Below are positions 1-64,000 of a stretch of 64,000 nt of DNA, one piece after another. Position 1 is the first letter of the stretch. The number at the start of each line of letters is the position of its first letter. Made by a program: the position numbers and the translations under genes. The stretch is taken from positions 1,568,001 through 1,632,000 of the forward strand of contig OY781066.1 of the NCBI GenBank assembly GCA_963676395.1, written 5' to 3'. The notes under the pieces are model-generated. The model searched no databases. It saw nothing but the letters and a program-made list of their open reading frames with translations, and was not told the DNA's origin. The DNA is from a bacterium (GTDB lineage Bacteria > Fidelibacterota > Fidelibacteria > Fidelibacterales > Fidelibacteraceae).

Positions 1-1259
<1,259 letters not shown>

Positions 1260-1299
1260 ACATTTCGTCTTTGACGGATAAAGATAAAGTGAGGAAAAA

Positions 1300-3744
1300 T
1301 TGGCTAACGAAAAAATTATTCCGATAAATATTGAAGAAGAATTGAGGAGTTGTTATCTCGACTATTCTATGTCGGTGATCGTTTCTCGTGCGCTCCCGGA
1401 TATTCGTGACGGCTTAAAACCTGTTCACCGTCGTATTTTGTATGGCATGTATGAATTGGGGATGCAGCACAATAAACCCTATAAAAAATCTGCTCGTATT
1501 GTCGGTGATGTTTTAGGTAAATATCACCCCCATGGCGATGGCTCGGTTTATAATGCGATGGCTCGTTTGGCGCAGAATTTTGCCATGAGATATCTTATTG
1601 TGGATGGACAAGGAAACTTTGGTTCCATCGATGGTGATTCTCCGGCTGCTATGCGTTATACCGAAGCACGTATGTCGAAACTGGCAGATGAAATTTTGGA
1701 AGATATCGACAAAGAAACTGTCGATTTTACAAAGAATTTTGATGATTCATTGGATGAACCCACTGTTCTCCCATCACGAATTCCATATTTGCTGATTAAT
1801 GGTGCAACCGGTATTGCTGTTGGTATGGCAACAAACATTCCACCGCATAACCTGAATGAAGTTTGTAATGCGGTGTGTGCAACGGTTGAAAATCCTGATA
1901 TCACGACTCAAGAGCTTATGCAATATGTAACTGGACCTGATTTTCCTACCGGTGCTTTGGCATTTGGAGCTCAGGGATTGTTTTCTGCGTATGACACCGG
2001 ACATGGTAAGATTACGCTACGTGCCCGTGCGAATGTGGAACAGGTGCGAAATAATCGCGAACAGATTGTTTTTACCGAGATCCCCTATCAGATCAATAAA
2101 AGCAATTTGATTGAAAGAATTGCCCAGTTGGTTCAGAGTAAAGTATTGGAAGGTATTTCTGATCTTCGTGACGAATCAGACAAAGAAGGTATTCGTGTTG
2201 TTGTAGAATTAAAGCGAGATTTTGAACCTCAAGTGGTTTTAAATAATCTATATAAACATACTCAGCTTCAGGGGACTTTCGGTATTAATATGCTGGCCCT
2301 TGTTGATGGTCAACCAAAAGTACTACCACTCAAGAGGATGCTTGAGCTTTTTATTGATTACCGACATGAGATCATTGTTCGTCGTACTCAGTACGAATTG
2401 AAAAAAGCCGAAGCGCGTGCGCATATCTTGGAAGGTTTCAAGATCGCATTGGATAATATCGATGAAGTGATTGAATTGATCAAAAGTTCTGCCAGCGCCT
2501 CTGCAGCCAAGAAGAATTTAATGAACCGTTTCTCTTTTTCAGAGATCCAGGCTCAAGCCATTCTTGATATGAAGTTGCAGAAGTTAACCGGATTGGAACG
2601 TGAAAAGATCATCCAGGAATATAAAGAAGTCCTCAAGCTGATTGAACGTTTGAAATATATTTTAGATAATCGTGAAGAGCGTATGAATATTCTTGTGAGA
2701 GAAACTCGTGAGATTCAGGAAAAATACGGTGATGAACGTCGCACAGAGATTGTTGCCGATGCCGGAGATTTTTCTGTTGAAGATATGATAGCCGATGAAG
2801 AAATGGCCATTACGATCACTCATAATGGCTTTATCAAACGAACACCTGTAAACGTTTATCATGCACAACGTCGTGGTGGTGTCGGTAAAAAAGGTGCCGG
2901 TACTAAAGATGACGATTTTGTTGAGAATCTCTTTATTGCGTCTACTCACGATACCTTGATGTTCTTTACCGATTTTGGTAAAGTTTATTGGTTGAAAGTT
3001 CACGAATTACCTCAAGCGGGACGTGCAACTCGAGGTCGCGCCATTGTAAACTTACTTGAAGCCGAAAAAGGCGAAAAAGTAAGAGCCTTTTTGAATGTAC
3101 GTGATTTCTCCGAAGACAAGAATGTTGTGATTGCCACCAAACAGGGTACTATCAAGAAAACTCAACTTGATGCTTATTCTCGTCCCCGTCGTACCGGTAT
3201 TATTGCCATTAATCTCAATGATGGTGATGATATTGTCGGCGTAGATATGACAAATGGTGAACAGGATATTATTCTTGGAACACGAAAAGGTAAAGCAATT
3301 CGATTTAACGAATCACATGTTCGCGCCATGGGTCGCTCGGCTACCGGTGTACGCGGTGTTACCCTGGATGGTGCCGATGATGCCGTTGTCGATATGGTTG
3401 TGGTAAAACGTGAAGGTGCAACTGTTCTTGCCGTAAGCGATAAAGGTTATGGCAAACGTTCCGATATTATGGATTACCGTATTACCAATCGCGGTGGTAA
3501 AGGTGTGATCACCATTAAAACCACCGATAAGGTTGGCCAGATGGTTGCGTTGAAAGAAGTTGTAGATAGTGATGACCTGATGATCATTACTACCAGTGGA
3601 ATGCTGATTCGTCAGCACATTGATAAGATCAACACACTTTCAAGAAACACACAGGGTGTACGCTTGATTAATCTTCACAATGATGATCAGATTTCAGCGA
3701 TACGCTATGTGATGGAAAGTGACGACGAAGAAAAAGAAGAATAG
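1300..3744 (+). CDS. gyrA: DNA gyrase subunit A
   Basis: TTG start after [26 protein letters not shown] (catalytic Tyr), GyrA-box QRRGGVG, acidic C-terminal tail. Confidence 0.98.
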
Positions 3745-3749
3745 ATAAG

Positions 3750-3805
3750 GATTAAGATTGAGCAGAACTGAGTTTTTAGCACTGAGCGCTGTCTCAATCT
3801 TAATC
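3750..3805. repeat. 13-bp inverted repeat between gyrA and yggS (possible mRNA stem)
   Basis: GATTAAGATTGAG (3750-3762) / CTCAATCTTAATC (3793-3805); no U-tract. Confidence 0.5.
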
Positions 3806-3816
3806 TCATTACTTAC

Positions 3817-4479
3817 ATGATCAAAGATAAACTCGAAGCTGTTAGACAAGATGTTTTACGTTATTCACCTTATCCTGATAAGGTTCGAATTATTGCAGTG
3901 AGCAAGAAGCAACCCATAGAAAAGATGCTTAAAGCTGCTGAAGCCGGAATGACGGACTTAGGTGAAAACCGTATCCAGGATGCCTGTGATAAATTTCAAT
4001 TGGAAAGTTTTCCTGGAGTAGAACGACATTTCATCGGATATCTGCAATCAAACAAAGTAAATAAATGCTTGCAGAATTTTGATTGGCTTCATAGTTTGCA
4101 AACAGAGAAACTTGCTAAGCTAATTGCAAAAAGTGATCAGAACTTGAAATGCCTTATTGAGGTAAATATTTCGGGTGAAGAAAGTAAATCCGGGATCGCT
4201 CTGGAGAGCTTGAACGACTTTGTAAAAAAGCTTAGACTTATAGATGGTCTTGAAGTGCGCGGATTAATGGGAATGGCCGCTTTCAGCTTAAATGAAGTGG
4301 AGATTCGTAATTCTTTTGCTTTATTGAAAAGTTTAGCCGAAGAAGTAACGGCACTTAGCACGGACATGATCTCTTTTGAGGAATTATCAATGGGAATGAC
4401 CAATGATTATCGTATTGCTCTTGAAGAGGGATCAACTATGATTCGTGTTGGAACCGGCATATTCGGACCAAGGAGTTAA
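3817..4479 (+). CDS. yggS: YggS/PROSC pyridoxal-phosphate homeostasis protein
   Basis: AVSK, GENRIQD, HFIGYLQSNKV, EVNISGEESKSG, LSMGMTNDY, GSTMIRVGTGIFG. Confidence 0.95.
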   Translation: MIKDKLEAVRQDVLRYSPYPDKVRIIAVSKKQPIEKMLKAAEAGMTDLGENRIQDACDKFQLESFPGVERHFIGYLQSNKVNKCLQNFDWLHSLQTEKLAKLIAKSDQNLKCLIEVNISGEESKSGIALESLNDFVKKLRLIDGLEVRGLMGMAAFSLNEVEIRNSFALLKSLAEEVTALSTDMISFEELSMGMTNDYRIALEEGSTMIRVGTGIFGPRS

Positions 4480-4480
4480 T

Positions 4481-4945
4481 ATGGAATGGATAGATTTTTC
4501 TGACTTAAAAGTAAACGTCGATAAGAGCCCTTGGCCTTTTCGGTCAAAACCTGAGCATTTAAGCCAAGAAGAAACGGCAGCTTGTTCCGATACACTTTTA
4601 TTGACAATGAAAAGTGATGCTTTAAAGGAAGGTGAAGTAAAAGCTGTGAAAGATCAGATTAATCTTTCAGGTTATAATCCCTTACGTGGAGCAAATAATA
4701 AAGAACTGGGGGTTCGTTTCCCGGATATGTCTCATCCCTATGAGATCCCGGCAGGAATGGCTGATATTGATGTTATTCTTGTAAGAGCCGGGCAAAGGGA
4801 AGATCATCCTTTGAATGTCCCCGAGGCAGAGGCAATTGTTTATCAAACGATACTTGCAAAGCATCAATGCAAAACAGTGTATGCTCTGATATATGGATCC
4901 GGTGTGGATGCAGAAACATTAATAAATATTTTTCATGGAGAATGA
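4481..4945 (+). CDS. Small protein containing a purine-nucleoside-phosphorylase-like segment
   Basis: Start revised to ATG 4481 after AGGAG; DQINLSGYNPLRGANNKELGVRFPDMSHPY matches the trimeric PNP DHIN..G.NPL.G.N....G.RFPDMS..Y segment; only 154 aa. Confidence 0.6.
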   Translation: MEWIDFSDLKVNVDKSPWPFRSKPEHLSQEETAACSDTLLLTMKSDALKEGEVKAVKDQINLSGYNPLRGANNKELGVRFPDMSHPYEIPAGMADIDVILVRAGQREDHPLNVPEAEAIVYQTILAKHQCKTVYALIYGSGVDAETLINIFHGE

Positions 4946-4946
4946 T

Positions 4947-5408
4947 ATGCATAAGAATTCAATGAACAAGGTGGTTTTGGTTGGTAGATTAGGACAAGAT
5001 CCTGAACAGCGCGCAACTCCCAGCGGTACTGCGGTTGTTAATTTTTCAGTAGCAACCAATGAAACTCGTAAAGATCAATCGGGTCAGTATGTTGATAGTA
5101 CGGAATGGCATCGTTGTGTATCTTTTGGTAAACAGGCTGAATTCATAGGTCGCTATTTTACCAAGGGTCGTCTTGTTTATATTGACGGTCGTTTAAGAAC
5201 CCGTAAATGGCAGGACAATAATAACGCAACACACTATACAACCGAAGTTATGTGTGATACGGCGATGTTGCTTGATCGCGGACAGCAGTCCGAAGGTGGT
5301 GCTGGAGGTGTTTATGCTTCTCCTCAAGCAAGTCGTTCGACAGCAGCTCCCGCAGCGGCACCAGCTGAACCCATGATGCCGGATAATGAAGAAGAATTGC
5401 CTTTTTAA
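4947..5408 (+). CDS. ssb: Single-stranded DNA-binding protein
   Basis: NKVVLVGRLGQDPE, TEWHR, GRLRTRKW, acidic C-tail EEELPF; GGAG 6 nt before ATG 4947. Confidence 0.96.
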   Translation: MHKNSMNKVVLVGRLGQDPEQRATPSGTAVVNFSVATNETRKDQSGQYVDSTEWHRCVSFGKQAEFIGRYFTKGRLVYIDGRLRTRKWQDNNNATHYTTEVMCDTAMLLDRGQQSEGGAGGVYASPQASRSTAAPAAAPAEPMMPDNEEELPF

Positions 5409-5417
5409 GGAAAGAAT

Positions 5418-6110
5418 ATGTCCGAACGAGAATTTGAAAATACTGGTTTCATCGAAGAAGAAAAAGGGTCAGCGATCGTGTTGTGCCCTGTTTGCGGTCA
5501 ACCTGTGAATAATCATCCTGCAGAAGAATTATTTACGGTTGATATTGTTGAGAGCGATTTCAGGATCAGAACGTTGGATGATGATGTCTTAGATACCTGG
5601 TTGGTGTTTTGTCATCATTGTCTTTATGTTACGCATGATTTCACTCATATTCCGGATGATCTTGCGCAATTAAAAGACGTGATCGAATCAAAAACTTATA
5701 AAGAACGTTTTGTAGATACCAATCCTACAACAATGGAACTCTTTGAACATTATTTGTATATGTTGCAACAAGTCAAAGCATCTCCCATGGTTTTTGCCGA
5801 TACTTATTTACGTATGTCATGGTTGGCCGATGATGATTCCAATGAAGAGTTGGCGAATGATTATAGAGAAAAAGCTATCATTAATTATGGAAGGTCACTT
5901 TTGCTAGCTGATTTGAATGATAAAGATACCTCAATGTTGTACTATTATATTGCGGAACTGAGTCGACGTAAAGGTGAATTTGATCGGGCAAAAAAGGCAC
6001 TGATGAAATTAGATACACAAATTCCCATGATCAAAAATTTGTTTAATATGCAATCTGTTTTGATCAGAGATAAAAAAAAGAACGCCGTCGCAATGCCACG
6101 GGAGGAATAG
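5418..6110 (+). CDS. DUF2225-like protein (two CxxC motifs, TPR-like C-terminus)
   Basis: CPVC and CHHC; helical segment YYIAELSRRKGEFDRAKK. Confidence 0.6.
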   Translation: MSEREFENTGFIEEEKGSAIVLCPVCGQPVNNHPAEELFTVDIVESDFRIRTLDDDVLDTWLVFCHHCLYVTHDFTHIPDDLAQLKDVIESKTYKERFVDTNPTTMELFEHYLYMLQQVKASPMVFADTYLRMSWLADDDSNEELANDYREKAIINYGRSLLLADLNDKDTSMLYYYIAELSRRKGEFDRAKKALMKLDTQIPMIKNLFNMQSVLIRDKKKNAVAMPREE

Positions 6111-6113
6111 CTT

Positions 6114-6974
6114 ATGATGATCAATTATCCGGAATTTGAAGCGATGTTATATGAGCAAGAGGCAGGGGCAACCACGATCTTGTTTAAATACATTCATATT
6201 ATTAAACGCTATTTTTCTGAAAATAGTGATTTGAGCCCCAATGAACAGTTGGAAAAATTAAATTTTATTTATAATGAAACACGAGCGGCTCATCCGCTTA
6301 TTGCTATTTTTCCCAACATGCAAGAGGTGATAACCAGAGAGATCCAGTCCGGGAAAAGTATTCCCGATATCATTGAGCATTATGGGGGCATTATTAAGAG
6401 AAACAATGAAAAGACTATTGAAACAGCCGTTAAGAATTTTATTAAGGACGGTTCAAAGATCTTTACTTTTTCACATTCCTCATTGGTTCGAAAAGCCATT
6501 ATGAACGCCGCTCAAAGTGGAAAACGTTTTGAAGTGGTTGCTACCGAAGCACGTCCTGTGGGAGAAGGTTTGTCATTGGCTAAATTCTTGGGTCGAGCAG
6601 GCATTCCGGTTTCTTTATATACCGATGCCGCTATGGAATTGGCGATTTCTCGTTGTGATCTGGTTCTAGTGGGGACTGACTGGTATTGGCACCGTGGATT
6701 TATTAATAAGATCGGTACCCACTCGGCATTGCGTATTGCCGATGAGCGTGAAAAAGAATTTTATGTATTAACAGATAGCTCAAAATTCATGAAAACGCCA
6801 CCCTCGGATTGGTCACGTGACCAACATCCATCATCACAGATCTTAATGGAAACCATTGAGAATGTTGTGGTTCATAATCCGTATTTTGAATCGATCTGGT
6901 ACAAGGGTGTAAGCAATATTGTTGTTGATGGTGAAGTTAAAAGCTTTAACGAAAAAAATGAGCTCATCATGTAA
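6114..6974 (+). CDS. eIF-2B/IF-2B family protein (sugar-phosphate isomerase fold)
   Basis: TFSHSSLV, EARPVGEG, DAA, VLVGTD, NKIGT, NPYFE motifs. Confidence 0.85.
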   Translation: MMINYPEFEAMLYEQEAGATTILFKYIHIIKRYFSENSDLSPNEQLEKLNFIYNETRAAHPLIAIFPNMQEVITREIQSGKSIPDIIEHYGGIIKRNNEKTIETAVKNFIKDGSKIFTFSHSSLVRKAIMNAAQSGKRFEVVATEARPVGEGLSLAKFLGRAGIPVSLYTDAAMELAISRCDLVLVGTDWYWHRGFINKIGTHSALRIADEREKEFYVLTDSSKFMKTPPSDWSRDQHPSSQILMETIENVVVHNPYFESIWYKGVSNIVVDGEVKSFNEKNELIM

Positions 6975-6985
6975 AGAGGTCTATT

Positions 6986-7783
6986 ATGTCCCGGTTTACT
7001 TACAAAATAGCACTATGGATGTTCTTTGTCAGTCTGATCGCATATCTGATAATCATTTTGGGAGTATTTGTAAGAACCGATGCTCTAGCCGGGATGTCTC
7101 AGGGACAACAATATTTCACTATGATCTTCCTGGAATTGTTGTTGTTTGTACCACTTTGGATCTTTATTAAGGTTAATGGCGAAAAAACTCGACGGATCTT
7201 TCGTTTTAGGAAGGTCCGGAAAATGCATATTTTTAAATTACTGCTCATTTCTTTTGGACTTTTTCTAACGCTTTTATCAATTGAATATATCGTTCATAAT
7301 TTAGGTTACGAGATACCAAAATTAGATCAGAATATTTTATTGACCAACAGTGGGAATTTATTTTTGTTGTTTGTTCTAAGTGCTGTTGTTACACCTATTG
7401 TAGAAGAAGCTGTATTTCGTGGTTTTATTTTTAGGGTTATGTTGGATAGAGGTTATTCACCAACTATGATCATTGGTGTTTCATCATTATTATTTTCACT
7501 GGCCCATTTAAACTCTTCGGCATTTTTAAAGATATTCGCGGCAGGATTAATTTTAGGCTTTGTCGCTTATTACTTTCATTCTATCATTCCAAGTATTATA
7601 ATTCACAGTATTTTTAATATACTTGCACTTGTTGAAATCAATACACCGCAGATAAGAGAATGGTTTATGACTTATTCCACTGTGTTTTCTGTTCTCCTCC
7701 TGGGGACGGGTACTTTGTTATTGATCGCAGGTATTTTAGGAATAAAGAATACGGTTCATATTAAACGCAAACGAAAAGAATAG
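6986..7783 (+). CDS. CPBP (CAAX/Abi) family intramembrane glutamic/metallo-protease
   Basis: PIVEEAVFRG, FSLAH, HSIFN; multiple TM segments. Confidence 0.9.
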   Translation: MSRFTYKIALWMFFVSLIAYLIIILGVFVRTDALAGMSQGQQYFTMIFLELLLFVPLWIFIKVNGEKTRRIFRFRKVRKMHIFKLLLISFGLFLTLLSIEYIVHNLGYEIPKLDQNILLTNSGNLFLLFVLSAVVTPIVEEAVFRGFIFRVMLDRGYSPTMIIGVSSLLFSLAHLNSSAFLKIFAAGLILGFVAYYFHSIIPSIIIHSIFNILALVEINTPQIREWFMTYSTVFSVLLLGTGTLLLIAGILGIKNTVHIKRKRKE

Positions 7784-7795
7784 GAGGAATAGCTT

Positions 7796-9187
7796 ATGAG
7801 AAATAATGAAGTTATTCTACTCGTTGACACCTACAGAAAATTACATCGCCGTGGCGCTAAAGTAAATTTGATTAATATAATCGATAAAACTCATCCGGCC
7901 GACCTTGCCATGTTATTTCGATCGTTTACGCAACATGAACGTTTATATTTCTTTTCTTTGATCAAGACAGAAGCTCAAAAAGCTGAAGTATTATCTGAAC
8001 TTGATGATAATTTTATTATTGAGGTCTTACGTGCTTTAACACGACACGATATAATTAATATATTTCGTGAAATGGATTATGATGATGAAACGGCTATCAT
8101 TCGTATGCTACCTGAAGAAGATCAGCAAGAATTGTTGAATTTGATGAAAGACGATGAATCACGCGAAGTAGAAGCTTTGATGGAATATGATGAAGATACG
8201 GCCGGTGGTATCATGAACCCGGAAGTGTTTCACTTGCATGAAGAAATGACGGTAGCCAAAGCAACCGAAGAGATACAAAAAAGCGTTGATACCGAAATGG
8301 TTTTTTATATTTATGTAACAGATGATCGTTCTCATTTGATTGGTGTGGTTTCTTTGAGGCAATTGATCTTGACAGATCCGAGCAAAGCCTTGAGTGAGAT
8401 CATGGTTGAAGATGTAGTGTCTATTCGCCCCGAAACCGATCAAGAAGAAGTGGCTCGACTTGCATCACGTTACAATTTTGTAGCTGTCCCGGTTGTTGAT
8501 GATGAAAACAAGTTGATCGGTGTGGTAACTGTAGATGATATTATTGATGTTCTTCGTGAAGAAGCTACGGAAGATCTTTTACAAATGGCCGGTTTGGGTA
8601 AGGATTCCGATATTATTATGAAATCTGCCGGAGAAACCATTAAGCAGCGTTTTCCTTGGTTACTTGCAACATATATCGGTGGCTTGATCTCTGCACTTGT
8701 TATTGGTTTATTTCAGGTGACATTATCGAATTTTGTGATCCTGACGTCATTTATTCCCATTATTGCAGGTATGGGTGGTAATATCGGGACGCAGAGTTCT
8801 ACCATTATTACACGTGGCTTGTTAACGGGTCGAGTGAATCCGGATACTACATGGAAGATTGTTGCAAAAGAATTAAGGGTTGGAATAACTCTGGGATTTG
8901 CCTATGGTATTGTCCTGGGTGGTATTGCCTTTTTAATGACCTATGTTATACATACTAATGGTTATGATTATTCATTAACAAACTGTATCGAATTAAGTAT
9001 TGCTATTGCAATCGGAATTGTGGTTGCAATGACATTGGCAACCTTTACGGGTACGGTGGCTCCCATACTGTTTAACTCTATGAAAATCGATCCGGCTATT
9101 GCAACCGGCCCCTTGGTTACAACAACAATCGATATTCTTGGCATTTTGATTTATCTGTCTATCGCAACGGGTTTGGTACATTTATAA
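7796..9187 (+). CDS. mgtE: Magnesium transporter MgtE
   Basis: HPAD N-domain, YDEDTAGGIM, CBS pair, MGGNIGTQS, DPAIATGPLVTTTIDI. Confidence 0.96.
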   Translation: MRNNEVILLVDTYRKLHRRGAKVNLINIIDKTHPADLAMLFRSFTQHERLYFFSLIKTEAQKAEVLSELDDNFIIEVLRALTRHDIINIFREMDYDDETAIIRMLPEEDQQELLNLMKDDESREVEALMEYDEDTAGGIMNPEVFHLHEEMTVAKATEEIQKSVDTEMVFYIYVTDDRSHLIGVVSLRQLILTDPSKALSEIMVEDVVSIRPETDQEEVARLASRYNFVAVPVVDDENKLIGVVTVDDIIDVLREEATEDLLQMAGLGKDSDIIMKSAGETIKQRFPWLLATYIGGLISALVIGLFQVTLSNFVILTSFIPIIAGMGGNIGTQSSTIITRGLLTGRVNPDTTWKIVAKELRVGITLGFAYGIVLGGIAFLMTYVIHTNGYDYSLTNCIELSIAIAIGIVVAMTLATFTGTVAPILFNSMKIDPAIATGPLVTTTIDILGILIYLSIATGLVHL

Positions 9188-9188
9188 A

Positions 9189-9899
9189 ATGAAAAAAGTT
9201 ATTTTTATCCTCCAGCTGGTCTGCATGTTCGGATCACTCTTGGCTACTACTGACACTTTATTTTTTGATGTAAGCATCTTGGGTGTAAGATGCGCCAAGG
9301 TGGAATTGATAGAAAATATTCTTGATGACGATAGAGTGGAAATCGTTTATCATGCTTATACTGTACCGCCGTTCTTAAAATTATCCCCGACAGATAATTG
9401 GTATTATTACTATACAAACAGGGAATATTCTCATCTTGATTCCTTAAGAAAGATCATTAAAGATAAGGATGTCAGACAAAATTATTCTGAGATCATGTCA
9501 AATGAAACAGTGATCTATAATAATGATCATGTTCAAAAACATAATAAGCCACTTCACCATATTTTGACGTCTTTGGCCTTTTTTGAACATCATCCAGAGG
9601 CGATACAAAGTGGCTATGATCTTGCATTTGATATCAGTGATGAAGGAGATTTTTATCATCAGGAAATCAAGGTTAAATATAATGAGCGAAAAGCACAAGA
9701 TGAGATCTATTTTAGCTTTAAGCATATCGGTGGGAAAGAATATATCAAGGAAACGGATGTTTTCAATTGGATGATCTGTGCCGGTAATGGTACGCGTATG
9801 TTGGCATACTCCCGTCGTGATGGTAAGATCATTGAAGGTGCATTTTCATTGGGATGGGGCGGTTTGCATTTGAGAGCGAAGAGAATAATTAAGCCTTGA
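9189..9899 (+). CDS. Exported hypothetical protein
   Basis: 236-aa ORF abutting mgtE; signal-peptide-like N-terminus. Confidence 0.65.
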   Translation: MKKVIFILQLVCMFGSLLATTDTLFFDVSILGVRCAKVELIENILDDDRVEIVYHAYTVPPFLKLSPTDNWYYYYTNREYSHLDSLRKIIKDKDVRQNYSEIMSNETVIYNNDHVQKHNKPLHHILTSLAFFEHHPEAIQSGYDLAFDISDEGDFYHQEIKVKYNERKAQDEIYFSFKHIGGKEYIKETDVFNWMICAGNGTRMLAYSRRDGKIIEGAFSLGWGGLHLRAKRIIKP

Positions 9900-10174
9900 G
9901 TGGGAGAAACCGAGTACTGAGAAGTTTAGATATTATACTTGTCTTTAAGCCGAGAATGCATATCATAGAGTATACTTGGAAAAGCACAGAATCCGTAAAC
10001 AGATCATAAATATTCTAAGAATTATTAGCTTTGTCAGACAATGGTATAGAGGAAGTACCATATTTTTTGCAATTGGCACGAACAAATGTAAAAATGTCGA
10101 TTCATCTTAATTCGTAATTTTCAATTCGCAATTATTTTTTTATATTCACTTAACAAATAATTAATTGGAGTTTT

Positions 10175-11242
10175 ATGAAGTGGATCGTATCTATACTTTT
10201 CTTGTTCTCCTTTGCGTGTTCGCAATCTTTACATGTAAGCGGACAAAGCATAAACAGGACTTATCAATTGGCTGAAATTCAAAGACTGGAATTTGCAAAT
10301 CTTGATTCTTTATCTCATGCATCATTAAGTATTCATACTGTTAATGGAATTAAACAGATCCGATTGGCAAATATTGATTCTCTTAATCTCACAGAGGATA
10401 AGAAACTAAAAATTTATATCGAGTCCGGGGAAAACGAATTTAGATTGGCTGATATAGATCATGTGAATGTAACGCCATTGACATTTCCGGATAGGCATGA
10501 CGATGCACCAAGCGGATCTGAATTTATGAATTCTATTCTTGGTAAAAGTTTTAATGAACGCGAACCTCTTATCTTGGCAGAATTTCTTGCCGGTAATATT
10601 CCGGACATATCCAGGGAATTTATAACCTTAACCTCGGTTTTTAATGATGCAAACGGGGTGCCCCATACTGTGGAGTATGATGTGATGAGCGATTATCTCT
10701 CTGTTGGAACCAACGAAGATTATTGCCGGGTGCCGATGGGACCCTCGACGGCTCAGGCCATCGCTGATGCGTATGGGTGTATTTTGACTACCACAAAGCT
10801 TTGTGATGACATCTGGCACCATGCTACGGTAAAATTAAGTCCTATTCCTTATGCACCTGTTGGTGATAATAACTCGCAAGTGTATAAATTCATTGAGCAT
10901 AATCATGATATCAATGCGGCAAGACATGCCGAAAGTGGGGAGATATCCGAACTTATCGCCGGGATAAAAAAAGATGTTGTGATCTGCAATGCCATTAATT
11001 CTAAGCCGGGTTATGTGTGTATTTACGGTTGGCACTATACCAGTGGTTCACCCATTCAACCTTTATACACCGGACATGTTGATTGGTATGTTGATTATAG
11101 TCATGGAATACGACTTGTGAATGAGTATGTGCGAGTTGACGGTGTTAGTATGTCTGCCCATGATATATTAAAGGACCCGGTCTTGTATAAATTACTCAGT
11201 AAAGAAAACACGCCTATGCAATTAAGTTCATATCGTAAGTAG
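10175..11242 (+). CDS. Exported hypothetical protein with three N-terminal repeats and an uncharacterised C-terminal domain
   Basis: GGAG RBS; signal peptide; motifs DYLSVG, RVPM, KKDVV, IYGWH, PIQP, YVDYSHGIRLV. Confidence 0.75.
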   Translation: MKWIVSILFLFSFACSQSLHVSGQSINRTYQLAEIQRLEFANLDSLSHASLSIHTVNGIKQIRLANIDSLNLTEDKKLKIYIESGENEFRLADIDHVNVTPLTFPDRHDDAPSGSEFMNSILGKSFNEREPLILAEFLAGNIPDISREFITLTSVFNDANGVPHTVEYDVMSDYLSVGTNEDYCRVPMGPSTAQAIADAYGCILTTTKLCDDIWHHATVKLSPIPYAPVGDNNSQVYKFIEHNHDINAARHAESGEISELIAGIKKDVVICNAINSKPGYVCIYGWHYTSGSPIQPLYTGHVDWYVDYSHGIRLVNEYVRVDGVSMSAHDILKDPVLYKLLSKENTPMQLSSYRK

Positions 11243-11249
11243 GTGCATC

Positions 11250-12929
11250 ATGAAAAAAATATTAGCATACTTACTTTTAATGTTGTCTTTCTCAACACTC
11301 TATGCTTTGGAGCTGGTTGTCGTACCTCTTTCGGGAATTAATGATACATTGGAATTTGAGCAGGATATGAGTTTTTATTTTTCGGATCCCAATGCTGAAG
11401 TCACGCAATTGGTACAACCCAAAAATGCTGCCGTAAATGTATCTGTTTCTCCGCTATTTGTATGGCGACTTGTTGAGGGAAAGAGTTATGAGTTATTGTT
11501 ATCGCAAAGCGAAAGCTTTAGCGACACCTTGTTTCATGTTTCGGGATTGGATACCAATGCTTTTCGATATCAAGGGTCACTCTTGCAAAGCAGTAAATAC
11601 TATTGGAAAGTTCGTCTTTCGGGTGAAGAGTCCTGGACATTACCCAGATATTTCAAAACATATGCTCCCCCTGTTCCCCGGAAAATCGAATCCTGGGCGG
11701 TTCAGGGGAATAATTCCGGTATAGAACTTATCATTCAGGATGAAATGATCGTAGACTCCTTTATGGTTTTACTATTCACAGATGCTTTAGATCTTTACGA
11801 CACGCTTTATATTGATTCTTCTTATGCATCCTTAGATGAATTACAAGAAAACGCATATTTTATTAAGGTCGCCGGAATGAATTCCAGTGGTACAAGTCCA
11901 CTTTCTGAGATGTTGTTTGCTACGATTTCCAATGATGCTCAAACGGTGTTGATCGTTCAGGGATTTGAACGACAAACAACTGGAAATGATGGTGATCATA
12001 TTCTTCGTCACGCACAAGCATTGAACCGGTTGGCCATGTCTGTAGCATCAGCGACTAATGATGCCATAAATTGTAATTTTAAAGTTTTACCCGATTGGGA
12101 AATGATAGATTATATACTGGGGGAGGAAAGTACTGTAGATGAAACTATTTCGACTTCTGAGATAGCACTTTTTAAAGATTATTTGCAAAAAGGTGGTAAA
12201 TTATTTGTATCGGGAGCTGAACTTGCCTGGGATCTGGATCATAAAGGGACGTCCGCAGAAAAAGCATTTTGTCATGATTTTCTTCATCTTGCATACTATC
12301 AAGATGCGCCGGGTGGTCAGTCTTCGACAAATTATCACGTTCGCGGCATAGGAGATACAGTCTTTTCAGCCTTAGGAAATTTCTCTTTTGATAATGGAAC
12401 ACATGGATCATATAACGTAAAATATGCGGATGTGTTTACTCCCAAGAATGGTGCACAAAAGGTTTTTGAATATCCCGGTTTTGCCGGAGCGGCCGGTGTG
12501 GTATATGAGGGGTATTTTCCTGAGGGACTTGAATCCGGGAAAATTATGGTTTTAGGGTTCCCTTTTGAAACGGTGTATCCCGAGTCGAAACGACTTGAAC
12601 TGATGCATAGCTTTGTTGAGTTTTCTCAGCATGGTTTGGCCGTGTTGAAAAATGATATACCCGTAGAACATAAGCTACTTCCCAATTATCCAAACCCCTT
12701 TAATCCAAAGACAGCTATTACTTATCAGTTGTCAGCAATTAGTGATGTTGAAATTATAGTGTATGATATGAATGGCAGAAAGGTCAGTTCCTTGGTAAAT
12801 AGATCTCAAATAGCCGGCAGTTACCGGGTAATTTGGGATGCCTCACACTTAAGCTCCGGAATATATTTTACTGTGATGAAGGTGGATGGAAAAATTATTG
12901 AAACTCAAAAGTTGACCTTGATGAAGTGA
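11250..12929 (+). CDS. Secreted protein with Fn3-like domains and T9SS/FlgD-type C-terminal sorting domain
   Basis: Signal peptide; YYWKVR Fn3-like motif; C-terminus NYPNPFNPKT...YDMNGRKV...SSGIYF...QKLTLMK. Confidence 0.85.
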   Translation: MKKILAYLLLMLSFSTLYALELVVVPLSGINDTLEFEQDMSFYFSDPNAEVTQLVQPKNAAVNVSVSPLFVWRLVEGKSYELLLSQSESFSDTLFHVSGLDTNAFRYQGSLLQSSKYYWKVRLSGEESWTLPRYFKTYAPPVPRKIESWAVQGNNSGIELIIQDEMIVDSFMVLLFTDALDLYDTLYIDSSYASLDELQENAYFIKVAGMNSSGTSPLSEMLFATISNDAQTVLIVQGFERQTTGNDGDHILRHAQALNRLAMSVASATNDAINCNFKVLPDWEMIDYILGEESTVDETISTSEIALFKDYLQKGGKLFVSGAELAWDLDHKGTSAEKAFCHDFLHLAYYQDAPGGQSSTNYHVRGIGDTVFSALGNFSFDNGTHGSYNVKYADVFTPKNGAQKVFEYPGFAGAAGVVYEGYFPEGLESGKIMVLGFPFETVYPESKRLELMHSFVEFSQHGLAVLKNDIPVEHKLLPNYPNPFNPKTAITYQLSAISDVEIIVYDMNGRKVSSLVNRSQIAGSYRVIWDASHLSSGIYFTVMKVDGKIIETQKLTLMK

Positions 12930-13075
12930 TTGGTCTAATGAAATTTTGTGTAAGAAGTCGACGGTAGAGTTAGATCAAGCCTAGGATTTAATATTTATTT
13001 TGTTTTCGCGCTTCAGCGATTTAAGCTTTTCGCTTAATTAATAACACGCCTATTTGGGAGCCAAAATCCTAAATA

Positions 13076-14734
13076 TTATTCAAAATTCTCAACCTTTAAC
13101 TCATTAATAACATGTTGTAATGAATCTAGGGCGTCTTTGGGCAGTTTATCTCTGCTACCTTTAAATGAGTCACGGGAACGTATAAATTCAAGACGTTCTT
13201 TAAAACGTTTTATAAAGGCTTCTTTGTAGTATTTATTGTCCAATGAGGTCTCAAAGCCTTCTATATTCATGATTTTTATATCGTCAAATGGTCCCCAGTT
13301 AACAAAGTTTTCTTTATCTTCAATGATGGTTTCAATAATTTCCAGAGTGTGTTTAGGTTCAACTTTCTTGCCCATAAAATAGCCGGTATTAAGGACATAA
13401 CATTTTACGCCATCTTGTATAAGTTTTTTAAAGCGATTATAATCCATAGCCAGCGGGTAGGTGCGGAATGGATTGGCATAAGGTTCTACGACCAGAGCAT
13501 CGGGATTTACGCCGGGAGCCAGGCGCTCTGCAGAGGTTCGTTTAGTAGCCAACGTGGCACCCATTGCAGCGCCCAGGGAGGCACCTTCAAGTTGGATCAC
13601 CGGTGGGATAGTTGGGTCTTTCATGAGCCAAAAGATCGCATTGATTGGTTCATCTATCCGGTCAACCCGGTTTTCGGTCCATAGTTTTGATTTTACCGCC
13701 CGCCCGTTTCCGTTACGAAGATCTTCGGTTACCGGATATAGTTTTCCATCATCGTATTTAACCGCTCCATTATTCTGTAGCGTTAGGATGTATTTATTAT
13801 CCTCACAATCCATGGGATAATCCTGAGTTTTATCAAAATAGGCCGGTTCCATGGCGATGGAGTATTTTTCATCTGCATTGATTATAAATGCATCATCATG
13901 CAGAACCGTTACATCATATTTATCGTGATGTTTTGCATGAGTAATGGTGGATTTTCCTGAGCCTGAAAGTCCAAATACGGCAACCGTATAAGCGCCATCA
14001 TCCAAATTATATCGTTTAAGGCCACCATGGCAGGAAGCATAACCATTGCGTGCCGCCGTACCCCAACCCAAAGTAAGTGTACCCTTTTTAAGTTCTCCAA
14101 AATAGCGCATACCCAATAGGGCGGCACAGTTATAATCACTATCAAAAAAGGTTAATCCCAGTGGATGATCCTCATGTTTCCAATCGGGGTCGGCAAAAAT
14201 ATATATATCACCTTCGGGAAGTTTACGAGAGTTTTCGTATTGCTTTATCATGTTTTCACTGAGATATTGAAAATTCAGCATCCACGAAAGTAGCAGGTTT
14301 TCATAATTCTCAGGAATCAGCAGGTGAGCTTTAACCATAAAATCACGGTCTAATCCAACGAGTGCTTCTGCATGATACATTTTGCGATAACGAGTGTCAT
14401 AAATCGCATCCCGGATCTTTGCGGAATAATCATTGATCTCTACACCGGGTTCTCCCAAAATTCGGCGTGCAGCAGCGCAGCGACCGTAGACGGCTCCATC
14501 ATTAAAAAGGAGGACATTCGCATCGTTTGGCAAGCCTTGTTCTTGAGGTTTATAGATGGGCATGCCTGTTAGCTCAAGGGTGCCGGGTGAAGTCTTGGCC
14601 AAAGAGTAGGCTTCGGAAACCGTTTTTACCGGAACAATATTGTTGGAGTAAAAAGCCGTTTGTATAGTGGTTCGTATCTTTGAAGTGATCGATTTAAACT
14701 CTTTGTTATTCGTATAATGCCCGATCGTAGCCAT
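13076..14734 (-). CDS. Phosphoenolpyruvate carboxykinase (ATP), divergent family
   Basis: YFGELKKG, CHGG, P-loop FGLSGSGKST, LHDD, RNGNGR, NPFR. Confidence 0.88.
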   Translation of the reverse strand: MATIGHYTNNKEFKSITSKIRTTIQTAFYSNNIVPVKTVSEAYSLAKTSPGTLELTGMPIYKPQEQGLPNDANVLLFNDGAVYGRCAAARRILGEPGVEINDYSAKIRDAIYDTRYRKMYHAEALVGLDRDFMVKAHLLIPENYENLLLSWMLNFQYLSENMIKQYENSRKLPEGDIYIFADPDWKHEDHPLGLTFFDSDYNCAALLGMRYFGELKKGTLTLGWGTAARNGYASCHGGLKRYNLDDGAYTVAVFGLSGSGKSTITHAKHHDKYDVTVLHDDAFIINADEKYSIAMEPAYFDKTQDYPMDCEDNKYILTLQNNGAVKYDDGKLYPVTEDLRNGNGRAVKSKLWTENRVDRIDEPINAIFWLMKDPTIPPVIQLEGASLGAAMGATLATKRTSAERLAPGVNPDALVVEPYANPFRTYPLAMDYNRFKKLIQDGVKCYVLNTGYFMGKKVEPKHTLEIIETIIEDKENFVNWGPFDDIKIMNIEGFETSLDNKYYKEAFIKRFKERLEFIRSRDSFKGSRDKLPKDALDSLQHVINELKVENFE

Positions 14735-14749
14735 GACACGCTCCTTTTT

Positions 14750-16048
14750 CTATGCTTTTAGCATTTTACATGCTTCATATACATTTTCGAACAGTTGTTC
14801 GAGTTTCCTTATACCTACTGCGGAATATGCCAGTCGTAAAACACCACGAATGTAAATGGTCCCGGTATCGAATTTATCGATCAAGAGTTGACGGACTTTA
14901 TCGCCATCTAATCCTTCAACAAGGTCAACACACATAAAGTAGCCTGAATTATAGGGGAGGGGGCTAAAGTATTCGCTGTAACGCTCTTTATTTATTGCAA
15001 GAATGCTTTTGACTTTTTCGTAACGCGCGCGTAAAAGTTCAAAGTTTTCTTTTTTTTCTGTAGAATAGTTTGGGTGGCGGAAAGCTTCAAGTAGCAGCGA
15101 TTGAGAAATGTGCGGTGAGGACGAAACCGACGAGCGTATGCCTCCGGCAACACGGTCCTCAAGGTTTTTATATACTTCAGGTGATAAGCCTTTGCCGCCA
15201 AAGGTGATAAAACCGGTACGAAAACCCCAAACATAGTCCTCTTTTGTAGCACCGTCAACTTTGATGGCCAGCACATTTTCATGTAGGTCTGTTAAATGTG
15301 CAAATGCAGATTGAGTGTCTACATCATCTTCGTACACTAAACCAAAATAAGCATCATCGCAAATGACTAACACACGGTTTCCGATCTGAGCAGATGTTAG
15401 AACTAATGCTTTGATCTTTTGCATTTCTTTTTTTGTAGGTGTGTAACCTGTGGGATTGTTCGGAAAATTCAGTGCCAATATCTTTTTACCGGGTTTACCT
15501 TTTAGAAGCTTTTCCTCAAGAGCTTTTAAATTTATACCGCCATCTTTGTAAAATGGAAAGGTATCAAAATTTACATCACAGCGTTCTTTCATGAGCATAT
15601 TGTAGTTGCCCCAATACTTGTCGGCTACGATCACTGTATCTCCGGGATTCAAAAAGAGCATGGATACAATGCTGAGTCCATGTGATAAAGCCACGGTCAC
15701 TACAGGTAATGACGTTAGTTTTCCTTCAAGTGAGGGGTTTTTTTTCACCTGCATCACTTTCCATAGTTCGCGAAGCTCGGTGAGACCGGAATTGGGAGCG
15801 TATGGAAATATTTTTGAGGGCTCGAGTTTAACTAATTCTTCCAGAGAAGAAAGATGTACGGGGCTGGTATCATCTTTAAGCGCAATTCCGATAGTCGCAT
15901 TGATGGCGGTTCCTTTGGCTTGCATACTTTGGGAAAGGATCCCGGTTTTAGGAAAATAAGATTCCCGTCCTTTTCGGGATAGGAAATCATAAATAATGGG
16001 AGCTTCTTTCTTTAGCGCTTCATTCAGTTCAACTGCAAGTGGGTTCAT
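14750..16048 (-). CDS. Class I/II PLP-dependent aminotransferase
   Basis: ATIG, NFPNNPTGYT, DDAYFG, GATKE..WGFRTGF, LRLAYS; start revised to ATG 16048 (AAGGA upstream). Confidence 0.9.
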   Translation of the reverse strand: MNPLAVELNEALKKEAPIIYDFLSRKGRESYFPKTGILSQSMQAKGTAINATIGIALKDDTSPVHLSSLEELVKLEPSKIFPYAPNSGLTELRELWKVMQVKKNPSLEGKLTSLPVVTVALSHGLSIVSMLFLNPGDTVIVADKYWGNYNMLMKERCDVNFDTFPFYKDGGINLKALEEKLLKGKPGKKILALNFPNNPTGYTPTKKEMQKIKALVLTSAQIGNRVLVICDDAYFGLVYEDDVDTQSAFAHLTDLHENVLAIKVDGATKEDYVWGFRTGFITFGGKGLSPEVYKNLEDRVAGGIRSSVSSSPHISQSLLLEAFRHPNYSTEKKENFELLRARYEKVKSILAINKERYSEYFSPLPYNSGYFMCVDLVEGLDGDKVRQLLIDKFDTGTIYIRGVLRLAYSAVGIRKLEQLFENVYEACKMLKA

Positions 16049-16714
16049 GTTTGTCCTTAATAATATTTTCAGCAAATGTTTAAAATCGAAAGATAAATAT
16101 AGGGAGGAATTCTGAGAAAGTAAATATAATTGAGAATTGAGAGTTGAGGTGAGCGTTTGTTTTGTGCTTTACGCAGGAACCTTCACTCGCTGTGTGCATC
16201 CATGTAAATTCGTATTTGTCTAGATAAATTACTGTTTAATTTTCTTAAAAATGTGATGCCTGACACACTTTTATTTCCATGCTTGAAAGCTTATAATGCA
16301 TTGCTTATTTTCTTGAAAATATGGGGATGAAAATGAGCAAAGATAAACTCATTACTAAGCATGGCGGTTTCACCGAAAGAATGTATAGCATTCGGTTAAA
16401 AAGAAAAAACAAATAATTCACCATGTTTTTAGCTTGCTGCTTTTTATTTAATTTATTCCGCAAACGCTGTGTATGTTCAAATTTGTCCGTGTTTATCATT
16501 GTATCCTATCAATCTGTCCATCTTTAAATCGTTAGTATTTACAACTCATCATTAAAGAATTGTAATGTACACTGTAAAAATTTATTAAAATCTCTCTTAA
16601 GCATTACTTTTCCCCTTTAAACCTCAAAACTTTACGCGCATGTAATTTATTCTTGATTGCATAATTGATTTATTCGTATACTATTTTTGCAAGAAAAATG
16701 GAGTATGAAAGCGC

Positions 16715-17218
16715 ATGAAAGAGATCACGTTTATCACGACCGGTGGTACCATAGAAAAGACCTATAATGAGCATAATGGAGATCTGTCCAATCGTCAATC
16801 CATTTTAAATAAGATATTAATGACCCTTCGTTTGCCCAATCTTAAAATTTCCCAGCGAAATGTTATTTTCAAAGATTCATTGGATATGACCGATGTTGAC
16901 CGTGAAATTGTATTGGATATGACAAAACAAGCCATGAGTAACTCTGATGCGATTATTATACTTCATGGGACAGATACACTGGAGAAAACCGGGTGCTTGC
17001 TATATAATCAAATCAAACATCCAACATGTCCCATAATTTTTACCGGTGCAATGCGTCCTTACGAATTTCGTGACAGCGATGCCGCCCAAAATGTCACCGA
17101 AGCTTTGCTTGCCGCCACGATGGTTGAGCCGGGTATATATGTTGCCATGCATAATAAGGTTTTATCTTTTCCCGGTGTGAAAAAAGATAGAGAGAAGCTG
17201 ACCTTTGTTAATCATTGA
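16715..17218 (+). CDS. Short-chain (single-domain) L-asparaginase family protein
   Basis: TTGGTIEK, DSLDM, HGTDT, FTGAMRP, SDAAQN; GGAG RBS. Confidence 0.9.
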   Translation: MKEITFITTGGTIEKTYNEHNGDLSNRQSILNKILMTLRLPNLKISQRNVIFKDSLDMTDVDREIVLDMTKQAMSNSDAIIILHGTDTLEKTGCLLYNQIKHPTCPIIFTGAMRPYEFRDSDAAQNVTEALLAATMVEPGIYVAMHNKVLSFPGVKKDREKLTFVNH

Positions 17219-17325
17219 GACTTTTATATTCGTATCGTTTTAATCTTAAACCTTGTAGAGTTCCCTTTATTGACAAGCAATCGAAGATTTGATTGCGGAT
17301 GTCTTGATGCAACTTTTTGACCCCC

Positions 17326-17360
17326 AAAAAAAAGGACCTCGAAATTAATCAAGGCCCTTT
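17326..17360 (-). terminator. Intrinsic terminator downstream of the 17403-19763 gene
   Basis: Minus strand AAAGGGCCTTGA-TTAATT-TCGAGGTCC followed by a T run. Confidence 0.7.
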
Positions 17361-17402
17361 GTATTTTCGATTTACGCTCAACATCTTACGATGTTTTACT
17401 GT

Positions 17403-19763
17403 TTATTTAACGAACGCGATCTTCTGTACATCAACGACATCTTCAACCATAATTTTAACTAGGTAAAGACCTGTCGTCATATTGTTGGCAGTAATTTTAA
17501 GTTCATGAGAGCCAGCGTTCATCGTGCCGTTGGCCAATGTTGCAATTTCACGACCTGTTAATGTGTAAACTTTAGCGTTTACAACAGCTTCGCGTGAAAG
17601 TTCTACAGGAACAACCGCTGTAGGATTGAAAGGATTCGGATAGGCAGCACCGATCACGAAATCAGCTTCGACAACATCGTTGGCAAGTGTCACGGTAACA
17701 GCTTTGTCAGCGTATTTTGTTTCTTCGTTTGCGTAATCAACATCAGCTAGAACATAGGTGTAAGCAACACCGGGAACAACGCTTGCATCAGTATAAACAT
17801 AGTTGTTTGTTTCTGATGTTGTACCGGCACCTTCTACAGTGGCCAATACCTCGTTATTACGGTAGATCACAAAGTTAGCATTGTTAGTTTCAGAAGCAGT
17901 TTCCCATGCTAGTTCAATCACACCGGCTTTTGCTTTGGCTGTGAAAGCGGCAAGCTCTACAGCAAGAGGTTGTTCAATGTCATGTGTACCAGGAGTAGCA
18001 TTGCTAATCGCATTCATGTTCCAGTCAGAAGCTGTATTGCCTTCACCTGTCCTCCAAGCTCTTTGACCGCTTGATAATTGTTGATTTGTATATTCATTGT
18101 CAGCTATTGGATCAATATTAGTACCTGTTGCATCTTCGAATAGATATTGTTCGTCACCATTAATTTGGGGACATGCATTCTCTGAATTCACAAAAACAAC
18201 ATTCGCAGCTAAGGAAACTGACCATTCAGTTTCAAAAGCAGCTTGATCCATATTACGTGCTACAATTAAGAAACCCTTGGCAGGAATTGAGGTTGACGCA
18301 GGTATTGTGAAACTTTGAGTTGAACCAATTTGTCTTAAAACATAACTTGAAACATTTACAGCTGAGTTTGTTGAGTTGTAAATTTCAACGTATTCTCCAG
18401 CATAGTTGGCTGCGTCAGCATATTCGCTGATATAAACTCCACTACCTGTAGGCAATGCATCTGTTGTCTCTGAAACAGAGGGCACAACACCATCTGTTTT
18501 GTAATCAATGGCTTCGCCTGAGTTATTATATGGATAGATCTTGAATGTATATGCCGTTTCGGGGTCTAATCCTGTTACTGTAGCTGAAGTGCCACTAACA
18601 TTTTGAACGCTGTCAGCATTCACGATATCAATTTCATCAACAGGAATGTCACCCGTTGCTGTAACAATATAGCCATCTGCATCAGGTGTATTAGGGTCTG
18701 TCCATGATAAGGTAACTGATGTAGATGTTTTTGAGTCGGCAGAAAAATCAGTAATATGAGATGCGGGTTCAGTTTTCCACACATTACCATTTAAAGTAGT
18801 GTTTTTTGTAACTGCACCAGTAGAAGTTGCTGAGATAGTTTCTACATCATAACTGCCAGCACTTAATCCGGCCTTTAATCTTGTATAGATTGTTGTGGCA
18901 GCAATTGAGCCACTTAACTGTGTTAAAGTAATAGGATTAGTTGCAATAAAAGAACCACCGGTTCCTGTAGAAATCTCATAATTTGTGGGAGGAGTAACAG
19001 TAATGTTTGCGGTTAGGTCAGAGCCAGAAACAGTATAAGATTGTTCATACGATGGACCTGAACCCTCAACATATGAAAAACCTGATAATGACGTTTCACT
19101 CACAGTAATTACAGGAGAAGAACCAGCAGCAGTTGTGATAACGATATTATCAAGATAGATACTTTCATCGGTAGCGGTTAGTCCATTAAACTGAAGTTTA
19201 ATTACTAGACTTGTCCCTGAAATTGAAACATTATCTTTTGTAAATGTTTCAAAAGTAGTTCCATCTACTTTATTTTCAGGATCTGAATTCGCTGGTAATT
19301 CTTGTCCGATATCACCATTACCATCAAAGTCTAGATCAAGAGCAGCCGGATCATTGTATTGTTCACCAGTATTTTGAACCCACATAAGATTTTGATCAGC
19401 CCCTCCATCAACAGAGTATGTAATTAACAGTTCATCATTATCGTCCCAATCATTTGCATTTTTCGTAAAAAAATCAATGGAGAAAGAGAATGTTGATTGT
19501 GAGGAAATATCAATTGGTGAGAGGGTAATATTGGGATTTACTAGTGAAATATCTTCGCAAGCCCAATAAAAAGTCGCGTTGCCTCCATAAGAAGTATTCA
19601 CTCGGTTAAACACATCTGTTGTACCAGAACCCTCTGTAGCAGATGCAGTATAACCACTGTTTTCCGTTTCAAAATCAATGGTTGTTGTTGCACCCATCGC
19701 AACAACACTGATCAGTAGCGTAAGTAGTAAGGCAGATGTTAAAAGTTTAGCAATTTTTGTCAT
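17403..19763 (-). CDS. Secreted multidomain protein: Fn3, lamin-tail domain (LTD), C-terminal sorting domain
   Basis: Signal peptide; Fn3 (VTLSWT...TGLDPETAYTFKIYPYN); LTD (YISEYADA...EYVEIYN); PLAVELAAFTA Ig module; AYPNPFNPT...QKIAFVK. Confidence 0.87.
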   Translation of the reverse strand: MTKIAKLLTSALLLTLLISVVAMGATTTIDFETENSGYTASATEGSGTTDVFNRVNTSYGGNATFYWACEDISLVNPNITLSPIDISSQSTFSFSIDFFTKNANDWDDNDELLITYSVDGGADQNLMWVQNTGEQYNDPAALDLDFDGNGDIGQELPANSDPENKVDGTTFETFTKDNVSISGTSLVIKLQFNGLTATDESIYLDNIVITTAAGSSPVITVSETSLSGFSYVEGSGPSYEQSYTVSGSDLTANITVTPPTNYEISTGTGGSFIATNPITLTQLSGSIAATTIYTRLKAGLSAGSYDVETISATSTGAVTKNTTLNGNVWKTEPASHITDFSADSKTSTSVTLSWTDPNTPDADGYIVTATGDIPVDEIDIVNADSVQNVSGTSATVTGLDPETAYTFKIYPYNNSGEAIDYKTDGVVPSVSETTDALPTGSGVYISEYADAANYAGEYVEIYNSTNSAVNVSSYVLRQIGSTQSFTIPASTSIPAKGFLIVARNMDQAAFETEWSVSLAANVVFVNSENACPQINGDEQYLFEDATGTNIDPIADNEYTNQQLSSGQRAWRTGEGNTASDWNMNAISNATPGTHDIEQPLAVELAAFTAKAKAGVIELAWETASETNNANFVIYRNNEVLATVEGAGTTSETNNYVYTDASVVPGVAYTYVLADVDYANEETKYADKAVTVTLANDVVEADFVIGAAYPNPFNPTAVVPVELSREAVVNAKVYTLTGREIATLANGTMNAGSHELKITANNMTTGLYLVKIMVEDVVDVQKIAFVK

Positions 19764-19860
19764 TTGAAATTCCCCTTATATTTTCGTTATTATGAATAGC
19801 TCTATTTTAGCTATTTTAACTTCTAAATATAAGATGGATAGGACTGTATTTCAAGAATAA

Positions 19861-19898
19861 TTAAGAATAAATTAAGGAGTTCTTAAGGAATACTTAAA
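19861..19898. promoter_or_regulatory. 11-bp-period direct repeats (candidate OmpR/PhoB-family binding site)
   Basis: TTAAG at 19861, 19872, 19883 and TTAAA at 19894. Confidence 0.4.
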
Positions 19899-20191
19899 TT
19901 GTTTATTGTAGGTTAATATGTTATTTTGTGTTCTGATTTTTTCAATATTAAATGAACATAATTTTATGATATCTTTGTAAGTTATTCTTGATAATATTTA
20001 CTATGGTAAAACAGTCGATGCGTGAAAGCTAAAGAGTTAAAATAGGTCAACTCTAGCATTCTCAATGATTAATATCTTGACATCAATTATTCATTGAATT
20101 AAACTATAAATAGTATAGAATTAATAATAAGAATTTGGTATTATTGCGTTGAAATCTGTTATATTGTGTCTGAAAGGGAAAGAAGAAAATA

Positions 20192-20446
20192 ATGGATCCC
20201 ATTAATCTGCTTATTGCAGCTGTATCTATTTTTACTATTGGTACGATGATCACTTTTGTTCATTGTGTTTTTAGAGCCGAAAGAAAAATAAATTTCCTGC
20301 ATTTTATATTTAATATTAGCCAGTATTTTCAAAAACATAAACAAATATTACATGCTAAAGGCAAGAAAGCTTTGATACCTAAATTTTGGTATATTATTTC
20401 CTGGATATCTTTGTCTGTTTTTGTATTTGCCGTGATGGCGGTATAA
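20192..20446 (+). CDS. Small two-TM hypothetical protein
   Basis: 84-aa ORF, two hydrophobic segments, purine-rich leader. Confidence 0.5.
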   Translation: MDPINLLIAAVSIFTIGTMITFVHCVFRAERKINFLHFIFNISQYFQKHKQILHAKGKKALIPKFWYIISWISLSVFVFAVMAV

Positions 20447-20626
20447 CAAAGTATTGCGCCTGTACCTTGAATAATTATTTTTTATGATTTTTAAAGAAGC
20501 ATAATATTCCGGATATTGAGGCTTAGAGATAAGGGCAAGAAATTACTTAACGACACATAAAATATGTTTATAATAGCGATTTATATCACATTTTTAAACG
20601 GTGATGCGGGCTTAATTAAAATTTGT

Positions 20627-21619
20627 TTACATCAATACCACTGCTAAACCCACAAAGTAAAAATCATCGATATTTCGTAGTTGGCCGTGGGGGTTGATAC
20701 CGTGGTAGAGTCTTAAATAAGCACCGACTTTCCGTTGGCTTTTACTTTGATATTCCCAGCCGAAATAGGCATTTATATTCCAACGGCGAGCTTCGGGATC
20801 ATTCGCAAAGTAACCATATTTTACACGGTTTCTAAGCTCAATGGCATTGATTTGATGAAATAATTCGCTGGCACCTAATCCTTGAGTTCTACGCCAATTG
20901 ACTTGTAGCCAATACGAGAAGACATCCTTGCCGGGTAGCAAATCTTGTCCCTGCGTTTCGAGAAGATTATATTGGTAATAACCATCTTTAGCAAACCAAA
21001 CACGTTGTATGCCAATCCTTGCAGATAGCAGATTTCCTTTTAGCGTGTCGGGATCATTGATGGTCAATGCGACTTTCCAGGCTTCGTAGGAGACATTAAC
21101 TCGATAAAAATCCGGGTTAAGATTTATGCCTTCCATGACGAATTCATCCCCCAAATGTGTGCTTTCATGATACATTGGAACAATAATAAGCCCGAGATTC
21201 CTGATGCCTAAGCTTTCTATAGAAGGATGATAAATAACAGACCTGAGTTCCGAACCCAGCCAATAATCCGTGTTGATCACCATTCTTGTTGTGGGTTCAA
21301 GACTATCTAAAATAATATTAAAGGATCCTGTTATTAGTAACGTACTTTTTATGTGACCTTTTTGTAATTTTTTATAATATGACAAGAAGGGGATGTCAGT
21401 ACCGACACGACCCTCGGATACGGGACGTTTGTGATAGTCGGGTTTATGGTATAATTCCCCAAGGTCATTGATAAAGCCTTCTTCAAATTTGATCACAGAT
21501 GAATACATGTCAGATACAAAAGGTTTTCCAAAACGTTCCGGTGTGAAGAACTTATACTCGACGGCAAACAGTGAGCCGGCTAGAAGTATAAGCATGCAGA
21601 TTTTATAAAGCTTTTTCAT
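20627..21619 (-). CDS. Putative outer-membrane protein, DUF1207-like
   Basis: Signal peptide; INTDY, YHESTHLGDEF, YHGINPHGQ; amphipathic beta strands. Confidence 0.6.
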   Translation of the reverse strand: MKKLYKICMLILLAGSLFAVEYKFFTPERFGKPFVSDMYSSVIKFEEGFINDLGELYHKPDYHKRPVSEGRVGTDIPFLSYYKKLQKGHIKSTLLITGSFNIILDSLEPTTRMVINTDYWLGSELRSVIYHPSIESLGIRNLGLIIVPMYHESTHLGDEFVMEGINLNPDFYRVNVSYEAWKVALTINDPDTLKGNLLSARIGIQRVWFAKDGYYQYNLLETQGQDLLPGKDVFSYWLQVNWRRTQGLGASELFHQINAIELRNRVKYGYFANDPEARRWNINAYFGWEYQSKSQRKVGAYLRLYHGINPHGQLRNIDDFYFVGLAVVLM

Positions 21620-22259
21620 GAGTTTTTCTTTTTTTATTGTGATTGATCGTGATGAAGATCAGTCCAAGACAGGAAAATGTGATAAGGATCAATAGAATAA
21701 TGAGTAAATAAGTACCAATCCCCAATGTTTTATAATTTAAAAAGAAATAGCGACTCCGGTAGAAAAAATTCAGTTCAATGATTGAAAAGAAATAATAAAT
21801 AAGGGGATAAATAAGCCAGGAAAAAGCATATTTCCAGCGGTAAACTCCTGTTTGAACACTACGAAGAGTATCAATGGTGAGTAAAACTGCGGTGAGACCA
21901 TGATTAACATACAGTACGATCTTGTTTAAACCTTGTGCTTCGACGCGATTTGTCAGGAGCGCAAGAAAAACCAGTGATGTGGTCATGATATACAGTAATA
22001 CCGCACCGCGAAACCATGGATGAACACCATTGTCACCTTTGCCTTTGAGTTGTGTGATAATGAGCCAAAAAAATAACAAACAGGCCATGATCCCGGATTG
22101 AACAGTGTAATAGCCCAACATATCTAAGGCAGGGTTTATCGTGCTGTCACCAAGCGGATGGGCAAAACGATATGTTATGCCAAAAAGGGCAATTGACAGT
22201 GAGATGATCCTGAAAATCAGAAGTTTTATATTGAGTTTAGATCTCATCTTCTGGTTCAA
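21603..22259 (-). CDS. Pr6Pr / FAR-17a-AIG1-like membrane protein
   Basis: GYYTVQSG, RGAVLLYI, NHG, WLIYPLIY, YFFLN; about 6 TM; start may be ATG 22247. Confidence 0.75.
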   Translation of the reverse strand: MNQKMRSKLNIKLLIFRIISLSIALFGITYRFAHPLGDSTINPALDMLGYYTVQSGIMACLLFFWLIITQLKGKGDNGVHPWFRGAVLLYIMTTSLVFLALLTNRVEAQGLNKIVLYVNHGLTAVLLTIDTLRSVQTGVYRWKYAFSWLIYPLIYYFFSIIELNFFYRSRYFFLNYKTLGIGTYLLIILLILITFSCLGLIFITINHNKKRKTHEKAL

Positions 22260-22884
22260 TGGTATCTTTTGTTCGATTAATAAAAATTATCAACAAGGAT
22301 AAGGCAATAAATACAAGCCCCAAAAGAATAATGGCAATGGGGTAAAGTCTAACATTTTGTTCATTTATGGCAATAAAACGATATCGATCAAAATACAGAG
22401 TATAGGATTCGACAATGATAAAGATAAGATAATAAAAGGGGAATATCATCCAATATAGTAATAGATCATATTTATATGTGTTTTGGGGGATGCTTATATA
22501 ATTATCTGCCAACAGAAAGATTGGAAAAGAAATATGAGCAAAATAATAAATAACTTTTTGCAAACCGTAAATATCAAAATCTTGATGAAAAAACACAACG
22601 AATACCAAGGCTGAAACTCCGGAGTAAACCAGAGTAGCCCCTCTGAAATTATTGTTGGGTGCCCATTTGGGATTTCCGCTTAACTGGGCGATACTTAAGA
22701 AAAGGAAAATGATCGTAGTCATAAGCATTGATACGACAGAAAAATATCCCAATATCTTGAGTATATTAATATAATTCAGTTCATATAAGGGATTTATGAA
22801 CAGAATATATATCATGCAAAATATAGTAATCAAAGATACTATGATACGATAAGTAAGAATTTTCTTTTCTAGTTCCTTTGTCAT
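22237..22884 (-). CDS. Pr6Pr-like membrane protein (paralogue of neighbour)
   Basis: GYFSVVSM, FRGATLVY, AHISFP, WMIFPFYY; about 6 TM. Confidence 0.7.
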   Translation of the reverse strand: MTKELEKKILTYRIIVSLITIFCMIYILFINPLYELNYINILKILGYFSVVSMLMTTIIFLFLSIAQLSGNPKWAPNNNFRGATLVYSGVSALVFVVFFHQDFDIYGLQKVIYYFAHISFPIFLLADNYISIPQNTYKYDLLLYWMIFPFYYLIFIIVESYTLYFDRYRFIAINEQNVRLYPIAIILLGLVFIALSLLIIFINRTKDTIEPEDEI

Positions 22885-23038
22885 AGTCTAAAATAGAAAT
22901 GTTTTGTAGAGGAACAAAGCATAAAGTGACCTATGGAAAACATTTGAGTGATCGAATAAGGGAATGATTGAATGGCGAATATTGATAAAGGACACAGAAC
23001 GGTGTTTTATAATTTGGATTTGAGAATTGAGAGGATAT

Positions 23039-23064
23039 AAAAAAGGGCGACTAAAGAGCCGCCC
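23039..23064 (-). terminator. Intrinsic terminator closing the 23086-33999 operon
   Basis: Minus strand GGGCGGCT-CTTT-AGTCGCCC-TTTTTT. Confidence 0.8.
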
Positions 23065-23085
23065 GTAAATTATCTGAGATAATGA

Positions 23086-24720
23086 TTATTTAATAATTGT
23101 CCATCGTTGATCAATTTGGGTTGTTGGCCCAAACTCCAGGATATAGTCACGCAATGCTTCGCGCATCATGCGTCCGGTATTAATTCGTTTCTCAACCGGG
23201 ATAGTCGTTAAGCGATCATAGCCCGAGTTTCCTTCGGCAAGATAATCGGATACGGCGATCTTGTAAATGGCTTTTGGATCAAATTCTTTACCTTGTATCT
23301 TTTTAATGGTAGCGCGTTCACGGTCGGGATTGCGTTTATCAATAACAACCTCAATACCTGAAGCAAGCATGCCGCGAGAATTACCCTTTACGCGATCTTC
23401 GATTAGCTCGTCCAGTTCGGCACCTGTCATTTGAAATACAACAATGCGGTTTCCAAAAGGCAAGAATCGGAAAAGAGCCTCGTAGGTTAAAGGACCGGCT
23501 TCAAGGTCGGAACGCAGTCCACCGTAATTGGAGAAAGCCACATCGGCATCTCCGGCCCAGGCAACTGCATCACAAAGCAGGTTACCCAAAATTGATTGAC
23601 CTTCGTTTGCGCGACGCAGAGGTGAGGGCAAGACGGTCAAAACTTGGTCAAAGCCTTCTTCGGCAACAGCTTTGCGGGCTTCGATCATGGCATCTACATC
23701 TTCATCGATCCAGAATTCATCTTCCAGTAGTGTAACAAAGGAAGATCCATCCACCTCAAAATCATAACCGGCGAGGGTTTTAGTTTTTTTATGGATGTAA
23801 AAATTCACCATACCCAAGTTTGTTCCGTTACCGTAGTTCTGAAAGATCAGAGTATGGTTAATGGGATCTTCGTAGGGTTCGGTAAAACCTTTGTGAACGT
23901 GGCCTGTGAACATGACATCGATACCGGGAACCGATACGGCAATTTCCATAGCGGGAGCACCCATTTTGTTTTCATCCGGCCATTCGCCACGCAGGAGCTC
24001 TTCATGAAGTTTTGCGGCTTCTTCATCGCGATTGTAAGGAGTCCAGGAGTGCGTAGATAAAATAATTACATCCGCACCTTCTTCCTTCATAATGGGAATC
24101 CATTTCTTGGCTGTTGTGATCTCGGGTAAAAAGGTAATACCTTCCAAGTGCTCCGGAAAGCTCATAGCCGGTGTTACGGAAGTACCGATACCCAAAATAC
24201 CCACTTTTATACCGTAGATATCTTTAATGATATACGGTTTTAAAAAATCGGCAATTTCACCGGTCTCGGAATTGACGATATTGGCACCAAGGAAAGGAAA
24301 ATTTGCTTCCTTAGCACGTTTGCGTAGTTCCGTGTGACTCTTGTCAAAGTCGTGATTTCCGGCTGTTAAAAGGTCGTATCCAATCGCATTCATGAATTCC
24401 ACAACCGCAGCGCCTGCAGTTTTTGAACCGACGGGTGTTCCTGAAAAGAAATCACCTTCATCGATAAGCAGCGTGCCAAAACCTTCGGCTTCCGCTTGAG
24501 CACGAATGGTTTTTACAATGCGTGCAATCGCTGGAGCTGACCCGATCTTTGGCGGAAACTGTGGATTCATAAAGGTTGCTTCGGTGCGGGGAATACCACC
24601 ATGCACATCATTGGTGAACATCACCATAATGCGCTGGTACTCAGAGGCAGGGTATTTTTCCGCAAAGAGCGCGCCGATCAGCAGAGTGAAAACGACGATC
24701 TTCTTTATTGTATTCAGCAT
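23086..24720 (-). CDS. Exported bifunctional metallophosphoesterase / 5'-nucleotidase
   Basis: Signal peptide; TNDVHG, DEGD, GNHDFD, GHVH; C-domain NYGGLRS, PFGN, DYLAEG. Confidence 0.93.
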   Translation of the reverse strand: MLNTIKKIVVFTLLIGALFAEKYPASEYQRIMVMFTNDVHGGIPRTEATFMNPQFPPKIGSAPAIARIVKTIRAQAEAEGFGTLLIDEGDFFSGTPVGSKTAGAAVVEFMNAIGYDLLTAGNHDFDKSHTELRKRAKEANFPFLGANIVNSETGEIADFLKPYIIKDIYGIKVGILGIGTSVTPAMSFPEHLEGITFLPEITTAKKWIPIMKEEGADVIILSTHSWTPYNRDEEAAKLHEELLRGEWPDENKMGAPAMEIAVSVPGIDVMFTGHVHKGFTEPYEDPINHTLIFQNYGNGTNLGMVNFYIHKKTKTLAGYDFEVDGSSFVTLLEDEFWIDEDVDAMIEARKAVAEEGFDQVLTVLPSPLRRANEGQSILGNLLCDAVAWAGDADVAFSNYGGLRSDLEAGPLTYEALFRFLPFGNRIVVFQMTGAELDELIEDRVKGNSRGMLASGIEVVIDKRNPDRERATIKKIQGKEFDPKAIYKIAVSDYLAEGNSGYDRLTTIPVEKRINTGRMMREALRDYILEFGPTTQIDQRWTIIK

Positions 24721-24759
24721 AATGTGCCTTTTACTTTTTCGTTATAACATTCTTCTTTA

Positions 24760-26088
24760 TCAGAAGCTGTACGATAATGAAACATTCGCCCTTAAACCTT
24801 GTTCCTTGACTTTGTCAAGCGAGGTTCTAACTTCTCCTTCAACAGGGAAAAGATCTTTGTAATAGTACATGTTCTGATAAATAGCCAGGCCTAGATCCAG
24901 TGTTAAGTTATCATTGGACCAGCCTGAACCCAAGTTAATGGTCATGCGGTTCATGTCATTGTGCATGGGGTTTTCTTCATATGAAAATCCGAAACGAAGA
25001 GGAACACCGGTAAAGAATTCATGTTCAACACCGGCACGAAGTGCCCATGATGCCGAGAATTCAGGAGAATACAGGTTCACAAGTGAGTCTGCAGAATCAA
25101 AGTAACCGATGGCGTATGATTTCCAGTCGGTAATATCAAATTGTGCGAACAGAACCGTACGTAATTCGTTTTCGGGAATATATTTAACAGAGAATGAATA
25201 TACATTGGGACGATCAATGATCACATCATAAGAAGTGTCGGCAGAAACATTGTAGGCGGGAAGCATAAGTGAGCTATCCATACCGGCAACGAGATTTGAA
25301 CCTTCCAATGTATAAATACCGGCCAGGTTGGCGTGAAGACCCAATTGAAGTCTATCGTTTACCTGTGCGCTAATACCTAAGTTAATATTCGTACCATCAC
25401 CATTCATGGGATTGACTGTTACAAAGGTAGTATCCTTTGATGAAAGCTTAGGATCGTTCATAATGGGAACAACACCAAAAGCCTCTGTCAGTCCGGCTGA
25501 AAAATAATGTGTATAACCGTAACCTATAGCCAAGCGTTTGCCGATATCATGTGCTATGGCTACATTGAATCCATGGTTGATACCTGAGATATCAATGAGG
25601 TGCAAACCGGCCAAAGGATCACGGTTGTAGGCGCCGCTTCCCAAGTCACTGCGAATTTCTTCACGATACTGATAATTAAAGTTTTCCAGCGTATACCAGC
25701 CGGCCGTTAATGAGAAACCTTTTTGTGAGTAATACATGGCAAGGTCGCCTTCAAAGCGTTGAAAACGGTTTGAGACATAGTCATTTTCGGCAAGGTAATC
25801 GCCGAAGCTATCCTGAACGGGGAAAGAACGGCGTTCGATAAATGACTCTGTATTCAAATTAGCATAGATGCCAAAAGCATCATCTTTAGAATAGAGAGTC
25901 GCCGGGTTGTTTAAACCTGCTACGGGGTGCAACCCCAAAGCAAGTGCATTACCACCAACTGCCAATGAACGAGCGGATTGTTTGTTAAAGTTCTCCATAC
26001 CCATATATTTAAAATAGGCCTGGCCGAACGCGAATCCCACGCTTAGACAGATGATCAATAATAATGTTAAAAGGTGTTTGCGAGTCAT
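24760..26088 (-). CDS. Outer-membrane beta-barrel (FadL/PorV-like N-terminus)
   Basis: Signal peptide; SARSLAVGG...NNPATL; C-terminal beta-signal ANVSLSYSF. Confidence 0.72.
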   Translation of the reverse strand: MTRKHLLTLLLIICLSVGFAFGQAYFKYMGMENFNKQSARSLAVGGNALALGLHPVAGLNNPATLYSKDDAFGIYANLNTESFIERRSFPVQDSFGDYLAENDYVSNRFQRFEGDLAMYYSQKGFSLTAGWYTLENFNYQYREEIRSDLGSGAYNRDPLAGLHLIDISGINHGFNVAIAHDIGKRLAIGYGYTHYFSAGLTEAFGVVPIMNDPKLSSKDTTFVTVNPMNGDGTNINLGISAQVNDRLQLGLHANLAGIYTLEGSNLVAGMDSSLMLPAYNVSADTSYDVIIDRPNVYSFSVKYIPENELRTVLFAQFDITDWKSYAIGYFDSADSLVNLYSPEFSASWALRAGVEHEFFTGVPLRFGFSYEENPMHNDMNRMTINLGSGWSNDNLTLDLGLAIYQNMYYYKDLFPVEGEVRTSLDKVKEQGLRANVSLSYSF

Positions 26089-26108
26089 ACTCTTTTCCTT
26101 TTTATAAT

Positions 26109-28568
26109 TTAAAAGCGGTAATCCAGTTGGAGCCTGAAATCATTCTTGCTCATATTATAATTAAAGTTGCTCAACTGGAGCTGCGAACCGTCATCCAGTT
26201 CTATATAAGCTTCAACGATATTATCCTGTGTGAGACGGGTATCCACGGTGTACTTGAAGCGTAGGGACAGGTTGTCTGTAATACGTGAGTACAAGGTGAT
26301 CCAACCACGGAAAGCATCTACGGGAGAATCGGTCACGCGGAAATCCGTATCCTCAAAGTTCCAGATAAAGCCATTGTAGACCATGGCGGAGCCAATGATC
26401 TTCAGGCGATCGTTAAAGTTATGTGTAAATCCCATGCGGATACCTTTTGACGGGGATCCTGCATTTCCAACAAAGGAGCTGCCACCACTGGTGGTATAAA
26501 CCAACCGGGCTCTCGGTGAGAATTCCGTGTAACCGTAGATCAAGTCAAAATGCAACTTGTTAAAACGTGACAAACGGAATTCGTTGGTTAGGATAGTCTC
26601 GTAAGAGCGGTATACATTTGATGTAAAGAAGTTTTCACCGTAACGGCTTTGCCATTTTTGACGTAGTCGCACACGATAGTTGAATACCGGACGGTATTCC
26701 ATTCTTGCTACCAAACGATTGTATTTTGCACGGTCTGCAGCGCGCTCCCAGATATCGTGTTCAACGGTCGCTATTAGCGAGCGAGAAAGCTGATAACGGA
26801 AGGAATAATATAAACCTTCTTCGGATTGCGGTTGCGAAGATCCCGAATAGAGGAAGCCGTAAGCATCATCATTCAGGTAGTAAATATCTTCGTAGATCGT
26901 GGTTTTATAACGGGCATAGTTCGAAAATGAGCGCTGGTAGGGATTATCGAAGGCTAGATCATAATTCCTGTATAGCGCAAGAAAGTTTAAGTTCTCGAAT
27001 TGCCAGTACATATTCACGGTCCATGCAAAAGCATCTTCGGAGATATTGAATATCTTGCCGTCTTTATCAAGAATACCCAGTTCTCCCTGAAATACAACAT
27101 TCTTAAGAGAATAGGAAAAATCCATTCCCATCACACGGCGATAGGCTTTGGCTTTGCTCCACAAACCGGATCGAGCGTTCGATTCGTAGGTGGCTGCAAT
27201 TTCGGCATCTGCCGAGTTTCCTATTTGGTTGAGGTATTTTGACATGTTTGCGATAATGACCTCGGGTTGGAAATCCAACTGACGGTCATAAAGACTTTCG
27301 TAGAAAGTAAAGCCCAGGTGACCATTGGGGATAGGCTTAATACGAATGTTAGAACCGTAAAGCAGTTCGTGAACATTGTTCATAAGTCCCAATGACACAT
27401 TGCCGCCCAAACCATTGTCCAATCTCGGTTCCATACGAATGAAGGTCGAGAATGAAGAGTCAGGATTCAGGATAGCATCACGGGTATTGTATCCAACGAA
27501 AGGTGTAATAAACAAAGGACCTGCCTGATATTCAAAGGTAAAACCGTTTTGTGAGTAGGCACGGGCACGAGAGGCATCACCGTTAATACCGATAAGTCGC
27601 TTACGCCAGCCGTAACCGGATTTTCGCGGTGCGAAATAATCCACGGTTTCCATTACCACACCTTGTCCGAAAGATGCAATGTAGTTACCGGCAATAATCT
27701 TATTGATCTTGCCGAACTTGCCTAAATCAATATTACGTGCGGAAACATAAGCTTTTACCTGTGGAATTTTCGAGCTGTCTCCAAAGGTGGGAATGTTTTC
27801 GCTAAGCGATTGAGTATAAGCAAGCCCTAGTGAGTATTTTTGACCATAATTCAAGTGGAACTTATAATATTGATCCAAAGGATACTTATCGTAAACCGTT
27901 TGATCCAGAAGTGATCCACCGTCATCAGGTGTTATCTGAGCGGCAAAGTCTTTAATGGTAGCTGTTGCGTAACCGTTAAATTTTTCTTTATCGTCAGACG
28001 AGTATTTTACGTAATCGGATATATTTCTGTATCCGTAATATGAAATGCCGTTTAGTCCGCGCAGGTCACGGGAGGTTTTGATCTCGTTTCCATCTTTGAT
28101 ATGTTTCATCACGGCTGCAGCATCAATAGGAGAAACTGCAGGGAGGTTAACAAGATCGAAATAGTGCATCCCGTTCACATCCCGGGGATTTGTAAAAAGA
28201 TCAATCCAGGATTCGACCAGGCCTTCGGAGGCTCCTTCATCATTCATCATATTCTCAAGCTTATAGTATCGATCTTCTATCTTGCTTGAGGTTTCGTCGA
28301 TATTAATTTTAGGGAAGATGGCGACTTCTTGTTTTAAGACAAGAAATTCTTCATAGCTGATCCCTTTGATATCTTTGATCTGATAAATGGATGTAAATTC
28401 ACCATGGTAAAGGAGATATTCTTCCAAAAGAAGAATGGTATTCTCCGATACCGGGAGATCTTTCAGAGCATCCGCGGAGGCATTGTTGATGTCAAGCTTT
28501 GCTGTTGCCGACAGCATTGCGGGCAGCAGAAAAGCGATCAAACATAATATGTGAAAAGTTTTTTTCAT
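26109..28568 (-). CDS. Helix-hairpin-helix (ComEA-like) domains fused to a large outer-membrane beta-barrel
   Basis: LDINNASADALKDLP, GEFTSIYQIKDIKGI, DLVNLPAVSP, SRDLRGLNGI; GNYIASFGQG; ends FRLQLDYRF. Confidence 0.82.
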   Translation of the reverse strand: MKKTFHILCLIAFLLPAMLSATAKLDINNASADALKDLPVSENTILLLEEYLLYHGEFTSIYQIKDIKGISYEEFLVLKQEVAIFPKINIDETSSKIEDRYYKLENMMNDEGASEGLVESWIDLFTNPRDVNGMHYFDLVNLPAVSPIDAAAVMKHIKDGNEIKTSRDLRGLNGISYYGYRNISDYVKYSSDDKEKFNGYATATIKDFAAQITPDDGGSLLDQTVYDKYPLDQYYKFHLNYGQKYSLGLAYTQSLSENIPTFGDSSKIPQVKAYVSARNIDLGKFGKINKIIAGNYIASFGQGVVMETVDYFAPRKSGYGWRKRLIGINGDASRARAYSQNGFTFEYQAGPLFITPFVGYNTRDAILNPDSSFSTFIRMEPRLDNGLGGNVSLGLMNNVHELLYGSNIRIKPIPNGHLGFTFYESLYDRQLDFQPEVIIANMSKYLNQIGNSADAEIAATYESNARSGLWSKAKAYRRVMGMDFSYSLKNVVFQGELGILDKDGKIFNISEDAFAWTVNMYWQFENLNFLALYRNYDLAFDNPYQRSFSNYARYKTTIYEDIYYLNDDAYGFLYSGSSQPQSEEGLYYSFRYQLSRSLIATVEHDIWERAADRAKYNRLVARMEYRPVFNYRVRLRQKWQSRYGENFFTSNVYRSYETILTNEFRLSRFNKLHFDLIYGYTEFSPRARLVYTTSGGSSFVGNAGSPSKGIRMGFTHNFNDRLKIIGSAMVYNGFIWNFEDTDFRVTDSPVDAFRGWITLYSRITDNLSLRFKYTVDTRLTQDNIVEAYIELDDGSQLQLSNFNYNMSKNDFRLQLDYRF

Positions 28569-28583
28569 GCGTTTGCCAATGCT

Positions 28584-29486
28584 TTATGGTTTGTAGATCT
28601 CCACTGTGAAAAAGTGCGTTCCGTTCAGTACCGGGTGGCTGACGTAGGCATAATCTATTCTAAAAATAGATTGTTTTACACCAAAGCCAAAGGTCAACTG
28701 TGAGGGATAAGTAGATACGCCGGCACGAACGTTGAACCATTCGCTGATGGCATAATCCAGTCCCATACGGTACTGAGCATCAAGTCCCTGGACTTTTTCC
28801 ACTTCAAAGGAGGTGGTTAATCCATAGTAGGGCATGTAACCCAAGCCGGCCACGAATTTACGAGGCGCCATGGCTTCGGTTTCCGAAGAACCCAATTTGG
28901 GAGCATTGATGTTTTTAATGGCAATGCCCATCCAGGCACGATCTCTTAATGACGCTTGCAGACCCAAGTCAACACCAAGACCGGCAACCGAACCGAGGTC
29001 GATACCATCGGAGCCGTCACCGCTTTGTCCGGCAGATTGTCCGTAATCCACTAGCAGCAAGTTAAGAGAATAACCGGCGCTGAAAGATGAGCGCAGATCT
29101 TTGATAAGATGGAAAGCATGGGTTACACCCACGGCGTTTTCCGAGCTGAGAATGTTGTCACCGTTTTTGGTGCGAAGCATATCTCCGTGCAGGGAAACAC
29201 TTCCATATTTTTCGTTGATCGGAAGCGTTGCGGTGAACATGGCAAGTGAAGCAAAGCCATATGAACCCGGGTTGGTATAGGCAAAACCACCGCCGATATT
29301 ATCAACGAATGCCAAGCCGGCCGGGTTGTATGAATGTGCCCACATACTCTGGTTCACAGCCACCTGAGCACCACCGCTTGCCGCACCCGCAGCCGCTCCG
29401 GGCCATGAGTCGGTAAACACTTGTGCTGAAAGGCTGGCGATCAACATAATAGATATAAGTAATCGTTTCATAAGCATGTATCTCAT
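28584..29486 (-). CDS. PorV/PorQ-like outer-membrane barrel
   Basis: Signal peptide; GGAQVAV....AHSYNPAGLA, GVDLG, IKNINAP, IDYAY..HP.L..TH. Confidence 0.72.
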   Translation of the reverse strand: MRYMLMKRLLISIMLIASLSAQVFTDSWPGAAAGAASGGAQVAVNQSMWAHSYNPAGLAFVDNIGGGFAYTNPGSYGFASLAMFTATLPINEKYGSVSLHGDMLRTKNGDNILSSENAVGVTHAFHLIKDLRSSFSAGYSLNLLLVDYGQSAGQSGDGSDGIDLGSVAGLGVDLGLQASLRDRAWMGIAIKNINAPKLGSSETEAMAPRKFVAGLGYMPYYGLTTSFEVEKVQGLDAQYRMGLDYAISEWFNVRAGVSTYPSQLTFGFGVKQSIFRIDYAYVSHPVLNGTHFFTVEIYKP

Positions 29487-31450
29487 TAGTTTTTAATGGC
29501 GATGACCACGGGTTGAGCCAAACGTGTGACTTTACCGGTGGAGCGTTCAATAACTTCCATATGCATCAGGTAAGTACCGGGAGCAAGACTGCGATTGAGT
29601 TCGTCTCGACCGTTCCAGTTTTTCTCCAGTGACCAACTTACACCGTGATATTCATCGGTGAGCGTGGTGATATAACGACCTGCAGCATCATATACACGAA
29701 TGATCACACGGGCTTCATCGGGATATTCGTATGTGTATTGAATGGTTTCGCCAAGTTGAGGTACAAAGGGATAAGGTGCAACGTTCAAGGAAACATTGCC
29801 TGCGCCCGGTTCACCATCGGTCCATGCGACAATATCCGAAGCATAAGCCGGCGTCATCTGTGCCGAATTGCTGTAGAACCCAACAATACCTGTAACTTCT
29901 ACGGCGTTTCCGCTTTGAAGAAGTGAATCGGCTGTTGCATCCGAGAGGAGATTTGTCGAATCCCAAATGCGCAGGGTCAATGACTGGTTCCCATCGTCGA
30001 TCGTGATATTAGAACCGCCGCCAATACCGTCTGCACGGTCGGTGACCTGTCCCTTAACCGTAACTAATGTACCTTCGAGTTCCATAAAGTTATTATTCAA
30101 TGCAGCGTTGCTCAATTCGGCGATAGCGGGAAGATCCGTTGTGCCTTTTGCAACTGCCGTTACATCTTTAATCTGTTTGGAATCGTTATATTGTGAAAGC
30201 GTACCTGTTACTTCAACGATAGTACCGCGTGCAAAGCCGCTCATAGCTGAGCCAAACACATAAATTCCGCGACCGGAATCATCTTGAATGTAAGAAGCAT
30301 AGGTGTTGATAAGTCCCATTTCAACCGTTACAACGGCTGTAACCGTTACGGTTGTTTCTTCTAAAGTGTCAAAGTTGTTACGCAGGTAAGCAATGGATTG
30401 AGTTTCAACAAAAGCCTCAATGCTTTTTGAGGAAGCTAAGGTCGAGTCTTTAAGCCCCAATGTGTTTTCTGCACGAACATAGTAGGTAAAAGTACCCGTT
30501 GCTCCGAGAGGGGCAATGCTGAGTGCGTAGCTGTTTGCTTCGTCACCGGCGGGCATATCTACGATCTCGGTCGTTCCGTCAAAAGTATAAACACATTCAA
30601 CCGAAGATAAACCTTGAACATCAACAACCGTGGCTGAGATATGCAGGGTATCGTTTTCATTGGGTGACGTGGGGTCAAAAACAACATTACTGAGAACCGG
30701 ACGTGATGAAGCCAACGTTGTTACCTGCCAGGTTGTACCCAGATTTTCAGAGGTTTCATCGTTGCCGGTGATACCATTACCGCCGGATGTGGTTTCTGAC
30801 CCTTCGCTTTCATCAATACGTGCCAGCTTTTCACCGTCTATATGCACGGGCAAGGAAGCCTGGCTTGTAACCGGTGTATCGTTTAGGTAAGTGGCCACAC
30901 CGCTTTTATTAACGCCATGTGAGGTATTACCCCAAAGTAAGTAATCAACGTCCTGAACCGTTGCCGCCGAACCGTCCCATGTGAACAGGACAAGGGTCTC
31001 AGCAGTGTTATCCAGTTTTGCGTTAGGTGAAGCCCCGATGGTTTTTACGCCATCAACGGCATAACGCATGGTGTCGTTACCGCTACCTTTAAGGTAAAGA
31101 TCCGGGAGTTCACCGTATTCGCTTTGATAGTCCGAATCACGGCCTAGTCCCAATGTGATGCTTTCGCCGGCTGCCAAAGACATAGCAGGGAAGCGGGCGA
31201 TAAAATCGGATCCGCTGCCTGACCAATAATCGGCGCCATCGGCGAGTTTGTAATAGTATTTTCCGTTTGTCGTATCGGTTGCATCGGTAATATAGTAATT
31301 ATCAAGAGAAATGGCCGAAGCGGTCGGATTCTTGATTTTTACATATTCGCCGGTGGAAGGCTGGAGCACCACTTCAGTGAAGATAAGGTGCCCCTGAGCC
31401 ATTGCCAATATCGGCAAAAGGAAGAGGATGAATAGATTGCGTAGTTTCAT
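29486..31450 (-). CDS. Secreted LTD + Ig + tandem OB-fold protein with FlgD-like C-terminal domain
   Basis: LIFTEVV...EYVKIKNPT (LTD); YIQDDSGRGIYVF, VEVTGTLSQY, ITIDDG, VEVTGIVGFY (OB folds); PYPFVP...VYDAAGRYITTL...WNGRDE...PGTY. Confidence 0.82.
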   Translation of the reverse strand: MKLRNLFILFLLPILAMAQGHLIFTEVVLQPSTGEYVKIKNPTASAISLDNYYITDATDTTNGKYYYKLADGADYWSGSGSDFIARFPAMSLAAGESITLGLGRDSDYQSEYGELPDLYLKGSGNDTMRYAVDGVKTIGASPNAKLDNTAETLVLFTWDGSAATVQDVDYLLWGNTSHGVNKSGVATYLNDTPVTSQASLPVHIDGEKLARIDESEGSETTSGGNGITGNDETSENLGTTWQVTTLASSRPVLSNVVFDPTSPNENDTLHISATVVDVQGLSSVECVYTFDGTTEIVDMPAGDEANSYALSIAPLGATGTFTYYVRAENTLGLKDSTLASSKSIEAFVETQSIAYLRNNFDTLEETTVTVTAVVTVEMGLINTYASYIQDDSGRGIYVFGSAMSGFARGTIVEVTGTLSQYNDSKQIKDVTAVAKGTTDLPAIAELSNAALNNNFMELEGTLVTVKGQVTDRADGIGGGSNITIDDGNQSLTLRIWDSTNLLSDATADSLLQSGNAVEVTGIVGFYSNSAQMTPAYASDIVAWTDGEPGAGNVSLNVAPYPFVPQLGETIQYTYEYPDEARVIIRVYDAAGRYITTLTDEYHGVSWSLEKNWNGRDELNRSLAPGTYLMHMEVIERSTGKVTRLAQPVVIAIKN

Positions 31451-31461
31451 AGTCACTCTTC

Positions 31462-33999
31462 TTATTTAATGAGAACAACTTTCTGAGTTGCGACATTGTT
31501 GTCAGCATTCAAGCGAATAAAATAAACACCTGATGTGAAGTTTGACGCATTCCAGACGTATTTATAAACACCGGCTTGAGCGTAACCCGATGAAAGGACA
31601 CTCATGTTCTGACCGGCGATATTGTAAACCGAGATCTCATAATCGGATGCTTCCGTTAATGAGAATTCAATGGTTGTTGAAGGGTTAAAGGGGTTAGGGT
31701 ATGCTTTGTTAATTGCAAAGCTTTCGGGGGTACAGTCTTCGCAAATGCTTACATCATCTGTAATGTCATCGCTGTAACCAACGAGTAATTGATGTTCGCT
31801 TGAGTATTTGCTGCCTACACCTGTGATGGCATATTCTGTACCAATGGTGTAAGTTGAAGGATCAATTCCGGTGGTTGGCCATACTTTAACAATGGCTGAG
31901 TCAGTTCCCGAGGTTAAGATCATATTCTTGGAGGATGAGAAATCTTGAACTTCGGAAAGTGTACCGGTAACGGTAACCAATGTACCTTCGTAATTATCGT
32001 TGTTGGCTGTTGCCGGCGTTGCCGAAATGGCATCGGGGCGAGCATTACCGGTAGAAACAATCGTATAACTGAAATTTTTCAGTTCAACAGTTGAGTAGTA
32101 AAGGTCAACTTCACCGACCAACTTAACCTTTGTGCCTTTTGTCAAGTCAGCTAATAATTCGTAGTTGTATAGATTTAAACCACGACCTGATTCATCTTGA
32201 ATGTAGCAAGAGGTCATATCGTTGCGAAGAACGCCGGCGCCGATGGTGATAATACCTTCGATGGTTTTTGTTTGGCCGTCCCATGCAGTAATATTGGTAT
32301 GGATGTCGGCGATATTTGTGACCGTACCTGCTACAAGCATAGTTTTAAGCGCAGAATTAACGGTTTCACCGTTTCCTGTAGCTGCTACATAATATTCAAG
32401 TTCGATGTCACCTGTACTCAATGCGGGGATATTACCGGCATAAGTATTGCCATTATCTAACCACATGTCAGCTTCGTTTGTCTGAGTTCCGCCGGTACCA
32501 TAAAACACTTTAACGGTGCTGGGTGCGGGAACACCGGTGTCGGGAGTGATATCAATGGTGATACCAATTTCTGAACCGGCTTGTGGGAAAGCTGTTGTAA
32601 CGGTTGCATTTGCAAAGTTATAAGCAACAGGGCCCGCTGTATGTGAACCAAGATTGCTTGTTACATCGATGTCGTAAACGATCCATTCAGAATTTTCTTC
32701 CGTTGTACCGGCTGAAGAAGCCCAATCTGAGTTACCGGCTTCTACAGAAGCTTTACGAACCAAGGTGTGATTTACTGCAGCGCCTGTAACTCCGGCTGCA
32801 TCAAAGTTGGCATCGGAATTCGGATCGCCGATCACATCAACCAATACATCGTTTAAAAATAGACCTAAAGCATCGTTTCCGTTAAACCAGGTAATGTCGC
32901 TGGTAACATCAGAATTACCTGTAATGTTTGCATCGCTGGCACCATCATTGGTGATCACGTAAACATCATTACCGGCAAGCGTACCGCTAAGAACAAGCTC
33001 TGAACCTGATCCCCAGCCGCCACCATTTGATGCGCGAACGACTTTATAATCACCAAGATTAACTGAGTTTTCATCTAAGTTGTAAATTTCAACCGCTTTA
33101 TTGCTTGATGAACCTTCAATATATTCAGAAAAGATCAGCTTAGTTTCTTGTACTTCGCGAACTGCGATAACAACTGTATCTCTTGAGATTTCGCCCAAAC
33201 TGTCAGTTACGATCAATTCAAAATGAAAGTCTTGAACAGTGGCCGGGGCTGTAAATGTTGCTATGGCTGTATTTGCATTGCTTAGAGTTGGTGAAATTTG
33301 AGTTCCCCAAGACATGGCCCATTGATAAGCAGCAATATTGTCATTAGGGTCTGTAGAGCCTGAACCGTCTAAGGTGACAGTTTCATTTACAAAAACCAAT
33401 TGGTCTGCACCTGCATCAGCTACAGGAGGATAGTTTGTTCCAGCAGCTAATACCTGGCCCGTATTGATGGCGCCGGGTGAGTTAGCAGTTGCTGCCCATG
33501 GAGAACCATCTAAACCAATTCGGGATAATGATGTGTCGGCAGCACCAACCCATTTATCGTCTCTATCTACTGAAGCGATTTCCATTGGATTACCCGAAAG
33601 GTCATTTAATTCACCTTCGTAGGTAACGGCATCTACAACTGTACCGTCTACGGTAAGTTGAACGCCGTCAGGGGATCCATTTTGGATTAGGTTTTCTGCA
33701 GGAGTTACTGTCATGTCAACATTTGTGACACCGGCAACGCCAATAACATAAAAACCATATCCGTCAGCTTCGTTTGTTAGTGTAATATTACCTACGGTAA
33801 TGGTCTTGTATGAAGCACCATCATTACCATTGACCAAATCAATGACAACGTTGTTGTAGGTTCCGGCAGTACCTGCCAGTTCAATAAACTCAGCGGCATC
33901 TGTGCCGGGCTGATCGTAATCAATCTCGTTGATGAACAATTGTCCATACGCTGCTACAGACAGTACGAGTAGCATGAGAATTACAAGGTTCCGTTTCAT
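31462..33999 (-). CDS. Secreted protein: two LTDs, PKD-like, Ig, tandem OB folds, C-terminal sorting domain
   Basis: GGAGG RBS; INEIDYDQPGTDAAEFIEL, PVADAGADQ, FSEYIEGSSSNKAVEIYN, YIQDESGRG, EGTLVTV, AYPNPFNPST...QKVVLIK. Confidence 0.87.
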   Translation of the reverse strand: MKRNLVILMLLVLSVAAYGQLFINEIDYDQPGTDAAEFIELAGTAGTYNNVVIDLVNGNDGASYKTITVGNITLTNEADGYGFYVIGVAGVTNVDMTVTPAENLIQNGSPDGVQLTVDGTVVDAVTYEGELNDLSGNPMEIASVDRDDKWVGAADTSLSRIGLDGSPWAATANSPGAINTGQVLAAGTNYPPVADAGADQLVFVNETVTLDGSGSTDPNDNIAAYQWAMSWGTQISPTLSNANTAIATFTAPATVQDFHFELIVTDSLGEISRDTVVIAVREVQETKLIFSEYIEGSSSNKAVEIYNLDENSVNLGDYKVVRASNGGGWGSGSELVLSGTLAGNDVYVITNDGASDANITGNSDVTSDITWFNGNDALGLFLNDVLVDVIGDPNSDANFDAAGVTGAAVNHTLVRKASVEAGNSDWASSAGTTEENSEWIVYDIDVTSNLGSHTAGPVAYNFANATVTTAFPQAGSEIGITIDITPDTGVPAPSTVKVFYGTGGTQTNEADMWLDNGNTYAGNIPALSTGDIELEYYVAATGNGETVNSALKTMLVAGTVTNIADIHTNITAWDGQTKTIEGIITIGAGVLRNDMTSCYIQDESGRGLNLYNYELLADLTKGTKVKLVGEVDLYYSTVELKNFSYTIVSTGNARPDAISATPATANNDNYEGTLVTVTGTLSEVQDFSSSKNMILTSGTDSAIVKVWPTTGIDPSTYTIGTEYAITGVGSKYSSEHQLLVGYSDDITDDVSICEDCTPESFAINKAYPNPFNPSTTIEFSLTEASDYEISVYNIAGQNMSVLSSGYAQAGVYKYVWNASNFTSGVYFIRLNADNNVATQKVVLIK

Positions 34000-34270
34000 T
34001 TAAATTCCTCCATTAAATTATTTTAGTTTTTTTCTGCCAATTGATTAAAATACAAGATTTTAGCTCGCAAAGAAATAAATTTATTATATAATTAAAGTAT
34101 ATTGTATAAAAAGCTGTATGGCATAATAAATTACAATTGTTCGATGATGTATCGAGAAGATATTAAAATAGTCGAAAAGTTGGTAAAAAGAGAGTTGAAA
34201 AATCGATATTATTGATTCCAGCATCCCCATCACAGGTCACAGATCACCGACAAATAATTACAGAAAATAT

Positions 34271-34298
34271 AAAAGCCCACTCGAATGAGCGGGCTTTT
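34271..34298 (-). terminator. Intrinsic terminator downstream of the HU gene
   Basis: AAAAGCCCACTC-GAAT-GAGCGGGCTTTT. Confidence 0.8.
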
Positions 34299-34323
34299 AA
34301 AGTTCTATGTCTTAAAAAAACTA

Positions 34324-34596
34324 TTAGTTTACAGCTTCTTTAAGTTTTTTAGCAGCTTTGAATTTTACATTCTTAGAAGCGGCGATTTTGATTTTTTCGC
34401 CTGTTTTAGGGTTAACACCGTCGCGAGCTGCGCGTTCGGCAACCTGAAAAGTACCCAAACCTGCTACAGCAAATTTTTCGCCTTTTTTGACTTCTGCTAA
34501 TAGTGTTTCAACAAATGCATCAACAACTTTTTCAGCTTCAACTTTTTTAATGTCGGCGGCATCAGCCAATACTTTCAACAGTTCATCTTTTTTCAT
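34324..34596 (-). CDS. hup: HU family DNA-binding protein
   Basis: GLGTFQV...RAARDGVNPKTGEKIKIAA...FKAAKKLKEAVN; AAGGAG RBS. Confidence 0.95.
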   Translation of the reverse strand: MKKDELLKVLADAADIKKVEAEKVVDAFVETLLAEVKKGEKFAVAGLGTFQVAERAARDGVNPKTGEKIKIAASKNVKFKAAKKLKEAVN

Positions 34597-34731
34597 TTTT
34601 TTCTCCTTACTTGTTAGTAAAATAGACTGTGTTTTTTTCTTTTAACAAGAAAAAATAAACATTAAATCCACGTAAACAAAGGAAATTTTAATTCTTTGCT
34701 ATAAGATAAGCAAATACATACATTATGTTGC

Positions 34732-35580
34732 ATGCAAGAAACCAAGCCCAAAATCTCAGTGATTATTCCGGTTTTTAATCGAGAAAAAACCATTTCTCGG
34801 GCCATTGATTCTGTGCTTTCACAAACTTATCCGGCCTATGAAATTATTGTGATCGATGATGCTTCGAGTGATAAAACTGCAAAAATTTTGCAGACCTATA
34901 TTCATGAAATTAAGATAATTAGCTTAAATTTAAATTCCGGTGTTTCTGCGGCCCGGAATCAAGGGATCGCTATAGCCAAAGGGGATTGGATCGCATTTTT
35001 AGACTCAGATGACGAGTGGTTTAAAAATAAGTTAGAGCTTCAGGTAGAGTACCTAAAAAAACATCCTGAAATTGTCATTTTGCAGAGTGATGAGCAATGG
35101 ATCAGGTATGAAAAAAAAGTGAATCCACCGCGAAAATATGTCAAAAAAGGCGGCGAAATTTTCAAAAATTGTCTCAAAACTTGTATTGTTGGACCCTCTA
35201 CGATCTTGATAAAGAAGTCTATTTTTAATGAGGTCGGAGTCTTTGATGAAAGCTTACCGGTTTGCGAAGATTATGATCTTTGGTTGCGTATTTCGGCAAA
35301 ATATACCATTCCTTTGATCGACAAAAAATTGATCAATAAATACGGCGGTCATAGCGATCAGCTTTCAACCACCGTTCCCGCTTTGGATAGGTACCGGGTA
35401 CAATCTTTGGAAAAGATTTATTATTCCCTTGATCTTAATCCGGATCAGAAAAAAGCGCTTTTGGATGAATTGGTATTAAAGTTGGGGTATCTGTATGAAG
35501 GGGCCAAAAGGAGAGGTGAGGGCGATGCGTTTTATAAAACAAAGTTTGAGAAATTTCAAACCATTCGAATGAGTGAATGA
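34732..35580 (+). CDS. Glycosyltransferase family 2
   Basis: SVIIPVFN, IDDASSD, GVSAARNQG, FLDSDD, EDYDLWLR. Confidence 0.93.
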   Translation: MQETKPKISVIIPVFNREKTISRAIDSVLSQTYPAYEIIVIDDASSDKTAKILQTYIHEIKIISLNLNSGVSAARNQGIAIAKGDWIAFLDSDDEWFKNKLELQVEYLKKHPEIVILQSDEQWIRYEKKVNPPRKYVKKGGEIFKNCLKTCIVGPSTILIKKSIFNEVGVFDESLPVCEDYDLWLRISAKYTIPLIDKKLINKYGGHSDQLSTTVPALDRYRVQSLEKIYYSLDLNPDQKKALLDELVLKLGYLYEGAKRRGEGDAFYKTKFEKFQTIRMSE

Positions 35581-35658
35581 TCGATAAAATTTATTAATTT
35601 AGAATTAAGAGATATATTTATATCTCAGATCAATGGTCACAGTTCATTGATGACCCAC

Positions 35659-36531
35659 TCAGATCAATCCAAAAAATTCACATACCCAATAGGCTAGATG
35701 AAAATCAAAGTCTGTGGTGTAAATGGCCTTTTTGCCACCCTGTTTGATGCTTTCCCCGGGATTTACAGGTATTTTGTGTTTCATACCTTCAATATCCAAT
35801 TTAATGAGAAAATGATGAGGATCATTTTTATAATGAGTTAGCTGCAGTTGTGGGAGATTTCTATAATTTTTTTCTATCACGCGTTGCGAAGGCTCAAATT
35901 CAAGGAAATTTTCCCATTGCTCAAATACTTTTTGTGCATGATGTGGTGGAACGGTGGGATCTTTTGTTCCTTGGATGATTGCAATACGTGGCTTAATATC
36001 TCTGTTGGGATTTATCCCTTCGTGCAATTGAGAGGGAGGAGCCAACATGGCCCCGGCAGCAAAGATGTCAGGGTATGCATTTAGCATAACATTTGTCATG
36101 GCGGCGCCGGCCGAAAAGCCCCAAATAAATATTTTATCTTTATTTATGGGATAATGTTCTATGCAATAGTCGATCATTTGCTTGACTGAGGCCGTTTCAC
36201 CCTGTCCTTTTTTCATTTTATTGGGACTGTAAAAAGTAAAGGCCGTTAAGAGGTTGTTATATAGAGGTTGATCCGGATAGCATATGACAAATCCTAAAGA
36301 ATCTGCCAATTTATTGATCCCGCAGCTGTTGCTCAATGCTTTGGCAGAGAGCCAACTGCCATGTAAGGTTACAATTAAGGGCAATTCTGCCTGCGTTTTG
36401 GCTTTCTTGGGAAGATAAAGGAACATGCGCAAATGCCCGGGGTTTTCACCGAAATCAGATATTCTTTCCAAGGGGACAGCCCAAAGAATTGATATACTTA
36501 TCATGAGGACGATAAAGCTTTTTTTAAACAT
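35659..36531 (-). CDS. PHB-depolymerase-family esterase (alpha/beta hydrolase), exported
   Basis: FGENPGHLRM, LHG, nucleophile elbow GFSAG, GTKD.TV, GMKH. Confidence 0.85.
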   Translation of the reverse strand: MFKKSFIVLMISISILWAVPLERISDFGENPGHLRMFLYLPKKAKTQAELPLIVTLHGSWLSAKALSNSCGINKLADSLGFVICYPDQPLYNNLLTAFTFYSPNKMKKGQGETASVKQMIDYCIEHYPINKDKIFIWGFSAGAAMTNVMLNAYPDIFAAGAMLAPPSQLHEGINPNRDIKPRIAIIQGTKDPTVPPHHAQKVFEQWENFLEFEPSQRVIEKNYRNLPQLQLTHYKNDPHHFLIKLDIEGMKHKIPVNPGESIKQGGKKAIYTTDFDFHLAYWVCEFFGLI

Positions 36532-36544
36532 ACTTAACCAATGT

Positions 36545-36907
36545 TTAAAGAACCAAAATGAAAGATAACGCCGACAATAAAGGAGTCATGATAATGAATA
36601 AAATATGTAAGTTGCGAATGAGATGTGAATATTGTTTTTTTGGGGTTTGGATGATCCCGGTGATATTTGACATTATAATAAATACCAGAGCCGTAATAAA
36701 GGTTATGCAAGGTAAGAATGTCGGTTTATCGTGAATACTTGTACAAACAAAAACGATAAATAGGATGGCATAACTTAATGAGGATAATTTATGCATGGTG
36801 AAGGTGAAAAAAACGTAGGGTTTTTTTTGTTTGCTTAGAATGATACCCAAGATACCGGTAAGCAAATAGAGGAGACCCATACTTGCAAGTTTTAATGTTT
36901 CTGACAT
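36545..36907 (-). CDS. Four-TM hypothetical protein
   Basis: 120 aa; GIIL.K..KPY, MHKL, NLH; similar to 37366-37728. Confidence 0.65.
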   Translation of the reverse strand: MSETLKLASMGLLYLLTGILGIILSKQKKPYVFFTFTMHKLSSLSYAILFIVFVCTSIHDKPTFLPCITFITALVFIIMSNITGIIQTPKKQYSHLIRNLHILFIIMTPLLSALSFILVL

Positions 36908-37322
36908 TTTGAAACCCTTAATAAAGTCAAAAATATAATTATCAATAACAATGTAATATAAAAACCTTTGCTTGTCAATTGTAAAAAAAATAAAATGTTT
37001 TTTTAGCTATTCTTTATTTTTGATATGAGCCGATTCAGTAGCTGTTTTGAGCAAAGCGACTAGAAAAGAAAAAGATATTGCTTATGACGTGGGTTTAGTT
37101 GCCGAAGTGCCATCACCTATCTTATGAGATGCAGGCTAATGATGTTCTTATTAAAGGGAACTATTGCCTATTTATCCTTATAAAGACCTTTTTGTGGGAG
37201 ATTTTTACTATTTTGCAAATCATGTAGAATTTAAATCAAAATATCTGTTTGTTGCTTGTGGTGTGGGTGGAGTTCAGGTATTTCATTTCGAAAAGAAATA
37301 AACGAAACGCAGTTCATTTATG

Positions 37323-37352
37323 AAAAGAGGAGTGATTTATCACTCCTCTTTT
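37323..37352. terminator. Perfect hairpin terminator downstream of 37366-37728
   Basis: AAAAGAGGAGTGAT-TT-ATCACTCCTCTTTT. Confidence 0.8.
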
Positions 37353-37365
37353 ATTTTAAGATCAT

Positions 37366-37728
37366 TTATTTAAACAGTAGAAAGGTCAGGATCAATAATG
37401 GGATTGTCGTATATGTAGCAATATCATGCAAAATAAGAATGATCTTGGGGCCTTCTTTGTTTCCACTTAACATACTGCCTGTTACGAATAAAGATATGAA
37501 TAAGATAAAGCTTATAGCCAGGCTGACGATCGCCATAACGCTAATGCTGCTTTCGATCAAGGCGTTCCTAACCAGCATTATGGTCACAATAATTACGACC
37601 AAGGCCAATAGCTTGTGAGCAACAGAAAGGAGTTGGTTAAACGGACGTCCTTTCTTATGCAAAATGATTCCACTGACGATAGCAAATAGATAAAAAACCG
37701 CTACCATGATAATTTGTACTGTGCTCAT
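37366..37728 (-). CDS. Four-TM hypothetical protein
   Basis: 120 aa; SGIILHKKGRPF, AHKL, ILH; AGGA RBS. Confidence 0.7.
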   Translation of the reverse strand: MSTVQIIMVAVFYLFAIVSGIILHKKGRPFNQLLSVAHKLLALVVIIVTIMLVRNALIESSISVMAIVSLAISFILFISLFVTGSMLSGNKEGPKIILILHDIATYTTIPLLILTFLLFK

Positions 37729-37927
37729 CGTGTTTCCTATGTTAATTGTTTATGTATGATACAAAGTTGTTTAAGGTGATCGTAATATTTAGAATGTTTT
37801 CAATTGTTACGATTTTGGGCTTGTCTTTTGGGGCATGGGTGATATCCTGAATTTCTATATTTTCAAGAGATCACCGAGGTGAAACCGCTATAGCCGACAC
37901 AGCAAATCGTAGAAAAACGATCTGTTG

Positions 37928-38434
37928 CTATTCTATGATAGTATCCAACTTGTCAATATAGGAGATAGCCCATTGACGGATAGCGTCCCAATTTCTAAGA
38001 TCTTGGGGTGTATCTTTTTTTACGCCAAAAAGCAAACGAGGAATTGTACCGAATGCATCCTCGATTTTGCCGTCGAATTTTCCGATCATCATAGGTTTAA
38101 CCACTTTTATGGCTTTGTTAAGACTGTTATTGATCATTCGTTTCCACATTTTGGAACCGCTATTCATAAGATAAGATACAAGGTAATATGAAGTTGGTAC
38201 TTGCTTTAAGTACTTTTTGTTTTTTTCTACAAAATCATAGGCTTCGGGTAGCCACTGCATACCGTTAATGGGTGAGCCGATCAAAACTGCATTGTAAGCA
38301 TCGAGTGATTCAACATTCGACATGCCGATGACTTTTACTTCCCATCCTTTTTCTCTCGCGATCTTAGCGATCTCTATGGCAATTTCTTTTGTCGTGTTCG
38401 TCTTGGTCACATAGGCAATACACAAGTTTTTCAT
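37928..38434 (-). CDS. Flavodoxin-domain protein (HemG/flavodoxin_5-like)
   Basis: Start revised to ATG 38434 (GAGG RBS); AYVTKTNTTKEIA, LIGSPI, DLRNWDAIRQWA. Confidence 0.85.
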   Translation of the reverse strand: MKNLCIAYVTKTNTTKEIAIEIAKIAREKGWEVKVIGMSNVESLDAYNAVLIGSPINGMQWLPEAYDFVEKNKKYLKQVPTSYYLVSYLMNSGSKMWKRMINNSLNKAIKVVKPMMIGKFDGKIEDAFGTIPRLLFGVKKDTPQDLRNWDAIRQWAISYIDKLDTIIE

Positions 38435-39173
38435 AATAGCCTCATTTGGTGGTGAGAAACTTCCCTTATTTTGTTTTCCCCTGTGAGTTTTAAAGTAAGG
38501 ATGATGAATGAGAATGACAAATGAAAATATTATCATGTTGAAAGCCGCAAATAGATCCATGAATTATGCAGAATGCAGAGAAGATAAGGCGAATATAAAT
38601 ATATTATATTAAATGATATCTATGGAGTTTAGTAAATGCACTTGAATGTTTTGTTTAGTTTTGTGTTTTAAAAGACAGGTGCAAAATGAAATATTAAATG
38701 TTAAAACGGAAATGAACAAAGAGTTATCAAAAAATACATTTCTTGATTCTTGTCGTGTTCATGGTTTGAAATTAGGCTGACAGTTTGCTTGAAGTAAAGA
38801 TTGGGATCGTGATTTTAGTCTATGTGACGCTTGAGAGATATTTTACTCTTATGATAATTTTTAATTTGTTGTTACTGCGTTAGTTGGATAATGTAGCCCT
38901 CAATGAAAGTGGCTTAGCTATAATGTATGGAATAGTAATACGGTTAATGTTACCACGAACTGGAATCTTTATATGATCTCTATCATGCAGGAACAAAGTG
39001 ATACCATAATCTCTAGCGATTGATTCATTCGGGAAAGCGATAAAATAATATAATAGAATAAATTACCCGTAATCAATGATCACTGATAGTATGATATAAA
39101 TCGAATATTGGAAAATTGTTAAATTGATATTTTCAATTTAACCGTTCAATTTCTGAGAATTATTTTTTGGATA

Positions 39174-39524
39174 TTATAGTCCGCTACCCACCATTTCCAG
39201 CTCATAAGTATGGTTGGGCTTATATTTCATAGCCCATAAGAAGGGAGCCCAAACAATAAAACCAGCGACAATAGCGCCAAATTCAGGAGCTTCATCACGG
39301 GAAAAGGATGTATAAAGTGTTTTATATCCTTCTTTTTCAATTTTAAGATGGTTGGTTGAAAAAATAATCTTTGAGTCTTCGTACATCAAAGGTGTTTTTC
39401 CAATATATTCATCATTCAAGAATACTTTTGCCCCAGGAGGGTTACTTGTGATCTGAGTGGTTGATGAACAAGAGATAAGCAGTATGGAAACTGCCAGAAC
39501 GAGAGCTAAACTTCTTTTTAACAT
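39174..39524 (-). CDS. PEGA-domain lipoprotein
   Basis: Lipobox LISC; ITSNPPGAKVFLNDEYIGKTP, KEGY. Confidence 0.85.
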   Translation of the reverse strand: MLKRSLALVLAVSILLISCSSTTQITSNPPGAKVFLNDEYIGKTPLMYEDSKIIFSTNHLKIEKEGYKTLYTSFSRDEAPEFGAIVAGFIVWAPFLWAMKYKPNHTYELEMVGSGL

Positions 39525-39533
39525 AATACTCCT

Positions 39534-40355
39534 TTATATAAAGATTTCGGGTAATCGGGTTTTGGAAGATTGTGAATTAAGGACTGATTTTACAAGTGGT
39601 GCCATTTTTAATTTAATGTTGCGAGCATCGAGTTTGCATGCTCTAACGCATGAGAAACAATGTATACATTTATTTTTATCAATATCCAATGTCTTACTGT
39701 CAATGGCTCCCGTAGGACACATTTTTGCACATTGTTTGCATTGATTGCAATGCTTGTGATTGACTTTAGGGTATTGTGCAAAGAATTTTGACGAGTTGCC
39801 CGGTAAAACCTTAGCCATAAAGGGTAACTCACTGGGGAGTTTTTCTTCTTTATAATTAAGGATATCATCTATACCATCGAGCTTATTAATGATTTTTTTC
39901 CCGAATTCGTGTGCATGATAAATATCTATCATATCCGGCCTGTTTACAGCGATAGGCAGTTGTTCGTGCGAAAATGAGTGTTCACCGATAAATGCAGCTC
40001 CTGCAACGACAATAAAACCGGCCTTATGTGCCCAGTCCTGCATTTCTTTTAGACAAAGTCCGTAACCGATATTTCCATAAACGGCAACTAATACGATTGG
40101 CTGACCGTTGCCTTTCAGGTTTTCTAGAGAGGTTTTTATTAAGCCGGGAATACGCTCTTCGTAAACGGGAACAGTCAGGATAAATAACTCATCTTTGCGA
40201 TTACTGTGGTATTCAAAATGTTTGCGGTTAACAGGATGTGTAAGATCGAAAGTTTGATCTTCTTCGCATTTGATATTATTGCTGATGCCGAATGCAATTT
40301 TGCGGGACGTTCCGGTGGGGGAGAATAAGATGCGAGTAAGTTTATTAATTTGCAT
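39534..40355 (-). CDS. EFR1-type flavodoxin-ferredoxin fusion (2x 4Fe-4S)
   Basis: FSPTGTS, VYGN, FIGEHSF, RPD; CNQCKQCAKMCP and CIHCFSCVRAC. Confidence 0.88.
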   Translation of the reverse strand: MQINKLTRILFSPTGTSRKIAFGISNNIKCEEDQTFDLTHPVNRKHFEYHSNRKDELFILTVPVYEERIPGLIKTSLENLKGNGQPIVLVAVYGNIGYGLCLKEMQDWAHKAGFIVVAGAAFIGEHSFSHEQLPIAVNRPDMIDIYHAHEFGKKIINKLDGIDDILNYKEEKLPSELPFMAKVLPGNSSKFFAQYPKVNHKHCNQCKQCAKMCPTGAIDSKTLDIDKNKCIHCFSCVRACKLDARNIKLKMAPLVKSVLNSQSSKTRLPEIFI

Positions 40356-40557
40356 GTGTTGTTCCTGTTTCGCGAAGAACGATATTAAACAATTTTATTA
40401 ATAAAGAAAAATGAAAAAAGGGAAAAGTGGTGTGATGCAAATAACATGAGTAGATTGAACATCATTCTAGTTTTCTGTTTTTTGTCTTTTTGTAAAAAAT
40501 CCCCCCGAGAAACACCACATCAAATCGAGAGGATAAGTAAGAAATAGTGATATATAT

Positions 40558-41367
40558 TTATTTTAGCATCATAGTTGTAAGTGCGTCAATTCCACGATCA
40601 CCTAATAGTTTGCGTATATACACTAAAATGCTACCGGAACCCTTCATGTAACGAGTTTTAGGATTTTTGGCATTAAGGATTTTTACCATCACCTTCCCAA
40701 TGACCGAGACGTGCGAGGACTTAAAACGTCCCTGTGCTTTGCTCATATTTTTGACCATATCGGCGTAAGGACCATTTTGTGAGTTGGCAATGAGGTTTTC
40801 TTTCATGATATCGTTCCATGGAGTATCGATCGAACCCGGTTCAAGAATAACGACATGTATTCCGAAAGGTTTAACTTCATTGCGCAATACATCCGACCAA
40901 CCTTCAAGCGCATGTTTTGTGGCATGATACCAGGCTCCGAAAGGCGTATAGATCTTACCACCAATAGAGGATGTGTTAATGATGAGTCCTGATTTTTGCT
41001 TGCGCATAATAGGGAGGACTTTTTTTGTAATCGCGGCCAAGCCGAAAATATTTACTTCGAACTGATATTTCGCGCGTTCGATAGATACATCTTCAACTGC
41101 ACCGTATTCACCGTAGCCGGCATTGTTAAAAAGAACATCTATTCGATTTTGTTCTTTGAAAATTTGTTTAACACAGGTCTCGATGGAATCTTGATCGGTG
41201 ATATCAAGCTTAATGGCTTGGCCGCCCGCTTTAACAATATCATCCATTTTTTCTACGGATCGCGCAGCACCGTAAACAATATGTCCCAAGGCCAGATAGC
41301 GTAAAGCTGTATCTTTGCCTATTCCTGTTGAGGCCCCGGTGATCAATATAACTTTTGTAGTTTTCAT
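40558..41367 (-). CDS. Short-chain dehydrogenase/reductase
   Basis: TGASTGIG, NNAG, SSIGG, YHATK. Confidence 0.93.
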   Translation of the reverse strand: MKTTKVILITGASTGIGKDTALRYLALGHIVYGAARSVEKMDDIVKAGGQAIKLDITDQDSIETCVKQIFKEQNRIDVLFNNAGYGEYGAVEDVSIERAKYQFEVNIFGLAAITKKVLPIMRKQKSGLIINTSSIGGKIYTPFGAWYHATKHALEGWSDVLRNEVKPFGIHVVILEPGSIDTPWNDIMKENLIANSQNGPYADMVKNMSKAQGRFKSSHVSVIGKVMVKILNAKNPKTRYMKGSGSILVYIRKLLGDRGIDALTTMMLK

Positions 41368-41393
41368 GTTTTATTTCCTATTTTTTTTATTAA

Positions 41394-41417
41394 TTATAAT
41401 CGAATGTTCGTTTAATA
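41394..41417. promoter_or_regulatory. Putative TetR operator upstream of the SDR gene
   Basis: TTATAATCGAATGTTCGTTTAATA; imperfect palindrome; exact reverse complement of 42017-42040. Confidence 0.7.
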
Positions 41418-41434
41418 AACACTGTAAAAAAATA

Positions 41435-42016
41435 TTAATTCTTGATTGCATCCCATACCATATCATACAGATTATCAAGGGTATTTTTATTTAACCTAAT
41501 ACCGCTATCATGCATTTGTTTATATAAAAACATGCTGGGTGCCATAAATACAGAGGCTAAAATGGCAGGTCCTACCGGGCGTAAAACTCCCTCATTAATA
41601 CCTCGTTGTAAAGTATTGTATAAGGGTGCATATAGTTTGTCTACATCTTCTTTGATCCCAAAACTAAGTTGGGGAGAATTAACAAATTGTTCGGCGAAAA
41701 GAAAAATGACCGGTTCTTTTTTTGTAAAGGCATGAAAATTGTCAAAGATTTTTCGCGAAAGGTCTTTAATTGAGGCATTTAGATCAATGTCTTTAAGAAG
41801 TGCTGAAATAAATACTTCTTTAGAATAGAGATAGAGCTTGTTCAACATATCATCTTTATTCTCAAAATAGACATAGATGGTTGAAGGGGAGACTCCGGCT
41901 TTTTTTGCGATCTTTGACATCGGTGTGTTCGCAAGTCCGTTAGTATAAACCAGTTCGATAGCTGCGTGTGAAATGGCGTGTCGTTTGTTTTCGTCTTTTG
42001 TTCTCATAGGCCCCAA
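41435..42016 (-). CDS. TetR/AcrR family transcriptional regulator
   Basis: HTH MSKIAKKAGVSPSTIYVYFENKDDM; likely true start ATG 42007. Confidence 0.93.
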   Translation of the reverse strand: MGPMRTKDENKRHAISHAAIELVYTNGLANTPMSKIAKKAGVSPSTIYVYFENKDDMLNKLYLYSKEVFISALLKDIDLNASIKDLSRKIFDNFHAFTKKEPVIFLFAEQFVNSPQLSFGIKEDVDKLYAPLYNTLQRGINEGVLRPVGPAILASVFMAPSMFLYKQMHDSGIRLNKNTLDNLYDMVWDAIKN

Positions 42017-42040
42017 TATTAAACGAACATTCGATTATAA
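42017..42040. promoter_or_regulatory. Putative TetR auto-operator
   Basis: TATTAAACGAACATTCGATTATAA directly upstream of tetR; exact reverse complement of 41394-41417. Confidence 0.7.
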
Positions 42041-42071
42041 GCAAGATATTTTACAAAATATTTCATATCTT

Positions 42072-42174
42072 CTACTCACTACTCACTACTCACTACTCAC
42101 TACTCACTACTCACTACTCACTACTCACTACTCACTACTCACTACTCACTACTCACTACTCACTACTCACTACT
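42072..42174. repeat. Perfect heptamer tandem repeat (CTACTCA)x14 + CTACT
   Basis: Counted directly: 14 full units 42072-42169 plus 5 nt. Confidence 0.97.
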
Positions 42175-42660
42175 GATTCGTTTTCTGATTATACCTATCA
42201 AGATCAGAACGATAGTGATTAAACACAATCCCCATTTTAGCCATGAAATCACAAGTACAAAATCAGCGATTCCCATGAGTTGTTTGGGCCAGAAAGTGAT
42301 TAGTGCAACGATTCCGGCATTTTCGCAGAGGTCACAAACAGCCTGAGTAAGGGGGATAAACAGCATCCAAAATTTTTCCCACTTTGCATATAACAAGAAT
42401 GCAAAAAGCAGGAAGTATGTAATCGGAAAAAGGACATCCAATGTGAGTGCTCCTAGGATATAGCTATGTCCCATGCCGGGTGAGTAATTGGCAATGATGT
42501 TAAATATTTGGGAGGCTTGAGTTGCAAAAGCCATGTCGATCATGACCGCGTTATCACCTTTTGGCAAGCCTACTTTAAAGAGGATCTCAATAAGTATAAC
42601 AATTCCCAAAAGTATAAAAATATTTTTACGTGTACTGTGTTTCTTGAAAAAAGTGATCAT
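42163..42660 (-). CDS. Membrane hypothetical protein
   Basis: AAGGA RBS; TLDVLFP, DLCEN, KW motifs; 4-5 TM; stop codon lies inside the heptamer repeat. Confidence 0.72.
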   Translation of the reverse strand: MITFFKKHSTRKNIFILLGIVILIEILFKVGLPKGDNAVMIDMAFATQASQIFNIIANYSPGMGHSYILGALTLDVLFPITYFLLFAFLLYAKWEKFWMLFIPLTQAVCDLCENAGIVALITFWPKQLMGIADFVLVISWLKWGLCLITIVLILIGIIRKRISSE

Positions 42661-42868
42661 ACCGATTCCTTGATTTTTCTTGTTTTGTGATTAATAATAA
42701 GGAATAATTTTCTTTAATCCATATGAAAACAATGTGATGGATATGGAGAAGTTTTGTCCCGTTAAATGTTGCTTACATACAATGGAGAAATAATACTTTA
42801 AATTTTGGCCAACAAACAAATATTTAAATTTAACTCTCTATTCAGTCTTCGCTATTTAAGTGAGCGTT

Positions 42869-44473
42869 TTAGCGCCGACGCAAGGTCCTTCCATTTAGCA
42901 CTCCCGTATGTTGGCCATCTTGCACAGCAACCTTACCGTTTACCAGCACAGCTTGAACACCATCGGGATATTGATGTGGGTCGGAGTAGGTGGCGTTATC
43001 GATCACGGTTTCGGGATCGAAGATGACAATATCGGCAAAATAGTTTTTCTTGATAAAACCGCGTTTGGGGATATCAAAGGTACTGGCAACCAGTCCGCTC
43101 ATTTTATGGACAGCTGTTTCCATACTAAAGATACCTTCTTCGCGCGCGTATTTGCCAAGAACGCGTACGGCTGAGCCATAGGCACGAGGATGTTGTTTCC
43201 CCTCGCCGAGCTCACCGTAGGGAGCGTAAGCGGAGGCATCGGCACCGATCATCACAAAGTCCTGAGCTAGAACTTTCTTGAGATTATCTTCATCCATGGC
43301 AAAACCTATCATGTCGGCATGGATATCTTCCAGTAAGACCATTTTAACATATTCCCAGCCGCTTAAACCGGTCATTTCCATGCCTTCTGCAACGGTTTTG
43401 TCGGCATATTTCGGGTTGTTGCAACCCGAAATGAGGAATTTGTCTTCACCGCCAATATTAACGAATTTCGTTTCGCAGTATGCCTTTAGTTCAGCTTCCA
43501 GTTTGGGGTCTTTAAGTCGTGCGATGACATCTCTATCATTTCCGGCTCGTGCCCATGTGGGGAGTAAAACAACCAAAGATGTGTTATAGGCATTGTAAGG
43601 GTAGCGGTCGGCCTGAATGTTTAAGCCTTTTTCACGAGCGGCTTTAACGTGCTCAATTGCGACATGGATATTATCCCAATTGGGAGCATTGCAGGCCTTA
43701 AAATGTGAAATATGTCCTTGGGCACCACTTTTTTCGCTAATCTCAATCACTTCATCAACGGCTTCGACAAGGTATTTATCTTCGTTGCGCATATGTGACA
43801 CATAGGGGACCTTATATTTTGCAAGAACCTTGGACAATTCGATCAATTCTTCGGTGGATGTAAATGAGCCGGGTGTGTATTCCAGTCCCGTACTCATTCC
43901 CCAGGCACCTTGTTTTAACTGAGTTTCAAGCAGAGTTTTCATTTTTGTCAGTTGTTCATCTGTGGCTTCTTTGTCTACATTCCCCATTACATAACGACGG
44001 ATATTTCCTTGCCCGACCAATGCGGCTTGATTAATACCCATGCCACCGGCTTCTAAAGCATCACAGTAGGTTTTGTAATCGGCGTAGGCATTTTTTGATG
44101 ACCACATGCTATTATCATCATCTTTTTGAGGATAAGGTGAGTAACCGCAGTTGCCTGTGACCTCGGTAGTAACACCCTGACGGATCTTGGATTCTCCGCG
44201 AGGATTGATAAGTAATTTTGTATCAGTGTGGGAGTGAGCATCAATAAATCCCGGAGCCACGATTTTGCCGCTTGCATCGATCTTTACATTGGCTTCTTTT
44301 TCGGAAAGATCTCCGATCGCCACGATTTTATCACCAATAATTCCCACATCTGCCTTGTATGCTTTTTCACCGCTACCGTCCATCACGGTTCCTCCGGTGA
44401 TCAAGATATCATAGAAATTTGTACATCCTGTTAATGTCATGAGAATAAGTCCTATTAAAAGTAGTTTTTTCAT
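42869..44473 (-). CDS. N-acyl-D-amino-acid deacylase (D-aminoacylase), lipoprotein
   Basis: Lipobox LTGC; PGFIDAHSH, QGVTTEVTGNCG, GMSTGLEY.PG, SHMR, HISH, HPRAYG, ADIVIFDP. Confidence 0.92.
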   Translation of the reverse strand: MKKLLLIGLILMTLTGCTNFYDILITGGTVMDGSGEKAYKADVGIIGDKIVAIGDLSEKEANVKIDASGKIVAPGFIDAHSHTDTKLLINPRGESKIRQGVTTEVTGNCGYSPYPQKDDDNSMWSSKNAYADYKTYCDALEAGGMGINQAALVGQGNIRRYVMGNVDKEATDEQLTKMKTLLETQLKQGAWGMSTGLEYTPGSFTSTEELIELSKVLAKYKVPYVSHMRNEDKYLVEAVDEVIEISEKSGAQGHISHFKACNAPNWDNIHVAIEHVKAAREKGLNIQADRYPYNAYNTSLVVLLPTWARAGNDRDVIARLKDPKLEAELKAYCETKFVNIGGEDKFLISGCNNPKYADKTVAEGMEMTGLSGWEYVKMVLLEDIHADMIGFAMDEDNLKKVLAQDFVMIGADASAYAPYGELGEGKQHPRAYGSAVRVLGKYAREEGIFSMETAVHKMSGLVASTFDIPKRGFIKKNYFADIVIFDPETVIDNATYSDPHQYPDGVQAVLVNGKVAVQDGQHTGVLNGRTLRRR

Positions 44474-44621
44474 TGTTTATTCCTTGCTGAAACTTGTTTC
44501 AACATCAATAATAATGAAAAAGAGGATTAATCACAATAGAAGAAAGTGCAACCCTGAGCTGCGCACCGCCGGGTAATTATAGACTGAACCGTTCGACAAG
44601 TTCAAAGCTATTGAATGGTGA

Positions 44622-45098
44622 TTAATTGAGTTTGCGTTTTTCTTTAAAAAAATGTGACAATATCGCCCCACACTTCTCCTCATATACTCCCGAAACAACT
44701 TTAACGCTGTGATTTAAGCGCGGATCCTCGCAAAGGTGATAGAGAGAGTCGCATGCGCCGGCTTTAGGGTCTTTGGCGGCGTAAACGATCGTGTCCAGCC
44801 GGGCATGCACAATAGCACCGGCACACATGGGACAGGGTTCCAACGTGACGTAAAGAGTACAGCCTTCGAGTCGTTTTTCTTCGAGTGTCTCGCAGGCGGA
44901 GGTTATGGCGATCATTTCGGCGTGTGCCGTGGGATCTTTGAGTTTTTCCACCTGATTATGAGCTTTGGCAATAATGCGATTATCTTTTACAATGATGGCA
45001 CCGATAGGCACTTCATCTTGCTTGAGAGCTCTTTCGGCTTCGGCGAAGGCTTTTTTCATCCAGTATTCATGATTAAAAGGGTTCATCAGGTCTTGCAT
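44622..45098 (-). CDS. tadA: tRNA adenosine(34) deaminase
   Basis: EVPIGA, DPTAHAEM, TLEPCPMCAGA, DPKAGA. Confidence 0.93.
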   Translation of the reverse strand: MQDLMNPFNHEYWMKKAFAEAERALKQDEVPIGAIIVKDNRIIAKAHNQVEKLKDPTAHAEMIAITSACETLEEKRLEGCTLYVTLEPCPMCAGAIVHARLDTIVYAAKDPKAGACDSLYHLCEDPRLNHSVKVVSGVYEEKCGAILSHFFKEKRKLN

Positions 45099-45100
45099 GA

Positions 45101-46048
45101 TCACTCCTTTTCTTTTAGCATGATCACTCGGTCATCTTGCTGATAATCTTTAACGATCTTTTGTGCAAAGTTTGAAAAAATGTTTTTCAGTTCGGCTGTC
45201 TGATGATTACCGCCATATTCCAATAATGCATAAGCTTTGTTTTCCATCCATTCGCTGAATTTAGCGGCGAAAAAACGATAAAAGCTTAATCCATCATCAT
45301 TATCGGATAAGGCCATATGTGGTTCATAGTGTGAAACATTTTTTGCCAGTCCCGGCATTTCGCCTTGGGCGATATAGGGTGGATTGGAAACGATGATATG
45401 AAATGTATTGTTTAGCTGATAGTTTAATATATCGGCGTGAACGACTTTAATACGATTTTGCAGATTATGGTAATTGACATTGCGCTTAATGATTTCCACA
45501 GCTTCGGGAGATTTTTCAAGAGCTGTTACATTAGCCTGAGGAATATGCTTTGCAAGTGCAATAGCAATACATCCCGAGCCCGAGCCGATATCAAGAATAC
45601 GTAGTTCTTTAGGAAGGGTGACGATCTCGGTTTTTTCTTCTTTGCCTTCTTCTGAGCTGATCTTACGCTCAATGCTTCCGGCTTTAATATTCTCAAGGAT
45701 TTTGGGTGCCAGTTTGATGGCTTCTTCAACCAGTCGTTCCGTTTCCGGGCGGGGAACCAGTACATGTTCATTGATGGCAAGCTCAATGCCATAGAATTCA
45801 CAATTGCCTACAACCTGTTGTACAGGCTGATTAGCGGCACATTTTAGTAACATGGGACGAAATTTTGCCAATTCGTTTTCGCTCATAGGGCGATCGAATT
45901 GAAGATACAAATCCATTCTTGAGCAGGAAAGAGTATCGCATAGTAGCCATTCTACCACCGATTTTGCGTCCTCTATACCTTTTTCATCAAGATAATTTGC
46001 GGACCAATTCATGATACTCATCACGGTCCATGTTTCTTGCTTGCTCAT
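45101..46048 (-). CDS. prmC: Release factor glutamine methyltransferase
   Basis: VLVPRPETE, LDIGSGSG, SNPPY, EPHMAL; downstream of prfA. Confidence 0.95.
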   Translation of the reverse strand: MSKQETWTVMSIMNWSANYLDEKGIEDAKSVVEWLLCDTLSCSRMDLYLQFDRPMSENELAKFRPMLLKCAANQPVQQVVGNCEFYGIELAINEHVLVPRPETERLVEEAIKLAPKILENIKAGSIERKISSEEGKEEKTEIVTLPKELRILDIGSGSGCIAIALAKHIPQANVTALEKSPEAVEIIKRNVNYHNLQNRIKVVHADILNYQLNNTFHIIVSNPPYIAQGEMPGLAKNVSHYEPHMALSDNDDGLSFYRFFAAKFSEWMENKAYALLEYGGNHQTAELKNIFSNFAQKIVKDYQQDDRVIMLKEKE

Positions 46049-47109
46049 TAGAGATTCTTAAGTTTCTCGATATTGTCTGCCAGCTTTAATTGCTCAACGA
46101 CTTCATATAAGTCGCCGTCCATCACAGCTTGAAGCTGGTGAGTGGTAAAGTTAATGCGATGATCCGTGATACGCATCTGAGGGTAATTGTAGGTGCGGAT
46201 TTTGGCCGAACGGTCACCGGTAGAAACCTGTGAGCGACGTTCTGCAGCCATTTTAGCATTTTGTTTATCAATACTGTCCTGTAACAAGCGAGAGTACAGG
46301 ATCTTAAGGGCTTTTTCTTTATTTTTGTGCTGTGAACGTTCGTCTTGACAAGCGACGACAACACCCGAAGGAATGTGTGTGATGCGGATAGCCGAATCGG
46401 TTTTATTTACATGCTGACCCCCTGCACCGCTGGCGCGAAAGGTATCGATACGAAGATCTTGATCTGCGATCTCAATATCTACTTTTTCAGCTTCAGGCAG
46501 CACAGCCACGGTTGCAGCTGAGGTGTGAATACGTCCCGAAGTTTCTGTCGCCGGTACACGTTGAACTCGGTGAACGCCGGATTCATATTTCAATTTCCCG
46601 TAAACACCGTCACCTTTAATGGAGAAAGAGATTTCCTTAATACCGCCAAGTCCGATAAAAGAAGAAGATAATTCTTCGATTTTCCATTTATTACGTTCGG
46701 CAAAGCGGACATACATACGGTAAAGGTCATGAGCAAATAAAGCCGCTTCATCACCGCCGGTTCCGGCACGAACTTCCAGAATCGTAGATTTTTCATCATT
46801 GGGATCGGGAGGAATAAGCAGGAATTTGATCTCTTCTTCCATGCGTTCACGTTCGGTTTTAAGATCATCCAATTCTTCTCTGACCAATTCTTTCATTTCT
46901 TCGTCATCACCCTGTAGGATCTCTTCGTCACCTTTTATGTTTTTCAATACTTCGGCATACGCTTTATGAGCTTCCATGATAGGTTCAAGATGCTTCCGTT
47001 CCTGAGATAATGTTTTAAATTTTTTTTGATCGCTGAAGGTGGCCGGATCTGATAATTCCGCAATCACCGTATCATAGCGCTCTTTTATTTGTTCTAATTT
47101 TTCTAACAT
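46048..47109 (-). CDS. prfA: Peptide chain release factor 1
   Basis: GTGGDEA, ESGVHRVQRVPATE (PxT), GAGGQHVN, IRTYNYPQ. Confidence 0.97.
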   Translation of the reverse strand: MLEKLEQIKERYDTVIAELSDPATFSDQKKFKTLSQERKHLEPIMEAHKAYAEVLKNIKGDEEILQGDDEEMKELVREELDDLKTERERMEEEIKFLLIPPDPNDEKSTILEVRAGTGGDEAALFAHDLYRMYVRFAERNKWKIEELSSSFIGLGGIKEISFSIKGDGVYGKLKYESGVHRVQRVPATETSGRIHTSAATVAVLPEAEKVDIEIADQDLRIDTFRASGAGGQHVNKTDSAIRITHIPSGVVVACQDERSQHKNKEKALKILYSRLLQDSIDKQNAKMAAERRSQVSTGDRSAKIRTYNYPQMRITDHRINFTTHQLQAVMDGDLYEVVEQLKLADNIEKLKNL

Positions 47110-47123
47110 GCTTTACTCCGGAA

Positions 47124-48092
47124 TTATTCCATCGCCTCGGCGACAAAGCCGCCTTCTTTATATGTTTCCCATTCATCTCCAAAACCGACTTTCAAAGATG
47201 TGATTGCGCATTCGATCATGCTGTCATCAGGTTCTTTTGTTGTGATGCGTTGTAGCCATAGACCGGGTTTCGCCATCCATGCAATATACCATTTATCTAG
47301 ATTACGACTTGAAAATTTTAAAACTTCATAACCGATTCCCATAACCAAAGGGATAAGTGGTAGGTGATAAAGTAAGCGAAGTTGGATCGTGAGTGTTATA
47401 TCAAAGAAGTGCATCACGAGCGCATCAACGATGGCATAGATCAGGATCACATTGATCATAGAAATGAACAAAAATGAGGTTCCACAGCGAGGATGAAAGC
47501 GAGAGAATTTTTTTACATTTTCTACTGTAAGTTCTTCACCCGATTCAAATGCATAGATGGTTTTATGCTCGGCTCCGTGGTTCATGAACAAGCGCTTGAC
47601 ATCTTTCATCATTGAAATAATGATAAGGTAAAGTAAAAAGAAAATGATTCTGAACGCACCGGCAGAAAGGTTAAATAAGAAAGCGGATTCCTGTAAACCA
47701 AAGACTTTTTCGGTAACCCACATGGGACCGATAAGGAACATCACGATCGCTAGGCCAAAGGCAAACACTGTGCTGAGTGCACCAAGAAGTTTCGACCATA
47801 TGGTTTCTTCTTTTTTTGCTTCTTCGGGGAAAGCGATCTCGGCTGAGAAATTCAAGGTTTCCATGCCGATTTTCATAGATTCGATCATTGAGACAACGCC
47901 ACGAACTACCGGCCACCCGTAGAATTTCTTTTTCTTGGCTAATGAAGTGAACTCTTTGCGCTCAGTAATGATCTCTCCCTCTGGATTTCTAACAGCCGTA
48001 GCATAGGCTTTAGGAGTTCTCATCATAACACCTTCCATTACGGCTTGACCGCCGACCAGGATGGTTTTTTTCTTTTCGTTTGATTGACTCAT
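47124..48092 (-). CDS. DUF1385 family membrane protein
   Basis: GGQAVMEGVMM, HGAEHK, HPRCGTSF, LQRITTKEP; rpmE/prfA context. Confidence 0.9.
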   Translation of the reverse strand: MSQSNEKKKTILVGGQAVMEGVMMRTPKAYATAVRNPEGEIITERKEFTSLAKKKKFYGWPVVRGVVSMIESMKIGMETLNFSAEIAFPEEAKKEETIWSKLLGALSTVFAFGLAIVMFLIGPMWVTEKVFGLQESAFLFNLSAGAFRIIFFLLYLIIISMMKDVKRLFMNHGAEHKTIYAFESGEELTVENVKKFSRFHPRCGTSFLFISMINVILIYAIVDALVMHFFDITLTIQLRLLYHLPLIPLVMGIGYEVLKFSSRNLDKWYIAWMAKPGLWLQRITTKEPDDSMIECAITSLKVGFGDEWETYKEGGFVAEAME

Positions 48093-48125
48093 TATAGACT
48101 TCTTTGCTTAAAATTTAGGGATAAC

Positions 48126-48154
48126 AAAAATCATCCCGGATTCGGGATGATTTT
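48126..48154 (-). terminator. Hairpin downstream of rpmE
   Basis: AAAATCATCCCG-GATT-CGGGATGATTTT. Confidence 0.75.
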
Positions 48155-48175
48155 AATATTTCTAACAACAAAAAG

Positions 48176-48385
48176 CTACTGGTCTTTTTTGATACCGTAT
48201 TTTTTGTTGAATTTTTCGATACGACCTGCTGTATCAAGTAATTTTTGCTTACCGGTAAAGAAAGGATGGCAAGCTGAACAAATTTCGACTTTTAGATCAC
48301 CAGCGGTAGAACGTGTTGTGAAAGTGTTACCGCAAGCACAGGTGACTGTAACTTCGTCATATTTTGGATGGATTCCAGTTTTCAT
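48176..48385 (-). CDS. rpmE: 50S ribosomal protein L31 (Zn-binding type)
   Basis: [31 protein letters not shown] before ATG 48385. Confidence 0.96.
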
Positions 48386-48535
48386 TTTTTGACTCCTAAC
48401 GATCATATTCAAAGCCGTGTATTATACGATTGAAATTTCGATTAGTCAAGAAAATTTGATGAGATGACATAAATTTTATTTTTCAGACGGGATAACAGGA
48501 TCAAGCGGAAATTTTATCTTTTACCATAAGCAAAG

Positions 48536-49492
48536 CTATTGACCAGAGTAGGATATCCCAAGCGCTGTCATCAGGGTAAAATTTGCATAATGATAAACAC
48601 CAAGATTAATATCAATAGAGCCCATGTTGTAGACTGCTCCGAGGGCAACACCGCTAAGAATATTATCTAAACCATAATTGTTTGATGCAAGATCAATTCT
48701 TGCCAGATCAATACCGCTTAATATTTTAAGATTTTCTGCCGCTTTGATATAGAACCCTATGCTTAGTTTTTGAGCAAAATATGGGGCGGCATAATCAAAG
48801 TTAAAATTATTTTCGTTATCGTAGAACAATTGAGGATCCCAGTCATCTCCATTCCACCTGAAATCAATGTTCAATCTGAGGGGTAGATATTCCAATTCAT
48901 GAGAAATAGATGCGCGCCATGTATTATCAAGTCCATCACTGATTCCGGAAAAAGCAATGATGTTATCTCGTTCACCAAAAGTGTAGCTAAACCCATAGCG
49001 GGCAAAGAGGCTTGCTTCCCGGGTTCCCGATATCCTGTTCCCCTGAAATACAAGTTGAGCTCCGGCTTTAAAATGTTTAGACATTTTAAAGGCATATCCA
49101 AGGAAATATTGGTATTGGGCTGCGGTAAATTCACCGGTTAGAGTCCCATTTAGATCACGTTCGTTAAAACTGCCATAATTTTCAAAATTTAAGCCACCCA
49201 CTATGGCATGGTTTTCTTTAAAACTATAATGACCAGAAATTTCACTGATATTTATCCGTACTCCGGGGATGAATGATTCATTCAAGTTCACTGACCAGGG
49301 GGAATCATAGGGAACAAGTGACGGATTAAGAAGATAAGCACTGTTTGCATCTGCAATGGCGGCACCCGAATGAGCCATTCCCCAATAGGCGGGGGAGGCA
49401 AAATTAGTGGTTTGAGAGGGTAACTCTGCCAGTAAAGGACTTATCATCAGTGATAGGATAAATAGTAATGATTTCCAAGATGATCTATTCAA
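48536..49492 (-). CDS. PorQ/PorV-like outer-membrane protein
   Basis: TTG start after AAGGAG; SPAYWGMA..G.A....SAYLLNPSL; NYGSFNERDLNGTLTGEFTA. Confidence 0.65.
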   Translation of the reverse strand: MNRSSWKSLLFILSLMISPLLAELPSQTTNFASPAYWGMAHSGAAIADANSAYLLNPSLVPYDSPWSVNLNESFIPGVRINISEISGHYSFKENHAIVGGLNFENYGSFNERDLNGTLTGEFTAAQYQYFLGYAFKMSKHFKAGAQLVFQGNRISGTREASLFARYGFSYTFGERDNIIAFSGISDGLDNTWRASISHELEYLPLRLNIDFRWNGDDWDPQLFYDNENNFNFDYAAPYFAQKLSIGFYIKAAENLKILSGIDLARIDLASNNYGLDNILSGVALGAVYNMGSIDINLGVYHYANFTLMTALGISYSGQ

Positions 49493-49579
49493 ATTGACTC
49501 CTTCCGATGCTATTGAGTCGTTTTAAAATTCAAGATGTTCCCGATTGGGGTAATAAGTTATGAAAGAATTGTGTAAAAT

Positions 49580-49621
49580 CCAACCGACTCGGTTCTTTTA
49601 ACATCTAACCGAGTCGGTTGG
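49580..49621. repeat. REP-like nested palindrome / terminator
   Basis: CCAACCGACTCGGTT-N12-AACCGAGTCGGTTGG; each arm is itself palindromic. Confidence 0.7.
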
Positions 49622-49630
49622 GTATATTTA

Positions 49631-51433
49631 TTATTTAAATTCTTCCGGTTTAAATCCACGACTATAATGTGTATTGGTTTTGCTGATACGACCACCATAT
49701 TCCGGAAAATACTCCGTATTGTAGTTGATGCCGTTTGTACTTGTTTGTGTAGACCAATAACGCATGCCGGTAGTGTCTCCCGCCGCATTTGTTGTCCAGT
49801 TAATAAAAATAACAGAGTGCCCACTTCCGGAGGTTCGCCAAATTTGTACGAAATCACCTTTTTTCACATCTTTCATTTCATCTATTGTTTCACCTACACC
49901 GTAGTCGACCAAAGCGATCCCGGGTCCATCACCATTTGTGGATTGTACAAACCATTTTGAGATAAATGATGAAAAGTCCGATGCATTTATATTGTTTATA
50001 TCATTTCCCATATTCCTATCTGTGAGTAGTCGGTTCATTGCCCTGTACCATACTTCAAATGTTGCTCCACAGCAATAAGTACTATGAGATGAATCAGCGT
50101 TTGCTTTCGCTATGCGGGTGCCTTTGTAATAAAGGTCTCTACTGACACCATGATAACCGCTGACCCATGAGTATGGGTATCGTCCATCGCGATGATATTC
50201 TTCTAAAAGGTCAACAACATAATCGTTAAATGTCAAATCTTCATACCGGGAAGCGACAAGGTAGGCTGAATCCTGCCAGGTAACATTTCTTTCATCTGTG
50301 ATATTCATATGAACAAGTGTTGAAAATGTATCTTGAGTGGTTCCTTCCAGTGAAAGACCATTAAAGCCAAAGGATGCAGGTAGCTCATCAGTGGGACTAA
50401 CTTGAACATTGCCCTGCGAGTTTTCGATGAGCATGTTTTTTGCATGACTTTCACCTACATAGATCCTTCTTAGCTTTTTGGGCCAGATCTTGGCAGAGGG
50501 CTGGAGGTCAAAATTGATCCTGAAGCTGTTATACTTTGTACCGGAAGCTTCTTTTAGGCTAAAATCAGCATAGCTTCTATTTACATTGTGATATTGCATG
50601 ATGATCGTACTGTCATCATGAACATTCCAATCAAAATCAATTTGATTCGATGTGATCTCAATATCATTTTCAAAGTATATATCGATCGTATCATTTACAT
50701 TTTGTCCTTCAAGTACGGACAGATTTTCCGGTTGAGTCCTTAGGTATGGATGCACATGCACAGGGATGGTACCAAGATCTAAGGTAGTTGGAATTTCGCT
50801 ATAACTTTGTGTATATGTTTTGTTTTCAATATCACCGTCTTCAAACTTTAATTCCAGGGTACTATTGGTGGCTTTACTTAAATATATTGTTGCGGGTGAA
50901 CCCGAAGATATAAGGTTTGAAGATGAGAGGGTCATCTTTTTAATTTCGGTTTTACCGTTCATTTGTAAAACTGAAAAATATATACCTTGTGGACAAAGCT
51001 GAAGTTCATCGTTCAACCCATTCCAGATCATTGAGTATTCTCCCGCTGAAAAACGATCTTGAGCCAGTGTGCGAATCTTTCTCCCTCTGATATCATAGAT
51101 ACTAAGTTTTACTTCACCGGGATTATTTATTTTAAAGGGAACGGAAGTTTTTTTATTGAAAGGGTTTGGGTAATTGGCATCCAGCGTGAAATCCTCAACA
51201 ATATCATAGGGAGTATCGGCTGTTGCCGTTTCGCTTTTGGTAAAAACGCCATACTCATTTGTATAAAGAAGCGCCTTGACGCTTGAGTTAACATAGACTT
51301 TAACTCTAACATTATCACACTTTTCTATACCACCTCTACCATTTACAAGTTTTCCGGTTAAATTTGTCAGTTCCGCAAATACAAATGATGTCGTTAAGCA
51401 TAATATGATGAATAATAATTGTCTTTTTTTGAT
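49631..51433 (-). CDS. Secreted 600-aa protein: signal peptide, sorting/FlgD-like domain, Ig-like spacer, C-terminal NlpC/P60-like domain (inferred ATC start)
   Basis: Frame stays open 134 codons upstream of the tracked ATG 51031; reads IKKRQLLFIILCLTTSFVFA...NYPNPFNKKT...SIYDIRGRKIRTL; AAGGA 8 nt before ATC 51433; TYCCG and KGDFVQIWRTSGSGHSVIF. Confidence 0.8.
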   Translation of the reverse strand: MKKRQLLFIILCLTTSFVFAELTNLTGKLVNGRGGIEKCDNVRVKVYVNSSVKALLYTNEYGVFTKSETATADTPYDIVEDFTLDANYPNPFNKKTSVPFKINNPGEVKLSIYDIRGRKIRTLAQDRFSAGEYSMIWNGLNDELQLCPQGIYFSVLQMNGKTEIKKMTLSSSNLISSGSPATIYLSKATNSTLELKFEDGDIENKTYTQSYSEIPTTLDLGTIPVHVHPYLRTQPENLSVLEGQNVNDTIDIYFENDIEITSNQIDFDWNVHDDSTIIMQYHNVNRSYADFSLKEASGTKYNSFRINFDLQPSAKIWPKKLRRIYVGESHAKNMLIENSQGNVQVSPTDELPASFGFNGLSLEGTTQDTFSTLVHMNITDERNVTWQDSAYLVASRYEDLTFNDYVVDLLEEYHRDGRYPYSWVSGYHGVSRDLYYKGTRIAKANADSSHSTYCCGATFEVWYRAMNRLLTDRNMGNDINNINASDFSSFISKWFVQSTNGDGPGIALVDYGVGETIDEMKDVKKGDFVQIWRTSGSGHSVIFINWTTNAAGDTTGMRYWSTQTSTNGINYNTEYFPEYGGRISKTNTHYSRGFKPEEFK

Positions 51434-51492
51434 GTTTAATTCCTTCTTCGATAAGGTTATAAGGGTATCTAGTTTTGCACCTTTTAGATGGT

Positions 51493-52182
51493 TTACTTTT
51501 TAATAAAATATTTTGGTTTAAATGCTCGACTGTAATGCGTAACATTTTTATCTATTTTGCCACCAAAGTCTTTGAAATACTCATTGTTGTAATTAACACC
51601 ATGGGTGCTGGTTTGCGTTGACCAATATTTCATCCCGGTTGTATCTGAATCGTCATTGGTTAACCATTCAATAAATATTACGGAATGACCGGATCCATTG
51701 GTTCTCCAAATTTGAACAAAATCTCCGGGTAACACATCTTTCATCTTATCAATGCTTTTACCAAGGCCATAGGCTTTTAAAGCAAGTCCGGGTCCATCAC
51801 CATTGGCTTCTAAAACAAACCATTTTCGGATAAATTTATCAAAATCTTTTGCTTTGATGCCATTTAGGTTTTCGCTTTCGTTTAGAGTACTCATAATACT
51901 TTTAAAATATACTTCAAGAGTGATTCCACAGCAAAAAGTACTGTGTGAACTATCGCTTTTTGCATTGGCGATCGTACAGCTTTGATAGTTTAAATCCTGG
52001 CTTACACCATCGTAGTCGTTTGTCCATGAGTATGGATATCGACCGTCACGCTCATAAGTTTCTAATGTCTGTAAGATTGTTTCATTTAAATAAATATTTT
52101 CTTGAATGATTTCTTTTTTGCAAGCAAGAAGGGTTAAAGCTGCCGTCAAAACAATGAGTGATGTAATAGTGAGCTTTTTCAT
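51493..52182 (-). CDS. Lipoprotein with NlpC/P60-like (Cys-His) domain, paralogue of the neighbour's C-terminal domain
   Basis: Lipobox LLAC; TFCCG; PGDFVQIWRTNGSGHSVIF; YWSTQTST; GAGG RBS. Confidence 0.8.
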   Translation of the reverse strand: MKKLTITSLIVLTAALTLLACKKEIIQENIYLNETILQTLETYERDGRYPYSWTNDYDGVSQDLNYQSCTIANAKSDSSHSTFCCGITLEVYFKSIMSTLNESENLNGIKAKDFDKFIRKWFVLEANGDGPGLALKAYGLGKSIDKMKDVLPGDFVQIWRTNGSGHSVIFIEWLTNDDSDTTGMKYWSTQTSTHGVNYNNEYFKDFGGKIDKNVTHYSRAFKPKYFIKK

Positions 52183-52345
52183 GTATGCCTCTAATTAATA
52201 TAAGTGCTCCCTGAAGGGATTGCAGTTATATTAATATGAAAAAGGGGAAAATGGTAGGAGAATATGAATGATTTTTTTGCTTTTTTGAAAATTCTGTCGC
52301 CTTCATCAAAGGCAACTTAGGATTCGGCTGTATATTTTTAAAATA

Positions 52346-53218
52346 TTATTCTTCGACGTTTTCTTCTTCTTCCATACTCTGTAATTTTCTGCGATGTCTC
52401 ATTCTTGCCATAATAAAGCCAAGAATTACAATGAATGGAGCCAATATCCAGATGATATTGCTTTGGTCAAGGAAGATGTAGATACGGTATGACTTTTTGT
52501 TTTTTTCTTTCCAGTGATGTTCAAATTGATCTTGAGACATCAGGAATGACGATTGAAATGCTGTTTCGAAGTTTTGGGTTTCTGCAGATATCTGAAGGCA
52601 TTTTCCGATAAGCCCTTCGCCGAAATAATTTACGATGTATGAATACATAGCGGCTGATTGAGCGTAGGCGATCTTTGCTTTGTCACGATTCATCGCTTGT
52701 AAATATTCTATCTGGTAGAGGGGAATGATGTGTTGGCCAAGAAAGGCTCGACCGACAAGTATTCGCTGATGTAGATCATGTTGGCCGGCATGATATTGCG
52801 CAAATCCTTCATTGAACCAAACGGGTAAAGGCATGTTACTAACGGATAAATGTGTTGTTTCATGTAGTAGCGTTTTTTTGTATTCAGCAAAGCTTTGTCG
52901 ACTGAAAGAAGGGCTTTTTACCAACAGTTTATCATCTGAGGCAAGTCCTACCGACCATATTGCGGAATTGGAACCGGAAAATACCCTATAGGTGTCTTCA
53001 TTATCGGCGATATAAATACGTAATGGATTTATGGGTAATCCGTATTTTTTACTTAGCATTTGTTGCTGAGTTATTACAATATCTAAGCTGACTTCGGCAA
53101 TACGCTGATCTTTTTCGGTATAGTATACATAAACATGATCTTTTTTTAATATTCTATCCGGCGTTGCAAAGAGCTGGGCGAGGGAAAGGAAAAGAATTAT
53201 AAGGAATTTGAGCTTCAT
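52346..53218 (-). CDS. Peptidase MA-like metallohydrolase with C-terminal membrane anchor
   Basis: HETTH + PVWFNEGFA; AYAQS; signal peptide from ATG 53218. Confidence 0.85.
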   Translation of the reverse strand: MKLKFLIILFLSLAQLFATPDRILKKDHVYVYYTEKDQRIAEVSLDIVITQQQMLSKKYGLPINPLRIYIADNEDTYRVFSGSNSAIWSVGLASDDKLLVKSPSFSRQSFAEYKKTLLHETTHLSVSNMPLPVWFNEGFAQYHAGQHDLHQRILVGRAFLGQHIIPLYQIEYLQAMNRDKAKIAYAQSAAMYSYIVNYFGEGLIGKCLQISAETQNFETAFQSSFLMSQDQFEHHWKEKNKKSYRIYIFLDQSNIIWILAPFIVILGFIMARMRHRRKLQSMEEEENVEE

Positions 53219-53272
53219 AAAACTGAAATCGTATGTAGGAAACACTCGTTAACGTTCCTTACAAAGGTATAA

Positions 53273-53920
53273 TTATGAATAAATTTGTGCCCCGGGACAT
53301 AAGTCATTCAATGCACATTCTTTGCATTTTGGTCTTCTTGCAATGCAAATACTACGACCATGTTTGATCAACTGGTGATTCCATGCGATCCAGGCGTCTT
53401 CGGGCAGGATCTTCATGAGATCGAATTCGACTTTTGTGGCATCTTTTTCTTTGGTAAGACCCAAGTGGCGGGAGATCCTTCCGACGTGTGTATCAACAAC
53501 AATGGCGGGTACATGATAAATATGGTTTAAGATCACATTGGCGGTTTTACGTCCAACTCCTGCAAGAGCTGTGAGATTTTCCAGGTTATCAGGCACTTTG
53601 CCGTCATATCGCTCAACGATCTCTTTACAACAAAGCAGGATATTTTTTGATTTGTTGTTAAAAAAACCGGTTGAACGTATATACTCAATGAGTTCATCTC
53701 GATCGGCGTTTGCCATATCTTTAACGGTAGGGTATCGTTCGAATAGAGCCGGAGTAACCATGTTTACGCGCTTATCGGTGCACTGTGCGGAGAGCATGGT
53801 AGCAACGAGCAGTTCATAAGCATTCTTATGGTTCAGCTCGCAGGTGACATCAGGGTAGAGTTCCCCGAGTTTGTCAATGAGTTGAAGAGCGCGTTCGCGC
53901 CGTTTTGTAAGAGATTCCAT
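53273..53920 (-). CDS. nth: Endonuclease III
   Basis: LSAQCTD, LAGVGRKTANV, VDTHV, CIARRPKCKECALNDLC. Confidence 0.96.
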   Translation of the reverse strand: MESLTKRRERALQLIDKLGELYPDVTCELNHKNAYELLVATMLSAQCTDKRVNMVTPALFERYPTVKDMANADRDELIEYIRSTGFFNNKSKNILLCCKEIVERYDGKVPDNLENLTALAGVGRKTANVILNHIYHVPAIVVDTHVGRISRHLGLTKEKDATKVEFDLMKILPEDAWIAWNHQLIKHGRSICIARRPKCKECALNDLCPGAQIYS

Positions 53921-53980
53921 GCTTTAACTTAAGCACTTAACTCAAGAAAAGCATGGAATATTTCTCTTGCGGGATATCAA

Positions 53981-54172
53981 TTACTTCAATGAGTATTTGA
54001 TACAATTTCCAACTTTAGCTGAAGAAAGTTTATCTTCACGAAGCAACCAGCCTAACGCCATGTAAACGTCGTTGCTTTTAGCGCCTGTTGATTTAGCCAA
54101 TGCGCTTGCTGCTGTTGCACCGTCTTTTTCTAAAGCTTCCCAGATTTTTCCTGCTAATACACCAATTTCCAT
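53981..54172 (-). CDS. Small winged-helix protein (DUF2582-like)
   Basis: IG..AGKIWEAL, ALGWLLREDK; AGGAG RBS. Confidence 0.8.
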   Translation of the reverse strand: MEIGVLAGKIWEALEKDGATAASALAKSTGAKSNDVYMALGWLLREDKLSSAKVGNCIKYSLK

Positions 54173-54391
54173 TGTTCGCTCCTAAAATTTGTGTTTCATG
54201 GTTAGTTCTGGAATGAATATACACTAAAAAAAACAAAAGGCAAAAGTTTTATAATGAGTGGGTGGTAGATAGTTAGCGGCAGGTTATAAGTATGTTTTAA
54301 GATACGAAATATTATCAAATAGATTGGAGAAAATGTAGCGAAGAGACCCCATGACGGTTTGATGATCGATAATTATTTTACATGGAAATAC

Positions 54392-54440
54392 AAAAGGACT
54401 GAGCTACTGAATTGAATTCAGAATGACATCAGTCCTTTTT
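54392..54440 (-). terminator. Hairpin closing the acyl-CoA synthetase array
   Basis: AAAAGGACTGA...TCAGTCCTTTT. Confidence 0.7.
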
Positions 54441-54462
54441 TATTATATTTATCGATTATTGA

Positions 54463-56286
54463 TTAAGCTTGATCATCTACTCCGTAAAGTGCCTCAATCT
54501 GCTTTGCATAAGCTTCTTCCACTTTACGACGACGAACTTTTAAGCTCGGAGTAAGTTGTTCGTTCTCGATAGTGAAAGGATCGCCGATGAGAAGGATTTT
54601 TTTAGATTTCTCATAGCGTGCCAAAGGTTCCTGAAATGCTTCCAATTCTGATTCAAAGAGTGCATAGACTTCAGGGTTACCAAGCAATGTATAATAGTTT
54701 GAATAAACGATCGAACGTTCCTGGGCCCAGGTTTCGAGATCTTCACGAGCCGGTACGATGAGAGCGATAGGATATTTACGGCGATCACCGACGATCACAA
54801 CTTGTTCGATGTATTTTGATTCAAGCATGACATTTTCGATTGGAGCCGGAGCAATGTTTTTACCGCCTGCCGTGACAATAATGTTTTTCTTGCGATCGGT
54901 GATCTTTAAGTAACCGTCTTCGTCAATTAAACCGATATCACCGGTATGGAACCAACCGTTTTCTTCGATAGCTTCTTTTGTTTCGATAGGATTTTTATAA
55001 TAGCCCTGCATGACACAAAGTCCACGAATAAGGATCTCTCCGTCATCGGCAATCATACACTCAACATCCGGGATCGGTTGTCCCACAAAACCGAATTTAA
55101 TACACCCGGGAGGGGTCAAGTGCGTTACCGGTGAGGTTTCGGTCAGACCAAAACCTTCGAGGATATTAACACCCGCAGCGGAAAAGAAAAGTCCAATATG
55201 ATCTGCTAGTGGTGCCCCACCCGAAACGGCATAGACAAATTCACCACCCAAGGCATTTTTGATCTTGTTTAAGACTAAAGCCTTTGCAATGGGGTATGAA
55301 ATGGCATATTTACCACGAGGTCTTTTTTCGAAGACCAGATATTTTTTGGCGGTTTCCAAACCGATCTTTTTTGCCCAGTTAAAGATATTTTTCTTGAGGT
55401 TTGAGCCTTCGGCTATGCCGGCATGTATCTTTGCGTAAACTTTTTCGAAAATTCTGGGGACCGAGAACATATAATGAGGTTTAACCTCTTTCAGATTATC
55501 GGCGATTTTATCGAGACTTTCGGCATAGTAAGTACCGGCTCCACAAAAATAGGAACCGTGTGATACAATGCGTTCAAATGAGTGACTTAAAGGCAAGAAT
55601 GACAAGAAACGAACATCCGGTTTGATTTTGATCACAGACATGGCTGATTGAGCATTCGTACAGATGTTGAAATGTGAAAGCATCACACCTTTGGGATTAC
55701 CTGTGGTTCCCGATGTGTAAATAAGTGTCCAAAGATCATCTTTTTTTGCTCTTTTTGCAAATGTTTCCAGTGTTTGTTTGCCTTTTGAAAGTAGTTCTTC
55801 ACCCTTCTTGAGAAGTTCATCGTATGTCAAAGTCCAATCATCTTCCAGAGCTTCACCATCTTTGATACGTACGGCAAACTTTAAATTTGGCAGATCTTTT
55901 TTTATTTCTTTGATCTTTGCCAATTGAACATCATCAGAAACGATCACGCCGGAGGTCTCGGAATTTTCCAATATATAATGGATCTGATTTGCCGGTAGAG
56001 TAGGGTAGATGGCAACGGAAGCAACACCCATATGGGCTGTAGCCAGATCTGTCATTGTCCATTCTTTGCAGTTTTCTGATAATATTGCAAATTTATCACC
56101 ATGCTTAAAGCCCAAAGCATGAAGCCCAAAGGTGATCTTTTCAACAATATCACGACTTTCTTTAAACGTCCATGATTTCCATTTTCCGTCTTTTTTCTCT
56201 GAGAAACGAACGAGATCTCCATATTTTTCTACGGAGTAGGCGAACATCGCCGGTATGGTCTTGATGTAATCTAATTTGTATTTCAT
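54463..56286 (-). CDS. Long-chain fatty acyl-CoA synthetase (copy 5)
   Basis: YTSGTTGNPKG, FLPLSH, GFGLTETSP, GWFHTGDIG, TDRKK, TPSLK. Confidence 0.92.
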   Translation of the reverse strand: MKYKLDYIKTIPAMFAYSVEKYGDLVRFSEKKDGKWKSWTFKESRDIVEKITFGLHALGFKHGDKFAILSENCKEWTMTDLATAHMGVASVAIYPTLPANQIHYILENSETSGVIVSDDVQLAKIKEIKKDLPNLKFAVRIKDGEALEDDWTLTYDELLKKGEELLSKGKQTLETFAKRAKKDDLWTLIYTSGTTGNPKGVMLSHFNICTNAQSAMSVIKIKPDVRFLSFLPLSHSFERIVSHGSYFCGAGTYYAESLDKIADNLKEVKPHYMFSVPRIFEKVYAKIHAGIAEGSNLKKNIFNWAKKIGLETAKKYLVFEKRPRGKYAISYPIAKALVLNKIKNALGGEFVYAVSGGAPLADHIGLFFSAAGVNILEGFGLTETSPVTHLTPPGCIKFGFVGQPIPDVECMIADDGEILIRGLCVMQGYYKNPIETKEAIEENGWFHTGDIGLIDEDGYLKITDRKKNIIVTAGGKNIAPAPIENVMLESKYIEQVVIVGDRRKYPIALIVPAREDLETWAQERSIVYSNYYTLLGNPEVYALFESELEAFQEPLARYEKSKKILLIGDPFTIENEQLTPSLKVRRRKVEEAYAKQIEALYGVDDQA

Positions 56287-56302
56287 AATTCCTTCCTTTT
56301 GC

Positions 56303-58117
56303 CTAGTTCTTGTAAAGCTCTTCTACTTCGAGGTCATATTTATTGATAACTTCGTTTCGTTTGATCTTCATGCTTGCTGTCAATTCTCCCGTTTCAATCG
56401 TGAAGGGTTGCGGCGCGATGAAAAAATACTTTATTTGTTCATATCTTGCAAGCTCATCTTGATGCTTGTCGAGTTCTTCCCGGATGAGTTTATCTACATC
56501 TTTTGACATTGCCATTTCCTGATAATTATCAAAACTAATGGGAGGAACTTGTTTTTCACCCCATTTTTGAATAATGTCGTATGCAGGCACAACAATGGCC
56601 ACAAGATACCGTCGTCTGTCTCCAATCACCACAGCTTGATCAATATATTTCGAAGTGCAAATTTCTTTTTCTACACCGGTAGGAGCGATATTTTTGCCTC
56701 CTGCGGTCACGATAAGATTTTTTTTGCGATCAGTGATCTTTAGAAAGCCTTCTTCATCGATAAAGCCGATATCACCTGTATGGAACCAACCATCTTTATC
56801 AATGGCTTCTGCAGTTTCTGTTGGACTTTTATAATATCCTTGGAATACATTGGGACCTTTGATTAGGATCTCGCCGTCATCCGCTATGTGAGCCTTAATA
56901 TCGGGAATGGCTTTTCCCACACAACCGAATTTTAAATGATCCTGATGATTTGCATGGGTACATGGACTGGTTTCCGTGAGCCCATAGCCTTCTTGCACAG
57001 AAATACCTGCCATGAGGAAGAATTCACCAATCTCAGGAGACAAAGGAGCTCCACCGCTGATACATCGAATGAAATCACCACCAAAAATTGCCGAGACCTT
57101 GTTAAAAACAAATCGTTTTGCCCAAGCATATTTTACAGCCAATGGACCTATCGGCTTTTTGTTGTAGATCAGGTATTTTGTAGCGACTCTGTGACCGATG
57201 CGTTGTGCCCAATTGAAGATCTCTTGCTTTGTTGTCGGCCCGGAAAGCACTTGTTCGATCACGGTAGCGTAGATCTTTTCAAGTAAGCGTGGTACAGTGG
57301 TCATGTGATGAGGTTTTACTTCTTTTAAATTTTCCGGGACTTTTGCAATGCTTTCGGCAAAATAGATCTCGGCACCAATCCACAATGTGAACAGGCAAGT
57401 TACCCTTTCGAAAGAGTGGCTTAGAGGTAAAAATGACAGCCATCGTCTGTTTGCAGGGAAATTAACATGTGCCTGGATCTGTTGGATATTGGCACAGACA
57501 TTAAATTGTGTTAGCAAAACACCTTTGGGGTCACCCGAAGTTCCTGAGGTATAAATAATACTCCAAAGATCATCATGTTTGACCTTTTGGGCATAGTCCA
57601 GTATACTTAGCTTAGATTCTTTTTGAGCTTTTAAACCGGCAGCGCAAAGGTCCTTATAGGTAATCACCCAATCTTCATCATGTTCTACATCGTCTAATAA
57701 GATGGCATATTCCATGTGCTTGAGTTTCGCTTTTAACTGGATAATTTTGTTAAGCTGTTCGCGGTTGCTAACAACAACAACCTTACATTCTGAATGATTT
57801 AGAATGTAGTTGATCTGTTTTGGAATGGATGTCTGGTACACGGGTACCGAGATGAAGTTAAAGTAGGTACAAGCCCAATCGAACAGACACCATTCCGGTC
57901 TGTTTTCAGACAAGATCCCAACCTTGTCTTTTTCTTTAACCCCAAGTGAAAGTAGGCCGAATCCAAGAATGGAAAACATGTCATAAGCATCCCCATAGCT
58001 TATGCTTTTCCATTCCCCCTTGGATTTGTAATTGTACAGCTTCCTCTCAGGCCCTTGGGCCAACGCTTCCTGAAATATCTCGGGCAGCGTTTTTGTGTAA
58101 TCAAGTGAGTATCTGAT
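56303..58117 (-). CDS. Long-chain fatty acyl-CoA synthetase (copy 4; inferred ATC start)
   Basis: YTSGTSGDPKG, GYGLTETSP, GWFHTGDIG; N-terminus IRYSLDYTKTLP after CACAGGAG-N6. Confidence 0.9.
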   Translation of the reverse strand: MRYSLDYTKTLPEIFQEALAQGPERKLYNYKSKGEWKSISYGDAYDMFSILGFGLLSLGVKEKDKVGILSENRPEWCLFDWACTYFNFISVPVYQTSIPKQINYILNHSECKVVVVSNREQLNKIIQLKAKLKHMEYAILLDDVEHDEDWVITYKDLCAAGLKAQKESKLSILDYAQKVKHDDLWSIIYTSGTSGDPKGVLLTQFNVCANIQQIQAHVNFPANRRWLSFLPLSHSFERVTCLFTLWIGAEIYFAESIAKVPENLKEVKPHHMTTVPRLLEKIYATVIEQVLSGPTTKQEIFNWAQRIGHRVATKYLIYNKKPIGPLAVKYAWAKRFVFNKVSAIFGGDFIRCISGGAPLSPEIGEFFLMAGISVQEGYGLTETSPCTHANHQDHLKFGCVGKAIPDIKAHIADDGEILIKGPNVFQGYYKSPTETAEAIDKDGWFHTGDIGFIDEEGFLKITDRKKNLIVTAGGKNIAPTGVEKEICTSKYIDQAVVIGDRRRYLVAIVVPAYDIIQKWGEKQVPPISFDNYQEMAMSKDVDKLIREELDKHQDELARYEQIKYFFIAPQPFTIETGELTASMKIKRNEVINKYDLEVEELYKN

Positions 58118-58144
58118 AATCTCCTCCTGTGTGTGTTTGGGTTA

Positions 58145-59959
58145 TCAGTTTTTGTACAAATTTTCTATTTCTTGACTATATATTTTTATGATCTCGTTTC
58201 GTTTTACTTTCATGCTGGCGGTTAATTCACCGGTTTCAATTGCAAAGGGTTGAGGAGCAATATAGAAGTATTTTATCTGCTCATAACGAGCCAGATCTTT
58301 TTGATTTTCATCAAGCTCCATCTGGATCATCGCTTTTACGGCTTCTGATTTAACAATGTCATCATAGCTATCGATCTTTACAATTGGCGTTTGTTTATTT
58401 GCCCATTTCTGTACGATTTCTAAGGCAGGAACAATAATGGCGACCAGATACTGGCGTCTATCACCAACGACAACGGCTTGTTCAATAAATTTTGATGCGC
58501 AAATTTCTCTCTCAACACCGGCCGGAGCGATATTTTTACCGCCGGCTGTGACGATGAGATTTTTTTTGCGATCTGTAATTTTCAAGGCACCGTCTTCATC
58601 GATAAAACCAATATCTCCTGTGTGGAACCACCCGTCTTTATCAATGGCTTCTTCTGTTTCTTCAGGTGATTTATAATAGCCCAACATTAGGTTTGGACCC
58701 TTCATGAGGATCTCACCATCTTCGGCGATCTTGGTTAATAGATCCGGTACAGCTTTGCCTACAGTTCCAAATTTTAGGTGATCCATTAAGTTTGAATGGG
58801 TTACCGGACTCATTTCCGTGAGGCCATAGCCTTCTTGCACAGAAATACCTGCCATGAGAAAAAATTCACCGATCTCGGGAGCCAAAGGGGCACCACCGGA
58901 GATACAACGATTGAATTCACCACCAAATACGGCTGCAATCTTGTTAAAGACCAGGCGTTTTGCCAGGCCGTATTTAAATGAGATAGGTCCAATGGGTTTT
59001 CTACCGTAGATAAGATATTTTTGAGAAACTCTATGACCAACACGTTGTGCCCAGTTGAAAACACCCTGTTTGAGCTTGGAATCTGCTAAGATCTGCTCAA
59101 TAATTCTGGCATAGATCTTTTCTAGCAGACGAGGAACGGTGGTCATAAAATTGGGTTTGACTTCCTTAAGGTTGTCCGCTACCTTTTCAATGCTTTCGGC
59201 AAAATAGATCTCGGCTCCCACCCAAAAGCTGAAAAAGGAAGTTGTTCTTTCAAAAGAATGGCTTAAAGGCAAGAAAGACAACCAGCGCTTATTCGCTTTG
59301 AATTTAGTGTGTGCCTGAGTTTGTTGAACATTGGCGGCCATATTGAATTGCGTGGTCATTACACCTTTAGGATCGCCCGAGGTGCCTGAGGTATACACAA
59401 TGCTCCAAAGATCATCGGGATGAACCTCGGCAGCGATTTCCTGCATGCTTGTTTTAGATTCTTCTTTGGCTGCTTTTCCCCGTTTTTTCAGGTCTTTGTA
59501 GGGTATGATCCATTTTTCTTTAGATTTTAGCGAGTCAAGCGTAATGGCATATTCCAAGAATTTTAACTCAGGCTTAAGGTCAATGATCTTTTGCAGCTGT
59601 TCTTGATTGCTGACGACCACGACTTTTGCTTCGGAGTGATTTAGAATGTATTTTACTTGCTTAGGTATAGATGTTTGATAAATAGGAACCGATACAAAAT
59701 TAAAGTGGATGCATGTCCAGTCAAAAAAGCACCATTCCGGGCGATTTTCTGATAGGATGGCAACTTTATCTTGTTTTTTAACACCTAATGAAAATAGACC
59801 AAATCCCAGGTCAGGAAGCTGGTCGTATGTTTCCTGATAAGTAAAGTTTTTCCATTCACCTTCGGATTTATAATTATAAAGTTTTCGGTTTGGACCTTTG
59901 CTCAATGCATCTGCATATAAAGCAGGCATTGTTTTAATGTAATCTAGTGCGTATCTGAT
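58145..59959 (-). CDS. Long-chain fatty acyl-CoA synthetase (copy 3; inferred ATC start)
   Basis: Same motifs; N-terminus IRYALDYIKTMP after CACAGGAG-N6. Confidence 0.9.
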   Translation of the reverse strand: MRYALDYIKTMPALYADALSKGPNRKLYNYKSEGEWKNFTYQETYDQLPDLGFGLFSLGVKKQDKVAILSENRPEWCFFDWTCIHFNFVSVPIYQTSIPKQVKYILNHSEAKVVVVSNQEQLQKIIDLKPELKFLEYAITLDSLKSKEKWIIPYKDLKKRGKAAKEESKTSMQEIAAEVHPDDLWSIVYTSGTSGDPKGVMTTQFNMAANVQQTQAHTKFKANKRWLSFLPLSHSFERTTSFFSFWVGAEIYFAESIEKVADNLKEVKPNFMTTVPRLLEKIYARIIEQILADSKLKQGVFNWAQRVGHRVSQKYLIYGRKPIGPISFKYGLAKRLVFNKIAAVFGGEFNRCISGGAPLAPEIGEFFLMAGISVQEGYGLTEMSPVTHSNLMDHLKFGTVGKAVPDLLTKIAEDGEILMKGPNLMLGYYKSPEETEEAIDKDGWFHTGDIGFIDEDGALKITDRKKNLIVTAGGKNIAPAGVEREICASKFIEQAVVVGDRRQYLVAIIVPALEIVQKWANKQTPIVKIDSYDDIVKSEAVKAMIQMELDENQKDLARYEQIKYFYIAPQPFAIETGELTASMKVKRNEIIKIYSQEIENLYKN

Positions 59960-59983
59960 AAGTTTCTCCTGTGTATTGAATTA

Positions 59984-61798
59984 TCAGTTATTATATAATT
60001 TTTTGATCTCTTGACTATATTGATTGATGATCACGTTTCGTTTGATCTTTAAACTTGCGGTCAGCTCACCTGTTTCAATGGTGAAGGGATGTGAAGCAAT
60101 ATGGAAATACTTAACCTGTTCATAGCGGGCAAGATCCTCTTGGTGTTTATCGAGTTCTTTCTGGAGCAGTTCTTTTACTTCTTGATATACCAACAGATCT
60201 TTGTATTCTTTAATTTTTAACTCGGGTGCCTCTTTTTTTGCCCATTTTTGTATTATCTCAAGTGAAGGCACGACAATGGCAACCAGGTATTTCCGCCTGT
60301 CACCGATCACAACAGCCTGTTCAATATATTTCGAAGAACAAATTTCTTTTTCGACGCCTGCCGGAGCGATGTTTTTTCCACCTGCCGTCACGATGAGATT
60401 TTTCTTTCGATCTGTGATCTTTAAAAAACCTTCCTGATCTATAAAACCGATATCACCGGTATGGAACCAACCATCTTGATCGATAGCTTTTTCGGTTTCT
60501 TCGGGATTGTTGTAGTAGCCTTTGGTCATATTGGGACCCTTCATCAGGATCTCACCATCATCGGTGATCTTGGTTTTTACATCGGGGTAAGCATGGCCGA
60601 CATAGCCAAATTTGATGTTATTCAAGGGGACACCGTGTGAGATGGGGCTCATTTCTGTCAGACCGTATCCTTCCTGAATTTGGATTCCCGCCATAAGGAA
60701 GAACTCACCGATCTCTGGTGCTAGGGGAGCTCCTCCGCATATACAACGACTGAATTCACCTCCAAAGATATCGGCAACTTTATTAAATACCAGTTTCTTT
60801 GCCATTGAAAATTTTATTGCCAGAGGTCCCAGAGGTTTATTGTTATATCTCAGGTATTTTTGTACCACGCGTTGACCGATATGCTGTGCCCAATTGAAAA
60901 TTTCCTGTTTGGCTTTTGGTCCGGCAAGAATGTTTTCGATCACGCCTGTATACACTTTTTCAAGAAGTCTGGGGACAGTTGTCATATAATGCGGTTTTAC
61001 TTCTTTTAGGTTATCCGGGACTTTTACAATGCTTTCTGCAAAGTAAAACTCAGCCCCGACCCAAGCCGCATATAGCGAACAATGTCTTTCAAAGCTATGT
61101 GATAAAGGCAAGAATGATAACCAACGTTTATGGTGCTTGAATTTTGTAAAATTTTCTGTTTGTTGGATATTAACTGCCATATTAAACTGAGAGATCATTA
61201 CACCTTTAGGATCACCGGATGTACCTGAAGTATAAATAATACTCCATAAATCGTCCGGCTTGATCTTGGCTGTGATTTCTTTCATTTTTACTTCGGAATG
61301 CAATTCATGGGAGCGCCCCAGCTCTTTCAATTCATCATAGTTCATAACCCAGCTTTCATCATAGTTTTTATTGTCAAGCATGACAACATATTTTAGATGC
61401 TTAAGCTTGTCTTTGATACTTACGATCTTGGTGAGTTGATCTCTGGTGCTGACGACAGCAACTTTAGCTTCAGAGTGATTGAGAATAAATTGTATTTGTT
61501 TTGGAATTGAGGTTTGGTATATAGGAACGGATACAAAATTAAAGTGGGAGCAAGTCCAATCAAAAAAACACCATTCGGGTGAATTTTCTGAGAGGATGGC
61601 TACCTTATCTTGTTTTTTTACACCAAGCGCCATCAGCCCAAAACCTAAGGAAGACAGCACATTCCAGAGATCCATATTGCTATGGCTTCTCCACTCACCG
61701 TCTTTTTTATAAAAATAAAGTTTACGATGTGCGTTTTTACTCAATGCATCAGCAAGAATACCGGGCATTGTTTTTATATAATCAATCGAATATCTGAT
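59984..61798 (-). CDS. Long-chain fatty acyl-CoA synthetase (copy 2; inferred ATC start)
   Basis: Same motifs; N-terminus IRYSIDYIKTMP after CACAGGAG-N6. Confidence 0.9.
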   Translation of the reverse strand: MRYSIDYIKTMPGILADALSKNAHRKLYFYKKDGEWRSHSNMDLWNVLSSLGFGLMALGVKKQDKVAILSENSPEWCFFDWTCSHFNFVSVPIYQTSIPKQIQFILNHSEAKVAVVSTRDQLTKIVSIKDKLKHLKYVVMLDNKNYDESWVMNYDELKELGRSHELHSEVKMKEITAKIKPDDLWSIIYTSGTSGDPKGVMISQFNMAVNIQQTENFTKFKHHKRWLSFLPLSHSFERHCSLYAAWVGAEFYFAESIVKVPDNLKEVKPHYMTTVPRLLEKVYTGVIENILAGPKAKQEIFNWAQHIGQRVVQKYLRYNNKPLGPLAIKFSMAKKLVFNKVADIFGGEFSRCICGGAPLAPEIGEFFLMAGIQIQEGYGLTEMSPISHGVPLNNIKFGYVGHAYPDVKTKITDDGEILMKGPNMTKGYYNNPEETEKAIDQDGWFHTGDIGFIDQEGFLKITDRKKNLIVTAGGKNIAPAGVEKEICSSKYIEQAVVIGDRRKYLVAIVVPSLEIIQKWAKKEAPELKIKEYKDLLVYQEVKELLQKELDKHQEDLARYEQVKYFHIASHPFTIETGELTASLKIKRNVIINQYSQEIKKLYNN

Positions 61799-61822
61799 TC
61801 TAAGCTCCTGTGCGTTCGCTTA

Positions 61823-63640
61823 TCATTTTTCGTACATTTTGTCAATATCGTCTTTGTATTTTTCAAGAACGACATTGCGTTTTAGCTTTAAGCTTGCAGT
61901 GAGTTCTCCACCTTCGATTGTGAATGGTTGAGGGGCGATAAAGAAGTATTTGATCTGTTCGTAACGAGCGAGATCCTGCTGATGAGCGTCAAGTTCATCT
62001 TTAAGAAGATTTTTAACAATAACTGAATTTGCAACATCTTCATAGTTCTTGAATTCGATAGGTGGATCCTGCATTTTACCCCATTTAATAAACATATCAA
62101 CGGCAGGAACGATAATTGTAGTAAGGTACTTGCGTCTGTCACCCAGAACAAGAGCCGATTCAACGAATTTAGAAGCGGAAATTTCTCTTTCAACCGCTGC
62201 CGGAGCGATATTTTTACCACCGGCGGTTACGATAAGGTTTTTCTTTCTGTCGGTGATCTTTAAATAACCATCTTCATCAACAAAGCCGATATCACCGGTA
62301 TGGAACCAACCATCTTGATCGATAGCTTCGGCAGTTTCTTCGGGATTCTTATAATATTTTTCCATACGATTCGGGCCTTTGAGCAGAATTTCACCATCTT
62401 CGGCGATACGTGTTTCAACATCGGGAAGTGCTGGGCCGACCGTACCCCATTTTGTTTCAAGATGAGGTGGGTTTACGTGAGTGACGGGTGACATTTCCGT
62501 TAAGCCGTAGCCCTCAATAATATCAATACCGGCAGCTGTGAAGAATTCACCGACTTCTGCAGATAAGGGAGCACCGCCGCTGACGCATTGGATGAATTCT
62601 CCACCAAAAACACCTGCGATTTTTTTAAATACCAGTGCTTTTGAAATTGAATAGCGAAGAGCGACCAAACCTTTTGGCTTTAGGTTTTTTGAAAGGAATT
62701 TTGATACGACCTCATGAGCGGTACGTTGCGCTTGAGCAAAAATGTTTTGTTTAATGTGAGAGCCTAACGCAATTTGTTCTTGTACGCCGGCATATACTTT
62801 TTCAAGCAGGCGCGGTACGGTGGTCATGTATTGAGGTTTTACCTCTTTTAAATTCTCGGCTACTTTGGCAATACTTTCAGCAAAAAATATTTCGCCACCA
62901 ATCCATGTTGTAAATAAAGATGTTACGCGTTCAAAAGAATGCGACAAAGGTAAGAAGGATAGCCAGCGTTTATTGGGTTTAAATCCAATACCGCCTTGTG
63001 ATTGCTGAACATTTGCTGCCATATTGAACTGTGAAATCATAACACCCTTCGGGTCGCCAGAAGTACCTGAAGTATAAATGATAGAAAATAAATCTTCGGG
63101 TTTGATTTCTTTTATGATTTTTGTAAGAGTGGTCTTTGATGAAGCTTTCTTTTCTTCGCCTTTGGCGAGAAGTTCATCCCAGGTGATGATCCAATCTTCT
63201 TTGAGATCAGTTTTGTCTAACATGACCATGTATTTAAGGTCTTTAAGATTATCTTTGATCTCAATCACTTTTTCAGCTTGAGCTTTGCTGGAAGCGATCA
63301 CAACCTTTGATTCCGAGTGATTTAAGATATAATCAACCTGTTTGGGGATCGAGGTCATGTAAACAGGTACCGAAACAAAACCGAAGTGTGAACATGTCCA
63401 GTCGGTAATGTTCCATTCAGGTCGGTTTTCGGAGAGTATCGCGACTTTATCGCCTTTTTTCAATCCAAGTGCATGCAAACCGAAACCGGCTTTTTCTAGC
63501 GTGTTGTAAACGTCTTGGTAAGTGTAACTGATCCATGTATCATCCTTCTTGACATTAAGAAGTTTGCGATCTGTGCCACCCGTCATAGCGTCGGCAAAGA
63601 TAGCAGGCATGGTTTGGATATAATCCATTTGATAGTTCAT
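61823..63640 (-). CDS. Long-chain fatty acyl-CoA synthetase (copy 1)
   Basis: MNYQMDYIQTMP after CACAGGAG-N6-ATG; YTSGTSGDPKG, GYGLTEMSP, GWFHTGDIG. Confidence 0.92.
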   Translation of the reverse strand: MNYQMDYIQTMPAIFADAMTGGTDRKLLNVKKDDTWISYTYQDVYNTLEKAGFGLHALGLKKGDKVAILSENRPEWNITDWTCSHFGFVSVPVYMTSIPKQVDYILNHSESKVVIASSKAQAEKVIEIKDNLKDLKYMVMLDKTDLKEDWIITWDELLAKGEEKKASSKTTLTKIIKEIKPEDLFSIIYTSGTSGDPKGVMISQFNMAANVQQSQGGIGFKPNKRWLSFLPLSHSFERVTSLFTTWIGGEIFFAESIAKVAENLKEVKPQYMTTVPRLLEKVYAGVQEQIALGSHIKQNIFAQAQRTAHEVVSKFLSKNLKPKGLVALRYSISKALVFKKIAGVFGGEFIQCVSGGAPLSAEVGEFFTAAGIDIIEGYGLTEMSPVTHVNPPHLETKWGTVGPALPDVETRIAEDGEILLKGPNRMEKYYKNPEETAEAIDQDGWFHTGDIGFVDEDGYLKITDRKKNLIVTAGGKNIAPAAVEREISASKFVESALVLGDRRKYLTTIIVPAVDMFIKWGKMQDPPIEFKNYEDVANSVIVKNLLKDELDAHQQDLARYEQIKYFFIAPQPFTIEGGELTASLKLKRNVVLEKYKDDIDKMYEK

Positions 63641-63934
63641 GTGTGCCTCCTGTGTGTGTAGCCTGTTAAAGTATAAATTTCAAAAGAAAATGCAAAGGAA
63701 AAACAAGAGTGTGAGATACAAGACCTCGGATATGATACTTAAGGAGTTGGTGGCTTAGTTGTCGGTAAATAGTAGAAATTATATTCATCTTATATCTCTA
63801 GGGTAGCTCAAAGATTGTTTGACTGTGTACATCAATATTCTAAATTTTGGGGTCTTTTGTCAAAGGGATACTAAACTGAAAAAAGAGTATTAGTATGTCG
63901 AAATAATAAAAAAGTAAAAAATGAGATAAAATTA

Positions 63935-63963
63935 TTGACTAATTATCCTTAATGATGTATAAT
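63935..63963 (+). promoter_or_regulatory. sigma70-type promoter for the tRNA
   Basis: TTGACT-17 nt-TATAAT with A-rich UP-like tract upstream. Confidence 0.8.
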
Positions 63964-63980
63964 TACGGGCTTTGATAATT

Positions 63981-64000
63981 GGGGCTGTAGTTCAACTGGT
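63981..64000 (+). tRNA. 5' end of a tRNA (truncated by window edge; isotype not visible, Asp-like start)
   Basis: GGGGCTG-TA-GTTC-AACTGGT fits acceptor 5' strand, U8 A9, D-stem and D-loop GG; strong promoter just upstream. Confidence 0.75.

Follow-up and report, generated by a model that had tools for sequence, protein, structure and literature searches.

Layout and boundaries of the locus

In the window – the whole stretch of 64,000 nucleotides that was analysed – ORF calling places six co-oriented genes, all on the minus strand, between positions 23086 and 33999. Numbered g1 to g6 in their order along that strand, they are separated by, in turn, 5, –1, 15, 20 and 39 nt. The operon ends at an intrinsic-terminator-like hairpin with a T-run (23045..23064, minus strand; 8 pairs, 6 of them G–C, tail TTTTTTATAT), which, read as 23064-23045(-), lies 22 nt past the g6 stop codon. 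ORF calls and hairpin search agree on what an earlier note had described, namely six co-oriented genes with gaps of 39 nt or less, closed by a terminator.

On the upstream side, a second terminator-like hairpin (34270..34299, minus strand; 13 pairs, 6 G–C, T-rich tail) directly follows the stop codon of a 90-aa ORF; it appears to terminate this small upstream gene, and would set the 5′ limit of the operon’s transcription unit. The AT-rich intergenic leader that remains (34000..34269, minus strand), in which a GGAGG ribosome-binding site precedes the g1 ATG by 7 nt, is presumed to be the promoter region. It contains promoter-like matches at 34124-34083, but a promoter there is conjectural, since such matches are no commoner than chance (26 as a class, against 27.7 expected); terminator-like sites, by comparison, are enriched (22 against 11.9 ± 4.1 in shuffles). 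Terminator-like hairpins flank the six genes, which are predicted to be co-transcribed.

All six proteins have a signal-peptide-like N-terminus, with no lipobox Cys legible at the cleavage site. A domain scan of the six found no TonB, Plug or SusC domain – which bears out the earlier statement that the locus has no TonB/SusC component – and no nuclease encoded in the window’s own operon.

Secreted proteins, barrels and an exported enzyme

The first gene, g1 (31462-33999; 845 aa), encodes a secreted cargo protein of the type IX secretion system (T9SS) with the arrangement (LTD)-PKD-LTD-Ig-OB-OB-type A CTD. The domain scan locates PKD at residues 189-280, LTD at 286-391, weak OB matches at 602-706 and the type-A CTD at 767-842 (TIGR04183, 49.7 bits against a cut-off of 23), and finds no nuclease domain in g1. 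The domain calls of the earlier note largely hold, except that the additional N-terminal LTD it gave to the window’s g1 receives no Pfam call; two LTD stretches are called in the orthologues L035, L036 and L038. In 5 of 20 g1-position orthologues, the second LTD is replaced by DUF5689, above the Pfam cut-off, while the window’s own DUF5689 match lies below the curated cut-off.

The C-terminal half of g1 is paralogous to g2 (tblastn cross-matches, 27–29% identity), also a secreted protein (29486-31456; 656 aa, GTG start). It comprises LTD (18-250), Ig (250-350), two OB domains (OB1 at about 351-445, OB2 at 446-546) and a CTD-like β-sandwich (556-652), a succession that recurs in its AF2 model (pLDDT 82.6). 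Pfam matches cover LTD at 19-164 and OB at 465-534 (PF01336, 34.3 bits against a cut-off of 27), and across the g2 family LTD is found in 18/18 members and OB in 14/18. By fold comparison, OB2 resembles the AspRS anticodon-binding domain (Z 13.0, rmsd 2.1, 91 aligned) as well as MCM, RPA and Stn1 OB folds; Foldseek with g2 ranks the p204 HINab–dsDNA structure first (E 3e-8) and PorU second. The LTD and tandem OB domains of g1 and g2 give partial matches to NF033680 and NF033681 that are far under the family cut-offs (extracellular-nuclease family scores of 77 against 1300 bits and 27 against 300 bits). Net charge is acidic throughout: –72 for g1, –43 for g2, and –5 and –10 for the two g2 OB domains.

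Judged by its sequence, g4 (26109-28568; 819 aa) represents an uncharacterised family in which a signal peptide is followed by two ComEA/EEPD1-like (HhH)2 modules, at about residues 22-88 and 125-190, and a β-barrel of about 24 strands (197-818) that ends in DYRF; the domain scan found no Plug or TonB-dependent receptor domain. That this product would be a barrel, as previously proposed, is upheld by its AF2 fold (pLDDT 79.8, pTM 0.75). Profile comparison of the N-terminus with the PDB yields EEPD1 (1.3e-13) and ComEA (8dfk, 8e-7), and residues 21-85 superpose on ComEA 8dss (Z 9.7, rmsd 1.7), the HHH_3 match of the window’s g4 being below the curated cut-off. Both modules come before the barrel’s first strand, which, given how outer-membrane barrels are usually oriented, probably puts them in the periplasm, like ComEA, rather than at the surface. 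The ComEA HhH consensus has GIG-type hairpins; the g4 hairpins read as degenerate, with LPVSE and KGIS in place of the Gly-rich hairpin, and in 36/36 members of the g4 family this region has an acidic net charge (–3 to –21). With the HhH and OB regions acidic and the hairpins degenerate, DNA binding by these regions is not assured. The predicted strands of the barrel, for their part, carry 19 conserved K/R against 9 conserved D/E.

Its fold-search matches are generic (TM <=0.32). By rmsd and coverage, the best superpositions are on FimD (Z 13.1, rmsd 4.5, 365 aligned) and PapC (Z 12.8); the highest Z, 16.4, belongs to Wzi, in an alignment that includes helices ahead of the barrel. In size and fold, the g4 barrel is like chaperone-usher pores and large barrels such as MtrB, Wzi and AlgE, yet it has no sequence relationship to them (8–10% identity); the similarity is of a kind general among barrels, and no function can be read from it.

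Two smaller outer-membrane barrels flank g4. The first, g3 (28584-29486; 300 aa), belongs, as a divergent representative, to the PorV/PorQ superfamily: it scores 52 bits against NF033709 (cut-off 90), a family matched by 20/20 of its orthologues (best 6.7e-19), and matches the PorV structure 6h3i_F at E 0.0057; about ten paralogues lie elsewhere in the genome. The second, g5 (24760-26088; 442 aa, C-terminus SYSF), belongs to the FadL/TodX family, with 25.1 bits against PF03349 (cut-off 29.7) and profile matches to TbuX (2.9e-14), the B. thetaiotaomicron BAM-complex chain F (1.4e-12), FadL (7e-12) and PorV (1.8e-7).

The last gene, g6 (23086-24720; 544 aa), encodes an exported UshA-like 5′-nucleotidase/phosphoesterase with a signal peptide, Metallophos (46 bits) and 5_nucleotid_C (109 bits) domains and the metal-site motifs DVHG38, GDFF89, GNHD121 and GHVH273; having a signal peptide and no CTD, it is presumably periplasmic.

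Conservation across Marinimicrobia

The order g1-g2-g3-g4-g5 is contiguous and co-oriented in 20/20 loci from 13 Marinimicrobia families, with a gene-6 homologue directly downstream in 19/20 and divergently upstream in 1/20. Among the best 80 of 277 relatives (GTDB species genomes, only flanks long enough being counted), the expected neighbours occur at every testable position: g3 in 62/62, g5 in 70/70, g2 in 46/46, g1 in 34/34 and the gene-6 N-domain at the expected flank in 60/60. The two sets have genomes in common and are not independent; in both, the gene order on which the earlier note staked its reading is kept, phylum-wide in Marinimicrobia. Two contigs lack a gene 6 after g5; the g4 on each is most similar to a protein labelled Calditrichia.

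What varies is the C-terminal half of gene 6: across 57 loci the Metallophos half is always kept, and it is joined to EEP in 32, to 5_nucleotid_C in 21, to both in 4 and to neither in 0. Pfam confirmed EEP in 6/6 gene-6 proteins scanned (E 2e-9 to 2e-30), each ending in an SDHRP motif. In the genome of the window, an exported EEP protein is encoded elsewhere, unlinked to the operon. The genome also contains the T9SS translocon SprA, so that the CTD-bearing g1 and g2 should be exportable.

Related systems and a proposed role in nucleic-acid import

In the earlier interpretation of the locus as a nucleic-acid machine, the layout, the g4 barrel, the gene order and the absence of TonB stand; the statement that no characterised system with this complete layout was known needs amending, as related ones exist in ddbABCDEF of Bacteroidales and the transformation genes of R. 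anatipestifer (PMC12478041, PMC8459023), and the present layout is better called a variant. The closest is ddbABCDEF, a TonB-dependent DNA-utilization locus (PNAS 2025) with the transporter DdbC, the DUF5689 protein DdbD and the nucleases DdbA/B/F (PMC12478041). Both loci have six genes and combine an OB/DUF5689-type surface binder, an outer-membrane barrel and exported hydrolases (including, in ddb, a periplasmic one with an SPI signal); DdbD shares DUF5689 with 5/20 g1 orthologues, and both loci show resemblance to HIN/p20x OB folds, p204 belonging to the same protein family that was used for DdbD (PMC12478041). Yet DdbC is TonB-dependent and has a plug, whereas g4 has about 24 strands and N-terminal HhH modules, without Plug or TonB_dep_Rec; the ddb binders are SPII lipoproteins, those here T9SS cargo with CTDs; two small barrels, PorV-like and FadL-like, are additional here; and the window’s enzyme is a 5′-nucleotidase rather than a nuclease.

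In R. anatipestifer, a DUF5689-type surface protein, an outer-membrane barrel and HhH modules (RA0C_RS04915/04920 and RA0C_RS02645) mediate DNA entry without pilus or secretin (PMC8459023). Genetic evidence shows that the DUF5689-family proteins DdbD and RA0C_RS04920 are needed for DNA use and transformation in Bacteroidota (PMC12478041, PMC8459023). There, the HhH protein is separate (RA0C_RS02645) and the barrel bears a carboxypeptidase-regulatory-like domain of TonB-receptor type; here, modules and barrel make up one protein, and the barrel is of another kind. ComEA, a periplasmic or membrane-anchored competence DNA receptor, has homologous (HhH)2 modules, but those of g4 are tandem as well as barrel-fused, acidic and degenerate. 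A further likeness is to extracellular nucleases of the ExeM/NucH (LTD, tandem OB, EEP) and YhcR types, which share the LTD and tandem OB front half with g1/g2, and EEP or Metallophos/5′-nucleotidase catalytic modules with the operon; in ExeM, LTD and tandem OB form the non-catalytic half and the OB region is essential (PMC6085458). The operon differs from ExeM/NucH in splitting the modules over genes, with g1 and g2 as binders without a catalytic domain and gene 6 as the enzyme.

We favour, with moderate confidence, a TonB-independent system for outer-membrane capture, import and degradation of extracellular nucleic acid; the nucleic-acid link is made stronger by the EEP fusions of gene 6, DUF5689 in g1 orthologues and the OB matches of g2. 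Natural transformation, in which g4 with g1 and g2 would bring DNA to the periplasm for ComEC in place of the type IV pilus/secretin route, is compatible with such foraging but seems to us unlikely. Its model would be R. anatipestifer, which shares ComEC with this genome, needs all three of a DUF5689 protein, an outer-membrane barrel and a periplasmic HhH protein, and has a ddbB-like nuclease likewise adjoining its transformation genes; moreover, neither this single-contig genome (95% complete by markers) nor any of 21 genomes sampled from the same genus yielded a secretin. In most families, however, secretin and g4 occur together (26/26 and 19/26, respectively, in f5; 26/30 and 22/30 in f9) instead of forming a complementary pattern, the genome has a separate small, canonical ComEA-like gene, and in Marinimicrobia the cluster consistently includes a degradative phosphoesterase or nuclease.

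We consider equally doubtful the scavenging of other phosphodiesters or polyanions – teichoic-acid-like polymers, phospholipid head groups, polyphosphate or nucleotide sugars – with OB and LTD binding glycan or polyanion and HhH serving protein contacts only. The acidity of the binder and HhH domains would suit it; some EEP and Metallophos enzymes are phosphoesterases other than nucleases, and non-nucleic phosphoesters are among the substrates of these families; UshA-type enzymes, by family name, hydrolyse UDP-sugars; OB folds also bind oligosaccharides and LTD has no assigned function; and elsewhere in the genome lies a second locus where a GDPD phosphodiesterase is encoded together with an OB/CTD protein, a PorV-like barrel and a TonB-dependent transporter. 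What speaks against it is that three independent nucleic-acid-linked modules travel together in the cluster: ComEA/EEPD1-type HhH, DUF5689 with HIN-like tandem OB, and ExeM-type LTD-OB with EEP. Less probable still is that g3-g4-g5 form an export or attachment platform for g1, g2 or another surface structure beside a merely neighbouring enzyme gene. PorV/PorQ/PorP-type barrels do, by their family descriptions, shuttle and anchor T9SS cargo, g1 and g2 carry CTD-type domains, and g4 is usher-sized; but SprA is already there for export, HhH modules have no known secretion role, and gene 6, kept at all 60 testable loci, is too constant for a chance neighbour.

Under the import reading, g1 and g2 would be exported through the T9SS and presented at the cell surface or close to it, possibly retained by the PorV/PorQ-like g3 through their C-terminal sorting domains, and their OB/DUF5689-type modules would hold DNA or RNA. 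The conduit would be g4, its strands rich in conserved basic residues, with transport running inwards and the ComEA-like modules at the periplasmic mouth either holding the incoming polymer, as a ComEA-like ratchet, or gating the pore. FadL-like g5 could be a channel for nucleosides and small products, or a structural partner. Breakdown would be completed in the periplasm by the gene-6 enzyme – a 5′-nucleotidase in this clade, a Metallophos–EEP nuclease fusion in others – perhaps helped, in this genome, by the unlinked exported EEP protein.

Layout, boundaries and conservation of the operon

The six genes of the proposed nucleic-acid capture and import system follow one another on the minus strand: g1 (31462–33999, 845 aa), g2 (29486–31456, 656 aa), g3 (28584–29486, 300 aa), g4 (26109–28568, 819 aa), g5 (24760–26088, 442 aa) and g6 (23086–24720, 544 aa), with spacings, in that order, of 5, −1, 15, 20 and 39 nt. 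The earlier note's description of six co-oriented, close-set genes closed by a terminator holds, as no gap exceeds 39 nt and a terminator-like hairpin (23064–23045, minus strand) lies 22 nt past g6. This hairpin and another on the same strand (34299–34270), directly after a small upstream gene, flank the six genes, and no other terminator-like hairpin on the minus strand of the region is as strong. Terminator-like sites exceed those in shuffled sequence (22 versus 11.9 ± 4.1); promoter-like sites are no commoner than in shuffles (26 versus 27.7), and an Rfam scan of the window returned no RNA family. A GGAGG site precedes the ATG of g1. The G+C content is 0.43–0.47 across the operon (window 24001–34000), compared with 0.35–0.40 in the adjoining 10 kb on either side. 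The genome itself consists of one contig of 2.34 Mb, with a marker-based completeness of 95%.

Several neighbouring genes were considered alongside the operon. The small gene directly upstream is a 90-aa ORF with its own terminator (34324–34596, minus strand), whose translation we take to resemble an HU/IHF-type DNA-binding protein. On the other side, the genes at 22237–22884, 21603–22259 and 20627–21619 were rejected as cluster members, having no tblastn match in 20 related loci, as was the gene for a 786-aa type IX secretion system (T9SS) cargo with fn3, LTD and C-terminal (CTD) domains (17403–19763, minus strand), which matches those loci through its CTD only. Neither this gene nor that of a 559-aa T9SS cargo, made of an unknown part and a CTD (11250–12929, plus strand), is kept beside the operon in relatives. 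Further away lie five tandem paralogous genes for acyl/aryl-CoA ligase-like proteins of 586–607 aa (54463–63640, minus strand), each with AMP-binding and AMP-binding_C_3 domains.

The barrel protein g4 has relatives in 98 of the 201 genomes sampled from the phylum Fidelibacterota (Marinimicrobia), and in 60 of the 141 of good quality. Across a sample of 20 loci from 13 families of the phylum, g3, g4 and g5 are contiguous and co-oriented without exception; g2-like and g1-like genes lie upstream of g3 wherever the contig allows (one of the 20 loci is cut), and a homologue at the position of g6 – here called gene 6 – lies directly downstream in 19 loci and divergently upstream in one. In a second, partly overlapping set, drawn from GTDB species genomes (277 relatives, of which the best 80 were taken), g3 is present at 62 of 62 testable flanks, g2 at 46 of 46, g1 at 34 of 34, g5 at 70 of 70 and the N-terminal domain of gene 6 at 60 of 60. 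Loss of gene order in relatives was the main ground on which the earlier note would have given up its reading, and that ground is removed, since every sufficiently long flank holds the expected gene.

Beyond the phylum, contigs whose g4 is 60–69% identical to a protein named Calditrichia keep g3–g4–g5, two of these Calditrichia-like contigs being without gene 6 after g5, and a more distant contig carries a g2-like gene, g3, g4, g5 and a 5'-nucleotidase gene. Further full-length g4 homologues come, by source name, from Calditrichota, Candidatus Edwardsbacteria, WOR-3 and TA06, with a single one each from Lentisphaeria and Elusimicrobiota; a language-model look-up, taken as a lead only, suggests others in Cloacimonadota.

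The large barrel g4 and its smaller companions

The AF2 model of g4 (pLDDT 79.8, pTM 0.75) agrees with the expectation that 26109–28568 encodes a barrel: helices at residues 22–184 are followed by predicted strands from 197 to 818, of which 24 are six residues or longer. The best superpositions by rmsd and coverage are on usher pores – FimD (Z 13.1, rmsd 4.5, 365 residues aligned) and PapC (Z 12.8, rmsd 4.8, 363 aligned) – both of which we take to be 24-stranded; the highest Z belongs to Wzi (16.4, rmsd 6.2, 330 aligned), in an alignment that begins in the helices before the barrel. Foldseek and VIA fold searches with the model returned generic large barrels only, without a specific family, and the barrel matches no Pfam or NCBIfam model. 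The operon was also said to have no TonB/SusC-type channel, and Pfam indeed detects neither a Plug nor a TonB-dependent receptor domain in g4; that library does pick up Plug, TonB_dep_Rec and CarboxypepD_reg in a different protein of the genome, which has nine TonB-dependent receptors in all.

The helical N-terminus points to tandem helix–hairpin–helix (HhH) modules. Its HHH_3 match, at 22.1 bits against a Pfam cut-off of 27, is the sole Pfam match of g4 at E ≤ 0.01, and – like the window's own DUF5689, PorV and FadL matches – lies below the curated cut-off, which weighs against the nucleic-acid reading. PF12836 is, however, precomputed for most g4 homologues, and a profile of 36 of these finds the tandem HhH of EEPD1 in the PDB (E 1.3e-13, two stretches) and ComEA (8e-7); residues 21–85 superpose on ComEA with Z 9.7 and rmsd 1.7. 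g4 is not a small stand-alone receptor of the ComEA type (about 100–230 aa), as its HhH modules form the N-terminal part of a barrel protein of 819 aa. Whatever precedes the first strand is periplasmic in known outer-membrane proteins, so that these modules would sit at the inner mouth of the barrel, where ComEA works.

The charge of the HhH region also weighs against that reading. All 36 aligned homologues have a net negative charge there (−3 to −21), with only five basic columns conserved at ≥70%, and the hairpins read LPVSE and KGIS, unlike the Gly-rich hairpins of ComEA. Among the conserved charged residues of the predicted barrel strands, 19 are K/R and 9 D/E, a ratio that would fit a lumen conducting polyanions. 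The family is small and compact (164 members at E ≤ 1e-30 among 1.84 billion cluster representatives, many of them fragments). One member of 1251 aa (P0196) matches the HhH–barrel from residue 436 only, with some 435 additional residues ahead of the match.

Of the two smaller barrels, g3 had been called PorV-like. All 20 of its orthologues do match the PorV/PorQ model NF033709 (best E 6.7e-19), though none above the cut-off (g3 itself scores 52 bits against 90), and PorV is matched in the PDB (6h3i_F, E 0.0057); because its score falls under the curated cut-off, g3 is better described as a divergent PorV/PorQ relative than as a canonical member. The genome has about ten PorV/PorQ-type paralogues, seven of which, other than g3, pass that cut-off. 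Another divergent one is encoded in the window at 48536–49492 (minus strand; 52.9 bits, match at 49022–49381), next to a 466-aa ORF (49631–51031) with no Pfam match. As for g5, the single sequence scores 25.1 bits against FadL/OMPP1/TodX (PF03349, cut-off 29.7), and its family profile finds TbuX (2.9e-14), a barrel of the Bacteroides thetaiotaomicron BAM complex (1.4e-12), FadL (7e-12) and PorV (1.8e-7) in the PDB. By these profile matches, g5 is predicted to be FadL-like.

Surface proteins and the exported hydrolase

In g1, Pfam places a PKD domain at 189–280 and an LTD at 286–391, and a type-A T9SS CTD follows at 767–842 (TIGR04183, 49.7 bits, cut-off 23; PF18962, 46.1 bits, cut-off 27). Both marks of T9SS cargo are therefore found: a C-terminal CTD above the cut-offs and a translocon in the genome, where SprA (TIGR04189) scores above cut-off at contig positions 1332372–1338401. 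Weak OB signals at 602–706 correspond to the OB portion at the N-terminus of the ExeM/NucH model. In g2, Pfam finds an LTD at 19–164 and, above cut-off, an OB fold at 465–534. Its AF2 model (mean pLDDT 82.6) has a pTM of only 0.44, as expected of its beads-on-a-string architecture: LTD (18–250), Ig (250–350), two OB domains (about 351–445 and 446–546) and a C-terminal β-sandwich (556–652) with weak PorU-tail and FlgD_ig-like signals only. The second OB domain superposes best on the anticodon-binding domain of AspRS (Z 13.0, rmsd 2.1, 91 residues), followed by AsnRS, MCM, RPA, Stn1 and PolC, all of them nucleic-acid-binding OB domains. The top Foldseek match is the HINab–dsDNA complex of p204 (E 3e-8), followed by PorU, with TM-scores kept low by the multidomain nature of the model. 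The LTD recurs in 18 of 18 g2 orthologues and PF01336 in 14 of the 18.

Domain scans found no catalytic domain in either protein. Against the ExeM/NucH models (NF033680, NF033681), g1 scores 77 bits (cut-off 1300) and g2 27.3 (cut-off 300), in matches that span only profile positions 17–200 and 29–132; Pfam finds no EEP (endonuclease/exonuclease/phosphatase) domain in either, which places both outside the ExeM/NucH family. In ExeM itself, the LTD is dispensable, and the tandem-OB region and the EEP domain are essential (PMC6085458). The domain DUF5689 (PF18942) is above cut-off in 5 of 20 g1-position orthologues (34.8–50.2 bits), where it occupies the place of the second LTD of g1; g1 itself has no Pfam match to it, and g2 has one on its second OB domain under the cut-off (22.3 against 28.6 bits). 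Also weighing against the nucleic-acid reading, both proteins are acidic (net charge −72 for g1 and −43 for g2, with −5 and −10 for the two OB domains of g2), and any binding by such domains may need divalent cations. Their acidity may be a general trait of this organism's surface proteins, since the T9SS protein encoded at 17403–19763 is acidic as well (−67).

For g6, the earlier reading as an exported 5'-nucleotidase is upheld as a predicted activity. It lacks a CTD and carries a signal peptide, both domains of the UshA type (PF02872, 5_nucleotid_C, 109.1 bits; PF00149, Metallophos, 46.3 bits) and intact metal-site motifs (DVHG, GDFF, GNHD and GHVH), and scores under the UshA equivalog cut-off (186.7 versus 600 bits). 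Across relatives, the Metallophos half of gene 6 is always kept, and two kinds of domain alternate in the C-terminal half. The window's clade has the 5'-nucleotidase C-domain there, in proteins of 544–564 aa; other families have EEP, in proteins of 626–667 aa, and one protein of 1002 aa has two EEP domains. Among 57 loci testable by tblastn, 21 have the 5'-nucleotidase C-domain only, 32 EEP only, 4 both and none neither, so that EEP is present in 36. Pfam confirmed EEP in all six gene-6 proteins scanned; these six have signal peptides and a C-terminal SDHRP, presumably the catalytic-His motif of EEP. EEP is also the domain type that is catalytic in ExeM/NucH. By Pfam, the window's operon has a 5'-nucleotidase and no nuclease. 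Elsewhere in the genome (G000), an exported stand-alone EEP protein (PF03372) of 291 aa is encoded at contig (C1) positions 2068669–2069544 (L132:2669–3544, minus strand); it has a signal peptide with a Cys, is 28–42% identical to the EEP domains fused in gene 6, and is, on this resemblance, a candidate for the nuclease missing from the operon of the window's clade.

Known DNA-use systems and a possible outer-membrane route

Within the literature searched, DUF5689 occurs in two works on Bacteroidota, one on transformation in Riemerella anatipestifer (PMC8459023) and one on DNA use in B. thetaiotaomicron (PMC12478041), which describe the closest characterised systems. In the former, transposon mutants in the DUF5689/DUF5017 protein RA0C_RS04920 are non-transformable; the adjacent barrel RA0C_RS04915, with a carboxypeptidase-regulatory-like domain, and the predicted periplasmic HhH protein RA0C_RS02645 are also needed, and ComEC, ComF and DprA mutants are likewise non-transformable (PMC8459023). 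In the latter, ddbABCDEF is required for depleting exogenous DNA; DdbC is a TonB-dependent transporter, DdbD is the DUF5689 protein, and three further products are nucleases. An AlphaFold model of DdbD resembles the p202 HIN domain, and the Riemerella pair RA0C_RS04915 and RA0C_RS04920 is homologous to DdbC and DdbD (PMC12478041). ComEA has been described as a ratchet (PMC3879209).

The earlier note knew of no characterised system with the complete layout. That stands in part: open-access full text and bioRxiv yielded no description of the operon, or of an HhH–barrel fusion or family, but outer-membrane loci for DNA utilization or uptake are, as a kind, known since 2021–2025. The parts of the operon could map onto the logic of ddb with different hardware. 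Whereas the ddb binder is a lipoprotein, g1 and g2 would be surface binders delivered by the T9SS; g4, in which Pfam finds none of the domains of the ddb-type and Riemerella-type barrels (Plug and TonB_dep_Rec, often with an N-terminal CarboxypepD_reg), would replace the TonB-dependent transporter with a wide barrel; and gene 6, as an SPI-type exported hydrolase, would play the part of DdbB. The window's operon, unlike loci of this type, is without a nuclease. For the two smaller barrels we can only guess at roles: g3 might anchor g1 and g2 via their CTDs, as PorV and PorP-type proteins do for their cargo, and g5 might let small products through.

The genome has another uptake-type cluster (2089520–2101901 of the same contig; L131:1520–13901, minus strand). 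It encodes, one after another, an unknown protein of 716 aa; a protein of 883 aa that starts with an ExeM/NucH-like OB region and has a T9SS CTD; a lipoprotein-like protein of 506 aa; a CarboxypepD_reg–Plug–TonB-dependent receptor of 899 aa; a PorV-family barrel of 320 aa, above cut-off; a lipoprotein-like protein of 451 aa; and a GDPD phosphodiesterase. It shares the operon's logic – T9SS binder, PorV-like barrel, transporter and phosphoesterase – yet its transporter is TonB-dependent like DdbC and RA0C_RS04915, and unlike g4.

Such a system could serve foraging or transformation. The genome encodes ComEC and a separate small ComEA-like protein, and a secretin (PF00263) was found neither in it nor in any of 21 sampled genomes of the genus, a combination in which g4 might stand in for the secretin. 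As a general rule this was rejected: 141 of the 201 genomes sampled across the phylum have a secretin, most g4-bearing families among them, so g4 does not in general replace the pilus route. Catabolism is favoured, because the hydrolase is a constant of the cluster; feeding ComEC may be a side role. The substrates of EEP and Metallophos enzymes are not limited to nucleic acids, which weighs against the nucleic-acid reading as a whole.

A bolder proposal, which we regard as possible but rather unlikely, is that g4 constitutes a third route for nucleic acids across the Gram-negative outer membrane, beside the secretin/type IV pilus and the TonB-dependent DdbC type. On this proposal, g4 would be a passive, wide, basic-lined barrel, fed by T9SS-displayed OB/DUF5689 binders that dedicated PorV-like barrels would hold in place; direction would come from ComEA-like modules fused at its periplasmic mouth and from periplasmic hydrolysis. 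Within the FCB group, though outside Bacteroidota, the family has members in Marinimicrobia, Calditrichota, WOR-3, Edwardsbacteria and TA06, and perhaps in Cloacimonadota.

The dark ocean and oxygen-minimum zones are habitats in which Marinimicrobia (SAR406) abound, and much phosphorus, nitrogen and carbon is stored there in extracellular DNA (in part PMC8289736). If this phylum-wide conserved operon does serve nucleic-acid capture and import, it would provide a concrete mechanism by which uncultured Marinimicrobia use the extracellular-DNA pool, and DNA would be able to cross an outer membrane with neither pilus nor secretin and with no energy from TonB.

Follow-up and report, generated by a model that had tools for sequence, protein, structure and literature searches.

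Near-cognate ATC start codons probably initiate three internal genes of an acyl-CoA synthetase array in an uncultured Neomarinimicrobiota bacterium

Three of the five tandem genes for AMP-forming acyl-CoA synthetases on the minus strand of an uncultured, marine-type Neomarinimicrobiota bacterium appear to be translated from ATC. The genes lie in the window, that is, the whole stretch of 64,000 nucleotides analysed here, and comparison of their start regions within the array and across the genus makes ATC a well-supported initiation codon for copies 2 to 4. The explanation that best covers all observations, to which we give a probability of about 0.75, is that these are weak AUC starts of a single origin, which would be assisted by translational coupling and may respond to IF3.

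Copy 1 (61823..63640, minus strand, 605 aa) heads the array with an ATG start behind CACAGGAGG, and copy 5 (54463..56286, minus strand, 607 aa), a divergent paralogue with 46-48% identity to copy 2, closes it with an ATG start behind AAGGAAGGA. Between them lie copy 2 (59984..61798), copy 3 (58145..59959) and copy 4 (56303..58117), all on the minus strand, with ATC at 61796-61798, 59957-59959 and 58115-58117, respectively. Read from these codons, each of the three encodes 604 aa, in agreement with the lengths originally predicted. The public gene calls begin further downstream, at ATG 61768 in copy 2 (594 aa), ATG 59929 in copy 3 (594 aa) and TTG 58063 in copy 4 (586 aa). A promoter-like site, TTGACA-18-AATATT (63834..63863, minus strand), recognized by consensus match only, is located about 195 nt 5' of copy 1. 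Because the gaps between copies are just 16-27 nt, this is the sole place with room for a promoter.

The start regions of copies 1 to 4 share one prominent feature. The pattern CACAGGAG-N6-AT[CG] occurs four times in the window, always on the minus strand and always at the head of one of these copies, against 0.03 occurrences expected from 100 shuffles. The codon that follows CACAGGAG-N6 is ATG at 63640 in copy 1, and ATC at 61798, 59959 and 58117 in copies 2 to 4, just as the original prediction had described; its sequences were also reproduced, namely IRYSIDYIKTMP, IRYALDYIKTMP and IRYSLDYTKTLP for copies 2 to 4, to be compared with MNYQMDYIQTMP and MKYKLDYIKTIP for copies 1 and 5. The Shine-Dalgarno sites, all on the minus strand, are CACAGGAG at 61805..61812 for copy 2 and 59966..59973 for copy 3, and CACAGGAG(G) at 58124..58131 for copy 4, and each lies 6 nt 5' of the ATC but 36 nt before the position of Met-11. 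Among the ATG genes of this genome that are led by a Shine-Dalgarno site, spacings of 4 to 10 nt were found in 27, 89, 81, 60, 32, 22 and 15 cases, and the 6-nt spacing of copies 2 to 4 thus falls at the mode (5-7 nt). The tail of the 16S rRNA carries the canonical CCUCC anti-Shine-Dalgarno sequence, and inspection of the initiator tRNA revealed the 1:72 mismatch and the GGG/CCC anticodon stem. The ATC codons stand 24-27 nt (7-8 codons) past the in-frame TGA TAA of the preceding gene, and no ATG, GTG or TTG is present in the 7-8 codons inspected between these stops and the ATC.

We examined the aligned start codon in 64 synthetase N-termini from 22 Neomarinimicrobiota genomes of one genus. It was ATG in 44, ATC in 15, TTG in three and GTG in two, and the same Shine-Dalgarno site preceded it in every case. 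ATC recurred in relatives, being present in 11 of the 22 genomes, that is, in 10 assemblies besides this one. At the aligned ATC position, canonical codons were also found: TTG in G005, G008 and G018, GTG in G014 and G031, and ATG in one member of a near-identical duplicate pair in G002, the other member of which has ATC. The G002 duplicate is the lone ATG among the 21 members of the middle-paralogue clade, the other 20 of which use ATC, TTG or GTG; ATG is used by the standalone sister copies and by the first and last genes of the arrays. ATT and ATA were never seen at the start codon among the 15 ATC copies, although the genus infC gene shows both ATC and ATT. The codons behind the start are constrained as well. 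Pooled pN/pS was 0.17 for codons 2-10 versus 0.20 for the rest of the gene, the changes fell mostly at third positions, and no stop, indel or frame break was found in these codons among the 15 ATC copies; by this comparison, purifying selection acts on codons 2-10 much as it does on the remainder of the gene. Interchangeable start codons at the exact position behind the same Shine-Dalgarno site, together with this constraint, give good support to the earlier claim that ATC is the start.

Copies 2 to 4 are, to judge from their low dN, AMP-binding domain and preserved motifs, functional genes. Among the three ATC copies of this genome dN was 0.21-0.26 with synonymous sites saturated (pS 0.77-0.79). 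The AMP-binding domain PF00501 scored 224 bits (cut-off 29.9; E 3.6e-66) and the C-terminal PF23562 (AMP-binding_C_3) 39.8 bits (cut-off 20.8), a domain combination by which the copies resemble AMP-forming acyl-CoA synthetases of the long-chain type ('600-aa FadD' type). The translations contain YTSGTSGDPKG, GYGLTE, TGD and a C-terminal lysine motif, which we take to be the motifs of AMP-forming acyl-CoA synthetases, and the invariant motifs were intact in all 54 complete synthetase copies. Assignment to the FadD11 equivalog (NF038343) was rejected at 304-357 bits against a curated cut-off of 950, FadD11 being nonetheless the best NCBIfam match. Middle copies were disrupted in three relatives (G005, G006 and G031), which indicates either that the paralogue is dispensable in some lineages or that those assemblies contain errors.

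All ATC copies formed one clade in a quick tree with SH-aLRT support only, and for this reason we consider that ATC had a single origin and was handed down as the gene duplicated; the tree also shows one return to ATG. On this phylogenetic evidence the three ATC copies of this genome go back to one common ATC-led gene and do not count as independent events. It had been proposed that the retention of ATC despite protein divergence may reflect selection. The retention itself was borne out, since ATC was kept while synonymous sites became saturated, but the case for selection proved weaker than proposed, given the single origin and the frequency with which a codon is kept by chance. In 13 complete ATC copies, a single codon was kept in two of 19 invariant-Ile columns, one of the two being the start itself, and in 11 of 253 degenerate columns, giving an empirical chance of about 0.05-0.1 that an invariant Ile keeps one codon. 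Retention of ATC as a sign of selection is therefore only suggestive.

Inspection of infC revealed a further ATC led by a Shine-Dalgarno site (AAGGAG-N5-ATC) in this genome, and ATT in other species of the genus; among the 21 genomes in which the start was readable, ATC occurred in 10 and ATT in 11. The Arg codon two codons past the ATY shows synonymous variation only. An ATG four codons downstream of the ATY is conserved in 21 of 21 genomes, and because of it the ATY start of infC is likely but falls short of proven; for this genome, comparison makes an ATC start of infC likely. In Myxococcus xanthus, dsg, which encodes an IF3 homologue, starts at AUC. An ATC or ATT start of infC would lend circumstantial support to IF3 coupling of the synthetase genes, which we regard as plausible for copies 2 to 4. 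The genome was scanned for ATC, ATT, ATA or CTG led by a Shine-Dalgarno site near the heads of open reading frames, infC having been found separately. ATC starts turned out to be rare, the convincing ones being those of the three synthetase genes and of one gene for a secreted protein of 600 aa whose N-terminus resembles a signal peptide (49631..51433, minus strand). Its ATC (51431-51433) stands behind GAAGGA-N7, its next canonical start is 134 codons downstream, and its 7 orthologues have ATG instead. The remaining matches of the scan resembled internal Shine-Dalgarno-like sites or shadows of nearby ATG codons, and were rejected as evidence of genome-wide use of ATC starts.

At the junctions, the tandem stops TGA TAA of the preceding gene are complementary to the start region that follows. 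The stops of copy 1 (61820..61825, minus strand) match the start region of copy 2 (TGAT/ATCA, AAGC/GCTT), and at the stops of copy 2 (59981..59986) and copy 3 (58142..58147), both on the minus strand, CTGATAA is complementary to TTATCAG spanning the ATC of copies 3 and 4, respectively. Across the junctions, pairing in register was present in 86.7% of cells versus 22-31% when slid (73% at -3), and compensatory pairs numbered 0. Mean duplex energy was -5.2 kcal/mol at ATC junctions versus -1.1 at ATG rows, and the z-scores of the junction hairpins (-1.18 to +0.83) were not significant. We also considered whether base pairing to the G of the upstream TGA preserves the C of ATC, and discarded this as a general explanation, the pair being present in 8 of 14 junctions and A-C in 6.

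From sequence and comparison, we propose that copies 2 to 4 of a five-gene operon for long-chain-type acyl-CoA synthetases are translated from AUC, with the initiator tRNA probably reading this near-cognate codon 6 nt past a strong Shine-Dalgarno site. The change from a canonical start to AUC would have happened a single time, in the gene ancestral to the middle paralogues of the genus, and would have been passed on by later duplications. Since AUC initiates poorly, the middle isozymes should be scarce, their amounts being a minor fraction of those made from the ATG-led copies at either end of the same mRNA. Its location 24-27 nt past the preceding stop makes translational coupling probable, in which ribosomes that have just terminated would help initiation. 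With infC apparently using AUC too, the output of the synthetase genes may, more speculatively, follow the stringency of IF3.

One alternative follows the public gene calls and places initiation at the downstream ATG in copies 2 and 3 and at the downstream TTG in copy 4; the ten codons that open with ATC would then be untranslated leader. Gene callers did pick those starts, and residues 1-10 are coil in an AlphaFold model (mean pLDDT 82), which does not by itself show a structural requirement for them; alignments to PDB relatives begin at residue 38 or later, which leaves these structures uninformative on the N-terminus. Strong Shine-Dalgarno sites are found in only about 15% of the genes of this genome (326 ATG genes so led), and since most genes do without one, its absence before Met-11 leaves some initiation there possible in copies 2 and 3. 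The purifying selection on codons 2-10, the placement of the Shine-Dalgarno site and the ATG, TTG or GTG of orthologues at the ATC position nevertheless make a downstream start quite improbable. Moreover, conservation of Met-11 is just as strong in copies led by ATG, and other copies replace it by Leu, Ile or Val, which marks it as an internal residue; in copy 4, as the original prediction pointed out, CTG takes the place of this ATG of copies 2 and 3, and the TTG of copy 4 is found 18 codons in, with no Shine-Dalgarno site before it. Read-through of the stop codons, joining the copies into a polyprotein that needs no internal start, would fit the observation that all three junctions of this genome and, counted on the junction sequences, 12 of 15 ATC junctions genus-wide are in frame with the upstream gene. 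We rejected such a fusion as scarcely credible, because the stops come in pairs at most junctions (TGA TAA, TAA TAG) and 3 of 15 (G007, G017 and one in G032) are out of frame with their genes intact; every junction also has a conserved Shine-Dalgarno site. An error of assembly or sequencing, or death of the internal copies, found nothing in its favour and is just as hard to credit. As an independent contig set, Logan contigs of run X1 (spanning 56987-58853, 58829-60476 and 60460-62315), a run that may be the genome's own source sample, reproduced all three ATC codons with 0 differing letters, on which assembly error was rejected. The same codon in 10 other assemblies, dN far below dS and intact catalytic motifs also argue against this alternative.

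A more serious competitor, possible though in our judgement clearly not the favoured account, accepts ATC as the true start and regards its weakness as a tolerated relic, with no regulatory device and no coupling to IF3. A single change from ATG or TTG to ATC would have become fixed once duplication had made the paralogue redundant, and would persist as little enzyme is needed. The single origin with one reversion to ATG, a retention not significantly beyond chance and the broken middle copies of some relatives are all consistent with such a relic, and the lone ATG-to-ATC change in the unrelated secreted-protein gene suggests that ATC can be tolerated. Mere tolerance accords less well with the near-complete avoidance of ATG in the middle-paralogue clade (20 of 21), whereas the standalone sisters and the first and last array genes have ATG, and with the absence of ATT and ATA from the ATC copies of a genus whose infC has both ATC and ATT. 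At the other extreme, infC and the internal synthetase genes might form a small IF3-sensing translational regulon, in which CUGAUAA/UUAUCAG pairing hides the AUC until a ribosome terminates there. We consider this unlikely; if true, translation of the upstream gene and the stringency of IF3 would together determine the ratio of isozymes from one mRNA, which could shift with growth rate or cold, for example.

With weak AUC starts in copies 2 to 4, the N-termini of three enzymes would need correction here, as would those of at least 12 orthologues spread over 10 further genomes of the genus. Standard gene callers accept only ATG, GTG and TTG, and thus shorten these proteins by 10-18 residues. 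A weak start codon is a known means of holding a protein scarce, and one that gene-finding programs miss. A natural AUC start that is conserved in a genus and carried through gene duplications would join the few near-cognate starts documented in bacteria. It would also offer a concrete example in which paralogues of one operon are made in unequal amounts through the strength of their start codons, in a genome whose infC appears to share the codon. Literature searches on natural bacterial AUC starts yielded mainly E. coli reporter work and eukaryotic and mitochondrial papers. Within their coverage, which lay outside subscription journals, no report of an AUC start was found for Marinimicrobia or for acyl-CoA synthetase genes.

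The kind of start is already known, from the AUU of infC and pcnB and the ATT of EbpA, and the mechanism is not new. The AUU starts of E. coli infC and pcnB limit expression, and infC is autoregulated because IF3 discriminates against non-canonical starts (10.1101/063800, PMC4447247); AUC-led reporters in E. coli reach 1-2% of AUG, with N-terminal Met identified by mass spectrometry (bioRxiv 10.1101/063800). Like infC and pcnB, copies 2 to 4 are conserved genes whose only start is a near-cognate AUH behind a normal Shine-Dalgarno site, and the likeness may extend to low, IF3-sensitive translation; this genome's own infC is built alike, with ATC as the codon. Unlike these AUU genes, copies 2 to 4 have AUC and are metabolic-enzyme paralogues of one operon, among which the codon was spread by tandem duplication. 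In Enterococcus faecalis, experiments showed that the ATT start of ebpA attenuates pilus expression (PMC4447247). The ebpA gene resembles our case in having a rare AUH start conserved in a lineage and annotation from a downstream ATG, and its weak start tunes one component of an operon, as may be so for copies 2 to 4; it differs in codon (ATT) and organism, and in having no paralogue array. In Streptomyces, sigR is reported to have a GTC start that is repressed by IF3 (PMC5472188). There, too, a non-canonical start outside infC serves as an IF3-mediated control point, a likeness that for copies 2 to 4 is circumstantial, and sigR is a regulator with a GTC start, unlike the synthetase enzymes with AUC.

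Five genes for AMP-forming acyl-CoA synthetases, each of 604-607 codons, lie head-to-tail on the minus strand at 54463-63640 of the window, in a source genome (G000) made up of one contig of 2.34 Mb with 38% G+C. They are numbered copies 1 to 5 in reading order. A profile search found Pfam AMP-binding (E 3.6e-66) plus a C-terminal domain in copy 2. FadD11 was the top NCBIfam match for all five at 304-357 bits, and since these scores fall well under the cut-off of 950, the copies are not FadD11 equivalogs. Inspection of the gene heads bore out the original prediction of ATC behind a common Shine-Dalgarno (SD) site at the heads of three copies. The pattern CACAGGAG-N6-AT[CG] occurred four times in the window, against 0.03 expected, heading copies 1 to 4; it ends in ATG at copy 1 and leads into ATC AGA TAY at 61798, 59959 and 58117 in copies 2, 3 and 4, each of which is 604 codons long when counted from ATC. 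The TGA TAA of the upstream gene sits 24-27 nt before each ATC, with no ATG, GTG or TTG between the two.

We consider ATC the probable start codon of copies 2-4 (about 0.75), judging from sequence comparison. The 3' end of the 16S rRNA of G000 is GGATCACCTCCTTTCT, and the spacing from SD to ATG in this genome peaks at 5-7 nt (counts of 27, 89, 81, 60, 32, 22 and 15 for 4-10 nt); the spacing to ATC in copies 2-4 is 6 nt. CACAGGAG occurs 29 times genome-wide, about a dozen of them ahead of an ATG. By these measures the ribosome-binding context of the ATC codons is normal for G000. We then compared all 64 N-termini of the synthetase family from 22 of 22 genomes of the genus. The first aligned codon varied, being ATG in 44, ATC in 15, TTG in three and GTG in two, and (C)AGGAG preceded it in every one. 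ATC is carried by G000 (three copies) and its relatives G002, G003, G004, G006, G007, G011 (two), G013, G015, G017 and G032 (two), TTG by G005, G008 and G018, and GTG by G014 and G031; two nearly identical tandem duplicates in G002 have ATG in one and ATC in the other. Because ATG, GTG, TTG and ATC alternate there at a fixed distance from the SD, the aligned codon is taken as the start codon.

Proteins deposited publicly for copies 2-4 from the source contig are truncated, at 594, 594 and 586 aa, so the gene calls behind them begin downstream of ATC. Translation from such a downstream start is contradicted by the SD position, which fits ATC, by the canonical starts of orthologues at the ATC position, and by codon 11, which is ATG in copies 2 and 3 but CTG in copy 4, as originally read. 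It is also at odds with the coding constraint on codons 2-10: changes in the nine codons after ATC are chiefly third-position or conservative, and their pooled pN/pS is 0.17 versus 0.20 in the remaining gene, which indicates that they evolve as protein. Copies of the ATG-led copy-1 type conserve Met-11 to the same degree, and other copies have Ile, Val or Leu in its place, as befits an internal residue. In an AlphaFold model of copy 2 (mean pLDDT 83), residues 1-10 form coil (pLDDT 82), which does not mark them as structurally necessary, and a helix begins at residue 11; among solved structures, none aligns N-terminal of residue 38. A read-through polyprotein spanning the copies would have to pass tandem stops, and three of 15 junctions are out of frame. 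Sequencing error or gene death fares no better. Logan contigs matched all three ATC sites with no differences, although they come from the sole run holding the stretch, which may be the source sample, and ATC recurs in other genomes of the genus. Among the sequencing runs listed for the stretch, none is of RNA. Pairwise, copies 2-4 have saturated synonymous sites (pS 0.77-0.79) with low dN (0.21-0.26), and are therefore old, functional genes.

A quick tree of 54 complete copies, with SH-aLRT support only and omitting 10 cut or broken copies (including two ATC, two TTG and one GTG), placed all its ATC copies in a single clade (support 100) of 13 ATC copies and the ATG duplicate of G002. The TTG/GTG copies were sister to it (support 98), and standalone ATG copies formed the next group out. 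As the ATC copies form one clade, ATC arose once and copies 2-4 of G000 inherited it. The original prediction held that ATC had been retained despite protein divergence and may therefore be under selection. Retention stood, the 13 complete ATC copies being 64-95% identical; the evidence for selection proved modest. One codon was kept in two of 19 invariant-Ile columns, the start itself being one of the two, and in 11 of 253 invariant degenerate columns. With so few invariant columns keeping one codon, the retention is unusual only at a level of about 0.05-0.1, and the sequences are kin. More telling for selection, if not proof, are the avoidance of ATG in the clade of copies 2-4 (ATC, TTG or GTG in 20 of 21 members) and the absence of ATT and ATA at the aligned first codon of the genus N-termini. 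Genes of this clade are interrupted in G005 (locus L036), G006 (L037) and G031 (L051), where the frames counted from the start stay open for 312, 427 and 18 codons, and in G031 copy 1 is interrupted as well; these are either decaying genes or assembly indel errors.

A genome-wide scan of G000 for near-cognate codons that open an ORF behind an SD yielded only four convincing cases, which rules out ATC starts as a habit of the genome: copies 2-4 and a secreted-protein gene in the window (49631-51433, minus strand; start codon 51431-51433). This 600-codon ORF begins GAAGGA-N7-ATC AAA AAA AGA, and its product opens with the signal-peptide-like IKKRQLLFIILCLTTSFVFA. The nearest further ATG/GTG/TTG lies 134 codons downstream, so a caller restricted to these codons would begin at ATG 51031 (466 aa). 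Each of its seven orthologues found in synteny elsewhere in the genus has ATG at this position of the alignment; the ATC of G000 is therefore a recent change from ATG. The protein has a weak Por_Secre_tail/FlgD_ig match at residues 88-167. A domain of this kind (residues 36-177, about 100 residues) was found at 55 places in G000 and 27-63 per relative; as a surface or secretion module it is highly abundant in the genus. Separately, G000 has at least four copies (C1 1650849, 1651810 and 1999054, plus strand; 1790566, minus; also L188 250-1176), two of them 961 nt apart, of a 309-codon ORF whose N-terminus bears the zinc-ribbon-like motif CPKCGG...CNDCHHRF. The ORF opens at ATA right after TAA, has no ATG, GTG or TTG in its first 95 codons, and carries an out-of-frame ATG GCT AAA AAG 8 nt in; its Pfam zinc-ribbon matches were sub-threshold only. 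It looks like a mobile-element gene that either starts at ATA or relies on a +1 shift.

A regulatory role for ATC, by IF3 coupling for example, is a possible reading. The serious rival is that ATC is a tolerated relic and not a regulatory device, with which the single origin, the weak codon-retention statistic, the broken genes in three relatives and the isolated change in the secreted-protein gene all accord. A single transcript probably spans the array, given gaps of 16-27 nt and a promoter-like site about 195 nt upstream of copy 1, the only such site with room. ATG-led copies 1 and 5 would be translated well and the AUC-led middle copies poorly, and ribosomes terminating 24-27 nt upstream would probably contribute to AUC initiation. 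Most genomes of the genus share a conserved motif resembling CTTATTGTATTTTAA some 20-35 nt ahead of the copy 1 SD (for example L035 320-345, L036 340-365 and L045 333-358), which may serve the operon as a promoter or operator; it is not obvious in G000, where about 63655-63690 differs.

The CTGATAA at the tandem stops could pair with the TTATCAG that spans the ATC of the following gene, to which it is complementary, and this would leave the SD in a loop (61796-61826, 59955-59987 and 58113-58148, minus strand). Over 14 aligned ATC junctions, 86.7% of cells paired in register versus 22-31% when slid by 1-3 columns, except that 73% still paired at a slide of -3. Mean duplex energies were -5.2 kcal/mol for ATC junctions, -1.1 for ATG rows and -3.5 to -4.8 for TTG/GTG junctions, the last having another complementary pair, GTTCA with TGAGC. 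The 14 junctions contained no compensatory changes, the pair with the C of ATC was broken at six, and whole-hairpin folding z-scores were not significant. We regard this complementarity as a lead to a possible extra element, not a finding.

Inspection of infC, which the original prediction had linked to such starts, revealed AAGGAG-CTGAT-ATC TCA CGT CAA ATG in G000 (L135 1462-1494, about C1 1894062-1894094, outside the window). Of the 21 genomes that could be read at this point, 10 have ATC and 11 have ATT as the aligned codon, and the Arg codon after it shows synonymous changes only; four have an in-frame TAA three codons upstream. Because an ATG lies four codons downstream in all 21, ATC or ATT is the likely, not the proven, infC start, as in E. 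coli.

In E. coli reporters, initiation at AUC, AUU, AUA and CUG was 1-2% of that at AUG, and the AUC-initiated protein bore an N-terminal Met; the same report names infC and pcnB, both AUU, as the only confirmed non-canonical starts of that species (bioRxiv 10.1101/063800). Enterococcus faecalis EbpA is described as attenuated by a conserved ATT start (PMC4447247), and Streptomyces sigR as having a GTC start repressed by IF3 (PMC5472188). Near-cognate AUC/AUU/AUA starts overlooked by gene callers are a known kind, to which copies 2-4 are a well-supported addition. They stand out because ATC spread as paralogues of a single operon were duplicated in tandem, and G000 stands out for an infC that appears to share their ATC start.
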